From contig NC_092351.1 in NCBI RefSeq assembly GCF_963676685.1, positions 42,594,001 through 42,658,000 of the forward strand: 64,000 nt of DNA, written 5' to 3'. The DNA comes from Mytilus edulis (lineage: Eukaryota). How positions within the stretch are numbered: the first letter of the stretch is position 1; each line of letters begins with the position of its first letter. The notes below the pieces were generated by a model. The model was not told the origin of the DNA. It saw nothing but the letters and a program-made list of their open reading frames with translations, and searched no databases. Both the position numbers and the translations under genes were made by a program. Shown here one piece after another: positions 1 to 64,000 of the stretch.

Positions 1-39
1 TTAACATCAGCTAGGAAATACCACAAGGTTGATCAGTCA

Positions 40-350
40 CATAAATGTTTAACACCGTCAAATTCGTCATGTATCTGTTCAAAGTCATGAGCGTGTTGTT
101 AAGTAGTGGTCGCTGATGCACGTCCGTCAGATTTTCGTAAAAATAAATAAATTATTAGATTGTCAATTTCTTAGTTAAATTGTTAAAATGTTTCAGACAT
201 TTGATGTCGGGGCCTTTTGTGGCCGCCTTGAAGATGTAAGTTATTCTCATTGTTGAAGACCGTCCAATTGCGTAAAAAATACTTAGTTACTTCATTGGAC
301 CTTTGGTTGATAGTTGTTTCATTGACAATCATACCACATCTCCTTATTTT
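40..350 (-). repeat. Degenerate copy of dispersed repeat family A
   Basis: Ends in ...gttgtttcattgacaatcataccacatctcctt, the reverse complement of the family A head aagatgtggtatgattgccaatgagacaactctcc seen at 1355, 26574 and 32956. Confidence 0.75.
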
Positions 351-836
351 TCCTTAAAGCAAAAGAAGTTGATTTGATTATGCATGTTCTGATTTGAAAA
401 TCATTTATTGTGAAATTAAAAATTCAGAGATGTTCGATGATTGTTTATACAATTAAATTACCGAAAAAGCGTTTGTGAAACAAACAGCAATTGTTCGAGA
501 CGGCGGTCTAGTTCTCTGCCCGCTCATTGTGTACACAATAAAGGTGAAGTGGTCACGTACAGTGTTGGAATCTTGCATTTTGAACATACGTTCGGAAAAC
601 AAGAAATAAGCACATGTACCCCCAAAAAAAACGATAAACCAAAAATACAGGACTAAGTATTAAATCTAACTAGTCAATGCACAATTATTCATTTTGATCT
701 ATCTTACTTTTTTGCCAAATGTCTTAATTCCGTTTCATGGTTTGGCGTATGATATAATTAAAATTTGATCTGTATTGTGTGGTAAAAAGTATCGTATTAG
801 AGTTCATAACATTTGTTTGAGGCAAACTAAATTTAA

Positions 837-1227
837 GGATGTTTGCTCCTCCATTTTTTGATTTTTTGCCAGATTTTCGGAATCCTCTGGTTTTATCCAT
901 GTATTTTCATTAAAAAAAAAATTGCCCACTAACCCCTACTTTTCTTTTCATAATTTTATTTCATAAAGTTTAAAAAGCCATATTTCAAAATTTTATGAAA
1001 TTCTTGTTATTTTTTCATAGTTTTTGAAACAAAAAAGGTGCAATGTTAAATATATGAAAAATCTAGAGAGAATTATTTCCCGCCAAATTCTCAATGGCTT
1101 ATATCTCGAAAATGAGCACACGGACCCTCCATTTTTTTCTACTTTTTGAGTTTCTTTATTAATAGACTATCAATTCATTATAGTCTTTTAAAAAGCTTGT
1201 TATTTTTTAACAGAGTAGCGAACATCC
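837..1227. mobile_element. MITE with short TIRs and TTAA-like TSD (Kolobok-like non-autonomous element)
   Basis: Left end ggatgtttgctcctc and right end gagtagcgaacatcc are imperfect inverted repeats, flanked by TTAA (833-836) and CTAA (1228-1231). It interrupts a ggcaaactaa..ggaa.ggaaac motif that is uninterrupted at about 1740. GG...CC termini with TTAA are typical of Kolobok. Confidence 0.7.
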
Positions 1228-1351
1228 CTAAGGAATGGAAACGAAAAAAATCAGCATTTAAGGGATATAGTAACTCTACATTGTTTAAGTAACGCCACCA
1301 AAATTCAAACTCGACTTGTGTTTTGTGGTTATAAGCAGTGTGCATATAAAA

Positions 1352-1712
1352 AAGAAGATGTGGTATGATTGCCAAAGAAACAACTCTCCACAAGAGACCA
1401 AAATAACACAGAAATTAACAACTATAGATCATCGTACGGCCTTCAACAATGAGCAAAGTCCATACCGCATAGTCAGCAATAAAAGGCTCCGAAATGACAA
1501 TTTAAAACAATTCAAACGAGAAAACTTACGGCCTTATTTATATATGTGAAAAAAAGGAACGGAAAATAAATATGTAAGACATAAACAAACCACAACCACA
1601 GAATTACAGGCTCCCGACTTGGGACTGGCACATACATACATTATGTGGCGTGATCCCGTCCCTCCCCTAACCTGGTATAGTGGCATAAAAGTACAAGATA
1701 AGAACGAACTAT
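1352..1712 (+). repeat. Dispersed repeat family A
   Basis: aagatgtggtatgattgcc...ggccttcaacaatgagcaaag...ggctcccgacttgggactggc; homologous copies at 26570, 28678-29452 (minus) and 32952. Confidence 0.85.
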
Positions 1713-2859
1713 AATAATAGGTTTTATAATATTTGGTTGAGGCAAACTAAAGTAACGGAACGGAAACATACATTGGGATGTACAGACGGACAAGGGTAAA
1801 ATGTAATGCCCACCTTCGCTTGGACCGGAGGTATAGACATGTTAATTTATTGTAATTTCTGACAAACAATAAATTGATCTAAATGCTAATCATCTACATG
1901 TGAATTTACAAATGATTAAAGAGATTTGAAAGGTACTCTCAAATTCTCAAGTAGAAATAAACCAAAAACACCATAGCAAAACATGGAATGGAAATGCTCC
2001 CCATGTGCCACCCGTCGTATTGCTCAAAGTGGTAATTTTGATTAATTATGAAAAGAGGACGCGAATTTGGTTAAGAAAATTTAAATTTGAGATAACATGG
2101 TTACTAAAGCTTGAACACAGGAGTGAAAATTTGTTTGGGTCACTCTCAGGGATGGTTATCAACTTATATGCAATGAAATTCTATATGAAATTTTGTATGT
2201 AATACTAGACAGGATGAAACTCTTCTCACAACAAGTATCTTTTTAATTTGCAAAATTTTTGAAAATGCAGATAAAGGAAAACAATTGAAGTAGTATATCC
2301 CAAGGACATCATGATATAAAATGCAAGCTCTAGAAGTTTTGAGACGAAAACTATGCAAGAAAAAAAGGTTTGGTGCCATTGATTTCTTTGGAGCCATTGA
2401 TTTCTTTGGAGCCAAAATTCTATTGCATATACATTTTCCGTAACACTTAATATTTTGACATAGTTTTGACATCACAAATAACTAATCAAAATTGTATTTC
2501 AAATGAATATCTAAATGAACAAATAAATGAATGTTGTAAATTTTAAGAGTCTAATAACGATTACCGCGAAAAATAAATAAACCAATGTAGATTTTGTCTT
2601 GCTGATAATTATTGTCCATCTTTTATAGTTATAATTATAACAGAACAAAACCCCAAAAATTTTTAAAAAACCTCATCATTTAGGCCAATTATTCCATTGA
2701 GAAGTTGATTGAAGATTTTGGCAATGTTTTACTAATTTATAGATATTGTCTTGTTGATCATTTTGACTTCATAAAGTTTCGGTCTATCAAAGTTTTCAAA
2801 ATAATAAGCTAAACTTTGTAAATTGATTATGGTAAACATTGGTTCTTATTAGCAAAGAA

Positions 2860-2965
2860 GAGTCTCGCTACATTGAAGACCTGTTGGTGACCCTCTGCTG
2901 TTGTTTTTTATTTGGTCGGGTTGTTGTCTCTTTGACACATTCCCCATTTCCATTCTCAATTTTAT
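2860..2965 (+). repeat. Fragment of dispersed repeat family B
   Basis: cattgaagacctgttggtgacc...gtctctttgacacattccccatttcc; its reverse complement is present at 19943-20290. Confidence 0.8.
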
Positions 2966-3040
2966 TGAAGAGAAGAAACTTAAATATGTTAAGATTTACA
3001 TAATTGTAACTATTTTTGAAACTATATGTTTATCCTTTTT

Positions 3041-4681
3041 TAGCTCAACTGGCCCAAAGGGCCAAGTGAGCTTTTCTCATCACTTGGCGTCCGGCGTCCG
3101 TCGTCGTCGTCGTCCTGCGTCCGGCGTTAACTTTTACAAAAATCTTCTCCTCTGAAACTACTAGGCCAAATTTAACCAAACTTGGCCACAATCATCATTG
3201 GGGTATCTAGTTTAAAAATTGTGTCCGGTGACCCCGCCAACTAACCAAGATGGCCGCCATGGCTATAAATAGAACATAGGGGTAAAATGCAGTTTTTGGC
3301 TTATAACTCAAAAACCAAAGCATTTAGGGCAAATCTGACAGGGGTAATATTGTTAATCAGGTTAAGATCTATCTGCCCTGAAATTTTCAGATGAATCTGA
3401 CATTCCGTTGTTAGGTTGCTGCCCCTGAATTGGTAATTTTAAGGAAATTTTGTTGTTTTTGGTTATTATCTTGAATATTATTTCAGATAGAGATAAACTG
3501 TAAAAGCAATAATGTTCAGCAAAGTAAGATCTACAAATAAGTCAACATGACCAAAATGATCAGTTGACCACTTTAGGAGTTATTGCCCTTTATAGTCAAT
3601 TTTTAACCATTTTTCGTAAATCTTAGTAATCTTTTAGAAAAATCTTCTCCTCTGAAACTGCTGGGCCAAATTATTTGAAACTTGGCCACAATCATCATTG
3701 GGGTATCTAGTTTAAAAATTGTGTCCGGTGACCCCGCCAACTAACCAAGATGACCGCCATGGCTATAAATAGAACATAGGGGTAAAATGCAGTTTTTGGC
3801 TTATAACTCAAAAACCAAAGCATTTAGAGCAAATCTGACATTGGGTAAAATTGTTAATCAGGTGAAGATCTATCTGCCCTGAAATTTTCAGATGAATTGG
3901 ACAACCTGTTTTTGGGTTGCGGCCCCTGAATTGGTAATTTTAAGGAAATTTTGCTGTTTTTGGTTATTATATTGAATATTATTATAGATATATATAGGTA
4001 AACTGTAAACAGCAATAATGTTCAGCAAGGTCAGATTTACAAATAAGTCAACATGACCAAAATGGTCAGTTGACCTCTTTAGGAGTTATTGCCCTTAAAA
4101 GTCAATTTTTAACCATTTTTCGTAAATTTTATATATCTTTTACTAAAATCTTCTTCTCTGAAATGCTGTGCCAAATTGATCCAAACTTGGCCACAATCAT
4201 CTTTGGGGTTTCTTGTTTAAAAAATGTGTCCGGTGACCTGGCCATCAAACCAAGATGGCCGCCACGGCTAAAAATAGAACATAGGGGTAAAATGCAGTTT
4301 TTGGCTTATAACTCAAAAACCAAATAATTTAGAGAAAATCTGACATGAAGTAAAATTGTTAATCAGGTCAAGATCTATCTGCCCTGAAATTTTCAGATGA
4401 ATTGGACAACCTGTTTTTGGGTTGCGGCCCCTGAATTGGTAATTTTAAGGAAATTTTGCTGTTTTTGGTTATTATATTGAATATTATTATAGATATAGGT
4501 AAACTGTAAACAGCAATAATGTTCAGCAAAGTAAGATCTACAAATAAGTCAACATGAACGAAATGGTCAATTGACCCCTGTAGGAGTTATTGACCTTTGT
4601 AGTCAATTTTCAATCTGCTTCCTTTGTTTAATATTCACATAGACCAAGGTGAGCGACACAGGCTCTTTAGAGCCTCTAGTT
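3041..4681 (+). mobile_element. Helentron-associated non-autonomous element (HINE/pearl-like) carrying about 3 tandem ~500-bp repeats
   Basis: 5' subterminal inverted repeat agctca...tgagct, a (gtc)n microsatellite, tandem units starting at about 3141, 3641 and 4147 (aatcttctcctctgaaac), a 3' hairpin ggctctttagagcc, and T-rich flanks without a TSD. Confidence 0.85.
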
Positions 4682-4700
4682 ACTTATTTATACTTTTCAG

Positions 4701-6143
4701 GCAAATACTTGATGCAATTGCAGATAAAGAAACAAGACATGTTTCGACTACTCGCTCTTTTCATCAAACAAACAACACAACTAGACGGGATGCAGTCAAA
4801 TAATGTTGCCAGTTTCTTACACAATTCGCCTTCTTCTCGTGTATCATTTTTACCGTCACCAACTACAAACTTCAATATATCATTTCCGTTTATTCGTGTC
4901 ACCAACGCTCCCGTCCCAATGTCTAAGAGAACGTATGCTCCTAATGTTTGAAAACCATCAACGCTCATCATTAGAAGAACTGTTTCGCAGTAGAGGGAAG
5001 CAGGGAGATAGTACCGACAAATTATCAAGGGGAACCTGAGGGCATTGTCATCAAGACGGACATTGTCATTAGTCCGTTCAACCCCAGGAAGGCATGCCAT
5101 CGCCAATACTATCTTAAGCCAACCAGCGACAGAGGCAAGCGATGCCAGATCGACTACGACGAGGGATTTGACCTAGATTATCCCAAGTTGGTCCAGATAC
5201 CACCACACACATCGCCACTGGTGATGTCATCTCCAGAGGCAGTAACAACAGCAATGATGATCTTGGAACGGCCAGATACACCTTACCACACTCCTCGATG
5301 TAAAGTTAAAGCTAATCGGTCAACTGAAGCAGACTACACAATAGGTAGAAGTTAGTCCGCAATATCTAGACAGGATAGCCGGACTGACAAATCTTCATAT
5401 CACCTATCCCCATTAACTAACATTTTGATATGGCTTGTATTACACTCCTTTTCCCAGACTTTCCTGAGCAAATGTCTGTTTTATACAAAGACGCATCATT
5501 GTAAATAGATACAACAACAATTACTTTATGAACTGGTCAACAGAACAACTAGATCAGGCAAAGATATGTGCCATAACAAGACCTCTTAAGTCACTCACGG
5601 AATCTTCTTACAAAGAAAATATCAAGAAAAATGAAGTAACAAGGAACAAGAAATTGGCATTCTGTATGGCACATGATCCAGAACCATGGGCTACACAATT
5701 TGTAACAGATGTATCATCTGGTTCAATTAGAAGTACAACAAAAGCAAAATATGCTGCCACCATCCTATGGTGGCAGCACTCAAACTCCTACGACAGTAAG
5801 AGGCCCGTACAAGTACCATCCCAGGAAGCTAGACATGTTGTAAAGAGGAAGAGGAAGTCAACAGAGACTGAATAGAATATAGAGAAGGGTGTCAGAAATT
5901 CCATTCTCAGAAGAAATAGACGACACCAATGCTGATGAAACAGCAGCTATCACAGCAATGTCTATAAAAAATTCCCTTAAGTATACCATGAGTCTAGGAA
6001 AGAAAGAACTAAAAGAAAAGAAAGAAGAAAATAAAGACTTTGTAGAATTGCTTGGACAGTATGGTGGCATAAGGACAAAAACAACAGAAGACTTAATACT
6101 TTCCTTGATGACAATTGCAGTGTATCACCATTTAAACATGTGA
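4701..6143 (+). pseudogene. Decayed coding-like sequence of unknown family
   Basis: GC-richer island starting after an acceptor-like ttttcag. ORFs 4649-4951 and 5528-5875 share a frame with intervening stops, and 5889-6143 follows in another frame. No domain recognised. Confidence 0.35.
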
Positions 6144-6217
6144 ATTTTTATTTACAATTGTTATACATCATCCTTTCATTTTATTATTAGTGTTAGAGCA
6201 TTTTCATATATAATATA

Positions 6218-6378
6218 TAGTTATCCAAAGTACCAGGATTATAATTTTATACGCCAGACACGCGTTTCGTCTACATAAGACTCATCAGTGACGCTCAGAT
6301 CAAAAATATTAAAAAGCCAAATAAATACAAAGTTGAAGAGCATTGAGGATCAAAAATTCCTAAAAGTTGTGCCAAATA
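6218..6378 (-). repeat. Dispersed repeat family C (hammerhead-bearing; Penelope-like or retrozyme-derived)
   Basis: tagttatccaaagtaccaggattataat...gttgaagagcattgaggatc; other copies at 18870-18985 and 37763-37855, partial copies at 22768-22810 and 36765-36900. Confidence 0.85.
6251..6294 (-). ncRNA. Minimal type I hammerhead ribozyme
   Basis: Minus strand reads GCGUCA-CUGAUGA-GUCU(UAUGU)AGAC-GAAA-C(GCGU)G-UC-UGGCGU: intact core boxes, stem II, short stem III, GUC cleavage triplet and stem I. Confidence 0.85.
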
Positions 6379-7221
6379 TTTGATCAGCATTGATTATCAT
6401 CATGTTTATTATTAGTATTTAGTGCTTAACTACCTATATGTTTAATTACTCAAATACCTTATAATAGTCATATGTCATAATTAATTTCATTATGTGCAAC
6501 ATTAAATAAAAGAGTAATTACCTATATGTAATGTTTATTTAAAAATAAACCCACAATACTGGTACAATACTGGAACACAATATTTTAACTACAGGGGGTC
6601 CGTTGTTCCTAATAATTTTATTTGTTTTGGCAGTGGATTATTAATTTAAATTTTTGCTACGAAAATAAAAGACAGATTTTATAAGACTCAGCGGTTCAAG
6701 ATTGATAGTAAAAAAAAAGTCCGATAAAAAACGTTGAATGTAAATGATATGAACCTGCGGAGTCTTATATTACAGGACTAGTCCTTTGCCATTTCAATAT
6801 CACAATACAACTATAGATATCAAAGTGAAAAACATTCATTTTCTACTTCACATTCATTTTATATACTAGTTTCTTGTGCTGATAGTACACTTTTATTTCT
6901 CAAGTATAAATATAAAAAGTATTCCTTAAAAGTATTTCGGAAACTATTTCGGATGAGATTCAAGATTAAATTTCTACCTGTACTGTTAAATAGCAAACCA
7001 GTTTCAGGTTGTCAAACCAGTTTCAGGTTATCGTTACTTGTACAGGTATGATAAGGGTGGACTCGGTGTTATAAATTGATAAATACAATGCGGCATTGGT
7101 TGTGTTTACTGCTCATCTTAGCTATTTGTTTTACATTTTAATCTGACCATTCTCTCTGTGCAATTTTGTTTGCTTGCTGAGAAAAGATATTAGTTCTCTT
7201 TAAAAAAATTCTGCTTTACTA

Positions 7222-7385
7222 TTTCAAAGCAAACAGCCTAGGTGTGTTTTTTTTTTAACACTTTATTGGACGGTCTTGATTGATACAAGGCGGTGCTTAG
7301 GGTTGGTGCATCTCTTATGATGATACAAATGAGACACACCAACTTCCTCTGAAAGGTCATATTTCAAACTGTTCAACTTCTAAGT
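7222..7385 (-). pseudogene. His-Me finger (His-Cys box, I-PpoI-like) nuclease fragment
   Basis: Minus translation EEVGVSHLYHHKRCTNPKH; paralog of 43637-43975. Confidence 0.6.
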
Positions 7386-7789
7386 AAATTTTGAGTCCAA
7401 ACTAAATATACATGTAGCTAGGTATGTCCATCCTTATGACTTTAAAATCAATTTTTGAGTACTTCTGTTTGTTTCAGTTTAATTTATTTTACGTGTCGAT
7501 TTAACAAAATAATAATCTTCAATTTTTTTGTTTATTAATTAGGAAGTTGTATTATAATTCCTTGTATCTGGTCATTGTTTCTTGCTTGATTTTCCAATTC
7601 TTCATTAAGAATTTTATAGATGGAAAGGCGACACCTGTCTTTTAGATCTCGTTCCAATGTGTATCCGAACTTTATGGCTTCATAAAGATGATAGAACCCC
7701 GAGATTGATTGGAAAATAGAAGTATAATCACCGTTGGTCTTCCTGCAATCGGTAGTAAAATCCTCACTGAAGCGGGGCGTCCCTTTGCG

Positions 7790-8080
7790 CTACGGAATTT
7801 TAAAAGTTTGCCAAATATCTTCTTGCGTTTTATCATTTTTACCAGTGTTGATGCCAATAATTGTCATGTTATCTACAGAATCTATAATTATATTTCCTAT
7901 CTTTTCAAGCGCCTAGCCAAATACCTCTGGTTTTAGTTTTATTTAACTTGGAACCAGTACCCTTACCATATAAATCAATTACTAGTAAATACAAAAATGT
8001 ATTAATACTTTTATCAGTGGTTAAAATACCAGCGCTATCATCAGCAAAAACGAAATTTCACAATCGTCAGACGACCAGGT
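7790..8080 (-). mobile_element. L1/Tx1-type LINE reverse transcriptase fragment
   Basis: Minus translation FADDSAGILTTDKSINTFLYLLVIDLYGKGTGSKLNKTKTRGIWLGA*, with the FADD motif at 8037-8048. Confidence 0.8.
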
Positions 8081-9331
8081 AAACTTTTAGTTAACTTTCG
8101 CTCCAGACTTCTGACAGCATACTGACAATACAACGACACAGTAAATTCAATAAATGACAGGTATAAGAAACCTTAATTTAAATGAACAGTGATAACGATT
8201 GGACAAGCAATGTATTTGCTCATATTAAAAATGACAAAAATTCATAAAATAGTTTCATATTTAATAGACCAAGACAATGGTATTTCCATGTGAAAATATC
8301 AATTCAGAATTTCAATACATTTTTGAACTTCCCCTTTTTGGACAAACGATGAGGTGAAAAATACCCATTACAAGTTAACCAATTCAAAGAAGCGTTAGCC
8401 TAGTGCTATCATATTGAATAAATAATATGATACTAGAATTTTGAGGTGTCCGTTTACTTAAAATATTGAGAGCTGTACACTAGTCATCTCAAACTAAATT
8501 ATTATCCGATCAATTAAGTTGTAACGTCAACCTTCCGAGACAAAATAAATATACCCACTGGTTCCCACCGACTTTGTTAGACTAGATCATGAACCTCATT
8601 ATTCTATGACTAGGGAACAAAAATCGATTCAGTAAAAAAAACATCGCATTTATATATACTCGTTTAATTTTCAGTCCAACCAGAGCAATGTCTGAAAACG
8701 TTTTTCAATATCATTGACCAGTTCAACACCCAAAACCAAAACATGCGATAATTATACAAAATTCTATTTCAGAGTAAGGCACGAACAATTACGTAGATTG
8801 ACGACCGTTACTCCAAAATATCCCTCGGATTAACCATATGTCTAAATATCGCTATGAAAATGAACTCCATCTCTTTATAAACCCGAAATCATAAATTATC
8901 AAGCTAGTGTGCAATTCCCTCTATTTATTCTGGAACGGAAACGTAAATTAATATTTTAGAACTGTTTGACTGCAAGACCGAAAAGAAATATATCAAATGT
9001 GAAGAAATAAATATTTAAGTCTAACATCAAAATACAAAATAAAATGTAATTTGAAGTACAAGGTCTGGACATAGTTTCAAGCACGAGAAAAACGATCCCC
9101 GCGAAAAAGTAACCGGAAAACTAATATATATATTATCTAAAAATAGAAAAAAGGGAATTTACGATGACTCATAAACGTTACAATACCCCCTACCCCGAAA
9201 AACAAATCTTCCGCGATTTGAAAACGTAGTAAGACAATTTAAAGGACAAGACACGGTTGTCTTTAAACAATTGAAAATGTACATTGTATATAATTTAAAA
9301 TTTTAAAGTCTAAATGTTGATAAATGTCCAA

Positions 9332-9430
9332 GAAGGTCCAAACAGTGATGAAGGTCCAAATGGTGACGAAGGTCCAAATAGTGATGAAGGTCCAAATGGT
9401 GACGAAGGTCCAAATAGTGATGAAGGTCCA
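9332..9430. repeat. 18-bp minisatellite with 36-bp higher-order period
   Basis: gaaggtccaaa(c/t)agtgat alternates with gaaggtccaaatggtgac. There are six gaaggtcca cores here and four in the paralog at 52482-52544. Confidence 0.9.
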
Positions 9431-11589
9431 ACCATTTCCATTGATGAAGGCAATTTCTTCATAAACGTTCAACAGATATTTCCAAGCGAATTAAGAATTG
9501 GATCCATATATGTCTTTAATATTCTTTTACTCCAACAATGCACAAACACTGAATAATAATAACTGACAAAAAGTAGAATCAAATCAAATCAAAAAATCAA
9601 AAAAATCTTTATATTTTTGGAGACACCAACAACCACATGTATTAACATTTTACGTGCAAAGCACGGAGATTGGGGAAGGTAGACATTCCAAATTAAAGTA
9701 ATTTGATATACTAGTACATGTAATCTTAAATGAACTAAGGCCAAGCAATTGTATTCGAGAAGATCAGTAGCGATTACATGAGTGTGGTACAAGAACAAAA
9801 TAATTATGTAATTCAACATTATCTCCAATATTTACTATAAATCAATATATCAAATGCAATGAAGTTGAATAAGTGTGTATGATGTGTGTACTAAACACAA
9901 CTTCAGAAGTACAGTAAGCAAACTATTAAAGCATAAGAAAGATAACAATCACGTACAAATGCTATTCTTTTATTTCAGAGTGCACCCATTTGTCACCCAT
10001 GACTATATTTATATCTATATGTATACTGCCATACTGTGAGTCTCAGTTCACGTATCAGTATTATTCATAGTTCTACTATATCTAGCTTAAACTACTGTAC
10101 TACCAAAGCTTATGGTAGCGATGTATGGCCAGAGCATATCTAATACTTTCTATGTGTCTAATATATTCAGGTAGTTTCAACAGTATACTAGTGTTCAACT
10201 GGTCATATGCTTGGGTGAATCATAAAATCATGTATTTACTATATAATTTACATTAATAAGATTAAAAATAATGTATTCGTGGACTTATTTTGTGCACCCC
10301 TAAAATTGGGTTCATCACACTTTTTCTATATATCATCATCACATGCAATCTACACTGCATTAATTTTTTACCATATACAAATTAACACATTCCATCACAA
10401 GACACCGTAAATCTATTATGGAAGGCCAACTTTCATCACTAAACTCTCAATAATTTTTACATGAAAAAAACAAAATATATCCGGTTTCTACCTTTCCAAA
10501 TCACTTCAGTAAAGTTTAAATTCCTCCCAATAAATACATTTGACTAAGATTAAAGTACATGCGCAGGCAAACTTGACCATTTACGCAAGACGCAAATCTG
10601 CAGTCAATTCATAAAAAAATGAACAACTGAATTAATAGAATAACCCCGAAAAACGTATTCTAAACCCTTTAATAGTAAATAATATATACATGTAATAGAT
10701 ATATTCAAGTATGAAGGTACCGACTGTGTAGAAACAATCCCATATTCACAACAAGTCTATGCAAGGACTTGTAAAAAAAAAAGAATAACTCGTACGTAAA
10801 TTAACAACATAAAACAACCTATCAATGAATATGACTTTTTATAAAAACAATCCACTAATAATCAAATTTGCCAAATTACAAAAACAAAGTTTTCGTACCC
10901 CCTATCTTAACGCAGTATCAGTTCATGACACACAATGACTGTAAATAGTCCAAATTCCGTTATTCCGCACATATATAAAATAGTTCTTCAGCATAACGCA
11001 TCCTTGCTGCAGTCAAGAATATATTTCACATGAGTTGGTTCTGACCTTGGTCAGGTGTCAGAACCAACCTTTCAACATACAGATTGTCCATAGAAATAAA
11101 TCCATCAATATAAACGTTCGACTATAGTTATACTTCGCAGATAAGGAGGCACAACAAATACATACACTGTCGGCAAGGTAAAAAAAAACAACATGAAATA
11201 CACTTGTTTTTATTTTCTTTTAATGAAAATGAAATGAATGATAACAACATTAAGTTACACAGCCGGTAAAAAAATTGACAAGCTATACAATTTATATTAC
11301 AAGCTCAGCCCTCCACTGTTGCTACCGATTTTCTCGAGAGAAAAAAATCAAAGTAATGAGGTGCTGAAGTTCGAAAATTGTCTAAGTAAAAAGTTATACG
11401 AAAATCCGTTGAAATCCCATTAGTTCTAAAATAATTACATAATCTGCGAATATCACTGTGCCCCAAAGTAAGAACTGTACTTCATTTTCAGTCTTTCAAT
11501 TTATTTTCTTAATATAATTTTAATGAATATTTTCTTTGGGTTTCTGAAATTTAACCCTGAAAAATCTAACGGAGGGTCCACTCCCTGCC

Positions 11590-11780
11590 TCAGTATGGAC
11601 CACTCTCACCATCTCTGCATATATTCGTCGCCTTTCTTCAGTTTGAGGTGGTCTGATTATTATCAAACATGCTACATCTTAGGCATAGACTGTCTCTGCT
11701 GCTCCATTACAAGAACAACTCTACTAACACGTCTATGATACATATACTCTGAATCTGCGTTTAAGTGCATTTCATAGTCA
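11590..11780 (-). pseudogene. Decayed CCHC zinc-knuckle gag/ORF1 fragment (block A copy)
   Basis: Paralog of 44430-44625, which translates to MKCT..IQSNPYRGRVNRVVLATVQERQSICL/KCSKFGHIRIIC. Confidence 0.5.
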
Positions 11781-11926
11781 AAGTTAAAGTCCCTGTTTTC
11801 AGTTTCTTTTTTGTTTTATGACATTTTTATAATTTTTAATTTTTTGGGGAAATGAGTTTTTTGACAGATTTTATAAAATACTCTATTTCCATTCTCAAAT
11901 TTATCTATCTTTATCTTTATTCCTTT

Positions 11927-12218
11927 CCATCAAGGGCGACTTGAGAAACAACTATGGTCACTTGGTCTTCTCCCGACCGGCATTAAAACGCTTGCCGAAG
12001 TTGAGCAGTCACGTCCGGTCAGAATGGGGACGTTAAATCAGATGCCTCGTGTAAAGAGAGTGCCACACTCTTTCCACGTTAAGAACCCTCTTTGAGGGGT
12101 CCATAGGTGGCCTGTTGAAAGGCAAAATTTCTGTCCCTATATAATATAGCCTTATTTTTCTGTGGTAGTCCAGATTTCCTAGACCATCATCCAAAATGGC
12201 CTCTATTATGACAAGACT
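11927..12218 (+). mobile_element. Internally deleted copy of the Deu/Nin-type SINE
   Basis: Matches 16134-16560 (ggtcttctcccgacc, gggacgttaaatc.gatgcctcgtg). Shared with block C (55035-55325) and absent from block B. Confidence 0.85.
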
Positions 12219-12439
12219 AGTTCAAATCCATATCATCGATTTCTTTATTTACCAAATCTATCAATTCCCTTATCAATTAGAAAACAAAAATCGTAATATT
12301 CATCAAACTTTGTTCTTGGTTAACCAACAGTTTCTTTTAACAAAAAACTATATTTTAATAATGCAAGCAATATTGTAGGATATATTTCATTTTTTTCTCC
12401 CCAATAAATAGACAGAATATGCATAACTTGAGTGAAACT

Positions 12440-13310
12440 GCAACACTAAAAAACATGCTTATCGAACCAAGCTTTCCAAGTTAGCTTCTAAACATCCAAA
12501 GATGTTAGATAAATGTTCCACTTTACCTTACTTTCTCAAAATACCCGATTCTTTGGGCAGAGGTTCTAAACATATTGTTCCATATTTTTTCTGTCCAGAA
12601 CAGCCTCTGTTAAATAGTCTAGCGACTTGATTTGATAGTCCACATCACCTGAGGTGTACGATTTTGTTAAATATTCAGTAGAGAGAATATCATCTTCCAA
12701 ATATATTTCGAAATCTGTGTTTTTGTATTGTATAGAAAGTGCACTCACAGTTACCAAAACATATGAAGTGGTTACACCACGATAACAAAATCCTAGTGAA
12801 TATTTATTGCTAGTGATATTAAATTTGAGGGTATGTGCTTGATGATATTCTCCACCTATTTCACCGTTGAAAACTGCCTCATAACTTGTAAAGTATCCTC
12901 ATTTCCATACATAATTCATCATTTGTCCTTCAGTTACTGCAAGGGAATTAGTTCTGGACCCTAGAATGCCAAGACACACGTTTAGAGTCAGCAAGCCAAT
13001 ACCATAGTATGACATGTTTCTCACTACTGGGAACACCAATTACTACCAACTGGCTGTTTTAACTAAATTTATTTAAAAATATTTCAATGAAAGAATATTG
13101 AAGTTATGCAATTTAAAATTCTTCAGTATACAACCCCAACCAATTCCTACAAGAAGCCTAAAGTTACCTTACCATTTGTCAGCATTGAACATGCCAATGT
13201 CAATTTGACATGGTCATTTTCATTCCGAGATCAAACCCTAGATCCTTCCATGTTGAAATCCATTGGGCAATGCGTCTGACTTGAACAAGGATAAATAGTC
13301 GCCTATTTCA
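12440..13310 (-). pseudogene. Decayed coding sequence of unknown family (block A copy)
   Basis: Long minus frame MSYYGIGLL...YLTEAVLDRK with one stop; paralogs at 44870-45895 and 55620-56480. Confidence 0.4.
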
Positions 13311-13574
13311 TGTAATTCCAAATCAATGTATAACCCTATTATTTGGATTTTTGATCGAAATTACGAAGTTCTTTACCTGGTTCCTATGAGAAGTTTATTC
13401 TTCTATGCTCTTCTACGCTCAATGTAATCATCTGGCACACATTTGAATATTAAGTTTTCCCTCATTGATCTGAATTGTTGCTCTGTTACTTTATCTTTTA
13501 ATTGTCTGTTTTTCTTTAAATAGAATGCACGTTGGTTCACCCATGTCCTGTTCTCTGTTTTACATTTCAATTAA

Positions 13575-14180
13575 TAAATTAATAATAATATTTTATTCAA
13601 TAAAATATCAAGCATATTTATAATTACAAAACACAGTATATACATAAAAACAATACTAACACATCAATGGTAAAATATATTGGCATTATTATGAGTGCAG
13701 TATCCTTAATTGTATGAAAAAAATTGCTGATATTTTATAAGGGATAACCCATGAAAGCTCTAAAGTTTGTTTCCTATGGGGTCCCTTAATGTAAACGGCT
13801 GATAGTTTCGACGTACAAAAAAAAAAGATAACACACAAATTAATTTGACATAAAAATTTATTTAAAAATTATTTATATAAAAATATGATTAATAATATGA
13901 AAAGGAGTCTGATGAAGCCGCACTTGAACTTTTGGTCAAGTGCTCTTTGACGCTAATTTTGAATTCCTTTATTTGTTTAACATTAATTGGCAACATATTC
14001 CAATCTTGTATGCCAATAAAATAAAATGTGTCTTTTTGTTGCCTCTTTAGCTGGAGGAACCCAGAAGTCAGCAAATTCAAACTGTTAATGATATCCAAAG
14101 CGCAAGATTTGTTGAACCCATTGATACAGAAAACATGACTGAATTAAAGATATTGAAACACACACACACTTGTTAGATTT
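13575..14180 (-). mobile_element. 3' end of an L2/Crack/CR1-group LINE
   Basis: Minus translation DTFYFIGIQDWNMLPINVKQIKEFKISVKEHL (WNxLP motif), then a 3' stem-loop ggaccccatagg...atgggttatcc and an aataaa/(tta)n tail. Confidence 0.7.
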
Positions 14181-15325
14181 ATGACCATATGTTGAGTTTA
14201 AAAAGTCGACTAACATACGATTTTTATTTACGCAAACCCTTAGATTTTACCCATGGCTGTCTTTTTCGTTTGCTAAAAGCAAATATGCCAATAACCTCCA
14301 AAGAGTCATTAAACAACAATTTGTTTTTTATTAAGTTCATCTTGCATAAGTACCAACCCTATAATTGTGTTGCATACCAATGCATTTGCTTCATTTTCTG
14401 GGGAATACAAATCATTATTTAGAAACTCCAGTACATTTGGTGTAGGTAGTCCAATTAACTGAAGAGAGCATTTCTACACGTTTTTGTTGTTTCTATATAT
14501 TGCATTTGCTGCACGGACGGATGAAAAAAATAATAGCCCTCCTTAATTGATTTTAAACGCAAATGATGGCTGTACGATCGGGTTTTTTTCCGCACTAAAC
14601 AGAATGAATTTAGTTTTTGAAATTTTGAGCGTACACTTTAAACAGAGTATTTATCTAACTGCTGAATTCGAAACAGAATCAAAAAAGTGTTAATGAACGA
14701 AAATCAATCGCGTCTTAAGAGAAAAAAAAACCAAATGTTTTAATTGCAAAGACTGATTTTTTTTAAAAATCGTTGATATTCCGAGTGACAATCTGTACGT
14801 ACATGTACATCAGAGTTATCCTGTTTTAATTGGCTCCTTTCAATAAACGGCCTAACAAATTGTGTCCCGATTTCCGATATAAGAACGCGTTTCAATGAAA
14901 ATAGTTGGAAGTAGGCACATGTCCCTGAATGCGTTGTCAAATTGTTTTATTGTATGTTTTAAAATATGTTTTTGGCTGAATATAATATGTTCGAATACCT
15001 CTTTATGTATTTATATATTTGTATGATTCATTTTACACTGTACTTTAAATGACTACATCTGAGAAAGAAAATAATAATAACGTACAATCATTAATTGTTA
15101 CACCCCGGTTCTATTGTTATACTTCATTTCTGAAACACATAGCTTGAATAGATCTATTGTATCGAATATCAAAGGATTTTGACCACAGGGTGTGACGAGC
15201 GAGAAATCCCTTCTACCACATCCCGAAATCAGAGTTCAATTTTATTCCTGACAATATATATTTGCTTGAATTCTACATTTCAACACCATATGGCAACTTC
15301 TCAAAGACCATACTTTTAAAGCATT

Positions 15326-15441
15326 TTTATGTGCAATATACATAAGACAACGTCACTTGCTAAACTTTTATGTGCAATATACATAAGACATCACTTGCTA
15401 AACTTTTATGTGCAATATACATAAGACAACATCACTTGCTT
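15326..15441. repeat. ~40-bp tandem repeat x3
   Basis: ttttatgtgcaatatacataagacaac.tcacttgct occurs three times; two copies at about 49245-49322 and one at about 56972-57010. Confidence 0.85.
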
Positions 15442-15599
15442 AAATACATATTATTGTTTGAAATGTTGAATACAAACGACAGCACTCATTCTGCGTTAAT
15501 TGAGGTGGCTGGATTTGACACGTTACGAACGTTGATGATGGTGGTTTAGTTTGCTGCAGTACGGTTGCAGATGGTAGTTGCATGTTTTGACAAAACGTC

Positions 15600-16130
15600 C
15601 AATGCTGGTGCAACTATCCTCATTTAGTTTTTCAGGATTTCGTTTCTGTTGTTCTGATGGTCGACTGAATGACCATAATGCATTGCTCCGATGACAAGTT
15701 TGCTCCCTTAGAAGCTGCTCCGGAATGTTAACATTAAATAGGCGTAGTTGCTTTTAGAGAATGATTAGTTTAAATTTCATCTATACCTGCCTGTTTTTTC
15801 CCGACTGGTTGTTTGGAAAACCAAAACGGTCTTATCTCTATAACACGCAAGGGTCTGAAAATAAAAGGCTTCATTTGTTCTTTCTAATGACAACTTCTTA
15901 ATGTAGGTGTTGAATATTTGTACCGGACACCTATCTGGTTGATGCCTATTTTCAAATGCTCTGGCGTGTGTGTTTCAACATTCCTATGGTCAAGTCCTCC
16001 ATGTATGTTTTGGACAATGTTTCCATATACACCAACATTTGTTTGCCGTTATCTTCTGTCTCCCATTTTAATTTTTCCAAGCAGAGGTCGCGATGTTATT
16101 GACCACCTCGGAGACCAAAGCTTATATCTA
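15600..16130 (-). mobile_element. Crypton-type (DUF3504/ZMYM-like) tyrosine recombinase fragment, block A copy
   Basis: Paralog of 57150-57725; includes PDRCPV, GHRSNAL and a partial LRGG motif. Split by a SINE at 16134. Confidence 0.7.
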
Positions 16131-16133
16131 TTG

Positions 16134-16560
16134 CCCCTCAAGGGTGACTGGGGTATAGAAATATGGTCACTTGGTCTTCTCCCGACCGACAGTAAAACGC
16201 TTGCCGAAGTGGGGCGTCCGTTTGGCTGTGCGGGATGTATCAAGTTCGCAGTCACGTCCGGTCAGAAGGGGGACGTTAAATCCGATGCCTCGTGTAAAGA
16301 GAGTGTCACGCTCTTTGCACGTTAAGAACCCTTGCAACAACTCTTTGAGGGGTCCGTAGGTGGCCTGTTGCAAGGCAAAATTTCCGTCCCTATCAAATAA
16401 ACCCTTCTTTTCCGGTGGCAGTCCAAATTTCCCCGACCATCATCCCAGATGGTCCCTGTTGTAACAACCTGCCTATTGTGTTTGTTGTGAGCTTGTTCTC
16501 GTCCTGAATATGCATGAAATATTTGCCACTGGACGTAAAGCAAACAACAATCAATCAATC
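16134..16560 (+). mobile_element. Full-length Deu/Nin-domain-like SINE with TSD
   Basis: TSD atatctattg/atatcttttg (16124-16133, 16561-16570); Deu-like core gggacgttaaatccgatgcctcgtg...tgcacgttaagaaccc; tail ggacgt.aagcaa...(caat)n. The empty site is visible in the paralog at about 57690. Confidence 0.85.
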
Positions 16561-17786
16561 ATATCTTTTGTCCAAAACATGGTATGAAATAAAGTTTCTT
16601 GATCACTATATAAAAAAAAAACGTTTTCCCATAACATAGTTTCTGTTTCTTTAGCAATTCTTAATACTGTTGAATTTGATATCTGGAAGTAGATAACTAG
16701 TTCATCCATTAATTTCAGAATACTTTTGAATATAAGTTATGTAGTAGGTGGTTTCCTGTGATAAGGAAAAACACTAACAAGAGCTAAGGTTCTGATGTTT
16801 ATTATAAATTACTAGCAATTTTAAATTACATAAGTATGGACACTTTTACGAAATATCACAGATTTTATATTACAGAAATATAATATAAATATAATAAATA
16901 ATCCATTTAACTGTAACTAAGTATCAAGTGAAATGTATTACAGATAAAAATGTTCAATGTTTAGTGATTGAAATTGACATCAGAGTCATGTGTACTTTTA
17001 CATTTGGCTTGACTTGAAATCCACAATATTTGGAATGTGATCCGTAATTGATGTGTATCTGTGCATGTATTTTTCAGTTATGGGTTGTTTGCTTGTGAGA
17101 AAGCTTTCACATGTTTATTTTATCTTGGTATTTAATTTTTATTGTTTATTCAATATTACGGCGTTTCGATGTATTAATACTCATCCACGCCTGCTACTTT
17201 TTATTATTGCCCCCCCTGCTATGGTTTTACCAAGATTTCTAACAACCTCTGTTTTTGCCCTGTGTTTGTTATATGTCAGTCTTGTTATATTTAAGTCTTT
17301 ACGTCGGGCCTTTTATAATATTTTTTGTAAGATTCAATGTTACAACCTCCGGTCTATATATTGTTCCCTATTTATAATCATGATTTTACGGAATGGAAAA
17401 TATTATTAACAGCAAAATTTCTAGGTTATCTACGTGCATAAATAAAACAATTTGTAATGCCACTACAGTCAGATTATTTAACAAAAAAACACGTGGATAT
17501 CCACAAATGTTCCCGTGCAATGCCAAAAATGACTATAAAAAAGATGTGATATGACTGTTCTCAAAATACTATAAGTTCAACAGTGAACGGGAGAACATTT
17601 TGTCTCTCCTTTTTCTGTGATATTACCTGAAAAACTCTAAACCTGATATATGTGGTTACTTGAACCCAATCTAAGTGTGGTATTCAATATGTGGGACCGA
17701 CGGGACGAGAGTATTACAGAAGAAATCAAGAACATCTCTGCCGCTTTCGTAGACCCAAAAAATTCAAAAGTTTAGTATATCAACAT

Positions 17787-18087
17787 ACAATTTAATTTTG
17801 GATGTAACGCGTCTTCTGATTGGCTGACGTTATTTTGTTATCAGCCCTTAAACATAATGTAGACGTGTGACCGTGACGTCAACAACGTTTTTTCATTGTT
17901 TTTAAGGTTTAAAATGAAATTTAGAATTAAATTATAAGAAATGACTAATATTGTTTCTGTCTATTCGAATTAACATAAAAATGTGGTGCACACTGTTAAA
18001 TAACCCGCTACGCCCGTTATTCAGTGTGCACCAAATTTTTTATGTTATTTCGTCATAGACAGAAAAAATATTACAGTCATTCCTTAA
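17787..18087. mobile_element. ~300-bp insertion ending in a ~150-bp hairpin, no clear TSD
   Basis: Removing it restores the reading frame YQH-LDKHNH of the host element. Inverted arms ...ggtgcacactg..aataac / gttattcagtgtgcacc... span about 17934-18086. Confidence 0.75.
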
Positions 18088-18455
18088 TTAGATAAGCATA
18101 ATCACAATCTTAAATATATAAAATTGCAACCCCTGGAAACCGGCCAGAAAAACCAGGAGAATCACACAAGCAATTTAAAAAATCACGCGAAGTTCGCGAA
18201 TTAATTTGGATAAAAAGACTTCAAACAGCTTCTCCTCTCGGTTTCAATGACAAAATATTAGGACAGGGGTACATATCTAAAACTTCTATCGATGTCATTT
18301 ACATTGTTGATAAACGACTTGAAAATAGTAGGTCTCATGGTCAACGCAATACCGTAATCAGCGTACTAAACACCGTATAAATTATACTCTTGCTGCTCTG
18401 TTACCTATAATAAAAAATAATGGTTAACATCTAGTATTATGTAAACTGGGTCAGG

Positions 18456-19035
18456 TGGTCCGAGACCACAATTGTTGTGCCTTGATTTTCGTTGTTTCGA
18501 ATATAGTTCCTAGTGTTGACAGTGGGTTACCTGCCATTTATTTGTATACCCCTTCCAAAATTTATTTCTCCATGTTTAATATCTCAAATTGCAAGTAGGG
18601 GGTTGAAATCACACTGTAAAAAAAATTGGGTTTAGAATTTTAAAGAAAAGTAGTTATTTGGTCCAGCTGAAAAAAGGTTAAAAATTAGCACTTCGGAAGC
18701 TGTCAAAAGATTTCAAGACGCCCTAAACATAAAATTGTCCATATTTTGAGTTAGAGCCGATGGAGTTTTATATAATTTTGATATAACTTGTCCCAAATAT
18801 AGTACAACACACTGTAAAAATTTCATTGAGAAAGCACAGGTGGGATTTTTTATATTTTCATTTATGTTCTAATAGTTATCAAAGGTACCAGGATTATAAT
18901 TTAGTACGCCAGACGCGCGTTTCGTCTACATAAGACTCATCAGTGACGCTCATATCAAAATATTTATAAAGCCAAACAATTACAAAAAGAATTTCTAAAA
19001 GAAATGCACTACGGAATAATTGTGGTCTCGGACCA
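18456..19035. mobile_element. MITE with 18-bp TIRs, carrying a nested family C repeat
   Basis: tggtccgagaccacaatt (18456) and aattgtggtctcggacca (ends 19035). Removal restores approximately LCKLGQ-IPISKV in the Naiad ORF. Confidence 0.85.
18906..18949 (-). ncRNA. Minimal type I hammerhead ribozyme
   Basis: Minus strand reads GCGUCA-CUGAUGA-GUCU(UAUGU)AGAC-GAAA-CGCGCG-UC-UGGCGU, with a palindromic stem III ACGCGCGU. Confidence 0.9.
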
Positions 19036-19942
19036 GATACCAATAAGTAAAGTATATTCTATTTTTCTGGAGTGTGAGAAAATTTCTTTCTTTAGCCCGT
19101 TTTATGAATACACCCGTATTATTATCACAGACTATTTCCTAGTATTGATGAACCTGAAACGACATTTTCTTAAAATAAAATATGTAGAAAGAGGGTATTG
19201 ATTTTATTAACTTGTCTAGCATATTCAACGACTCCTCCGTCTACAGCTTAATACCTCCATATTTTGATAATCTAGAACCACCAATTATTTCATATTCTTA
19301 TAAAAAAAAAAACCGAGAAGTTTTTAATTATACGCCAGTTACATCACACGTCAATATAGAAAATCATGTTCCTTCCACTTAAGACTGCGATACATCTAGT
19401 TTTAAATATGTTCCCTATGGTCATATTATTACAGGAGACCTCAACATTGTCGAAGACTGTGAGGTCAACACTTGTCTAAAGAAAGGACCAAAATACCGTC
19501 CTCCATCTATAATAGATTGAAAACAGTGTCGGCAGGTCATTAAAGACGCTCTGTCTGCCTAGTGTAAAAATTGGTGCAAACGTGAAAAATCTGATAAACA
19601 ATCTCTAGACAGTTATTTAAATAAAATTATGAATACAGCTAATATACGAATATCTCATTTAGAAAACAATTCTGAAATTAATAATAAGATCCATTATATT
19701 CCCATTTCTAGAATAAAAAATAAACTCCAAGTACTCGCAGAGCCGTTTGTGTTCGTACCGGCAGACAAGACAGCCACTAATGCAGGGGTGGTGTGACGTA
19801 TATACTACACGGAAGTTCTTCAAAACGAAATTATCAATTCCTCTACATTCAGGTCCGTACGCACCACAGAGAGTCAAATCGTTTACAAGCTTATCACTGC
19901 CACTACCCAGCTTAAAGCCTCTTCCGAACATTTGAAAGTCCA

Positions 19943-20290
19943 TAAAATGGGGAATGTGTCAAAGAGACTACAACCCGACCATAGAACAGACAACAGCAGG
20001 AGGTCACTAACAGGTCTTGAATGAAGCGAGAGATTCCCGCATCCGCAGGCGTCCTTAAGCTGCCCCCTAAACAAATATATATACTAGTTCAGTGATAGTG
20101 AACGCCATACTAAACTCAAAATTGTACACAAGAAACTAAAATTAAAAAAAAATCACGACTAACAAAGTCCAGAGGCTCATGACTTGGGTCAGGCGCAAAA
20201 ATGCGGCGGGGTTAAACATGTTTATGAGATCTCAACTCTCCCCCTATACATGAACATCTAGCCAATGTAGAAAAGTAAACGCATATAACA
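19943..20290 (-). repeat. Dispersed repeat family B
   Basis: Reverse complement of 2860-2965 plus the tgacttgggtcaggc...gcggggttaaac core. Confidence 0.8.
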
Positions 20291-20291
20291 A

Positions 20292-20775
20292 GTTTTATAC
20301 CACGAAAACAATATCGCATATGAGATATGACGAAAGATCTTTAACATTCTGGTGTACAAATTATTCAAAAGAAAGGGGATACATTTTTTCTGTGGATACA
20401 AAGGAGACGGTTTGGGTGACCAAAACAGTTCTTTTGGCGCTAAAGACTGACATCAACTTTGCTGTGCCTTCATATCCTATCATAACAAAAGAAGTTGCTA
20501 TATTTACAGCTGATGCTGGACATCCTAGAATATTAAATTTATTCGTCGACGCATTCGCTGCTAGACAGTAAGTAAAGGATATTAAACTTTAAATAGATGG
20601 GGAAAACATTGCTATTGGGTTTTGAGAAATGGGAGATGAAGATCTAGCTGGAGACGACCCTTCACCGACGTTAGCAGAAAGAAAAACGAATCTATCAGAT
20701 GAGGTCTTAGATGGCTTCAAAAAATGACCGACCTTTCAGATACCAACTTATCAAATGCAAAACAAGCATTGCCAG
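20292..20775 (+). pseudogene. Decayed putative DNA transposase fragment (P-element-like motif order)
   Basis: MRYDERSLTFWC...DINFAVPSY...HPRIL...IDG...GDEDLAG; paralog of 63350-63880. Confidence 0.5.
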
Positions 20776-20789
20776 TTGGGAATGTACAC

Positions 20790-21255
20790 CTTACAATCCT
20801 TCCATACACCGAATATACAAGACCTATTGCTTACAGTATCTGAGATATGGACTTGACCACCAAAACTTAACCTTGTTCACTGATGCATGAAATGAGGTCG
20901 AGGTCAAGTGAAAACTGTCTGACAGGTATGAGGACCTTGCAAGATACGCACATACCATATATAGTAGTTATCCTATAGCTATTACCTATAATAAGAGAGA
21001 ATTTAACACAACAAAAAATGTTAACTTTTTTTTCAAAGTAGTCACTGAACCATGAAAATGAGGTCGAGGACATTGAACATGTGACTGACGGAAAGTTCGT
21101 AACATGAGGCATCTATATACAAAGTATGAAGCATCCAGGTCTCCCACCTTCTAAAATATAAAGCTTTTAAGAAGTTAGCCAACGCCGCGGCCGCCGCCGG
21201 ATCACTATCCCTATGTCGAGCTTTCTTCAACAAAAGTTGCAGGCTCGACAAAAAA
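20790..21255 (-). mobile_element. Truncated HINE-like element
   Basis: Terminal gtcgagc...gctcgac inverted repeat next to an A-run, a (gcc)n microsatellite, and a repeated catgaaa.tgaggtcgagg unit. Confidence 0.7.
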
Positions 21256-21796
21256 CCATAACTGATGAACAGTGAAAGTGAAAATCGTTAATATCAAATT
21301 TGATCTCCATTTTGCCATCAGTATATACGTACCAACATATTAAATTTTGAAAAGCTTAGGTTGAATGGTTCATGAGTCAATGCAACATTATGAATTGAAA
21401 CGCCATTTTTCGATCTTTCAAGAACCATAACTCCTGAACGGTAAAAGTCAAAATCAACATTATTGAACTTTACCTCCATTTTGTCATCAGTAACAACATA
21501 TAAAAATTTGGGAAGCTTTGGTGGAACATTTCATGCGTAAATGCACGGACACGACTGGAAACGCCATTTTTCAATCTTTTAAGAACCATAACTCCTGAAC
21601 AGTAAAAGTCAAAATCGTCATTATTGAACTTGACCTTTATTTTGTTGTTAGTAACAACATATTAAAATTTTAAAAGCTCTGGTTGAACGGTTCATGAGTA
21701 AATGCACGGACACCATTTGGTTGCCGCACGCCCGCCCAACCGCCGTACACATCAAATCAATAACCGTCATTTTTGTCACAAAAATCCGGTTAAAAA
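21256..21796 (-). mobile_element. HINE-like element with about 3 tandem ~165-bp repeats
   Basis: Units aaccataactcctgaac.gtaaaagtcaaaatc at about 21254, 21423 and 21584; (gccc)n microsatellite; terminal taaccg...cggtta inverted repeat. Confidence 0.7.
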
Positions 21797-22019
21797 CTTA
21801 ATAAAAGTAGTTGAAGGTGATTGAAAAATAAGTAAGTTGGCGAATGCCATAATTTTTTGGCAGACAAAACTTATACATTCACAAAGTATCATCAAAGATT
21901 TACTTGAATGCATAGACAAACTTTGTTTCACCATAGCATGTATAAATTGAACTAAAAATAATTACGTTTACGGCACGAATACAACTCTTTCTTTTGGATC
22001 GCAAAGTAATCTTAAATGC

Positions 22020-22400
22020 CTTAAATTGTTCTGTTTCAATTTTGCGTGTCAAAAGTTCTATATCCCATGTCATAACAATAGTTCAAAACGCTAGATTCAC
22101 ATAACAATTTGTACAAACTTGCATCTTTACCATGAATATCACCAACCCTACATAATAACCGTGGAAGATCCCCCGATACCTTAGCAACTGAAATTCTCAC
22201 AGTAACAAAGCTATTTTTTTATATGTTCTCATTGAATTTTCAAAAGATTGTTTTTTATAATTTCTGTCCAGTATCTTTCGTATCATGTCGCGAATCATCA
22301 TTTGTTCGTCGTCTGTTGGCACAGTAAAATTGCTGTCCTCGGGAGGGTCAGCTATAATGTCATTTAGTATCATCAAATCACTTTTCTCATTTATCAAAAC
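22020..22400 (-). pseudogene. Possible Ginger/KRBA2-type integrase C-terminal remnant
   Basis: Minus translation SGDLPRLLCRVGDIHGKDASLYKLLCESSVLNYCY resembles the C-terminal region of that family, from recall. Confidence 0.4.
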
Positions 22401-22879
22401 ATTTTTAGTTCCATCAGTTTGCTCACAAGTAAACCGCTGGTTTGACGATTTTTCTAGTAAAGTTCTTCATATTCTGAAACCTTTTCTTCCCACGTTATGT
22501 TTACTTCCCAAACATCAATTCAGTGAGCAATATTTATTTTCATGTTCATATAATTCTGGAATGCTAAAAACAGGAGATTAACAGATTAAATTAACTCGAA
22601 TTTTTTAAATAGTTTTTATTCACTTTACAATGGAAATTATATTCATCCGAGATTTCAGTTATGTTGATCTGTAACATGTGTAATATACATTTGTATCTTA
22701 TTAACTTAACTACCTTCTTAAAATCATACCTACCGTGCATTTACAGTCTAACTGCGAATTTTGAAAAAGACTCATCAGTGACCCTCAGTCAATAGTTAAA
22801 AGGTCTTACAAGTTCAAAGTTGAAGAGCATCTAAAAGACTCTAAATTTGACAGTGTGATTAAGTTTAACCAATTATGTA

Positions 22880-23420
22880 AACGAATTAAGTAAACCAAAG
22901 AAAACAATACGTTGAGTTAGAATTACAACATTTTTGTATTGACTTTAAAACCAAGTTTTTCAATAACATGGGCCATTATTGAGACTTCTTAAGGGCATTT
23001 TTCGTAATCTTGATTCATAAAAGGAAAATCATCAATATAATAACAACATCTGAAGCCATTATGTCGAAACAGAGCATAAGCAGGTTTCAACACTCTTGTG
23101 TAGAGCCTTGGAGCAGAAGCAATACCAAATGTTAAAACCGTAAATCTATGTCAATCATCTTTCCAGTAAAAGCATAGATATTTTCTGAAATTTTCATAAA
23201 TTAAAATGTGTTAAAATACCCGCATCGTTCCTGTCAATGGAACAGCAAAAATCAAGAATCAAATCTCAATCATATATGTTAAATTTCCCTGCTTAAAACA
23301 GTTTTATTCAATAAATTCATTCAATTTTCTTTAAATTGATGACTGGCCGAAGGTTTGGTTTTTTTCGGCAACAGAAATAAATTTGAATTTTTTACTTCCT
23401 CGTTTCACTGCTCCGTCCGA
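22880..23420 (-). mobile_element. DIRS-type retrotransposon RT fragment
   Basis: Minus translation LRPVINLK...HRFTVLTFGIASAPRLYTRVLKPAYALFRHNGFRCCYYIDDF...LGFKVN, with YIDD at 23028-23039. Confidence 0.85.
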
Positions 23421-26400
23421 AAATAAAACTAGATATCGTAGAAAAAACCATACACAGTACAGGGTTGTGCGTTAGCTACAGGATTGCCTTCAATTCAACA
23501 TGTACAACATAAATATATACAATAGTCAATAGCCATACACAAATGAATCAATTTTTACCATTCACAAATCGATAAGAAACGATAAGGTTACATATAGAAA
23601 GGGGTTGGAGGATGGGGAATAGTATACCAAACTGACCTAGTTCTTACTATCTTGTAACAAGCGTCGCATTGATCAAACACACCTCAATTCTTCAATATAT
23701 ACCGACTGCCAAAATCGTCCGTGCAGAAAGGGATTGAATTGGTATAACTCCATCTCATTTAATTATAGAAAGACCGATATATATAAAACATAGGGCCGTA
23801 AAGAAATGTATTTACACTCTTCCATTTTCATGATTTTTTTCAATTGTTCGATCCTTTTGTCAAAAAGGTTTTCACCTCTTAATTTACAAGTTCAATTTTT
23901 AGCCTTTGGTTTATTCATTGTTATTGTACTTATTTCTGTAAGAATTCTATCTTATATCCTTCGACATCATCTAGTATCCATTTGTCAGATGTAATTGTTT
24001 TCCAGAATTTTTATTATTTTCTTACCTTTCTAATAGAATTGACGTCTTTTATCGTTTTGGGTGATGGAAACCACGTCCCCTTCCTCTGACCTTTTCTGAG
24101 GTTGGCCTCTCAGATAAGTAGTAAAATGGTTGACTGAGTTACTAAGAAATATATATAGATATATGTAGAGAGAGAAAAAAACACATAACAGAAGGTACAT
24201 GTAAAAGTAAAATGAAAAAAAAAGCAAATGATAATCCCTAATGAAATGTACATTATTAATTGATAGGTATCATAAAATTGTTTTGAAATTTTATCTGGTT
24301 GTTCACCTTTGTGTCGTCTGTGATATACTCATAAAAAAGGATTTTTAAAAACATATAACAAGATATGTGCTAGTTAAATGCTACCAATGTAAGGATGTCT
24401 CCCTCGATTGATGTAGCAAATAAAGAATCATTAAGTTAAAGGATTGGTTGTAGTTTTTTCTTTTCCATAACGGCAAGTTGTGTCAATTTTTCCAAATAAA
24501 TTTAGGATTTAAGGAATTATTACGGCATGTTTCATCATTTTGAAATAAAGTTATGTACACGGCCGACACTCGGCTAACCGAGAGATTGGTCTGTTAATCG
24601 GGTTGGTTTTACGTCTGTTAAGAGTAAAAACGCACAATTTAATATTAACCTGTATCAAAAATACAGATTGTTCGCATATTATAAGAACCAAATCAAAAAA
24701 AAGAAAAGTGTCTGACAAAATGATATCTATCATAGAACATTTTCCACTTGTAAAAACATTTCATAGTCCACTGGGGTAAAGCTGATGACCGTAACTGCAT
24801 TCACGGTCATCCCAAGATGTCGGATGAAAAATTAGGTCAGTTTCTGTATTGTCTGTTAAAGTGTTTCTATATCATTTTCTTTACAAATCATACATTGAAA
24901 CGATGTTAATTTATAAAAGAATCACTCGAAAATCACTAATTACTTCTTAAAAATGTGCATGAAACGGGAAATTCGATTTGAAAAAATCGCCAAGATGACC
25001 GTAAATCACAATCGAGATGACCGTAACAGAATCAGCGATTCATAACAAGGGTGACCGTAACTGCTTTTAAGATGACCGTAATTTGTAAATGATGACCGTA
25101 ACTTTTAAAGGATGACCCTCAATTCTAAGAAATATTCGTATTTATATAACTATCTTTTTGTATCAAATGATTAATCGTGTTGGTATACACATATTAATAT
25201 GAGAGTTTTATCCTAAATGTATAGGTAGAAGAAAATAAGACGTGCTTCAAATGCAAAGATAACCATATGTATCTTTTTTACAGTAGAGGGTTTAATTTTT
25301 AAAATGAATTTGCCAAAAGACATGCAAATGAACAGGAAGGCAAAACATGCTACAAAAGCGCGATAAAATGACACCTTACAAGCATAATGAAAAAAATGCG
25401 GTGCACAGCCTTCAACTGCTCGACAAAATATGTTTGTTTTGTTTCTGGGATTCCTTTTAATGACATATAATAAATACACATTTTTAAAAATGCCAAAAAA
25501 TTGCATGTACACCCATTGATATTATATCGTCTTTCATTTTGTCGTGCAAATAAAATAACAGCAATATTTTGAAAATATCATTCGAATAAACTAGTGAAGG
25601 TGAGCTCCAGCAAAGTAGATCCTTAAAATAGTATTGTACGAAAATCGTATCACAAAGCGGAACGTTGTCAATTTGTATATATACAGAAATGTTATTGATA
25701 ATTCATAGTCAGGATTCTACTTCTTCAAAATTATCTCCCCATTACGCCAGTTCATGCTCACAATCGTAGAAATGGAAGCCATTGTAGGGATGACGCTCTG
25801 CTAATTTTGCTCTTGAAAACTGATAAATTTATCCACATAGCACCATTACGATCGATCGTTATATGTCAGTTATATTTTAAAAGACAAATGTATCTACTAG
25901 CTAATGAGCATTAGTTAATGATTTTGTCTGCATTGAATCAACTTAAAAATATTGTCTGTTCGGATGTCAGATGGAATTTTTGAAAATTCTTAAGCATTTA
26001 AAAAAATTCTAATTAAATATTTCGTGGAAGGGCAGACTAAACATTTTCAGTGGTTGAAGATTATAAACCCTAGTTATCACACACAAGAAAATCATATTTT
26101 ATCGAAGATATCCATTTTCATCATCCAAATTAAAAGACTGTCGTCAAGTACTTTTAGAAAAAAATTCGAACACACCTACTCTGTTTTTGTGATTCATTAG
26201 ATAGGTATCTCACTTGACCCATATATTTCATCTTTTCGTACTGTCATTTTTTTACGTTATAAAGTCAACCTGTAGCTTTGATATATAATAATGACAGAAT
26301 CTGAAGCGAGATGCTATATAAAATACTCTTGCTTTGTACGTTTTAAAGACAAAATATACACCCCAAACATGCCCTAACATAAAAAGGTGCACTCGATTTT

Positions 26401-26569
26401 TCTCTTCGATTCAATCATTACCTGTTTTGGGGAATTTTTTCTTGGTTCACATAATGGAAGGGCAGACACGATAATTTCTGAACTAAAAGATTAATATGTT
26501 CTCCGTCCGTGATAAAAAAAAATCGGAGGATATGCATTTTCTACATCCAACTTATAGATACTATATATA

Positions 26570-26715
26570 AAAAAGATGTGGTATTATTGCCAATGAGACA
26601 ACTATCCAGAAAAGACCAAAATGACACAAACATTAACAACTATAGGTAACCGTAAGGCCTTCAACAATGAGCAAAGCCTATACCGCATAGTCAGCTATAA
26701 AAGGCCCCGATAAGA
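26570..26715 (+). repeat. Family A fragment nested in the inner transposon
   Basis: aagatgtggtattattgccaatgagacaac...aaaaggccccg. Confidence 0.85.
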
Positions 26716-27036
26716 ACCATGTCGTCGACTTGATATCTTATTGTTTTGCACTAATATGTAATAGATAATTGAAAACTTATGCAAATGGTGTTTTTAAATT
26801 AAGAAAATTGTCGTTTTATTTGTTTCTATTAACTTTTTAAAATTTTGTTACTATATCAAACATTACAGTTAACATTTATCGCTTTCTCGATAAACACAGA
26901 GCTTCGATTCTTTTCTATTTCAAAAGTGTTTCCGTCTGCATACAATGTATATCAAGACAAATTAAAATTTTAATCTGCTTCCTCTGGAACCATACACATG
27001 GGCTCGATTACCAAATATTCGTATGTATTATTCATG

Positions 27037-27287
27037 TTTTTAATGCTCCATTTATTGGCATTATGTTTTTCTGGTCTGTGCGTACGTTCGTCCGTTCGTC
27101 TGTTTGTTTGTCCGTTTGTCCAGCTTTAAGTTAAATAAAATTGAAACTTAGTACACATTTTCCCTATGGTATGATCTTTTTAATTCTAATGCCAAATTAC
27201 AGTTTTATCCTATTTTCATAGTCCACTTAACATAGAAAATGATAGTGTAGATGAGGCATCCGTGTACTAGGGACACCTTTATGTTTC
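27037..27287 (+). mobile_element. Short HINE-like element
   Basis: aatgc...ggcatt inverted repeat, (cgtt/cgtc)n, and 3' gcatccgtgtactagggacac; same family as 38772-39208. Confidence 0.7.
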
Positions 27288-28677
27288 TTTAAATTTTCGT
27301 CGTATCGCTGTCAATTTGTGTTAAAATGTTAACGTCGATATCAATAAATATTTCATTGTTTATATACGAGAAATATGCAATTTACTATCATTGTTATAAA
27401 TCCTAAACATGGCCAATTATATTATAGTTTAAAAAAAGAAATTTATGAAACATATTTATATCCGCTTACCGAGTCCCTATTGAGATCGACTAACTCAACA
27501 AAAAAGCTTTTAATACAATACGGATATTTCTTAGAATTGATGGTCATCCTATAAAAGTTACGGTCGTCCTATATAAATTATAGTCAGTCTTTACAAATTA
27601 CGGTCATCCTTTACAAGTTACGGTCGTCTTTTTACCAATCACGGTCATCCTTGTTTTATGTTACGGTCATCTTGAAAATATTTTGATTATGATTTACGGT
27701 CATCTAAACGATTTTTTCAAATCGAATTTCCCGTTTCATGCACATTTCTCGGAAGTAATTAGTGATTTTCGAGTGATTCTTTTATAAATTTACATCGTTT
27801 CAATGAATGATTTGTAAAGAAAATGATATAGAAACACTTTAACAGACAATACAGAAACTGACCTAATTTTTCATCCGACATCTTGGGATGACCGTGAATG
27901 CAGTTACGGTCATCAGCTTTACCCCAGTGATAGTCTACGCAGTTTTCAGTAAAATTAAAAGGCGTCGCTCAAGTATGTAGTATTTTTGCTTAAACGCATA
28001 GGAATTTTTTTAATAAAAGTCGAAACAAACAATTTTAGTTATCATTTAAAGGACACAAAATAGTACTTTGGGTCTAAAAAATAAATTTGCATTGGTGAAT
28101 ATTTCATAATTGTAATATAACGTGAATATTACCACGTTTTAGTGAAAATTATGGGAATAAAGTCTGTTAATGGGTTGGACAATTGAAATTGTGTCAGTTA
28201 AGAGTAATTTAGCCACAGTTATTTTTGCTACCTTTATATTTTCCCATAGAAAAAGTTAAGAATGAGATGTTCCTAAGTAATAAAAAAAATGATAATACGG
28301 TGCAACAGTATCCTACGGAAGCTAATTAGCGCCACACATTTTTTTTTTTTATTTTTCTTCCTATATTTGCGTTATAACGCAAATCTCAAATATCTTGATT
28401 GCAATTGTTCATTAAGTTTTGTAAAAAATGTCCGTCTGTCATTCATTTCGGTTGTGATTTACTAGTAAGAGCATTTTTATTTTGACTTTCTTTGCATTTT
28501 ATTGAAGGGTGTCACTTCAATATAGCGTGATATAAATTGGCAGCTGGAATATGCATGAATTTATTATTAATGTTTTCAATCAGCCTCAATTTTTGTGTCT
28601 GTTCAAAGTAGCACGTTCTCAAATCCGACTGAAAGTGTCTTTCTAACACAACACAGGGTACCGGTAAAATAAATATA

Positions 28678-29452
28678 AACTGTCAGTAACTGCGAGTACT
28701 CTCAAATCGTATTTTCTTGTTAATTCGACCTGTTGATACTGTTTATAATGCTTTTTTGTTATTTTTTATTTATATGGATCTTGTCTGTACACCAGCTTTG
28801 ATTATTTGTAATATCTTCAATTTTTCACTTATTCTTACATTTGTATAAACTTCAAGATTATAAAAAAACCGGTTTTTTTTCTAAAGTGAACATTGATTGG
28901 TTAAATATTTCTCAGTCATGTCCTGTGTTTGAATTTGTTTGTTAGCTTTTTGGTCATGAATGTTTGTCTCTAATATTTAATTAACTGTGCATTTGTATTC
29001 AGATATCGCAGATCAAATTTAATCGTTCATTGTTTAATCGTAGGTTTTTTGATTGAGTTAAGTCTGCCAATTGATATTTCATCGTATGTTTTTCTTTGTT
29101 GTGATGTTATGCTATTATTTCAGAAAAAGGGAGAAGGTTTGGATCCATTAAAACGTTTAATCCCGCTGCAAATGTTTGCACCTGTCCTAAGTCAGGAATC
29201 TGATGTACAGTAGTTGTCGTTTGTTTATGTAATATATACGTGTTTCTCGTTTTGTTTATATAGATTAGACCGTTGGTTTTCCCGTTTGAATGGTTTTACA
29301 CTAGTAATTTTGGGGCCCTTTATAGCTTGTTGTTCGGTGTGAGCCAAGGCTCCGTGTTGAAGGCCGTACTTTAACCTATAATGGTTTACTTTTTAAATTG
29401 TTATTTGTATGGAGAGTTGTCTCATTGGCACTCACACCACATCTTCCTATAT
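28678..29452 (-). repeat. Long variant of family A
   Basis: Ends gagagttgtctcattggcactcacaccacatcttcc and contains cctgtcctaagtcagg. Confidence 0.75.
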
Positions 29453-29594
29453 CTATGTACATCTGTCCAGTGCATATAACGTGTTGTTATTCTCATATGC
29501 ACATGATATTTGTCACTGGACGAAAAACCCTTATTCGTAAGCATCCTCCAATTGGTTCTTTATTTCTATTACTTAATCATATGTTGTTTACAAA

Positions 29595-30062
29595 AAAAAG
29601 TAAAATCACAAAAATACTGAACTTAGAGGAAAATCAATTCGGAAAGTCCATAATCACATGGCAAAATCAAAAAACAAAACGTATCAAAAACGAATGGACA
29701 AGAACTGTCATATTCCTGACTTGGTACAGGCATTTTCAAATGTAGAAAATGGTGGATAAAACCTAGTTCTATAGCGCTAACCCTCTCACTTTAATGACAG
29801 TCTCATAAAATTCCGTTATATTTACATTGATGGCGTTAAATAAACAGACACAATCAATAAAATAGTCAAAATATGGGTATATCAGTCATCATCTTATAAC
29901 AATTTTAAAAGGAACAATTTAACAGAACACAAAAACATCTACTATCTACGAACACATTCGTTGATTTGAGTGTCTGACATCAGAAATTTTTTTTACGTCA
30001 CATAAATTTGTCGTTCAATGTGCATACAAACGATTTAAAAATTTTACATAGGCAATGTTAGT
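29595..30062 (+). repeat. Dispersed repeat family D
   Basis: aaaagtaaaatcacaaaaatactgaact...attcctgacttggtacaggc. It shares the cctgacttgg.acaggc core with families A and B. Single copy here; family status is from recall. Confidence 0.55.
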
Positions 30063-30735
30063 CATTCTCAAGAAGTAAATGGAAAGGAGCGAATGCAGCT
30101 ACATTTGGTCATCTTAAGTTTTAATACATTTTATTCCGTTTAATTCCTTTCTTCATAAGTGTAGAGGAGAACGGCACTGAGTTGTCCGCATGTAAACTTC
30201 TAGCATTTGTCACCAATATGAGTACATCGCAATCCGTTACTGTTTCAACATCCAGGGGTGTTTCATGTGTGTATTCTTAAACAATTATTATTTTTTCTCT
30301 CTTTTTTAGCAATGCATCACTCTCTACTGTCCTTATCTATTATTCTATATTCTGCTACTCCATCCAGATTATCGTGTATACCATGAGGGTTCGGATTGGG
30401 GGTGTTGTTTATTTCTGTATTCTTTAAATTGTTATGTCACGTAAGACGTTTTTACCTTTTATTTATCTTTCTCATTATTCTTTCTCTATTCTTTATATTT
30501 TGGCATCCAAATATATTTTACTTACTGATGTTTAGTTACATTACGACGTTTATCTCTGATTTATATACTGGTTACCAATGTAGATGACAAGGTGGTGTCA
30601 TGCATGACAATTACACAGAATCCACATGATATATGCGACCATTCTTGGAAGAAATTAACATTACTTTAATATTACACTTTTTGAAACCGTTTTTATCAAT
30701 TTTCTATTTCCATTGTTTAAATTGTTCATTGTTCA

Positions 30736-30887
30736 CAGTGGCGGATCCAGCCATTTAAAAAAGGGGGGATCCCAGCCCAGAGTAAAAAGGGGGGGGGGGG
30801 GTTTCAACTATATGCTCCCATTCAAATGCATTGATCGGCAAAAAAAGGGGGTTCCAACCCCCGGAACCCCCCCTGGATCCACCACTG
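30736..30887. mobile_element. 152-bp hAT-like MITE with 5-bp TSD
   Basis: TIR cagtggcggatccag / ctggatccaccactg, flanked by GTTCA on both sides. Confidence 0.85.
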
Positions 30888-32129
30888 GTTCATGTGTTGT
30901 TTCCGTATAGTTTATGTTTCATTGCTCATGTGTTGTTTCCGTATATTTTAGCCGCTCGTCTTGAGCTTACCCATTTGATCCGATAACACCCCATATAGCA
31001 ATAAAATTATACTTTAATTGCTATTCATAACTCTTAACAGACCAATTAACAGACCGGGTTTTATACACCCGACCCATTAACAGACCAGGTTTTAATTAGA
31101 TTGATTTATGTCACCAAAATACAGATTTTCGTGAAGATTTTTCACACAATGATTTTAGTATGGTTAACAAACATAATGCCTGTCTTTTTTCGATGTTTAA
31201 AATATTGCATGCACGTAAATTCAACCAACGGTGTCATTTTGTGTACAGTTTGTGTGAGTAAAATGTGTATAAATTTATTGATGAGTAACCCGCCTTTTCA
31301 TTTTATAGATCGTACATTGAAGCTAGAAAAATAATAATTACACCACTGGATTCAGTACATTGAATTGTTTTGTTAGACATGAATATTTTTTTATGATAAT
31401 CATATATTTAAAAAGTTATACAGTGAAACATGCTGAACTTTCAATGATTTTCTCGATAACACCTGATTAACAGACTTTAGCCAACCCAATTAACAGACCA
31501 ACCGCCGATATAGCCGCATACTCAATATAGATTAACCGACCAAACTCTCGGTTAGCCGAGTGTCGGCCGTGATGTAAGCCAGTTAATAAACTGTGTTGAG
31601 TTTCTTATTGCATGTACAATATATTGTTTGGATTGTTCAAATTGCTGCTGTTTGGATGAGTGTAAGTGATTACCTAATACACAAGATAAATGTGTATTCA
31701 CCTGGTTTACGATATGAGGATATCATTCAGGGAAACTTTCCTTTGAATAAATTACTCGAGTCTGGTATAGTGATAACAATTGAATTTAATAATAAAATTC
31801 ATGATTTAAAATAAATAAATAATTTATCTGAATAGAAGTTTGTACTCAATTACAACAATTTAATGAAAAACAATTGCATTTTAATACTCTACGAATGACA
31901 GTCTATAAATATTCAATACACATAGCAGTCTATCAATGGTAACACATAAATACACAGAGTTAATATTAGTCTATCTAATGTTTGTCAGCTTAGAGAAAGC
32001 ATTATGTTTGTTACTTTGGTATACTTGTCTTTGACGGTTAGACTGCCACTGACGGAGTGCAGTTTTGGGCCGAAGTCTTTGCCAGGAACACCCACTAATC
32101 CTATGCGCATCAGCTGATCCAAAGTATCG

Positions 32130-32900
32130 GTGCTGCTCTTGAATCGGAGATTTGTCTAGAGTACCCACGCTCACATTCTACACTAGAAACTGGTAGGACA
32201 CTGGCGATTTCAATTAATTTTACAATGTTAACGAATTGGTCTTTCATTGGTGTCACTTCTTTTATTAGCTCAGCAGGGCTCAGATGTCTAAAGTTGTTGA
32301 AAATTATATATTTGATAGTACTCCATTCTTTTAAGGTGATGTCATCGTCAAAACTGGTGTAATGACTGGTCAGTGTGGAAAGTTGACTGGAAAAGATGCT
32401 GGTTCGAATATAGTGAAGGCCTCAACTATCTGGAACTTTGTCTTTTGTGTTGTCAGTAAGAGTTGATACCAGATGAACATCTTTGTCAGAAAGGTGGGCT
32501 TCTATTGGTGAGCGGCTGAAGTCTATACCTTTGAATTTCTCTTGTTCAGTTGTTGTTAGGATGAAATGAGGCAGAAGTGGCCCAAACGATGGTTGGTCAA
32601 TGAGGTACTAGGCTGATAAGGCAGTCAGGAACCCGTCAACTTGCAGTCGGACGGTGCTGTAATAAAGCTCTCTCTGTTGCAATGCCTTACTGATCTTCTT
32701 GATCTTGCTGAAGATTTCACTCAGAAAGTGAAGCAGGAAGAGGAACTTGTAAGATGTCATGTGATGCACCATGGAACTGGCAACTATATCACTGTCACCT
32801 TGGTCTGATACTTATGGACTATCGAAACTATGGATCTTCTTATGTTGTCTAATGCATGGGCTATAGATAACCATCGGACTTTGTGGATATCAAGTGGATC
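32130..32900 (-). mobile_element. hAT transposase remnant (ZNF862-like, with dimerisation domain)
   Basis: Minus translation VRWLSI...YKFLFLLHFLSEIF...ALQ...KLIEIASVLPVSSVECERGYS. Confidence 0.88.
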
Positions 32901-32951
32901 GTCTGGGATTGTTTGCCAGGTACCGAGCTCTGACAGGTTGGTTGGTATGAA

Positions 32952-33655
32952 AATGAAGATGTGGTATTATTGCCAATGAGACAACTCTCCACAAGAAACC
33001 AAAATGACAAAAAAAATAACGACTTTAGGTCACCGTTCGGCCTTTAACAATGAGCAAAGTCCATACCGTGTAGTCAGGTATAAAAGGCCACGTAATGACA
33101 ATGTTAAACATTTCAAACGAGAAAACTATTGTCCTAACTTCTGAACGAAAAACAAATTTGTAACACATAAACAAACGACAACCACTGAACTACAGGCTCC
33201 TGACTTGGGACAGGCACATACATAGACAATGGCGGGATTAAACATGTTTGCGGGATCCCCCTGACCTGGGACAGTAGTTTAACAGTACAACATAGGAACG
33301 AACTATAAAAATCTGTTGACAAGGCTTAACTCGTCAGATGGATAAAAATACAAATACTACAAACACAAGTGGACGTGGTCGGGTACTTGTACATCCCAAC
33401 AACAAAAAGACACTGTACAGATCTCAGAGTATTCGCAGTTTCTGACAGCTATTTCAAAGCCACTAACGGCTAATAAAAAAAATCATCGTCTAAGACTGAA
33501 TTATTAATCAGTACACATTCAACATCCAATGGATTTAGTGTACATACGTCTTTAAGAAGTCAGAGAAAAACACGACCTTGTGCAATGCCAAGATACAGGT
33601 ATCGACAGATTGAATATCCATGAATGTGTATATGCATATAACAATAACATTTATT
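32952..33655 (+). repeat. Long copy of family A
   Basis: gaagatgtggtattattgccaatgagacaactctcc...ggctcctgacttgggacaggc... Confidence 0.85.
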
Positions 33656-34439
33656 AATGTCGGAGCCCCGCTTGACTGTCTCCCGACTGACCAAAACATT
33701 TTAAAACCGTACAGTTCCGTTCCCACACTGTGAACTTATATATGGTCTGTTTTCATGTGAAAAAAATGAATATACAGATAAACTCTCAAGGGTCCTACGT
33801 GTCCGTTTGAAACATACCTCGATGGAAAATTATAAGAAATTGCTAAACGAACACACAAAGAAAAATTTTATAGCATTGCACACACTTTAGATAAATGCAT
33901 TTCTAGAGTTGACATATTCAGGTTTTTTTTACGTGTTAACAAACTACAATTAAAATCTTGTAAGACATGGTTAAACTGATAATAGAGGCAAAAAGAATAA
34001 CAAAAGGGTAGAAGAAAATAAGATTTACAAACATGAAGAACAACAGTCTTCTGTAGGATTTTTTGGGGTCTTGACAGAAAAATTATACAACACTAACAAC
34101 ACCTTTAAGTTTTGGCATGATTTTATTCAATGAGACTGTTTCTCTTACATTAATTTGGTCTAATCTTTCGGATTTCAAATAGGTAACTGCTTGTTAACGC
34201 ATTTAAGATACTAACTATACCTTTAATTTTCATGCATGTGATTGTCGTATCGTAGTTTCATATTCCGGAAACGGTTTTCCGATGTGTGTTTGACATTTAA
34301 CATTAACTCTCTCTCTTCCTGTTTTACGAACTTGGCATTTTACTGTGTTAGTCAATAAATAGACAATATCTCAAGTCGTACAATTTTCCTTATTGGCGTA
34401 TGTACATGAGAATCTTTCCAAACATAAGTTTGGTTTCCT

Positions 34440-34580
34440 CAAAATGTCTAAGTTTAATTAATTACCCAGGTGACTAGTAGCAGTTTTTTGGCCATAATTA
34501 CAGGAGAAAACTGGCAACAACTTGCACTGGATGAAGCATACGAATCGTACATCAATCTAAATCTGAAACAGTCAGTTAAA
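34440..34580 (+). pseudogene. Possible Academ-like transposase remnant
   Basis: ITGENWQQLALDEAYESYINLNLKQ resembles an ALDExxExxIN motif; very decayed. Confidence 0.3.
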
Positions 34581-35924
34581 AATCGAATCCAACACTGCTG
34601 GTTGCTATGACATTTAACCCTGTATGCAGAGAATCAATGCCAAGAAATTTAATTGGTGAAACACTAGGGTCAAAATAAGGGTCTCATCTTATTCAAGCCT
34701 GTAAATTAATGCCAGAAGTGTGTGGTTATCAGGATCAAATGCATTACTATGAAATTGGTAAGCAGATTTTTGAACACTACATCAATTCAAAAATCCTGAA
34801 AATTCTACGTATACATTTCATTGTTAGGGAACATGTCTTGAGCTTAACAAAGAAAAAAAGAAAATAACAGAGGGAAAAAAATACAATCTGCGATTTTAAA
34901 AAGTAAATGGTTCATTCAACGAAAACGACCCAACAACTCAATATTTACTGCCAGGGCTATACGTGCTGGATGGAAAAATTGAACAAACAAGACATATAAT
35001 CTAACATGTATACAAAGCATTTGATCACAAGGTATAAATGAGTTATAATGAAATCGCTACTAAAGGGCTGAAACCCCAAGGTAATTATACAGATTCAAAC
35101 CTATATACAAATCCAGTTTTAAGAAGAAAATGTGCTTATTGACAGGCCTGGGGCATTTAAAGAAAATTGATATAAAATGTAATGATTTAAGCGGAAGAAT
35201 TTGGCAGATACGTACACAATAAAAAAAAACGCAATATGGACTTAGGCGGAAGGATATGACAGAACATTGGCTTAAGTTTGAATCGATGTTCCAGAAACAT
35301 CTATACAAATCAAAATAGATATTTAATTTGTTTTAAATGGTATGATAAATTGACTGTATAAAACAATGACGTCTTTTATCGCACTATCCCCAGCCATCCA
35401 CATCTGCTGTGAGGATCGCATCATCACGGAATGTGACAGCCCCATCCTCAGGAAGACCATCTACAGCCCGTAACAGCGAAATGCCACCAACACCAAACAG
35501 GAATAACCCAACCTCTCGACTGAACATCAATGAGCGGGTAAGGCGTCATCTAAACGAACAGGGTAGACATATACCTGATAGTAATGACCCTAGATATGGA
35601 TTGGCCCGTAGGTTAGACAGATATAGTGGTAGGGGTAGGGAAAGAAACAGTGGCCGCCAAACAAGACAAACCACAAGATACCTGGTTAGATAGACAGAGT
35701 TCATTAAACTGAAGCTTATGCGATATATTTATAAACACAAGGCAGACATTTTTGGTGCTCTCTCTGACACAGATTTTGACATGTCTAATTAAAAAGCTTT
35801 TTTTAATCCTTAAAAGATGTTTTTTTTTTAGTTTTTATTGTGTGTTTTCATTATTGAGGTAAAACATATCGTAGTTGATATTCTTCCTCAATCATAATAA
35901 CCTTCCATCATTACCGAACTGAAC

Positions 35925-36060
35925 AAAGAAATAACACGACGGGTGTCGTATACGGTGCAGGAAATGCTTACCCTTCCGGAGCACCTGATTTCACTTCCGG
36001 TTTTTAGTTGAGTTCGTGTTGTTTCTTAATTATTATTTATAACTGTTGATGTAAATTTGT
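35925..36060 (+). repeat. Dispersed repeat family E fragment
   Basis: aacacgacgggtg...gcttacccttccggagcacctga; a reverse-complement remnant lies at about 2000-2025. Confidence 0.55.
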
Positions 36061-37798
36061 TTTGTGAGACTTTGTTTACTCCTTGGTTTTGATTGTTATT
36101 GTTTTGCAACTTACGAAGAGCTGTTTAAGAAAATATTTACACCACCTGACGATACATAAAACAGATATCTGATTAGGTGAACAAATGGTTGTCAACAAAC
36201 GACAGTTGTGTTTAAATGATGCATGAATTTATTTGAGGTATTAAAGTATATTGAAATTTTGATATATGACTACTCAGCGTCTTTAACGATCGCCTGGGGA
36301 ATAAACTGCGATTGATTGTTTATTTACTTACAACTAACGGAAAACAAATATTACTGAGAGCACAAATGATAAGCACAGAATTACAGACGGCTTACTTATT
36401 TAAAGACACAGATATCGGCAAGTTTTCAAACCAAGTATTGTATCTTTTTTTAAGACTAAAGGTATCAAATAATTTGTTCCGTAACGAAATCCTTCTCTTA
36501 AAAATCTTTCGATAATCTAAAACATAACAACGGAGAGCAAACTATTTATCAAATATTCTGATAAACCAGACAATCTTTCAGTATTATACACAAAGAAATG
36601 AAAATTGACAGTTTTTAATAATTGCACTTTTTCTCCACATGTTTTAAAATTGTAGGAAAAAACGGATAAGAAATTTTGTTTGGTAAAGGGAATTCGAACA
36701 ATATTGAGAATTTACAATTTAAAAAAAAATATTTATTTCTTTTAGTCGATGCATCAAAATAGTAAAAAAGCCAAATAAATACAAAGTTGAAGAGCATTGA
36801 GGATCAAAAATTCCTAAAAGTTGTGCCAAATATGGCTAAGGTAATCTACTCCTGGGGTAAGAAAATCCTTAAGTTTTTCGAAAAATTCAAAGTTTTGTAA
36901 AAATTGATGAAAATTAGGAATATCATCAACATTGGATACTAATAAATGGCCGAAGAAAAAAAAAAGTGTACCACCATAAGATTTTTTCTTCGCCAACTAT
37001 TTTGTTAGTCATATAAACCCATAAATCTGCAGGTTAAGAAAAAAGTTTAATTTCAGAAATTTTTGGCTCCTCAAGAGGTGTACATGCTAAATACTTTTTT
37101 ATGGACAATCGGTGAATATTTAAAGGTAAAATTATGTGTCATGTCATTTATATATATAAACCCCAAAAAAATAACATAATTAATGATCGATCGGAGGCTG
37201 TTTGTAAGTACAAGAGATAAAAATCAATTGTCTGTTGAATGATTTTCGCTGCACACATGCATTTCCGGTAGGACAGGTAATATTTCAATAATTATTATTC
37301 ATTTTTTTAAGTAAATAATGATTTTGAGGCACATATATATTGGTAAGAATGGTATAAATTGACAGGTAAGTAAAAATTATATGTTTTAATAGAGGAACAT
37401 ATTAAACAAAAAATCTAAGGAAAGCAAAAGGAAACACTGAAAATGAAACAGATTGAAGTGAACAATATATATATGAAGTAAAATGGGGAGCAACTACAAG
37501 AAAGGTCGCCCTTTTTGGTAGAGGTTTAGAGACACATAACAGTAAAACATTTGGGTAGACCACTTTATGAAATCAAAAGTCAGAGAAACCAAAGAAATCA
37601 CATTTTGAAGTTGAAAATACGCAAAATAAACAAACATTTCAATAACAAACCACTGTATGGAAACAAAGAAGTTTATACAACATTCTCAACTGGTTGTGTC
37701 TTGAAGCTAAAGATTCGAAAAGTGAAAAACAACTTGCCAATTGCAAAGAGTTATCTGGTTATGAATAGTTATCAAAGTTACCAGGATTATAATTAAGT

Positions 37799-37842
37799 AT
37801 GCCAGACGCGCGTTTCGTCTACAAAAGAATCATCAGTGACGC
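37799..37842 (-). ncRNA. Type I hammerhead ribozyme with weakened stem II
   Basis: Minus strand reads GCGUCA-CUGAUGA-UUCU(UUUGU)AGAC-GAAA-CGCGCG-UC-UGGCAU; the first pair of stem II is broken. Confidence 0.7.
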
Positions 37843-38771
37843 TCAAATCAAAATATGAATTTAGACTGACTACAAGCATACATATCTGATATAACTTTGC
37901 ATGTATGTTTAAGTGCCGGTGCAATAAATCGCCATGGAAGGGAAGGCACCAATTAAGATAGAGACAGGAGTGCGTTCGCTGGGTTTAGCTACTGTTATAT
38001 AATTATGTTGGCTCAGTGCATGGGATGTTTACAGAAATTTAGGCTTTAAAGCAGTCCAAAGGTCCCAGGATCTAAAAGATATGACATTAATGTACGTGCA
38101 GTTTGTGGCAGTATGGTGAACGGTAATTGCTCATCTCACCTTAATGAGTTCTTAGCAACTCTAAATTCCTCAGGGTTATCACAGCCGTCTTTTAGCGCAA
38201 TTGAAACAGAGATAGATAGGAAACTGGTGGAACAGCGTTCTAGATAAAGAGATGATGATTGCAGGCCAAGAAGAGAGGCGTCTAGCTATTGAAAGAAATG
38301 ATTTCCATGAAGACATTCCGGCAATTACAGTTATAGCAGATGGTTGGTGGTATAAAAGAACACATAAACATTCGTACAATGCAGCTGGTGGTGAAGCTAT
38401 AATTATTTGAAAAGAAAATTTGAAAAAAAATTATTACACATTGGAGTTCGAAACAAATATTGCTACATCTGTAACAAAAATGTTAGTACACTTCATACTT
38501 GCTTCAAAAATTGGGATCAAGACAGTCATTCAATGGTGGGTGACATAATATTGAAAGGGTTTCGTCAGTCCGAAAACAGACAAGACTTAGATATATGAAA
38601 CTGGTAGGGGATGGGTATTCCTCTGTTTTTGCTAGAACCAGAGAAGTACCAGGTTGGGGACGTTCTGTTTCAAAAGAGGAGTGCGCAAATCACCTTTGTA
38701 AATGTTTTAGATCAAACCTTGAAAAATTGGTAACAGATAATCCACTCTATAAAGGAAAATATCACTTGACA

Positions 38772-39208
38772 AACAAGAATGTGTCCAAAGTACACGGATG
38801 CCACACTCGAACTTTCATTTTCTATGTTCAATGGACCATGAAATTGGGGTCAAAAGTCTAATTTGGCTTTAAAATTAAAAAGATCATACAATAGGGAACA
38901 TGTGTACTAAGTTTCAAGTTGATTGGACTTTAACTTCATCAAAAACTACCTTGACCGAAAACTTTAACCTGAAACTCGCACTTTCATTTTCTATGTTCAG
39001 TGGACTATGAAATTGGGGTCAAAAGACATATTTGGCTTTAAAATTGGAAAGATCATATCATGAGGAACATGTGTACCAAGTTTCAAGTTGATTGGACTTC
39101 AGCTTCACCAAAAACTTGAACCTGAAGTGGGACGAACGGACAGACGAACGAACAGACGGACGGACGCACAGACCAGAAAACATAATGCCCCTCTACTATC
39201 GTAGGTGG
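38772..39208 (-). mobile_element. HINE-like element with about 2 tandem units, inserted in the Kolobok ORF
   Basis: aacaagaatgtgtcc..gtacacggatgcc end; two actttcattttctatgttca units (38810, 38980); (gacg)n microsatellite. Confidence 0.8.
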
Positions 39209-40692
39209 CAGGGATGGGGTAATCGTAATCTGTAATCGATTGTAATTGATTATATTTTTTTCAAGTAATCGACAGTAATCTGTAATCGAAGACATTTTCG
39301 ATTACATGTAATCGTAATTTAATCGATTACAGCAAAAATTTGGATTACTTTTCGATTACATTTCGATTACTTTAGTAAAATAGTATGATAAAAAATAAGC
39401 TATTTCAGAGGAAAATACGTATGTTATCACTTTGTAGTACAGATAAAATATTATGCATCAACAATACTTGAGAGTTATTAAAGCAACTGCCTTATTTTCA
39501 TCTATTGTCTCAATTATTATGAGCAACCAGATCCCCTACCTAAATTTACTTTATATCTAGCTTTTGAAACAAATGGATGTATGTGCTTGTCAATAATTCA
39601 AGAGCTTCAATATTAAAATAAGAAAAAAGATTTGAAATAAAAAAATAGATCTTAAATAAGAAATGTGTCTGTCTTTCGTTAAGTTCTGTCATGTCTGTAC
39701 TACATTTTTAAAAGTAGTAAGCTTATTTGTATTATTTTTCCTGAAAACATCATTTTCAATCAGAGTTGAAATTAAAAACTTAGATTAGATAAACAGTTGA
39801 TTTTTTAAATGTTATGATATACATGTATATAAATTAAATTAAAAAAGAACAACAAATACTTTTAACAATGAACCAATGGCAATGCATTGCAATTCTTTTT
39901 AGAAATAAATATATGTACCCTTTGACACTATAAATATATTTTGTATATAATTTGATTAAGAAGTTTACAAATCTTAACAACATTCTTGCCTTTACTAATG
40001 AGATGATCAAAGTCTAATCAATAACAAACATACTTTGTTTTTATTTCAATTATCTTAAGTCTAATTAAGAAGGAAATTTAGCCCCAGGTTATAAATTGTA
40101 CTCCAATGGCAGTTAAATAATCTGTAATTAGGGTGGTTTTCCAAACAAAAGGTTTAAATCATGCATGTCATTATAAAAATAAATTTTGATCTAAAAAATT
40201 AGCTGAACTAATTGATTATTCTGGTTTTTTTTTTATATTTCCTTAAACATTATAATTAACTGTGCTAAGATATATTTTTTTTAAAGAGTAAAAACAAAAA
40301 GCTAACGTAAGTCAGTAAGAAAGCATTTTTTTTTAAAACAATTAGTTATGAATAAGTGATTGTTGCAATGCGATGACATCTTTCATTTATGTTGAAAGTC
40401 AAAATTTCAAGATTTTTAAAAATATTTCTAATCTTTATTAAGAGATTTGATCTAAAAAAAAACAGCTATAATTTAGAAACAATGCTTTAAATGATGCATT
40501 TGGTAAAGTTCTTAATTTCCACTATACAAATGTTGAGCAATATAATTGTGTTTTACTCATGTTATTTTTTTGTTGAAATGTTGAAGCATATAATTGACAG
40601 TAATCGAAAAGTAATGTAATTACTTTTTATAAAGTAATCGATTGTAATCGATTACATACTAAAATTTGAGTAATCGATTATTAATCGATTGC
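39209..40692. mobile_element. hAT-like non-autonomous element with gtaatcgattac subterminal arrays, right terminus lost
   Basis: Starts cagggatggggtaatcg; dense gtaatc/gattac repeats at 39219-39370 and 40600-40692. Confidence 0.7.
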
Positions 40693-42071
40693 ACAAAAAT
40701 TTCTGTTCACCATGTTTTTGGCAACCATAGCCAATGTTCTGATTTTTGTCGGGCAATAAATCAGCAGCTAAAAACTACAAAGGATGATAATACATCTCTA
40801 CAAATTATCTACCAACACATCTGAATCAGGTATTGAAGAAGTTTGTTGACCAACAAATAGATTATTGGAGTGAGGGGCATCTATTTCAGCGCAGGAACCG
40901 GCTCGTTTTGGTATCACGATAGCATACAGTAATGTTCAGCAGCACATCATAAAAGACGTAACAAACCTTTTATGCAGGAGTGCTGGAAAATCCGATCGAC
41001 TTATAAACAACTCCACATCCGATCTCGCAAACATATGGATGCATATCCGAACCAAGTATGTTGGGGGCAAGGTATACAACTTCTGCAATCGTGGATCTTT
41101 GCATGCTTGTTGCTATGGTGGGGCTCTACGAATGAATTTTGAACCACAGTGGTCTTGTAAGGTTAGGGAGTCATGTATTGATACTGAGCCAGGACATCTT
41201 TTCCGGAAATTGTATACTCGTTATGAACAGACATTGGCCAATTCGATCAGGTACAAGTCTAAACCTAATATTCAACAGGTCCGATGGAAGAAAAAGATGT
41301 CCTGTCTCAAAACAAGCACCTCCACGAAAGCTCGCAAAGCTTATGGTCCAGAAGCCATAGATGTAACTGATGATGTTTTTTCTGATAATCTCGAAAAACT
41401 GAAAAAAGACTATTTAAACCTTCATATTCACCTTTCTGAACAACAACGCTTAAACATAACAAATTTGACCAAATTTACAAACACAATCTGGTCTTTGGCA
41501 TTCCGAGAGAAAAGAAGAATTACAGCATCTAATTTTGGATCTATTGTTTAACGAAACCCGTCACTTCTAACAGCTTAATTTATCCGTAATATTCTATACT
41601 CGTCACACCAGAAAAGGTATTCTTGGAGAAGATACAACCATTGAAGAATATAAATTGAAAAAAGCTAAGGAATCAGAAAATGTTTGTGTTAAGCGCAGTG
41701 GACTTGTTATACATCCAACTCTAATATTCTTGGCTTGAAGTCCAGATCGTTTAATTTCAACATCTTAAGTAGAATCTGGTTTAATTGAAATTAAAAGTTG
41801 TTACATTCCAAACATTTAAATCTTTTCCTCTAAATTGAGAAGTAAAGGCAAAATTTTACAATGCCCAAATCATGCTGATTTGCGTACAGATAATATTGCC
41901 GCAGATTTTCCAATATGTAACGAGAGAGAGTGTAGTCTCCCGTGTGCAACTGGAATTAGCAATCACCTTAAAATAATTCATTTCAATATGGATGAGGAAA
42001 TTAAATCATTTACCGGGATACAATGTAAATATGGAAGTAAACAATTTAAAACAACACGTTTAATAATTTCT

Positions 42072-42113
42072 GCGTTCGAAGCGCTTTTCTGAATTTACCT
42101 TCATCAGGAACGC
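42072..42113 (-). ncRNA. Variant type I hammerhead ribozyme (second family)
   Basis: Minus strand reads GCGUUC-CUGAUGA-AGGUAAAUUCA-GAAA-AGCGCU-UC-GAACGC: perfect stem I, palindromic stem III AAGCGCUU, UUC triplet, weak stem II. Confidence 0.65.
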
Positions 42114-43636
42114 TCAAAGCCAAACATTTGAAATCCGAAGATGTATAAGTACCGAAACCTATGAAGAGCTATATGTCAAATATGCCTAAAATGAATAGCC
42201 AAATTCATCTAAAGCCAACTTTTCCTGAGGGAGTTGAAACCTTAGTTTCTTAATAATTTCAAAATTTGAAAATGGACAAGTAATGTTCATAGTCTTCAGA
42301 GCTGTAAGGCATTTGTCTCAAAGGTTAAAAAAGCTAAAGAAATCAACGTTTACTGCAATTTTGCTGAAGAGTCTTGATATCAACGCCAGAGTTAAAAACT
42401 GAGGTTTCAGTTCATACGGGGAACACACAACTTTTGAGGGCTCACATGCAAGTTGTCATTCAAACCATATTTTCTAAATGCAAGGTTACTGTGGAATTTA
42501 ATGTGAAGTGAACTCATACAACAATTTTTTATTTATCAATCAAGACTCCACAAGGAGCAGTAAAATTACAGTTTGAATTATAGTATACAAATAATTGATA
42601 ATTGTGGTGATTTTTATCATATATGGGGGTGGGAGGATGGAGGGGGATAGACGTTTAAAATGTTGCATCAGAAAATATGGCAATTGATAATCAAGAAGAG
42701 AAGGAGGTGTATAAAAATCTTACTTTGTCCAAATAGCCCGACGTTAGTTAGATTTCTAATCTTAACTAAAACAAGAGAGGAATTCAACCGTTCACTTAGT
42801 AGGTGCAATCCTAAAATTGTAACTTTTCACAGAAACTTCCCCAGTTGGGCTCATGCTGATTTGCTAATGGTGAACAACATATTATTTTTATAAGTCTGTT
42901 CAGCTGGGAGCTGCTATGACACACGGTTCATCAGTTGCAAATTCAAAGCAAACGTTCCTTATCTTCAAAACTAAAAAGGGCAAGTATACAATGAATGCCA
43001 CATTCACTATTCTCTTTCAGTTTTATTATTAAAAGGGCTTAGTTTATCCAGGATATCAGGATTCTGACAATATAATTGTTTAAGATTACATTAAAATTCC
43101 AATCATTAGTAGTGATAGACAGTGTGTTTAAAAGAAGAACTATTTACTAACATCACTTTAACGTTTGGATCTAAAGCTACATGCAGGTAGGTCATTTTCA
43201 ATTCCAATACCATAATGCGTACAAATGCAAGCAACTTTAGATCTTTAAGTGTATGAAATGTATTAATGTTCTACTGCATATACATTTTATATACAAGATT
43301 CTTATAAGTTGACTGTTCGTCTTGTATCTTTCGGCCCTCTTTCATGTATTGCGCAAATGAAAATAGAACAAATCCTTAAATATGAACTTCAAGATTAAAT
43401 TTCTACCTGTACTGTTTGATAGCAAACCAGTTTCAGATAATTGTTACTTTTACAGGTCTGATACGTGGACTCAGTGTTATAATCTTATAAGCGCAATGCA
43501 GTACTGGTTGTGGTTAATGCTCATCTTAGCTATATTTACATCTGTTTGCGAGCGTAGTTATTTTATATTTAATGGGACCATTATCTCTCTTCATTTTTGT
43601 TTGCTTGCTATTACAAACATTATTGTTTTACCATTT

Positions 43637-43975
43637 TAAAGCAAACAATCTTGGTAGGGTTTGTGTTTTTCACACTTTATTGGACGGTCTTGATTCAGTG
43701 ATACAAGGCGGTGCTCATGGTTGGTGCATCTCCTTTTATGACACAAATGAGACACATCAACTTCCTCTGAAAAGTCATATTTCCAATTGTGCAACAGCTA
43801 AGGAAATTCGTGTTCTTACAATGTTCTTTTTTTTTCTGTGACAAGGAAACCTAGCACTACAAACTGGATACAGTTTTGTGTGTCCACCCATATGACTTAT
43901 CAAACACCCGTAAACCTCTATTTCAAAGCAAGTTTCTCTCAAATGTGCTTTATATGTCTCAATCCATTTTCTGTA
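43637..43975 (-). pseudogene. His-Me finger (His-Cys box, I-PpoI-like) nuclease remnant
   Basis: Minus translation YGCLISHMGGHTKLYPVCSARFP.../LHNWKYDFSEEVDVSHLCHKRRCTNHEHRLVSLNQDRPIKCEKHKPYQDCLL*, carrying the SHLCHxxxCxNxxH motif. Confidence 0.75.
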
Positions 43976-43984
43976 AATGCAAGT

Positions 43985-44250
43985 TTTGATGTCAACCTCT
44001 TTGGCGTTCAATACAATAGACTCCTTTCGCCAAATTCACCATTTTGGTTATTTTTTGCTCTTCTGCATTCATATACAGACATTGAAACTCGAGTTTTTGT
44101 TCAAGGAAACGATATTACTATTACAACTTTCTTTACATTCTTGGACTATATAAGTATCAATACAAATATTCAATTTCAAAATATGATTATCTATGTCATA
44201 ACCTCCTATTTGTAATGAGATTATTTCTGGAGAAAAATCAGGGACCAATA
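43985..44250 (-). pseudogene. SGNH hydrolase remnant (block B copy)
   Basis: LVPDFSPEIISLQIGGYDIDNH; paralog of 50250-51045. Confidence 0.65.
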
Positions 44251-44429
44251 TTAATATAAGTTACACAAAAATCGGTTGACCTCCTATTAGTTGTACAATA
44301 ATTTCGTTATCTGCGAATATCACTGTGCCCCAAAGTAAGATCTGCAATTCATTTTTTCATTAAATTTATATTCTTAATAATTAATAAATCTGAATTTTAC
44401 CCTGAAAAAAATCTTACGGAGAACCCATT

Positions 44430-44625
44430 CTTTGCCTCAGTATGGTCCATTCTCGCAATTCTTCGTCGCCTTTCTTCAGTTTTGGAGCAGATAATTCGAA
44501 TGTGACCAAACTTACTACATTTAGGCATATACTTTGTCTCTCCTGTACCGTTGCAAGAACCACTCTATTAACACGTCCACGATACGGATTACTCTGAATC
44601 TACGTTTAGGTGCATTTCATAGTCA
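44430..44625 (-). pseudogene. CCHC zinc-knuckle gag/ORF1 fragment (block B copy)
   Basis: IQSNPYRGRVNRVVLATVQERQSICL/KCSKFGHIRIIC aligns with AIQYRGMVYNRPVLITVLGRQPVCLKCGLKGHQRSAC at 58740-58860. Confidence 0.65.
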
Positions 44626-44869
44626 AAGTCCGTATTATAATTTCTTTCTGTTTCATTACATTTTTAGTATTTTTCATTTTTGGGGAAATCAGTTTTTTGA
44701 CGGGATTTATAAAATACTCCATCTTTATCTTTATTCCATTTTTCAAGTCACATATTCTTCATAAAAGTTTTACGAAATGTTTTTAGGCAAGTCTTTGGAC
44801 AATGCAACACAAATATTCATATGTTTTAAGACTTAAAGGGCACTAGCTACGCGATACCTTCAAAAAAAT

Positions 44870-45895
44870 ATTTTTCTCAAAATACCCAATTCTTTGGGCA
44901 GAGGTTCCAGACATAATTAATGTTCCTTACATTGTTTTTTTTCTTTCTTTTCCTTCTTTGTCCAGAACAGCCTCTGTTAAATAGTCTAGCGATTTGATTT
45001 GGGAGTCCACATCACCCGAGCTGTAAGATTTTGTTTAATATTCAGTATAGAGAATATCATCTAAAAATTCTGTGTGTTGTATAGTATAGAATATGCACTC
45101 ACAGTTACCAAAACATATGAAGTGGTTACACGGCGGTAATAAAATCCTAGTGAATTTTTATGGATATGGATATACAATTTGAGGGTATATGGTTTAGGAT
45201 ATTATCCACAATTTCACCGTTAGAAAACTGCCTCATAACTTCTTAAAATTATCTTCATTTTCATACATATTTCATTGTTACAGTTACTGCAAGGCAATTG
45301 GTTCTTGACCATGGAATGCTAAAAGACACACACGTATAGAATCGTCAAGCCAATACCATATTTTAAGATGTTTCTCACTATTGGGAGCACGAATTTTTAC
45401 AAATTGTTGATTAATATAAATGTTTCAATGAAAGATAATTGAAGTTATGCAGTGTAAGATCCTTCAGTATACAACCCCAAGCAATTCCTTCAAAAAGCCT
45501 TAGGTTAACTTACCATTTGTCAACATTGACCATGCCGATGTCAAGTTGACATGGTAATTTATCTTTCCGAGATCAATCCCTAGATCCTTCAATGTTCGAA
45601 ATCCATTGGTCAATGCGTCGGGCTTGAATAGGGACAAATAGTCGCCTCTTTGAGTCAGACTCATCTCGTCTAGGGCGGTATAGCTTGCTATAACTTCTTT
45701 TCCGTGGAAAGAAGGGAAGAATTGTCTAAAAGAAATTCATATACGTGTGCTTTAAGAAGAACCTGGTGATGAACTTTGATGGAGTTTGACTGTTGGTGAC
45801 TTCGGGCAAATCTTTTTTGGAGGTCTGCTTAGTGATTTTTCTCCATGTTTCGATCCATTGAGCCACACCATTGATTTTTTTCTGACCATGATAGT
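44870..45895 (-). pseudogene. Decayed coding sequence of unknown family (longest copy)
   Basis: ...AQWIETWRKITK...FITRFFLKHTYMNFF/RQFFPSFHGKEVIASYTALDEMSLTQRGDYLSLFKPDALTNG...AWSMLTNG followed by a donor-like gtaagt. Confidence 0.4.
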
Positions 45896-47159
45896 AATTG
45901 AAAAGGAAAAGAAATGATTTTCCAGCTTTAAAACAACATTTTTTTAGTCATTTTTTACTCTTTATAAAATCAAATGCACATGTCTTATAAGACTAACACA
46001 CTGATAAAATGAAGTACCTTTAGTTTGTAATGTGTTATCATAGTATAGTAGATGCGTTTGATTTTTATACTAATATAGAAATTGTGTTTAAATTAAAAAG
46101 TATCAGATAAAGACCGATTTATATGCAAATCTATTCTGTTTTTCTTTATTAAAAGCCTCTTCCCCTCGAGACGCGAAATCTGACGTCCCGAGCGACATTT
46201 TAAGTTTTCTTACCAATTAATTTGAAGTAATAAGCAGGTATTTGGTTAAATTCCATGATAGAAATTTAATTTTATATAAATATATACGGGGAGAAGTCGT
46301 CTAAAGAAGTTTTTTTATTGAGAAATTTGCGGATGAAGCCTAAAAATATGCAACACGGAATACTAGGGAGAGGTGTTTTGAGAAAAGAGAGCACTGAAAA
46401 CGACTGCTTCTGCTTGCAGGAAATAGATTACGTTTCAAATCCTCCCGTGCAATACATTATATGGTACTAATAATTATAAAAAAAAATTGATACTTCAACT
46501 TACTTTGATATTTTTTCTTCGCTTCGAGATTGCCATCCCGTGTCACAAATAGCCGACACCCCGAATGTGGCGTTCTACACTGTGTGTTTGTTATGTTGGT
46601 AACTCATTGGTATTCTTGTTACCTTATTTTATAGATTTACTTGAAATTGTGTACAGTTGTGTAGGTTTTTAATGTCATCAACAGAAGACAATTATAAATA
46701 ATATATTATTCGTTTGTAGACCGAGCACACAGAAAACATATACGCAGGTTGACATAAAGCACTTCATATTTGATCTTATGACAATTGACATGATTGATGA
46801 ATATATAAACAAATTTTCATAGTTAATAGTCTATTACATGTGTAAAGTTTAATTGTTCAATCGAAAAGTTCATGTAGATCATATTAACTGATTAAATATT
46901 CAAAATGATATGGAATTAATATCTCTAATATCCTTTCTTTTAGTTTAAAATAAATGTGTTTGTGTTTATGTTTTATTTTAATATCGGGAAAAAGTAACAA
47001 TACATCTGTCTGGGTATTTTATATTTTCATAAGCTTTCACTGTCTTTGGTGTATATTTTTTGTCATTGCCGCTTGCATTTGTTTTCGATATGCCTTCCTT
47101 GTAAAGAATATATCTTTTTATGTAAATCCGAATCAATGTATGGCTTTATTATATGTGGA

Positions 47160-47900
47160 TTTATGTTCAAAATTACGAAGTTCTTTACCTGGTTTCTATG
47201 AGAAGTTTATTTACTACCACGCTATGCAAAATATATGCCATTCAATACACCATTGTGCACATCCAACAGATTTGGGAGATTATCAGACCCTATGACTGCT
47301 CTCTCTCACAAGATTTTTTTTCTAGACTTGATATTGGTTCTGTTCCACGACTCGCGGCACCTTACCCTTCTACTGATCTTTTCTTCATAACAGAGTCTGT
47401 AATGTGTGGCACTTGGCATTAGTAGGTTGAGAAAGTAGGTTTACGGATGGATCACTCAATCTTGTGTGTCCTTGTGAAGCCACAAAGAATGACGCTGATG
47501 TAGATATTTCCATCTGTCTTTTTAACTTTACCTAAGAAATAATGCAATGCAATGTCCCTTGTGCATGGTTCCATTTCATTAATACTATGTGTAATTGCTT
47601 TGACTGGCATGAGTAAATTGTCGGGTTATTTCATCATATTCTGCTCTTAAAATCATGAAACACCTTCGCACAGAATTTACAGGAATAATCACTTGTAGAA
47701 GTAAATAGGCTGTTTGGTCTTCAACATCATTATTTACACATTTATTGTTTAAATGAGTACCCGGTATCTTTGTTCTCAGTGTCACTGATCTGTCCTTTTC
47801 TACATCTGTCTTATTCACCATTACCATGATTGATTGATTGCTATAGTAGGTGGGGGATGTTGACTCTTAGTCGGTCTTCCTTTAGTTCTGGCATCTTGCA
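47160..47900 (-). mobile_element. Second Crypton-type (DUF3504) recombinase remnant, N-terminal part
   Basis: LHYFLGKVKKTDG..Y...DSVMKKRSVEG...EPIS...VIGSDN.P...LNGIYFA.RGS; paralog at 56530-56920, mostly deleted in block A. Confidence 0.6.
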
Positions 47901-50249
47901 GTATGTGAACTCGTGTTCTTCTACGCTCAATGATGTCGATTTGATACTTTTCTTGCACAACAAAGTGATTTTTGTTTACAGTTTTGGAATTGCAGCTATA
48001 ACTACCATGTGCATGTCTTTACATCGCCCAAATTAAGTCACTTTGCTCCTTGGACCATTGTCCTTTTTTTGTGTATGTCTGTGTTTCAAATAAAAACAAA
48101 TCAACAGTTTTGAAGCTTATTCATTTTGTTTTACGATGAAAATTAGGTTTCGGTCGCCTAAATATTTTTTCCTATTTGAAATAATATAAAATTCCACTAT
48201 ACCTGTCAACTTTAATAATAACTGATTGCATGCATTTTATGGGAATGTGGACGTATGTTCTTGTTCTTGCTTTATTGAAAAGCGGAAACTGTATTTGCAG
48301 CAAGGACAGATGGTGGCTGTACGGTCGATTTTTTTTTGTACAAAACTAAATCAATCAATCAATCAACCAAATTTTGAGCGTACACTTAAAACAGAGTATT
48401 TATCTAACTACTGAATTAGAAACAGAAACAAAACATGTTTTTGTAAACGAAAATCAATCACATCTTTAAAGCCAAAGAAGAGAAAGAAAAACAAAAAAAA
48501 AAGGTTTAATTGCAGAGACTAAATTTTATACAATTATTGGTATTCCGTGTGAAAATATGTAAGTACAGCAGGGTTATCCTATTTAAATTGGCTCCTTTCA
48601 ATAAACGGCATAACAAATTGTGTCCCGACTTTTGATACAAGAACGCGTTCCATTGAAATCAGTTAGAAGTAGACAAATGTCCCTAAATGCGATAGCAAAT
48701 TGTTTTATTGTATGTTTTAAAATAATGTATTGGCTCAATATAATACGTTCGAATACCTCTTAATGTATCATATATTTGTATGATTCATTTTACACTGGTC
48801 TTTAAAAGACTTAATCTGAGAAAGAAAATAATATTAACGTAGCATCATTAAATGTTATACACCGGATCTATTGTTATACTTCAGTTTCTGAAACACGTAT
48901 AACTTCAATATATCTATTGTATCGTATATCAATAGATTTTGACCACAGGGTATGACAAGCGAGAAACCCCTGCTACCACACCCCGAAATCAGGGTTCATA
49001 TTTATTCCTGACAGTAGATATTTCGTTTTTTTTTGGCCAAAAACATGAACTGAAGTGATAATTTAAAGTGTTCACAACAACTTATCTCGTGTCAAATTAA
49101 AAAATAGTTCAGGAGATCGCATTGTAAAAAAGATATTAAGCATCTATTTGGAAGTAAAAAATATGTTCATTTGAATACCCCTTTGCTTGAATTTTACATT
49201 TCAACACCATATGGCAACTTCTCAAAGACCATACTTTTAAAACACTTTGATGCGCAATATACATAAGTCAATTTCACTTGCTAAACTTTTATGTGCAATA
49301 TAATAAGACAACATCACTTGCTTAAATACGAATTGTTGAATACAAACGACAGCACTCGTTCTGCGTTAATTGAGGTGGCTGGATTTGACACGTTAGGAAC
49401 GCTGATGATGGTGGTTTAGTTTGCCGCAGTAGGGTTGCAGATGGTAATTGCATGTTTTGAAAAAAACGTCCGGTGCTGATGCAACTATCCTCATTTAGTT
49501 TTTCAGGTTTTCGTTTCTGTTGTTATGAGGTCGATTGTATGACCATAATGCATTGCTCCGATGACCAGTTTGCTCCCTTAGAAGCTGCTCCGGATTTCCA
49601 CTCAACTCACTAGTTATAGCATATAAAAAGCGGGAGATTCCTCATTGAGACCACTTTAAAAAAAACTTCGTGCAGATATTGGAAAATTACCTCTTTGCCT
49701 TACGTCTACCCACTTGAGAATCTGAGCTGGTAATTATCCCCAGAATACTACATGAACTACATTTCCTGGAGAACTCAATCGAGATCTCTGATTGGTTGTT
49801 ACGTCAATAAAATTTAATGAATGAACAATTCGGAAATAAATGAAATGATTATTATTTATCTTTCCGGGAAAACAATTAAAAGTACTAATAATGAAATAAA
49901 TAAAAGAACCAAATTAAGTGACACACACACATTACATCACCCCACTTTCCCATAGAAGAGATTTGTCTGCATATCTTGCAGTTTCCATGTGCAAGTTAGC
50001 GCGCGCTGCTATATGAAACTTGTTTTGTGGTGTCGTGTGCAAGAATCTGAACTTTCAACTAATATTTAAACATTTCCCCTCCGGATCATGAAATATACAG
50101 ATAATTTTACAAGCTGAAAAATATTACTCCACATTTATACAAAAATATATCTCAGCCACCACAAACAGCTCCACACTAAAATGTATGTATCTATAAAATG
50201 TGACAGAAAATGGATTTTTAATCTTTATTATCTTATAAAAGGACCTTAT

Positions 50250-51045
50250 TTTTCTTTTATTTAAATGGACACCATCTTCAATCAACACAAATTTTGATGT
50301 CAACCTCTTTAGTGTTCAATCCAATAGAAAATCTTTAAACTCCTTTCGCCTAATCTACCATTTCCTGATTAATATCTGCTCTTCTGCATTCATATACAGA
50401 CATTGAAACTCGAGTTTTCAATCTAGGATCCCCCAAGGGTGACTGGGGTATAGAAATATGGTCACCTGGTCTTCTCCCGCAGTAAAACGCTTGCCGAAGT
50501 AGGGCGTCCGTTTGGCTGTGCGGGATGTATCAAGTTCGCAGTCACGTCCGGTCAGAATGGGGACGTTAAATCCGATGCCTCGTGTAAAGAGAGTGCCACG
50601 CTCTTTGCACGTTAAGAACCCTTGCTACAACTCTTTGAGTGGTCAGTAGGTGGCCTGTTGCAAGGCAAAATTTCTGTCCCTATCCAATATACCCTCATTT
50701 TCCAGTGGCAGTTCGAATTTCCCTGACCATCATCCCAGATGGCCTCTATTGTGACAAGACCTACCTATTGTATTTATTGTGAAAATGTTCTCGTCCTGAA
50801 TATGCATGAAATATTTGCCACTGGACGTTAAGCAACCAACCATCAATCAATCAATCAATCTAGGAAACAACTATTACAACCTTATTTACATTTTTGGACT
50901 TCAAGTATCTTAAGAAGTTTTTAAAAGTATCGATAAAAATATCATATTTAAAAATATGACTATCTATGTCATAACCTCCTATTTGTAATGATATTATGTC
51001 TGGAGAAAAATCAGTGACCAATCTTTGAAAGACCACCTTTACCAT
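50250..51045 (-). pseudogene. SGNH/GDSL hydrolase remnant of the type carried by Ngaro and some CR1/L2 elements, split by a SINE
   Basis: Block III-like PDIISLQIGGYDID and block V EDGVHLN (50259-50279). Confidence 0.75.
50429..50855 (+). mobile_element. Full-length Deu/Nin-domain-like SINE with TSD
   Basis: TSD caatctagga (50419-50428, 50856-50865); same family as 16134-16560; empty site at about 44095-44110. Confidence 0.88.
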
Positions 51046-51171
51046 TCATGATACTGCAACGTAAATGGGTTTTCGTGTGTAAACGTATTTTCCATTCATA
51101 ATATGTCTCATGACATCATACCCCGCTCAGCCGTAAATAAAACGTTACTGGTAGAGAGGGTTATGCCTGTG

Positions 51172-54100
51172 CTTTCGCTCCAGGACTTCTGACAGCATAC
51201 TGACAATACAACGACACAGTAAATTCAATAAATGACAGGTATAAGAAACCTTAATTAAAATGACCAGTGATAACGATTGGCCAAGCAATGTATTTGCTCA
51301 TATAAAAAATGACCAAAATTCATAAAATAGTTTCATATTTAATAGACAAAGACAATTTAAATACATAAATTTCGCGGTATCTCCATGTGAAAATATCAAT
51401 TCAGAATTTCAATACATTTTTGAACTTCCCCTTTTTGGACAAACGATGAGGTGAAAAATACCCATTACAAGTTAACCAATTCAAAGAAGCGTTTGGCCTA
51501 GTGCTATCTAATTGAATAATTAATATGATACTAGAATTTTGAGGTGTCCCATTACTTCAAATATTGAGAGCTGTACACTAGTCATCTCAAACTAAATTAT
51601 TATCCGATCAATCAAGTTGTAACATCAACCTTCCGAGACAAAATAAATATACTCACTGGTTCCCACCGACTTTGTTAGACTAGATCATGAACCTCATTAT
51701 TCTATGACTAGGGAACAAAAATCGATCCAGTAAAAAAAACATCGCATTTATATATACTCGTTTAATTTTCAGTACAACCAGAGCAATGTCTGAAAACGTT
51801 TTTCAATATCATTGACCAGTTCAACACCCAAAACCAAAACATGCGATAATACAAAATTCTATTTCAGACTAAGGCACGAACAATTCCGTAGATTGATGAC
51901 AGTTACTCCAAAATATCCCTCGGATGAACCATATGTCTAAATATCGCTATCAAAATGAACTCCATCTCTTTATAAACCAGAACTCATAAATTATCAAGCT
52001 AGTGTACAATTTCCTCTATTTATTCTGGAACGGAAACGTAAATTAATATTTTAAAACTGTTTGACTACAAGACCGAAAAGAAATATATCAAATGTGAAGA
52101 AATAAATATTTAAGTCCAACATCAAAATACAAAATAAAATGAAATTTAAAGTACAACTTATCAGTACGAAAGTTTTCCCCAATCTAAAGAAATACTGCCC
52201 TGACAAGGTCTGGCCATTGAGTTTCAAGCACGAAAAAAACGATCCCCGCGAAAAAGTAACCGGACAGCTATAGTTATATATAGTATCTAAAAATAGAAAA
52301 GGGGGAATTTACGATGACCCATAAACGTTACAATACCCCCTACCCCGAAAAACAAATCGTCCGCGATTTGAAAACATAGTAAGACAATTTAAAGGACAAG
52401 ACACGGTTGTCTTTAAACAATTGAAAATGTACATTGTATATAATTTTTAATTTTAAAGTCTAAATGTTGATAAATGTCCAAGAAGGTCCAAACAGTGATG
52501 AAGGTCCAAATGGTGACGAAGGTCCAAATAGTGATGAAGGTCCAAACATTTCCATTGATGAAGGCAATTTCTTCATAAACGTTAAACAGATATTTCCATG
52601 CGAATTAAGAATTGGATCCATATATGTCTTTAATATTCTTTTATTCCAACAATGCACAAACACTGAAAAATAATAACTGACAAAAAATAGAATCAAATCA
52701 AATCAAAAAATTCTTTATATTTTTGGAGACACCGACAACCACATGTATTAACATTTTACGTGCAGAGCACGGAGATTGGGGAAGGTAGACATTCCAAATT
52801 AAAGTAATTTCATATACTAGTACATGTAATCTTAAATGAACTAAGGCCAAGCAATTGTATTCGAGAAGATCAGTAGCGATTACATGAGTGTGCTACAAGA
52901 ACAAAATAATTATGTAATTCAACATTATCTCCAATATTTTCTATAAATCAATATATCGAATGCAATGACGTTAAATAAGTGTGTATGATGTGTGTACTAA
53001 ACCCAACTTCAGAAGTACAGTAAGCAAACTATTAAAGCATAAGAAAGATAACAATCACGTACAAATGCTATTCTTTTATTTCAGAGTGCACCCATTTGTC
53101 ACCCATGACTATATTTATATCTATATGTATGCTGCCATACTGTGAGTCTCAGTTCACGTATCAATATTATTCATAGTTCTTCTATATCTAGCTTAAACTA
53201 CTGTACTACCAAAGCTTATGGTAGCGATGTATGGCCAGAGCATAGCTAATACTTTCTATGTGTCTATTATATTCAGGCAGTTTCAACAGCATACTAGTGT
53301 TCAACTGGTCATATGCTTGGGTGAATCATAAAATCATGTATTTACTGTCATGTATATAATTTACATTAATAAGATTAAAAATAATGTATTCGTGGACTTT
53401 TTTTTTGTGCACCCCTAAAATTGGGTTCAGCACACTTTTTCTATATATCATCATCACATGCAATCTACACTGCATTAATTTTTTACCATATACAAATAAA
53501 CATATTCCATCACAAGACACCGTAAATCTATTATGGAAGGCCAACTTTCATCACTAAACTCTCAATAATTTTTACATAAAAAAAAAATATATCCGCGGGT
53601 TACTAACTTTCCAAATCACTTAAGTAAAGTTTAAATTCCTCCCAATAAATACATTTGACTAAGATTAAAGTACATGCTCAGGCAAACTTGACCATTCACG
53701 CAAGACGCAAATCTGCAGTCAATTCATAGAAAAAATGAACATCTGAATTAATAGAATAACCCCGAAAAATGTATTCTAAACCCCTTAATAGTAAATAATA
53801 TATACATGTAATAGATATATTCAAGTATGAAGGTACCGACTGTGTAGAAACAATCCCATATTCACAACAAGTCTATGCAAGGACTTGTAAAAAAAAGAAT
53901 AACTCATACGTAAATTAACAACATAAAACAACCTATGAATGAATATGACTTTTTATAAAAACAATCCACAAATAATCAAATTTGCCAAAATTACAAAAAC
54001 AAAGTTGTCGTACCCCCTATCTTAACGAAGTATCAGTTCATGACACACAATGACTGTAAATAGTCCAAATTCCGTTATTCCGCACATATATAAAATAGTT

Positions 54101-56577
54101 CTTCAGCATAACGCATGCTTGTTGCAGTCAAGAATATAATTCACATGAGTTGGTTCTGACCTTGGTCAGGTGTCAGAACCAACCTTTCAACATACAGATT
54201 GTCCATAGAAATAAATCCATCAATATAAACATTCGACTATAGTTATACTTCGCAGATAAGGAGGCACAACAAATACATACACTGTCGGCAAGGTAAAAAA
54301 AACCATTATGAAATACACTTGTTTTTTATTTTCTTGTAATGAACATAAAATGAATAACAACATTAAGTTACACAGCCGGTAAAAAATTTGACAAGCTATA
54401 CAATTTATATTACAAGCTCAGCCCTCCACTGTCGCTACCGATTTTCTCGAGAGAAAAAAATAAAAGTAATGAGGTGATGAAGTTCGAAAATGATCTAAGT
54501 AATATAAGTTATACGAAAATCGGTTGAAATTCCATTAATAATTACATAATCTGCGAATATCACTGTGCCCCAAGGTAAGAACTGTACTTCATTTTCAGTC
54601 TTTCAATTTATTTTCTTAATATAATTTTAATGAATATTTTCTTTGGGTTTCTGAAATATAACCCTGAAAAATCTAACGGAGGGTCCAATCCCTGCCTCAG
54701 TATGGACCACTCTCACCATCTCTACGTAGATTCGTCGCCTTTCTTCAGTTTGCGGTGGTCTGATTATTACCAAACATGCTACATCTTAGGCATAGACTGT
54801 CTCTGCTGCTCCGTTACAAGAACCACTCTACTAACACGTCCATGATACATCTACTCTGAATCTGCGTTTAAGTGCATTTCATAGTCAAAGTTAAAGTCCC
54901 TGTTTTCAGTTCCTTTTCTGTTTTATAAAATTTTTAGAATTTTTATTTTTTTTGGGAAATTAGTTTTTTGACAGATTTTATAAAATACTCTATTTCTATT
55001 CTCAATTTTATCTATCTTTATCTTTATTCCTTTCCATCAAGGGCGACTTGAGAAACAACTATGGTCACTTGGTCTTCTCCCGACCGGCAGTAAAACGCTT
55101 GCCGAAGTTGAGCAGTCACGCCCGGTCAGAATGGGGACGTTAAATCAGATGCCTCGTGTAAAGAGAGTGCCACACTCTTTCCACGTTAAGAACCCTCTTT
55201 GAGGGGTCCATAGGTGGCCTGTTGAAAGGCAAAATTTCTGTCCCTATCTAATATAGCCTTATTTTTCTGTGGCAGTCCAGATTTCCTAGACCATCTTCCA
55301 AAATGGCCTCTATTATGACAAGACTAGTTCAAATCCATATCATCGATTTCTTTATTTTCCAAATCTATCAATTCCCTTTTCAATTAGAAAACAAAAATCG
55401 TAATATGCATCAAACTTTGTTCTTGGTTAACCAACAGTTTCTTTTAACAAAAAAGTATTTCAAGTTACACCAACTTGTAATAAATATCCATGCACTGTTG
55501 AAGCACGTACGGAATATTTTAATAATGCAAGCAATATTGTAGGATATATTTCATTTTTTTCTCCCCAATAAATAGACATAATATGCATAACTTGAGTGAA
55601 ACTGCAACACTAAAAAACATGCTTATCGAACCAAGCTTTCCAAGTTAGCTTCTAAACATCCAAAAATGTTAGATAAATGTTCCACTTTACCTTACTTTCT
55701 CAAAATATCCGATTCTTTGGGTAGAGGTTCCAAACATATTGTTCCATACATTGGTTTTATATTTTTTCTTTGTCCAGAACAGCCTCTGTTAAATAGTCTA
55801 GCGACTTGATTTGATAGTCCACATCACCTGAGGTGTACGATTTTGTTAAATATTCAGTAGAGAGAATATCATCCTCCAAATATATTTCAAAATCTGTGTT
55901 TTTGTATTGTATAGAAAGTGCACTCACAGTTACCAAAACATATGAAGTGGTTACACCACGATAACAAAATCCTAGTGAATATTTGTTGTTAGTGATGTTA
56001 AATTTGAGGGTATGTGCTTGATGATATTCTCCACCTATTTCACCGTTGAAAACTGCATCATAACTTGTAAAGTATCCTCATTTCCATACATAATTCATCA
56101 TTTGTCCTTCAGTTACTGCAAGGGAATTAGTTCTGGACCCTAGAATGCATGCCAAGACACACGTTTAGAGTCGGCAAGTCAATACCATAGTATGACATGT
56201 TTCTCACTACTGGGAACACCAATTACTACCAACTGGCTGTTTCAACTAAATTTATTTTAAAATATTTCAATGAAAGAATATTGAAGTTATGCAATGTAAA
56301 ATCTTCAGTATACAACCCCGACCAATTCTTACAAAAAGCCTAAAGTTACCTCAGCATTGAACATGCCAATGTCAATTTGACATGGTCATTTTCTTTCCGA
56401 GATCAAACCCTAGATCTTTCCATGTTGAAATCCATTGGGCAATGCGTCTGACTTGAACAAGGACAAATAGTCGCCTGTTTCATGTTATGTCAAATCAATG
56501 TATTACCCTATTATTTGTGGATTTTTTAAAATCAAAATTACGAAGTTCTTTACCTGGTTTCCATGATGAGTTTATTT
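51172..56577. repeat. Segmental duplication block (copy C), direct repeat of 8095-13399
   Basis: Colinear, high similarity, including the minisatellite (52482-52544), hairpin (54149-54183), gag fragment (54700-54885) and deleted SINE (55035-55325). Confidence 0.95.
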
Positions 56578-57149
56578 ACTACCACGTTATGCAAAATGTA
56601 TGCCATTCAAATACACCATTACAACCTACAGTTTTAGGGGTTTATCAGACCCTATGACTGCTCTCTCTCACAAGATAACTTTCTCTAGACATGATATTGG
56701 TTCGGTTCCTCGACTCGCGGCACCTTATCCTTCTGCTGATCTTTTCTTCATCACAGAGTCTGTAATGTGTGGCACTTGGCATTAGTAGGTTGAGTAAGTA
56801 GATTTACGGATGGATCACTCAATCGCATGTGTCCTTGCGAAGCCACAAACAATTCCGATGATAAGTGGATATTTTCATCAGTCTCTATTCCTACCTATAT
56901 CTGTGTTATTCACCATTACCATGATTCATTCTACATTTTAACACTATATGGCAACTTCTCATAGACCATACTTTTTATGTGCAGTATACATTAGACAACG
57001 TCACTTGCTAAAATAAATATAATTGTTTGAATTGTTGAATACAAACGATTGCACTTATTCTGCGTAAATTGTGGTGGCTGGATTGGAAACATTATGAACG
57101 TTTATGATGTTGGTTTATGGTTGAATTTGGTGGTTACTTGTTTTGAAAT

Positions 57150-57725
57150 ACCGTCTGATGCTGGTGCAGCTATTTTCAATTAGTTGCAGGATTTCAGACA
57201 CTTTTCGTTTCTGTTGTTCTGATGGTTGACTGTATGACCATAATGCATTGCTCCGATGATCAGTTTGCTTCCTTCGAAGCTGCTCCGGAATGTTAACATT
57301 AAGCCTTTGGAGAATGATTAGTGTAAAATTCATGTATCTGCCTGCCTTTTTACAACAACTTCAATTTTGTTTTTCCCGACTGGTTGCCTCGAAAACCAAA
57401 CGGTCTTATCTCTATAGCACGCAAGGTCTGGAAATGAAAATATTTATTTGTTCTTTCTAATTGCAACTTTTGGTGTAGGTCTTGAATATGTGAACTGGAC
57501 ACCTATCTGGTTGATGCCTATTTTCAAATTTCTATGCCGTGTGTGGTTCAATAGTCCTGTAGTCAAGTCCTCCCTGTATGTTTTTGACACTGTCTCCCTA
57601 TAAAACAAAACTTGTTTACCGTTATCTTGTTTCCAACCATCAAGTTTTTCAAGCAGAGGTCGCAATGACCTTGACCACCTCGGAGATCAAAGTTTAAACC
57701 TATTGTCAAAAACATGGTATAAAAT
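57150..57725 (-). mobile_element. Crypton-type (DUF3504) tyrosine recombinase C-terminal remnant
   Basis: LNFDLRGGQGH.DL...NGKQVLFYRETVSKTY...PDRCPV...NIPEQLRRKQTDHRSNALWSYSQPSEQQKRKVSEIL. Confidence 0.82.
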
Positions 57726-57959
57726 AGAAAAATTGACACAAATACAAGTGTGTATTTCAAATGGATTTGAAGTTAAATGGAACTTCTTAAGTATGTTCAT
57801 ACTAACACATTTCTTCATTTTTAATGTATAACTCTTGCAGATGTTGATATAGTGTCAGCCTAGCTTGAGTCCGGTTCTTCAGAAAGTTCCATTTTTTTTT
57901 CAGGGGTTAATCCTTCTACTGTGTAAATTTCATGCGTTTTTTAAACGGTCATGAATCAC

Positions 57960-58430
57960 CCCCTGCCTGCATTTTACAGAGAGATGTACTTAACCAAGAC
58001 TCAGTAAATGCCAATATATCGAATTTGTCATATTCAGCTGCAATAGGATCTTGGGAGCTAAACTCTAGATGTTTAAATGTAGGAAAGAAGATTTCGAGGA
58101 CAAATCGTACAACATTTGACAAGTCGTTCGAGTTGATAGAACTATCTGGCGGTGCTTCGTTATAGATGGACATGGGTTTGTTTCAATGCCACCAAGAATC
58201 AGTAATATTTGTAACACAAGTAGTATAAATTTTGTATTATTAGATTTGGGTAGTTTCCCTTGTGGTTCTTCAAAAACCAGATGAATGAATAAAACGAGTG
58301 TTAACACTTGGGGTTTGTTCTTACTGGTAGCTTTTAGCATGATACAAAAAAAATGTCGAGTAAAGAGATAGATACTTTTATTGGAATTGCCGATTCTGAT
58401 GCTATACTGCCTATTGCTCACTCCAATTGT
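57960..58430 (-). mobile_element. 5' part of a CR1/L2-group LINE ORF2: 2A-like motif plus AP-endonuclease start
   Basis: GVSNRQYSIRIG...LLILGGIETNPCP...HLNI.SLAPKI...DKFDILAFTESWL. Confidence 0.8.
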
Positions 58431-58729
58431 ACTGTTACTCCTGTATCAGGGATTGTATCGCACTGAGAAAGGCTAAGTCGTAACAATATACCTATCTGCA
58501 TTTCGTTTTTTTTTAAAAAGAAATGCAGATATATAACAAAAATTGAGCGGAAAAAAAATGGTAAGAACTGAAAAATACAATTAAGAACTTCCATGATATA
58601 TATGGGGAAATGGGTGATATTGGAGGAGATTTAATTATTATGCAGTGGTAATCAATTAGTTTATACAATTGAATAGTAAATCAAAACTAGTCACTATTTC
58701 ACCTTGACACAGTTGATAATTGTTACTTG

Positions 58730-59250
58730 TGTTCTGAGAGCAGGCCGATCTCTGGTGTCCTTTCAGACCACACTTGAGGCAGACGGGTTGTCTGCCCAAA
58801 ACTGTTATCAGTACTGGCCGGTTGTAAACCATCCCTCTATATTGAATCGCCATAAACTGTGACTCGGTACCTCTCATGACACCTTTAAAGGTCCCGGTCT
58901 TCAGTTTAACCATTGTAATCCATGGTCTCCTACAATTGAATACTAGTACCATACCGATCCATCCAATATGTAACCAGTTATTTTTGAAGGTGGAGAGGAA
59001 ACCCCTGTACCTTAAAGTTCACGATTGTCCAATCTATTCTGTCGTTGGAAATGGTTCGGCTCTTTCCATCTCCGAAGTCGTCTGTTTGCGAAGGTGAGAT
59101 ACCATACAGCTCCTTCTCCCGTCTTGTATATAGCTTAATGTCTAGTCTCCAAAAGACCCTCGAAAATGAGATGACCTGTCCCCCTGTATTTACCTTGGCC
59201 TGCTGGAACTTGGCTCTCAGGGTCCTTCTAATCACAAACAGGTGAATGTA
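58730..59250 (-). pseudogene. Tx1/L1 ORF1 (ZCCHC3-like) gag remnant, unit 1
   Basis: RRTLRAKF...IVNFKVQGFPLHL...RPVLITVLGRQPVCLKCGLKGHQRSAC (CX2CX4HX4C). Confidence 0.75.
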
Positions 59251-59555
59251 CTTCAAAATATATCAATAGAAATAAAATAGACAGGTGAGTTAACTTTTGA
59301 CATAGATATAAAAGACAAAGGAATGTAACTTTATAAAGACCAAAGCGTAGTTATATAATACTATTAAATATAAACATATGAAAATACATATATATATAAA
59401 TAATATATCAATATCAAAAATAAAAATGCTATAAACATATGAAAAATACACCTATAAAAGGTTATAAAAGAGTAATCAAATTGAAAGTCCGTGGACAGAA
59501 GGGCAGTTATTTCAGGAGAATAATCAATGTACATACGTCCATAATTCAAGCAAAA

Positions 59556-60240
59556 TTAGTCAACCTCAATCGTTCTAGCACACTTTAAAGGTAGGGCAAC
59601 TGGTCCTGTCCTCGCCAGTTCTTCCTCTTTAACCAACTTCTTCCCATTGTCTTCTTTCTCTTTCTCCGCTGGGTCATTATCCCTCCCCCTCTTTCTGGTC
59701 TTCCCTGACAAGTCCATCCCTTTAGTACCTCGATCCTGGGGCGGATCTTTATTGCTGTCAATACATCGGTCCTCCCATTGACCTTCACTGCTGGAAGGTA
59801 CATCGGCACTCAACTGAGCGCTTTCACCGCTTCCATAATCTAACCCTGCCCTCGCCGAATCTGCATAACTCTTCCTAGTGTTAATAGTGTACTGATGGCA
59901 GGCCGACCTCTGTATGGTTTTGCCATGAACTGTTGCTCTGTACTTTTCATAACTCCTTTTAGGGCCCCGGTCTTCAACTTCAGTCCTTCATACTCCATAA
60001 GTTCCTTCTGTAGTTATATAGCAGTCCCGTACCGCTCTAACCATTTGGATACTAGTTCTTTCCTTAGATGAAGAGGAAACCAATGGACTTTGAATTTGAC
60101 TATTCTATAGTCGATCCTGTCGAAGTAAACGGCACCACTGCCGTTGATAATGGCTCGGCGTTGTCTGTCTCCAAACGTCTCCGTCTCGAGAATACCTTCT
60201 ATGGCTGCGATCACCTGTCCCCGTGTGTTGACTTTCGCCT
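59556..60240 (-). pseudogene. Tx1/L1 ORF1-like gag remnant, unit 2, with charged tail
   Basis: IAAIEGIL...FDRIDYRIVKFKVHWFPLHLRKELVSKWL; knuckle partly deleted (QRSAC kept); tail MSADV...DNGKKLVK. Confidence 0.7.
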
Positions 60241-60379
60241 GATATATATAAAAAATATTTCAATATCAAAAGTAGAAATAATAAATATAAAAGGAGTAAT
60301 CAAAATCAAAGTCCGTAGACAGAATGGCAATTATTTCAGGGGGATATTCAATATACATACATCCATAGTCAAAGCAAAG

Positions 60380-61430
60380 TTAGTCAATCTCTATCGCGCC
60401 AACAAACTTTATCGGTAGGGTAAGTGGTCCTGTTCTCTCCGGTTCCTCTGCTTTCACCAGCTTCTTTCCATTATCTTCTACCTCTTCTTCTGGGTCGTCA
60501 TCCCTCCCCTCTTTCTGGTCGTCCCTGCTACATTCATGTGTTTGCGATACATCGGCACTCAACCGATAGTTATTGGTCGATTTCGCATGTCTGTCTTGTT
60601 GATTTTCAAGGTGTTTTGGCGATGTGTTGTATACGGACCTATCTTCTTCACCTCTGTGACTGTTTTTATCGAATTTTGGTATTACAACGATCCCTTGATA
60701 TATCTATGACCTTCACTGCTATTAGGTACATCATCACTCAGTTGAGTGCCTTCACCGCTACTGGTGGTCAGTACATCAGGCCGCACAAGAGACCCTTCAC
60801 TTCTTAGAAGTTAATCGGGTAGACCTGTTTACCCTTCACTGCTGTCTGTCTGCGGTACATCATCACTCAACTGGGTGCTTTCACGGTTCCTGCCATACTG
60901 ACTTCCTTGGCGTACATCACCCTGGTCGTATTCTTCGGGCACACAGAACGTTGGTGCCCCTTCCCGCCACATTTAAGACGGACTGGCTGCCTGCCTAAAA
61001 TAGTGACGAGGACAGGTCGGTTGGATACCATTGCCCTGTATGGTATTCATATGGCGTTGAACTGGGCCTCGTTGCTTAATTCTCATGGCACCCGACACAG
61101 TCTTTCATTCTCATCTGATCGTATACCATGAAATCCTAATTTAGGTGAAATTCGTGTCGTAACTTCTAAGCCAATCCCTCACAAGCTCTTTCTTCATATG
61201 GAGGGGAAACTAGTGTATCCGAAAGCGAACCAGATAGTCCTTTCGAAACACACTGATCCCTTTTCCTTGCAGACTCTCCAGGTTCCGTCACATAGGACTT
61301 CTACTTCATTGTCGGTAATGAAGGTCACGTACCATTCGTTACCCTCCCGTCTTCTAACTTCCACGTCTATGGCGGCGATCACCTGGCCTCTGGTGTTAAT
61401 CTTAGGTCAGTAGATTTGGCTCTCGAGTTC
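60380..61430 (-). pseudogene. Tx1/L1 ORF1-like gag remnant, unit 3, with charged tail
   Basis: IAAIDVEVRRREGNEWYVTF...RPVLVTILGRQPVRLKCGGKGHQRSVC; tail MSADV...DNGKKLVK. Confidence 0.7.
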
Positions 61431-62171
61431 TTCTCATAACGTCACTATTATAATACGAATTCATGTTGACAGACGGGCGGCCGTGAAAAGTATAAAGTAG
61501 ACATATAATAATAAATGTAATATATAAAACAACCAATAGAAATAATGTAACAAATACAAAACAGAATACACCTATAGTAGATGGAAAGGGAGCACACAAT
61601 TGCATAGTCCAAGGGCGTAAAGGCAGTCATTTCAGGAGGGATTTTCAATTTTCGAAGAACGTTTAACAAATCAAAATAAAGTAACCCACATCTACAAGGT
61701 TATCTTGACTTTTCTTAATGTCATCAAGCAAATTGAGCACGACATTCCTTGAATCTTTCTCCTGTGTAACTAAGTGAGGCGGTTAAGTTTAACCTCATTT
61801 TCCCTGGTTGGCTTTGGAGGCACTCATTTCACATTTAAAAAATATACAGTTGTCCATATACATTTCAAAGATGTTCATTTCGTTTATATTCATATTAATA
61901 TACTTATTCATCTTTCTTTGCACATCGTCAGTCGTTGAATATGTCCTTGTTCTGTAATAAACCCTTGCTAATGATAATTTATTTTCAAGACTGCACGGCT
62001 TGCCGTTTGTTTATTTTTTTAACAAATGTTTAACGTGATATTTACGTATTTTCAGTTGAACTCAACTTTTGAGTTTTCCAAAATAAACTCTCAAAAGATG
62101 GAATCTAATTTCGAATTTTTTATGGTGTTTTTCGGGGTAAAACTTCAAAACGTTGCATTTGAAGTTATATA

Positions 62172-62510
62172 CACTGATGGTAAGCGGATGGTCGTAAGTT
62201 ACAGTTGTGACCATCCGAAAATGGGAGAAAACTTTGGAGGTAAATTTTCCTTTCCTATTGTTTAGCAGTAAAAGGTTCATTTGAGCCAAACTGCTTGTAT
62301 CATACACACTAATCGTGAGCGAGTTCACTAAAATAAAGTTTGATACATAAAATCATTAGCATTTTTGTGAAATAGTCATTCAAAAATTCGAGCATGATGG
62401 TCGTAACTTGCATGTGTGATGGTCGTAACTTCATTGATAATGTTTTGGATGATGATCGTAACTAACACAGGATGGTCGTGACTTTTAAAAGATGATCATA
62501 ACTCGAGAAT
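62172..62510 (+). mobile_element. Left end of a CAC-terminated transposon related to the 24769-27929 element
   Basis: cactgatggtaagcggatggtcgtaa...gaccatcc parallels cactggggtaaagctgatgaccgtaa...ggtcatcc; gatggtcgtaac repeats at 62396-62503. Confidence 0.7.
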
Positions 62511-63149
62511 TGAGACCAGCTTTTATATAAAGTAAAGAGTACTGTGCATGTAACCATGTTAATAAACTCAGATGTTATATAAGGTTTACTGAAAACAATA
62601 TTAATAATTGGTTACTTTAATTATAGTATGCATAAATTAAGTATAAAGTTGTGATGTATCTATTAAAAAACGTTAGGGCCAATAACTAGTCATACTAGTT
62701 CATTTCTTGCGGATTAATTATCAAGGAATTATAAACTTTGGCGTAATTTTGTCGAAGTAGTGGTAATTTGAAGACATTCTGTAAAATAGATTGACCTAAT
62801 AACTAATTTTTTTTACAATTAGATGTTGAAGATAATCCTTAAAATAAGAGAACAATATGTACATATATTTATATATTTACTTTCAGAGGCATTTATGTGC
62901 TCCGATTTGGTATGTTCCTATATGTCTGATAAACCATCTTACATCTTAGACCGTAGTTCACAGAAGCACAACAAATCTGACAATTTAAAGATACGTGGAA
63001 TTTATTTTAAACGACACAGATGGGGATAGATCTTACCAATCCCTGCAATTCAATATCTCCCTGGATATTGGCGGATATAAGCAGACCGGACATACATGTT
63101 ACATTGACGTCCACGAAAAAACGCATTACATTTAAAAAATCTCCAAATG

Positions 63150-64000
63150 CCAAGATAAACAATGATGAAAAGGTCAACCAAACTGGTGTTGACCATTTAT
63201 ACCAGCTTATCCCAGGCGCGATTTGAAAAAAACGAAGGATATGGACCGCATTAGTGATTTCATAGCTATATAAGAATGTATTGAGAATGGAGTACTAATA
63301 CGAAATATACATGATATAGCCTTTCATCTACCTGTAGATATTGGGAAGTTTTATACCACGAAAACAATATCGCATATGAGATATGACGAAAAATCTTTAA
63401 CATTCTGGTGTACGGTGTACAAACATTTCAATAAAAAGGGGATAAACTTTTTCCGTGGATACAAAGCAGACAGTTTAGTTGACCAAAAAGGTTCCATTGG
63501 CCCCAAAAACTGACATCAACTTTGCTTTGCCTTCAAATACTACCATAACAAAAGAAGTTGATAGATTTACAGCTGATGCTGGACATCCTGGAATATTAAA
63601 TTTATCCCTCGAAGCATTCGCTGCTAAAAAGCTAGGAAAGGATATTAAACTTTCAATAGATGGGGGAAAAAATTGCTATTGGGTTTGGAAACATGGGAGA
63701 TGAAGATCTAGCCGCAGACAAGCCTTCACCGACGTGAGCAGAAAGCAAAACGCATCTATCAGATGAGGTCTTAGTGGTGTCAACAATGAAAGACGTTGTA
63801 GAAACTAGTGTGATAAATGGCTTCAATAAAATGACCGACCTTTCAGATACCAACTTATCAAATGCAAAACAAGCATTCTTAGTAACAATTCTTATTATGA
63901 GCATTCGTATTTAACAACTATTTCTCTTGGATCGCAAAGTTATTATAAATGAATTCGAACGCTTACTGGGGTGAATTGGACGATTCACAGGATAACGCGC
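63150..64000 (+). pseudogene. Decayed putative DNA transposase (P-element-like motif order), runs off the window
   Basis: LYQLIPGAI...IAFHL..DIG.FY...SLTFWCTVYKHF..KGINFFRGYK...DINFALPSNTT...HPGILNL...IKLSIDG/KIAIGFGNMGDEDL. Confidence 0.55.

Follow-up and report, generated by a model that had tools for sequence, protein, structure and literature searches.

The analysed window is a stretch of 64,000 nucleotides of the Mytilus edulis genome (GCF_963676685.1, contig NC_092351.1, positions 42,594,001 to 42,658,000, forward strand), and all window coordinates given below refer to it. Between positions 17042 and 19944 (+) it carries the decayed 5' part of a Naiad-type Penelope-like retroelement with 13 frameshifts, 9% substitutions and two foreign insertions. 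To define its parts, the window copy was aligned to L034, an intact copy of the same family found elsewhere in the genome. The 5' untranslated part (17042-17379, +) aligned to L034 (oriented) 700-1068 at about 80% identity with several indels. The first ORF segment (17380-17786, +) starts with the ATG at 17380 and corresponds to family codons 1-135; it encodes the N-terminal GIY-YIG endonuclease with the CX4[U]xxC and CCHH zinc-finger-like motifs and the GIY-YIG core, and six frameshifting indels lie between 17397 and 17556. The endonuclease is then split by a foreign insertion of 301 bp (17787-18087), which carries a long internal palindrome at 17946-18073, seen as three inverted repeats, and which is absent from all family copies, since positions 1473 and 1474 of L034 are adjacent. 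The second ORF segment (18088-18454, +; 88% identity to L034 1474-1842) encodes the C-terminal part of the endonuclease domain and is followed by a MITE-like insertion of 579 bp (18455-19033) with 38-nt terminal inverted repeats (arms at 18456-18493 and 18998-19035), flanked by a CAG on each side, which holds a hammerhead-like motif and is also absent from the family copies. The third ORF segment (19034-19944, +; 88% identity to L034 1840-2773) encodes the linker with the [U]xC motif and the N-terminus of the reverse transcriptase (RT) with the PADK motif. The copy ends abruptly at 19944, at about codon 569 of the 1001 family codons, and a tblastn search found no further RT anywhere in the window. 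A 3' fragment at 28680-29459 is 96% alike, against 88% for this copy, and was therefore taken to be a separate insertion.

The sequence-only reading had described this region as a decayed Naiad element with TGA codons at conserved cysteine positions, and this observation was confirmed: TGA is found at 17628, 17661, 19794 and 19518, TAA at 19380 and TAG at 19560, and the motifs read DIT[TGA]KTLNLIYVVT[TGA]TQSKCGIQYVG, ST[TAA]DC and PADKTATNAGVV[TGA]RIYY. The alignment to the intact copy revealed a fifth site, which had been missed because of a frameshift: the TGA at 17530-17532 (family codon 52) is at the second Cys of the CX4CxxC motif. The TGA at 17628-17630 (codon 83) is at the first Cys of the CCHH motif, a site that is UGA in the published clam Naiads (PMC8557442), and the TGA at 17661-17663 (codon 94) is at the Cys preceding GIY-YIG, which is UGA in all four published selenocysteine (Sec)-encoding Naiads. 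The TAA at 19380-19382 (codon 381), at the first Cys of the CxC linker motif, stands where the family has TGA, as had been guessed from its being one substitution away, and the TGA at 19794-19796 (codon 519) is at the Cys eight residues after the DKA/DKT motif. In contrast, TGA at 19518-19520, TAG at 19560 and TAA at 18425 are decay mutations of TGG (Trp), TAT and AGA, respectively.

The same genome holds a young family of this element of about 4.4 kb. The copy-level analysis rests on 20 extended loci, which are 98-99.7% alike and start at many different points of the element, plus genome-wide pattern counts. Three of the 20 copies (L034, L043 and L044) have a 1001-codon ORF without any frameshift and with no stop other than exactly five in-frame TGAs and the final TAA, and these three carry the last 410-680 nt of the element again just upstream, as partial tandem pseudo-LTRs; the 3' UTR amounts to about 1 kb. 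The domain organisation is that of the Naiad clade. A single ORF encodes an N-terminal endonuclease with the GIQYVG core at about codons 100-105 and the RT motifs downstream, and it aligned end to end with Naiad-like proteins of 900-1100 aa. The zinc-finger-like motifs read C-x4-[TGA]-x2-C and [TGA]...[TGA]-x4-C, the linker reads [TGA]-D-C at codons 381-383, with both columns being Cys in 9 of 9 homologues, and PADKAANN aligned with the ADKA motif of the homologues. A homology search with the RT returned 3366 homologues, but Pfam gave only a weak RVT_1 hit (E 0.012, below its cut-off) and no significant domain for the endonuclease or linker pieces. No hammerhead family was hit at E up to 1 in four family copies searched against Rfam; only SECIS_1 was hit.

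Next, we asked whether the position of the five TGAs could be due to chance. In an alignment with nine full-length Cys-encoding Naiads of 28-36% identity, only 11 columns were Cys in at least seven of the nine, and the five TGAs of the intact family ORF occupy five of these 11; the probability of that for random codons is 5.6e-11. Codon 52 is Cys in 8 of 9 and codons 83, 94, 381 and 519 are Cys in 9 of 9 homologues. The sequence-only reading had named three outcomes that would speak against it, TGT or TGC at these positions in the family, no enrichment of TGA at Cys columns and no SECIS element in full-length copies, and none of them was found. Codons were counted copy by copy rather than in a family consensus. 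TGA was present in 20 of 20 copies at codons 381 and 519 and in every copy that reaches codons 52 (8 copies), 83 and 94 (about 9-10 copies), and genome-wide there were 61 exact matches with TGA and none with TGT or TGC at codon 519. Across 80 related metagenome loci, 95 TGAs were found at the five Cys columns, whereas elsewhere in frame there were 11 TGAs and 10 TAA/TAG. The badly decayed window copy alone might suggest an assembly or sequencing artefact or a chance pattern, but this possibility is refuted by the 20 independent genomic copies, the 61 genome-wide matches and metagenome contigs that are 99% alike (L051 and L054). Furthermore, contigs of public runs under three organism labels cover the element, and none of the examined subset of differences falls on a TGA site.

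To see whether coding constraint continues beyond the TGAs, variants shared by two or more copies were analysed. There were 22 synonymous and 12 nonsynonymous variants, against 24% synonymous expected (p 6e-7), spread over all ORF segments between the TGAs, indicating purifying selection. This bears on the possibility that the TGAs are true stops, tolerated as nonsense mutations in a non-autonomous family that is copied in trans by Cys-encoding Naiads. In favour of it, the same genome and related metagenome loci do hold Cys-encoding relatives, and Penelope-like elements are often truncated and defective. However, an AT-rich 3-kb frame stays free of any other stop in three copies, all five stops are TGA and lie on conserved Cys columns, shared variants show purifying selection downstream of every TGA, and across a clade that diverges to about 45% identity these sites hold TGA, TGT or TGC in all but four observations. 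We therefore regard this explanation as highly improbable.

A search of four family copies against Rfam revealed SECIS_1 hits on the sense strand of the 3' UTR in three of them, in a hairpin with AUGA, AAA and GA that lies 135 nt after the UAA stop. The scores of 28-29 bits are below the curated threshold of 35, but one relative passes it with 38.8 bits. Across relatives the AUGA, AA and GA positions are invariant, 15 of 18 pairs show compensatory changes, and 91% of cells are paired against 41-48% in slid controls; 0 of 500 shuffles reached the observed values. A model built from these hairpins scored the family hairpin with 46 bits (E 5e-9) and found a hairpin in 28 of 30 loci that have TGA at a Cys column but in 0 of 9 loci where four or more sites are all Cys, an association that is not phylogenetically independent since all TGA loci form one clade. 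The distance of 135 nt is larger than the 0-57 nt seen in relatives, many of which have the hairpin overlapping or just after the stop, and than the 1-21 nt of the published families. The genome also carries tRNA-Sec genes (five matches at 77-80 bits, cut-off 47). Selection on codons downstream of the UGAs shows read-through but not the identity of the inserted residue, and the UGAs could thus be recoded without selenocysteine, for example by a near-cognate tRNA inserting Cys, Trp or Arg, with the hairpin having another role such as RNA stability or packaging; the sub-threshold score of the family hairpin counts in favour of this. But the hairpin keeps the AUGA, AA and GA signature of SECIS with covarying helices and appears only in lineages with TGA at Cys columns, the exchange of Cys for Sec at TGA is the classic selenoprotein signature, and the host has tRNA-Sec; this explanation is considered unlikely. 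Evidence for expression is sparse: the public runs that hold the element are only guessed to be RNA, their depth profile rises toward the 3' end, as 5'-truncated DNA copies would give, and only a small-RNA run gave real RNA reads, of about 30 nt and at low depth.

Searches of the literature for Sec-encoding transposons or mussel Sec-Naiads found only the 2021 study of Craig et al. (PMC8557442), which described four families, two from clams and two from spiders. The clam families, Naiad_Mmer of Mercenaria mercenaria and Naiad_Scon of Sinonovacula constricta, are the same element type, with an N-terminal GIY-YIG endonuclease, a CxC linker and an RT in one ORF and a type-I SECIS in the 3' UTR, and have UGA at the sites that correspond to codons 83, 94 and 519. 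According to their published description they have three or four UGAs, against five in the mussel family; of the two extra sites, the first Cys of the CxC linker is not reported as UGA in that paper and the second Cys of CX4CxxC is reported only in a spider. In our RT tree every TGA-bearing locus falls in one supported clade. As a proxy for the clam families we used L071, a locus that shares a 90% protein cluster with a Mercenaria protein and has the published TGA 7 nt before its SECIS; it lies within this clade, in the sister subclade (SH-aLRT 99), with an RT identity to the mussel family of only about 49-53%. The families of Stegodyphus spiders (Naiad_Sdum and Naiad_Smim), judged in the paper to be of independent origin in arthropods, have several UGAs at zinc-finger cysteines, including the CX2-5CxxC motif, the Cys before GIY-YIG and the Cys after DKA, and a SECIS just after the stop; by description, the first Cys, or the first and second Cys, of CX2-5CxxC is UGA there, whereas in the mussel family only the second is. 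Cys-encoding Naiads of bivalves and other invertebrates, such as Penelope-2_CGi of oysters, share domain order, motifs, 5' truncation, pseudo-LTRs and high copy number, and no canonical hammerhead ribozyme was hit in the mussel family, but they have TGT or TGC at all five sites and no SECIS (0 of the 9 all-Cys loci). The paper notes a 5-residue insert in CX2-5CxxC in mussels, which the two Mytilus families found here lack.

In sum, the window holds a dead, 3'-truncated and twice-interrupted Naiad copy that inherited all five TGAs, keeps four and has mutated the fifth to TAA, and whose intact relatives would require decoding of five in-frame UGA codons as selenocysteine. In this view, which we hold with high confidence, decoding would be directed by one type-I-like SECIS hairpin using the tRNA-Sec machinery of the host. 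The interpretation given in the sequence-only reading, descent from a multi-Sec element, possibly in a further bivalve lineage, is thus supported, Mytilus being a lineage beyond the published clams. The anatomy of the element, the fixation of TGA, the homology of its positions to Cys, the selection on the ORF, the structure and covariation of the SECIS, its association with TGA and the presence of tRNA-Sec genes are demonstrated by the sequence data, whereas the actual insertion of selenocysteine and its service in the zinc-finger-like motifs are inferred, without direct evidence of translation or of selenium in the protein. Five UGAs served by one SECIS would demand processive recoding. This is plausible in bivalves, whose selenoprotein P, a protein with many Sec residues made by processive UGA recoding, is cited as the most Sec-rich known (PMC8557442). 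Selenoprotein P is a host protein without sequence or functional relation to the element. It typically has two SECIS elements.

These findings place selenoprotein-encoding transposable elements in an economically and ecologically important genus with chromosome-level assemblies, raise the count to five Sec per protein, on the inference that all five UGAs are decoded as Sec, and add two Sec positions for bivalves. Gene callers cut these ORFs at every UGA or read them with code 4, so such elements are mis-annotated in databases; database proteins were found that end exactly at the Sec columns or show W there, and that these are TGA codons is inferred. The trait sits in a clade where close relatives differ only by Cys or Sec at defined metal-binding positions, a natural experiment on why Sec replaces Cys. 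Selenoprotein-encoding Naiads may even form one large radiation in marine bivalves in which five or more zinc-finger cysteines have flipped between Cys and Sec many times, with a minimum of 21 state changes on the RT tree and mosaics from one to six UGAs, and with at least two families currently or very recently active in Mytilus, one of which has 100% identical copies and thousands of first-look candidates; we consider this only slightly more likely than not. Their retrotransposition would scatter very many SECIS hairpins through the genome, which could seed new host selenoproteins, and a genome carrying so many mobile SECIS hairpins is a place to look for newly born selenoproteins, an idea raised in PMC8557442.

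The sequence-only reading had placed TGA codons at 17628, 17661, 19794 and 19518, a TAA at 19380 and a TAG in this stretch, and all of these codons were found where it had put them, with the TAG at 19560. The frame reads as it had described, DIT[TGA]KTLNLIYVVT[TGA]TQSKCGIQYVG, ST[TAA]DC and PADKTATNAGVV[TGA]RIYY; the observation therefore holds. To find out what the copy is, we searched its own genome (1.37 Gb, with large contigs numbered up to C14 that measure 71–126 Mb) at the DNA level, which gave 619 first-look candidates, of which 40 were scored, and 20 extended loci were retrieved. These 20 loci are 98–99.7% alike over up to 4.4 kb, with many different 5' truncation points. In three of them a partial copy of the 3' end sits just upstream, which is the pseudo-LTR arrangement of Penelope-like elements.

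Against an intact copy, the element in the window aligned in three blocks (17042-17786, 18088-18454 and 19034-19944) with an identity of 80–88%. The blocks are interrupted by two foreign pieces. The first is a 301-bp insertion at 17787-18087, which is absent from all family copies and has a nested palindrome at 17946-18073 with arms that are 94–95% complementary. The second, at 18455-19033, is a 579-bp MITE-like insertion with 38-nt terminal inverted repeats, flanked by CAG on both sides and containing a hammerhead-like motif. The copy stops at 19944, and no further RT was found anywhere in the window. It carries 13 frameshifting indels, 9% substitutions and three decay stops, TAA at 18425 from AGA, TGA at 19518 from TGG and TAG at 19560 from TAT, and is a dead fragment; the sequence-only reading had also called the copy decayed. 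A 780-bp fragment at 28680-29459 (+) is 96% identical to the last 780 nt of the same family (4314-5096 of the intact genomic copy L034) and starts downstream of the SECIS. It lies inside a nested-transposon region and looks like a separate, younger, heavily 5'-truncated insertion and not like the missing 3' end of the studied copy. Further matches of 68–72% identity to the last 300 nt or so of the family's 3' UTR were found at 1343-1637, 26539-26708 and 32955-33258, all on the minus strand; they are probably 3' ends of other Penelope-like families that share a conserved tail.

In the oriented copy L034, the ORF runs from 1069 to 4074, which is 1001 codons plus TAA, and its only in-frame stops are five TGAs, at codons 52, 83, 94, 381 and 519. 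L034 and two other genomic copies, L043 and L044, have no frameshift and no other stop, whereas the other copies have one to a few defects each. Codons were counted copy by copy: TGA was present in 20 of 20 copies at codons 381 and 519, and in every copy that reaches codons 52, 83 and 94. An exact 27-mer around codon 519 occurs 61 times genome-wide with TGA and never with TGT or TGC. The window copy keeps the TGAs at 17628, 17661 and 19794 and, in addition, one at 17530 (codon 52), which the sequence-only reading had missed because of a frameshift. At 19380 it has TAA where the family has TGA.

Next, we asked whether the TGA columns are cysteines in homologues. A profile-free search with the endonuclease piece retrieved full-length, stop-free Naiad-like proteins of 892–1105 aa and one of 653 aa, at 28–36% identity. 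In a MAFFT alignment, all five TGA columns are Cys in 8–9 of those 9 proteins. Only 11 of the 1001 columns are that conserved for Cys, and the chance that five random codons all land on them is 5.6e-11. The sites are the second Cys of CX4CxxC, the first Cys of CCHH, the Cys before GIY-YIG, the first Cys of the CxC linker and the Cys eight residues after DKA. The middle two endonuclease sites and the DKA site are the ones reported as UGA by Craig et al. 2021 in the clams Mercenaria mercenaria and Sinonovacula constricta (PMC8557442).

To test whether the ORF is under coding constraint through the TGAs, variants between the copies were analysed. Variants shared by two or more copies were inherited from active lineages; they are 22 synonymous to 12 nonsynonymous, where 24% synonymous is expected (p 6e-7), and they occur in every segment between the TGAs. 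Singletons, which are mostly post-insertion mutations, are close to neutral at 35% synonymous.

A scan of four family copies against Rfam gave SECIS_1 as the only family hit at E up to 1, and three of the four were hit. The hit is on the sense strand, starts 135 nt after the TAA and scores 28–29 bits, below the curated cut-off of 35. The hairpin region is nearly identical in all 20 copies, with single-base differences in a few, but this says little in copies that are so alike. Therefore, 80 related loci at 31–99% protein identity were retrieved from metagenome contigs. In equal-sized Rfam scans, SECIS_1 hit 18 of 39 loci near the Mytilus family, every time on the sense strand and beginning 0–57 nt after the ORF stop, and one hit reached 38.8 bits, above the cut-off; 0 of 20 distant loci were hit. 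A MAFFT alignment of 16 hairpins keeps the TGA of the AUGA core, two A's of the apical loop and the 3' GAT invariant. With helix I, helix II and the apical mini-stem specified, 91.4% of cells pair, against 68% in shuffles and 41–48% when the partners are slid, 15 of 18 pairs have compensatory double changes, and 0 of 500 shuffles reach any observed measure. A covariance model built from this alignment found a hairpin in 28 of 30 loci that have at least one TGA at the five columns and at least 120 nt of 3' flank, but in only 2 of 27 loci where only Cys was seen. Both of those show only one site and are close relatives of TGA families, and none was found in 9 loci where four or more sites are all Cys. 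Fisher's p is 1e-11, although the loci are not phylogenetically independent. Applied to the whole genome, the model matched at least 150 places at 64–78 bits, on all large contigs; the genome therefore carries very many transposon-borne SECIS hairpins.

The 90% cluster of the family's RT piece contains proteins named Mytilus edulis and Mytilus californianus, which supports a Mytilus host at the genus level. The genome has five tRNA-Sec matches at 77–80 bits, against a cut-off of 47; four of them, with identical scores, lie within 560 kb on contig C7 (C7:74815896-75374462) and one on C1 (C1:49149863). Separately, a tandem array of near-threshold tRNA-like hits (45.9 bits), spaced about 895 bp apart, was found at C10:14401393-14442259. 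Contigs of public runs under three organism labels cover the element, and none of the differences examined, which leave out 96 others, falls on a TGA site. A small-RNA library gave sparse reads of about 30 nt on both strands, which is weak evidence of transcription. On L043, these reads start and end at fixed points, with sense reads over the SECIS region (4246-4308, +) and antisense reads in the 3' UTR (4640-4890, -), and their sizes are piRNA-like. Taken together, the sequence-only interpretation, that this copy descends from a multi-Sec element, possibly in a further bivalve lineage, is supported: the open frame, the fixation of TGA at Cys columns, the constraint on the ORF, the covarying hairpin and the tRNA-Sec genes are shown here, whereas the insertion of selenocysteine at these codons is inferred from them.

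At the five columns, the 80 loci hold TGA, TGT or TGC, apart from four observations that are probably misaligned. Within the aligned frames there are 95 TGAs at these columns, 11 TGAs elsewhere and 10 TAA/TAG, none of which lie at these columns. With U for TGA (predicted Sec) and C for Cys at codons 52, 83, 94, 381 and 519, in that order, the states form a mosaic: UUUUU in the Mytilus family and in a second lineage at 47% identity, UUUCU, CUUUU, CUUCU, which is the published clam pattern, CUCCU, CCUCU and CCCCU, and CCCCC in the distant loci. Some relatives carry extra in-frame TGAs. One is shared by the metagenome loci L072 and L074 (aligned to family codon 921) at a column that is Asp in the Mytilus family, one in locus L094 lies at another conserved Cys column, codon 881, and locus L073 has a sixth TGA.

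The UUUCU pattern belongs to a second predicted Sec-Naiad family in the same genome, represented by the metagenome loci L056-L058. It is present at 100% identity over 1440 nt in at least 40 scored places (e.g. C14:21696207-21697646), with 3514 first-look candidates, and has a roughly 1000-codon ORF with four TGAs (CxC stays Cys) and no other stop. In protein it is about 62–68% identical to the first family, and it looks more abundant and younger than the family of the window. Two other lineages tested, L094 and L073, are not in this genome. Many database ORFs end exactly before codon 381, among them sixty ORF fragments, or begin just after codon 519, and some predicted proteins in public collections, such as P0063, P0086, P0095, P0165 and P0224 in our numbering, show Trp exactly at the Sec columns. 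This fits gene callers that stop at TGA or read it with code 4, an inference drawn from the protein records alone, and Sec-Naiads thus appear to be widely mis-annotated.

To see how the TGA-bearing loci are related, a quick maximum-likelihood tree of the RT part was built, leaving out the Sec columns. All TGA-bearing loci fall in one clade of 42 rows (SH-aLRT 99), with the all-Cys loci outside it. The clade has two subclades, each supported at 98, of which one holds the Mytilus family and the other the metagenome locus L071. The protein cluster of L071 includes a Mercenaria mercenaria protein, and L071 also shows the published peculiarity of Naiad_Mmer, a TGA 7 nt before the SECIS. The minimum state changes are 2, 3, 3, 9 and 4 for the five sites.

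Selenoprotein-encoding Naiads are known from one paper, in two clams and two spiders with three or four UGAs (PMC8557442). Mytilus Naiads are listed there but not as selenoproteins, and it was predicted that more cases had been overlooked in bivalves; our literature searches found no later report. New here are the mussel host, five UGAs, a UGA at the CxC linker Cys, a UGA at the second Cys of CX2-5CxxC in a bivalve, and the mosaic across one clade. Although the tree is a quick one and the metagenome contigs have no assigned host, the distribution of states suggests one origin shared with the clam families, followed by many Cys/Sec flips.

Follow-up and report, generated by a model that had tools for sequence, protein, structure and literature searches.

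Uni-strand piRNA clusters are among the closest described counterparts of a one-strand heap of broken transposons. In the parts of the sources available to us, Drosophila flamenco and flam-like loci (PMC10643416), clusters of the slug Arion vulgaris (PMC11615739) and class 4 clusters of the oyster (PMC6128900) consist of fragments from many element classes, densely nested and for the most part sharing a strand. In the slug the clusters are uni-strand and densely filled with antisense fragments, Academ, Crypton and Tx1 are the best-represented elements of oyster somatic clusters, and in flies a strand bias was predictive of real clusters. Mollusc clusters span 2.7-17 kb (PMC11067994). In mammalian piC-DoG read-through clusters the promoter of an intact mRNA or lncRNA gene reads antisense element fragments (PMC11615739), and in Caenorhabditis elegans the snRNA machinery acts through SNAPc on piRNA genes to yield piRNA precursors (PMC7884074, a 2026 preprint). 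Target-specific LINEs are the second relevant system. Keno is a Tx1-clade LINE specific to the U2 snRNA (Kojima and Fujiwara 2004, as reported in PMC4494074). The targets described for Tx1 elements, as far as the sources at hand go, are U2, U5, 5S, satellites, microsatellites and transposons, with U1 named for Dada DNA transposons only; a search of the literature found no report of U1 as a Tx1 target.

We analysed a window of 64,000 nucleotides of Mytilus edulis (NC_092351.1), in which a nested heap of broken transposons, mostly on one strand, occupies 43.2-61.8 kb. The earlier note had proposed that it is a uni-strand piRNA cluster amplified by segmental duplication. The duplication was borne out by three local copies of a patchwork unit. 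Unit B (43.4-49.6 kb) and unit C (50.3-57.7 kb) are tandem copies, and unit A (6.9-16.7 kb; 6804..16740, minus strand) is a third, containing His-Me, Tx1 RT, LTR element, SGNH/ORF1, a locus-specific ORF, an L2-type 3' end, a promoter copy and Crypton. Identified parts make up 16,414 of the 18,611 bp (88%) of the 43.2-61.8 kb interval. Much of the region is single-copy. The common strand and the threefold presence of the unit might suggest a single large mobile element that spans the block and carries its genes in sense, an option that the earlier note had itself raised. However, every piece can be traced to a dispersed parent family of its own, the reading frames are broken, and in a search of the mussel's own genome the unit junctions and the locus-specific ORF occurred at the present locus only. 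This option is thus largely refuted and we consider it most improbable.

Pfam matches of 148 of the 190 listed stop-free fragments in 43-62.5 kb were weak for His-Me (E 0.005) and GDSL (E 0.044) and otherwise noise; therefore the parents of the fragments were sought in the mussel's own genome. The first piece (43201..43968, minus, with a paralogue at about 6.8-7.4 kb) is the remnant of a His-Me finger nuclease gene of a KolobokP-like DNA transposon, a name taken from PMC9587614. Its 43.64-43.90 kb segment had 47 matches, the non-local ones at 41-67% on the amino acid level. KolobokP-like elements carry a partner transposase on the opposite strand, of which the block retains nothing but the nuclease side. 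An SGNH hydrolase ORF remnant with dispersed relatives follows in unit B (43964..44398, minus; 12 matches, non-local 64-73%). The adjacent pieces at 44400..44728 (unit B) and 54673..54999 (unit C), both minus, correspond to the CCHC gag of the earlier note (here at 44.5 and 54.8 kb) and turned out to be further Tx1 ORF1. The locus-specific broken ORF lies at 44873..45736 in unit B, where its minus orientation is inferred from reading frames only, and at 55696..56480 in unit C (minus, 106 open codons). In our own-genome, protein database and representatives searches its relatives were limited to M. edulis gene models of the present locus and one Logan protein, and matches in the ESM Atlas were below 0.9. 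Its status as a transposon remnant, which had been assumed, is therefore not established. The name USP5/13, borne by the M. edulis model at this locus, is not supported by the joined pieces.

An arm of a dispersed element with inverted ends of about 840 bp occupies 45743..46590; it has no orientation, as its copies are inverted pairs about 2 kb apart. Two Crypton families are present on the minus strand. Recombinase remnants of family 2, which has dispersed relatives, lie at 46996..47625 (unit B) and 56493..56884 (unit C); family 1 is represented by a 3' part with terminus at 48852..49594 and a recombinase remnant at 56930..57727. For a 93-aa frame at 47.6-47.9 kb our searches returned no relative. 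An 87-bp linker at 48766..48852 on the plus strand probably comprises, with moderate support, the last part of a Tx1 inter-ORF spacer and an ORF2 start of about 17 codons. A dispersed element that encodes SGNH has left its 3' part, together with the terminal repeat, at 49602..51033 (minus); a SINE interrupts this piece, which resumes at 54485-54672, and other copies of the element show direct repeats 4-14 kb apart. The young full-length SINE-like repeat (50431..50856, 91-94% to its neighbours) and an older partial copy (55034..55321, duplicated at 11.9-12.2 kb) are on the plus strand. The SINE 5' end, which by its motif was suspected to be an HDV-like ribozyme, had no Rfam match and folded in an ordinary manner (z -0.48). 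A non-autonomous LTR retroelement of 3.4 kb (51055..54493, minus) comprises an internal region, a polypurine tract and a 1.29-kb 3' LTR, and lacks the 5' LTR and primer site. A CR1/L2-type LINE piece with an endonuclease start (57987..58726, minus; 28 matches at 44-58%) is followed by three stacked ORF1 pieces of a U1-associated Tx1 family (58659..61487, minus), the last one with its 5' UTR. In unit A we found the reverse transcriptase and L2-type 3' end that the earlier note lists, both minus. The former (7.8-8.05 kb) is Tx1 and not generic L1; the latter (about 13.5-14.4 kb, L2/CR1-type) was recognised from a motif read by eye and from a dispersed repeat that it matches at 68%. The description of all pieces as short and devoid of termini does not hold, since the LTR element, the Crypton and the SGNH element each retain one.

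The one-strand bias of the block is real. Identified element DNA amounts to 12,435 bp on the minus and 801 bp on the plus strand, so that the interval is, like flamenco-type clusters, both enriched in transposon fragments (88%) and mostly one-stranded. All Tx1 ORF1 pieces are minus. Of the independent non-Tx1 families with dispersed parents six of six were minus (p=0.016, one-sided), or seven of seven with the L2 end of unit A (p=0.008), for an interval chosen post hoc. These are 6-7 independent fragments instead of about ten. Counting three independent plus SINEs gives 7/10 (p=0.17), and in simulations a run of seven occurred among 15-20 random pieces in 8-12%. The minus orientation reported for the His-Me nuclease, SGNH hydrolase, two Crypton recombinases, CR1/L2 endonuclease and three Tx1-like ORF1s was reproduced, each having dispersed relatives in the same genome; exceptions to an all-minus layout are the SINEs, a U1 upstream copy and the 87-bp linker. 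A tblastn search of both strands with a home-made library returned, above a decoy ceiling of 27.7 bits, plus matches only for two antisense shadows of His-Me. Because the orientation library is small (205 proteins), background counts are low and plus remnants could be overlooked if their families were not sampled. At 17-42 and 62-87 kb the younger elements were mixed in strand, which confirms the mixed orientations already noticed between 17 and 42 kb.

Tx1 contributes the largest share of the bias, and for this share target-specific insertion into an adjoining U1 snRNA array would be a simpler cause than a piRNA cluster. The array starts 42 kb beyond the window end (106.2 kb in extended window coordinates), runs on the minus strand and contains 22 U1 promoters at 1.35-kb spacing, as determined with Rfam and the exact PSE 17-mer. 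About 30 ORF1 matches surround it. Three of five aligned Tx1 5' ends, all outside the window and 32-38 kb rightward, are directly preceded by U1 nt ~9-31 in the same sense; the fourth follows a U1 spacer piece and the fifth (61.5 kb) neither. At -2 the last unit of the array runs into an ORF1 with a cut 5' end, and the last U1 promoter points into sense ORF1 pieces. The nearest intact relatives of these Tx1 pieces are located at +37 in U2 genes of the same genome, i.e. they are Keno, with 36-39% in ORF1 and 63% on the amino acid level over 240 residues of an ORF2 piece. The U1-associated family shares with Keno a Tx1-clade ORF1 with a CCHC knuckle, an ORF2 with AP endonuclease, a 5' piece of the target snRNA before the 5' end, the sense of the target and stacked copies at the array edge. 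Unlike Keno, it carries a piece of U1 (about nt 9-31) and not of U2 (1-37), no U2 piece being found in the present region, and it consists of broken pieces at one locus only. No intact copy was found in the assembly, and among the pieces there was no ORF2 3' end, U1 3' part or 3' junction. The three junctions, from which U1 specificity is inferred, make it likely that this is a Keno-related family inserting in U1 at about +31, which would explain the shared strand of the Tx1 pieces. A further inverted Tx1 block 22-26 kb left of the window indicates that inversions recur. On the other hand, none of 62 intervals in three U1 arrays (914-1360 bp) contained an insertion, while U2 arrays by contrast contain intact Keno; nor did we find a full U1 pseudogene in the debris, of the kind that might remain from a decayed array.

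In the middle of the interval lies a U1 upstream region lacking U1 (48084..48764, plus; U1 -826 to -49) with a PSE core and a predicted start at about 48813, head-on to the Crypton family 1 end. A second such copy (14501..15013, plus; U1 -616 to -42; predicted start about 15055) faces a Crypton end at about 15098. Among 66 copies of the U1 PSE in the genome these two are the only orphans, and both point antisense into remnants. Their 17-mer is identical to that of U1 or one letter off, with 3' letters differing from U1's, and lies at the conserved -60 anchor of U1, U2, U4, U5 and U12. With a matrix built without U1 the orphans scored 0.1 and 2.1, as compared to -0.2 to 9.2 for true snRNA genes. 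Downstream lies the Tx1-like linker and then the Crypton end; a search for an snRNA coding region or 3' box gave no Rfam match in 42-64 kb at E up to 1. Because the orphan promoter ends at the probable plus-strand Tx1 ORF2 start, the breakpoint is explained without selection. Between the two copies 63 of 72 positions are identical at -120..-49, and 532 of 575 in the adjoining Crypton DNA, i.e. the promoter shows no excess conservation. The 15-kb copy also matches the U4 promoter in 14 of 16 letters at about -25 to -10 (0/5000 shuffles); this match is not common to other snRNA promoters and overlaps the Tx1-like linker.

Judged by its sequence, a backward-facing candidate U1 promoter could make the locus a small-RNA defence locus. 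An active or fossil uni-strand piRNA source, with a plus precursor at about 48.8-61.5 kb and antisense insertions kept by selection, is in our view possible but doubtful; its more specific form, in which a captured U1 promoter drives the precursor and silences the LINE parasitic on the adjoining U1 array, we regard as unlikely. Such a precursor would read Crypton, SGNH-element, LTR, CR1 and U1-LINE pieces antisense. Seven of seven non-Tx1 families are antisense to the plus strand (12.4 kb vs 0.8 kb). The plus-facing U1 upstream copy with its PSE at the -60 anchor is unique to the patchwork unit, and the U1 LINE family has no intact copy in the assembly. The size of the block fits the mollusc clusters, its layout resembles the slug clusters, its Crypton and Tx1 content matches oyster somatic clusters, and strand bias was predictive in flies (PMC11067994, PMC11615739, PMC6128900 and PMC10643416, each in the parts available). 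Yet the block differs from flamenco-type clusters in that it spans 13-19 kb and not hundreds of kb, its bias is not driven by Gypsy, SINEs are sense to the putative precursor, and the candidate promoter is of the snRNA type. Where piC-DoG clusters borrow the promoter of an intact gene, an orphan snRNA promoter without a gene would do so here. Piwi-interacting RNA precursors of C. elegans are short units of a single piRNA each; the present locus, which would likewise employ the snRNA machinery, would need a long antisense precursor. Human snRNA promoters, in the source as far as available, do not switch to long-range elongation (PMC3337830). Moreover, most fragments of units A and B lie upstream of their promoter copy, unit C has lost its copy, DNA downstream of the 15-kb copy contains mostly plus-oriented elements, and the orphan promoter is conserved no better than neighbouring Crypton DNA.

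In seven long-RNA raw-read runs from six studies the depth on single-copy parts was at most about 0.3, and no read started at the predicted orphan-promoter site. This speaks weakly against a precursor, as tissue was not stated, 6-90% of each run was read and reads may stem from a sister species. For 52-61.8 kb no RNA holder was listed, which carries no weight in either direction. Contigs of run X1 reached a depth of 3-5 on some single-copy parts; they carry no strand information and could stem from DNA. On the LTR element and the SINE, reads came from other copies, mostly 90-99% alike with fixed-site differences. An excess of A>G over T>C is the direction expected from transcription-coupled repair, by mammalian precedent. 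Post-duplication substitutions on the plus strand comprised 12 A>G vs 4 T>C among 85 polarised changes, which is not significant (p=0.21). T-richness of gaps without annotation was not unusual (20 of 72 background windows reach it), and counts of polyA signals and donors by strand gave no consistent pattern.

Other snRNA arrays of the genome served for comparison. In 356 kb beside a U2 array all 14 Keno pieces were on one strand, and no inverted U2 promoter was found there; non-Tx1 pieces were 9 minus and 2 plus, duplicates not yet being removed. Around the U4 array (about 166 kb) no orphan U4 promoter was found, and the flank held 2 plus and 2 minus elements. The common lean of the U1 and U2 flanks relative to their arrays, together with the last U1 promoter pointing into sense ORF1 pieces, is consistent with a regional bias of insertion or retention downstream of snRNA arrays, which, through minus transcripts running on past the array or through replication in a fixed direction, would align elements with snRNA genes in the absence of antisense RNA. 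We consider this improbable as the main cause: the strands are mixed among the elements at 17-42 and 62-87 kb, which are as near to the array or nearer, the U4 flank is balanced, and the seven runs contained no minus-strand reads on single-copy parts.

The explanation that we prefer, at about even chances, is a transposon graveyard in two tandem copies at the margin of the U1 array, on its downstream side. The one-strand layout likely results mostly from the Keno-related Tx1, which likely inserts sense into U1, multiplied by local duplication. Repeated insertion at about U1 +31 would have stacked LINE pieces at the array edge, and an inversion would have reversed one U1-promoter/Tx1 junction. 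Crypton, Kolobok, LTR-type and CR1 elements may then have accumulated, the unit may have been duplicated twice, and the common strand of six further elements may be due to chance or to a weak regional bias, the locus at present being silent or nearly so. This is supported by the similar one-strand Keno debris beside the U2 array without an inverted promoter, by the plus SINEs and the mixed younger elements, and by the near lack of reads on single-copy parts. Several findings count against it: target specificity does not explain the 6/6 (7/7 with unit A) minus non-Tx1 families, identified element DNA fills 88% of the interval, both orphan PSE copies lie antisense into the pile with scores in the range of true genes, full U1 pseudogenes and interrupted array intervals (0/62) are missing, and non-Tx1 pieces at the U2 array also lean minus (9 to 2). 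Of the earlier interpretation, the layout on one strand and the local duplication still stand, as does the plus direction that a precursor would need, and the plus-facing candidate promoter, absent from the note, adds to these; the Tx1 share would be more simply accounted for by insertion.

If the likeliest reading holds, what is gained is modest: mussels probably have a U1-targeting sister of Keno, and heaps of transposons on one strand beside snRNA arrays call for caution, as they can come from target-specific insertion and duplication. There is a slim chance that an inverted U1 promoter without U1 fires antisense through what is left of the U1-targeting LINE, rid the array of this LINE and afterwards trapped pieces of Crypton, LTR and CR1 elements antisense. 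If so, an snRNA-type promoter would give rise to a long piRNA precursor, and the locus would connect classical clusters with the SNAPc-driven piRNA genes of nematodes. Should plus-strand piRNAs prove to start at the orphan U1 promoter, this locus would be a rare dated example of the birth of a piRNA cluster in which promoter and target are both named and the Keno-infested U2 array serves as a natural control.

Self-comparison of the window revealed one unit in three copies, A at about 6.9-16.7 kb, B at 43.4-49.6 kb and C at 50.3-57.7 kb. Copies A and C have 5.4 kb in common at 92%, and B matches both at 72-87%. The window belongs to contig C8 (42,594,001-42,658,000) of a 1.37-Gb assembly. Named protein matches were confined to Mytilus edulis gene models of one 308-kb contig, which resemble pieces of the locus at 75-95%; this places the organism among the Mytilus mussels and indicates that a congener has the locus as well. 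The public M. edulis gene model P0001, labelled USP5/13, is a chimera built from transposon fragments of this locus.

The earlier note had described the interval of 43.2-61.8 kb as a pile of minus-strand transposon remnants that lack termini and form a candidate uni-strand piRNA cluster. The feature is real, its description was partly wrong, and the piRNA function is unproven. The His-Me nuclease, the SGNH element, two Crypton families, the CR1/L2 endonuclease start and the Tx1 ORF1s indeed lie on the minus strand, and each was traced to dispersed relatives. The supposed gag remnant turned out to be a piece of Tx1 ORF1, and three elements have kept a terminus. Overlooked were a long inverted-repeat arm without orientation, two SINEs on the plus strand and a 3.4-kb non-autonomous LTR element, which its polypurine tract and the primer site of fuller copies assign to the minus strand. 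At loci L023-L026 (contigs C8, C12 and C5) this LTR element forms tandem arrays with 1.29-kb LTRs in common and a primer site that we take to resemble the tRNA-Lys type; other copies of it are transcribed. That the whole interval is a single large mobile element is highly improbable and was excluded in practice.

Identified parts account for 88% of the interval, with 12,435 bp of element DNA on the minus and 801 bp on the plus strand. The independent non-Tx1 families were all on the minus strand (6 of 6, p = 0.016; 7 of 7, p = 0.008, with the L2-type end of unit A), and addition of three independent SINEs reduced the count to 7 of 10 (p = 0.17). In random strings of 15-20 pieces a run of seven arises in 8-12%.

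The direction of the SINE was read from its tail and from stranded reads; in RNA run X9 the SINE and the LTR element yielded opposite mates. The SINE-like repeat at 50431-50856 is highly expressed, and the 5' end of its RNA is sharply defined at 50431, where 645 molecules end in X9 and 560 in run X11. Ten reads run from the 3' end of the repeat into its 5' end, which suggests a circular or tandem RNA. The repeat had no Rfam match, and by eye its head is not tRNA-like. From -48 to +94 kb (numbering extended beyond the window, 100 kb per side) the strand of near-full-length SINE copies flips along with the local Tx1 blocks, being minus around an inverted left block and plus over 11.9-94 kb, with the coding remnants always opposite.

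A tandem array of U1 snRNA genes in 1,353-bp units occupies the minus strand at 106.2-134.4 kb, and Tx1 ORF1 and ORF2 pieces are stacked at 88-106 kb. Among the 33 ORF1 matches listed over 264 kb, 31 are on the minus strand; the two on the plus strand belong to an inverted block that lies 22-26 kb to the left of the window. This block (L008, -26.2 to -22.1 kb, ORF1 and ORF2 on plus) matches pieces at 89.8-92.3 kb at 66-77%. The closest intact relatives of the Tx1 family around the U1 array are inserted in U2 genes at +37, the hallmark of the U2-specific LINE Keno (PMC4494074). Nucleotides ~9-31 of U1 precede three of the five aligned 5' ends of the family (96.7, 100.0 and 101.5 kb; BLAST E 0.5, 3e-5 and 5e-4); one of the others follows a U1 spacer piece, and that in the window has neither. 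This 5' end was matched four times genome-wide, each time at the present locus and once at 61.3-61.5 kb. Searches that score the best candidates alone turned up no intact copy of the family's ORF1 or ORF2 at any other place; the top outside matches were 36-39% for ORF1 and 63% for ORF2. Every piece of the family that was found lies at the U1 locus, and no 3' junction was seen among them. None of the 62 U1 promoter intervals exceeds 1,360 bp; the U2 array, by contrast, holds intact elements. We infer that the family is a sister of Keno that targeted U1 and is now absent from the assembled arrays. The literature searched (few subscription journals, without Repbase) held no report of a U1-targeting Tx1 LINE.

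At 104.0-106.3 kb (L015:1-2320) the array ends in a U1 promoter that is preserved up to -2, where it joins a Tx1 ORF1 with a truncated 5' end; sense RNA of this ORF1 would be its product. Behind it come two further ORF1 pieces, open over 292 and 272 codons; the ORF1 pieces there are the youngest-looking of the family. Within the Tx1 inter-ORF spacer a 14-letter word (59330-59345 and 103.5 kb) repeats exactly the 3' part, one half, of the U1 promoter element (PSE), a possible recombination point of the LINE with the array. To the right of the array the nearest host-gene-like piece is a minus-strand frame at 142.8-143.9 kb (L018:8848-9949), by eye like an exon of a Yip1-type membrane protein, without a Pfam match at E 0.01.

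Two plus-strand copies of the U1 upstream region without U1 were found, one at 48084-48764 (-826 to -49 at 67%) and one at 14501-15013 (-616 to -42 at 71%), both rising to 80-82% in the proximal 200 bp. At -58 to -60 an AYACC anchor is common to U1, U2, U4, two U5 types and one U12; U11 and three U12 copies did not fit it. The genome holds 66 instances of the U1 17-mer around the anchor, namely 64 in three U1 arrays and the two orphans. With a PSE matrix built without U1 the orphans scored 0.1 and 2.1, U1 2.9 and true genes -0.2 to 9.2. Starts are predicted at about 48813 and 15055; a Crypton terminus lies 40 nt further on, its gene facing the promoter. At 15030-15045, 14 of 16 letters agree with the U4 promoter (L164) at equal PSE distance, a likeness absent from other snRNA promoters.

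The linker of 87 bp probably represents the beginning of a Tx1 ORF2 in sense. Among the loci compared Keno ORF2 starts gave its best non-self DNA matches (E 5e-6), and Keno ORF2 N-termini were the top four of 205 proteins for the peptide of the 48-kb linker. Of 300 shuffles of this peptide 2 reached the score against the Keno N-terminus; against the whole library 33 did. The copy at 15 kb was not significant. Because of the probable nature of the linker the orphan would most simply be an inverted junction of U1 promoter and Tx1. The two orphan promoter copies are no more conserved than the neighbouring Crypton DNA.

Could the orphan promoter instead drive a piRNA source? This boldest form appears rather unlikely. 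Human snRNA promoters are reported to elongate poorly over long range (PMC3337830), and units A and B keep most fragments upstream of their promoter copy. A uni-strand piRNA source as such, active or fossil, is a serious possibility, if a tentative one, and known mollusc clusters agree in size, layout and content (PMC11067994, PMC11615739, PMC6128900). The RNA runs listed numbered 24, with no named small-RNA library among them. Expression at 42.5-62.4 kb was assessed with a contig set and with seven runs of raw reads, which came from six studies and were read to 6-90% each. Only dispersed repeats had high depth. In the single-copy bins, also directly past 48813 and at 57-61.7 kb, depth stayed at ~0.3 or less on both strands in these runs of unspecified tissue. 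The low depth counts only weakly against a precursor because of the unspecified tissue and because piRNA precursors are short-lived. The literature searched (few subscription journals) held no example of a piRNA cluster that an orphan snRNA promoter drives, nor of one linked to an array of snRNA genes.

Other arrays served as controls. On contig C7, over 356 kb on the downstream side of the U2 array, all 14 Keno pieces are on the minus strand, other elements are 9 minus and 2 plus (duplicates not yet merged), and there is no inverted U2 promoter. The few recognisable pieces in the U4 flanks are 2 plus and 2 minus, without an orphan promoter. On C8 the strands of non-Tx1 elements are mixed at 17-42 and 62-87 kb. 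One-strand Tx1 debris near an snRNA array is therefore nothing unusual in this genome. We regard it as unlikely that the regions downstream of snRNA arrays have a general orientation bias. Among the three arrays examined a one-strand pile of several families with a backward promoter occurs here only. The U2 array on C7 (67.40-67.80 Mb, L066-L105) carries Keno ORF1s of three or more types, along with Keno debris on one strand and an extensive tandem duplication over 350 kb, and many unplaced contigs carry further intact Keno copies. Beside U5 genes, on a contig with a U5 snRNA array (C493:36959-39412), Tx1 ORF1 and ORF2 occur as an intact pair that possibly represents a U5-targeting family.

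On balance we favor, at about an even chance, the view that the pile is debris at the margin of the U1 array. The array, the junctions, the copies and the strands are observed; target specificity, the sequence of events and the silence of today are deduced. A LINE targeting U1 would have left its remains there; these would then have been inverted and duplicated locally, other elements would have inserted nested within them, and the pile would now be silent.
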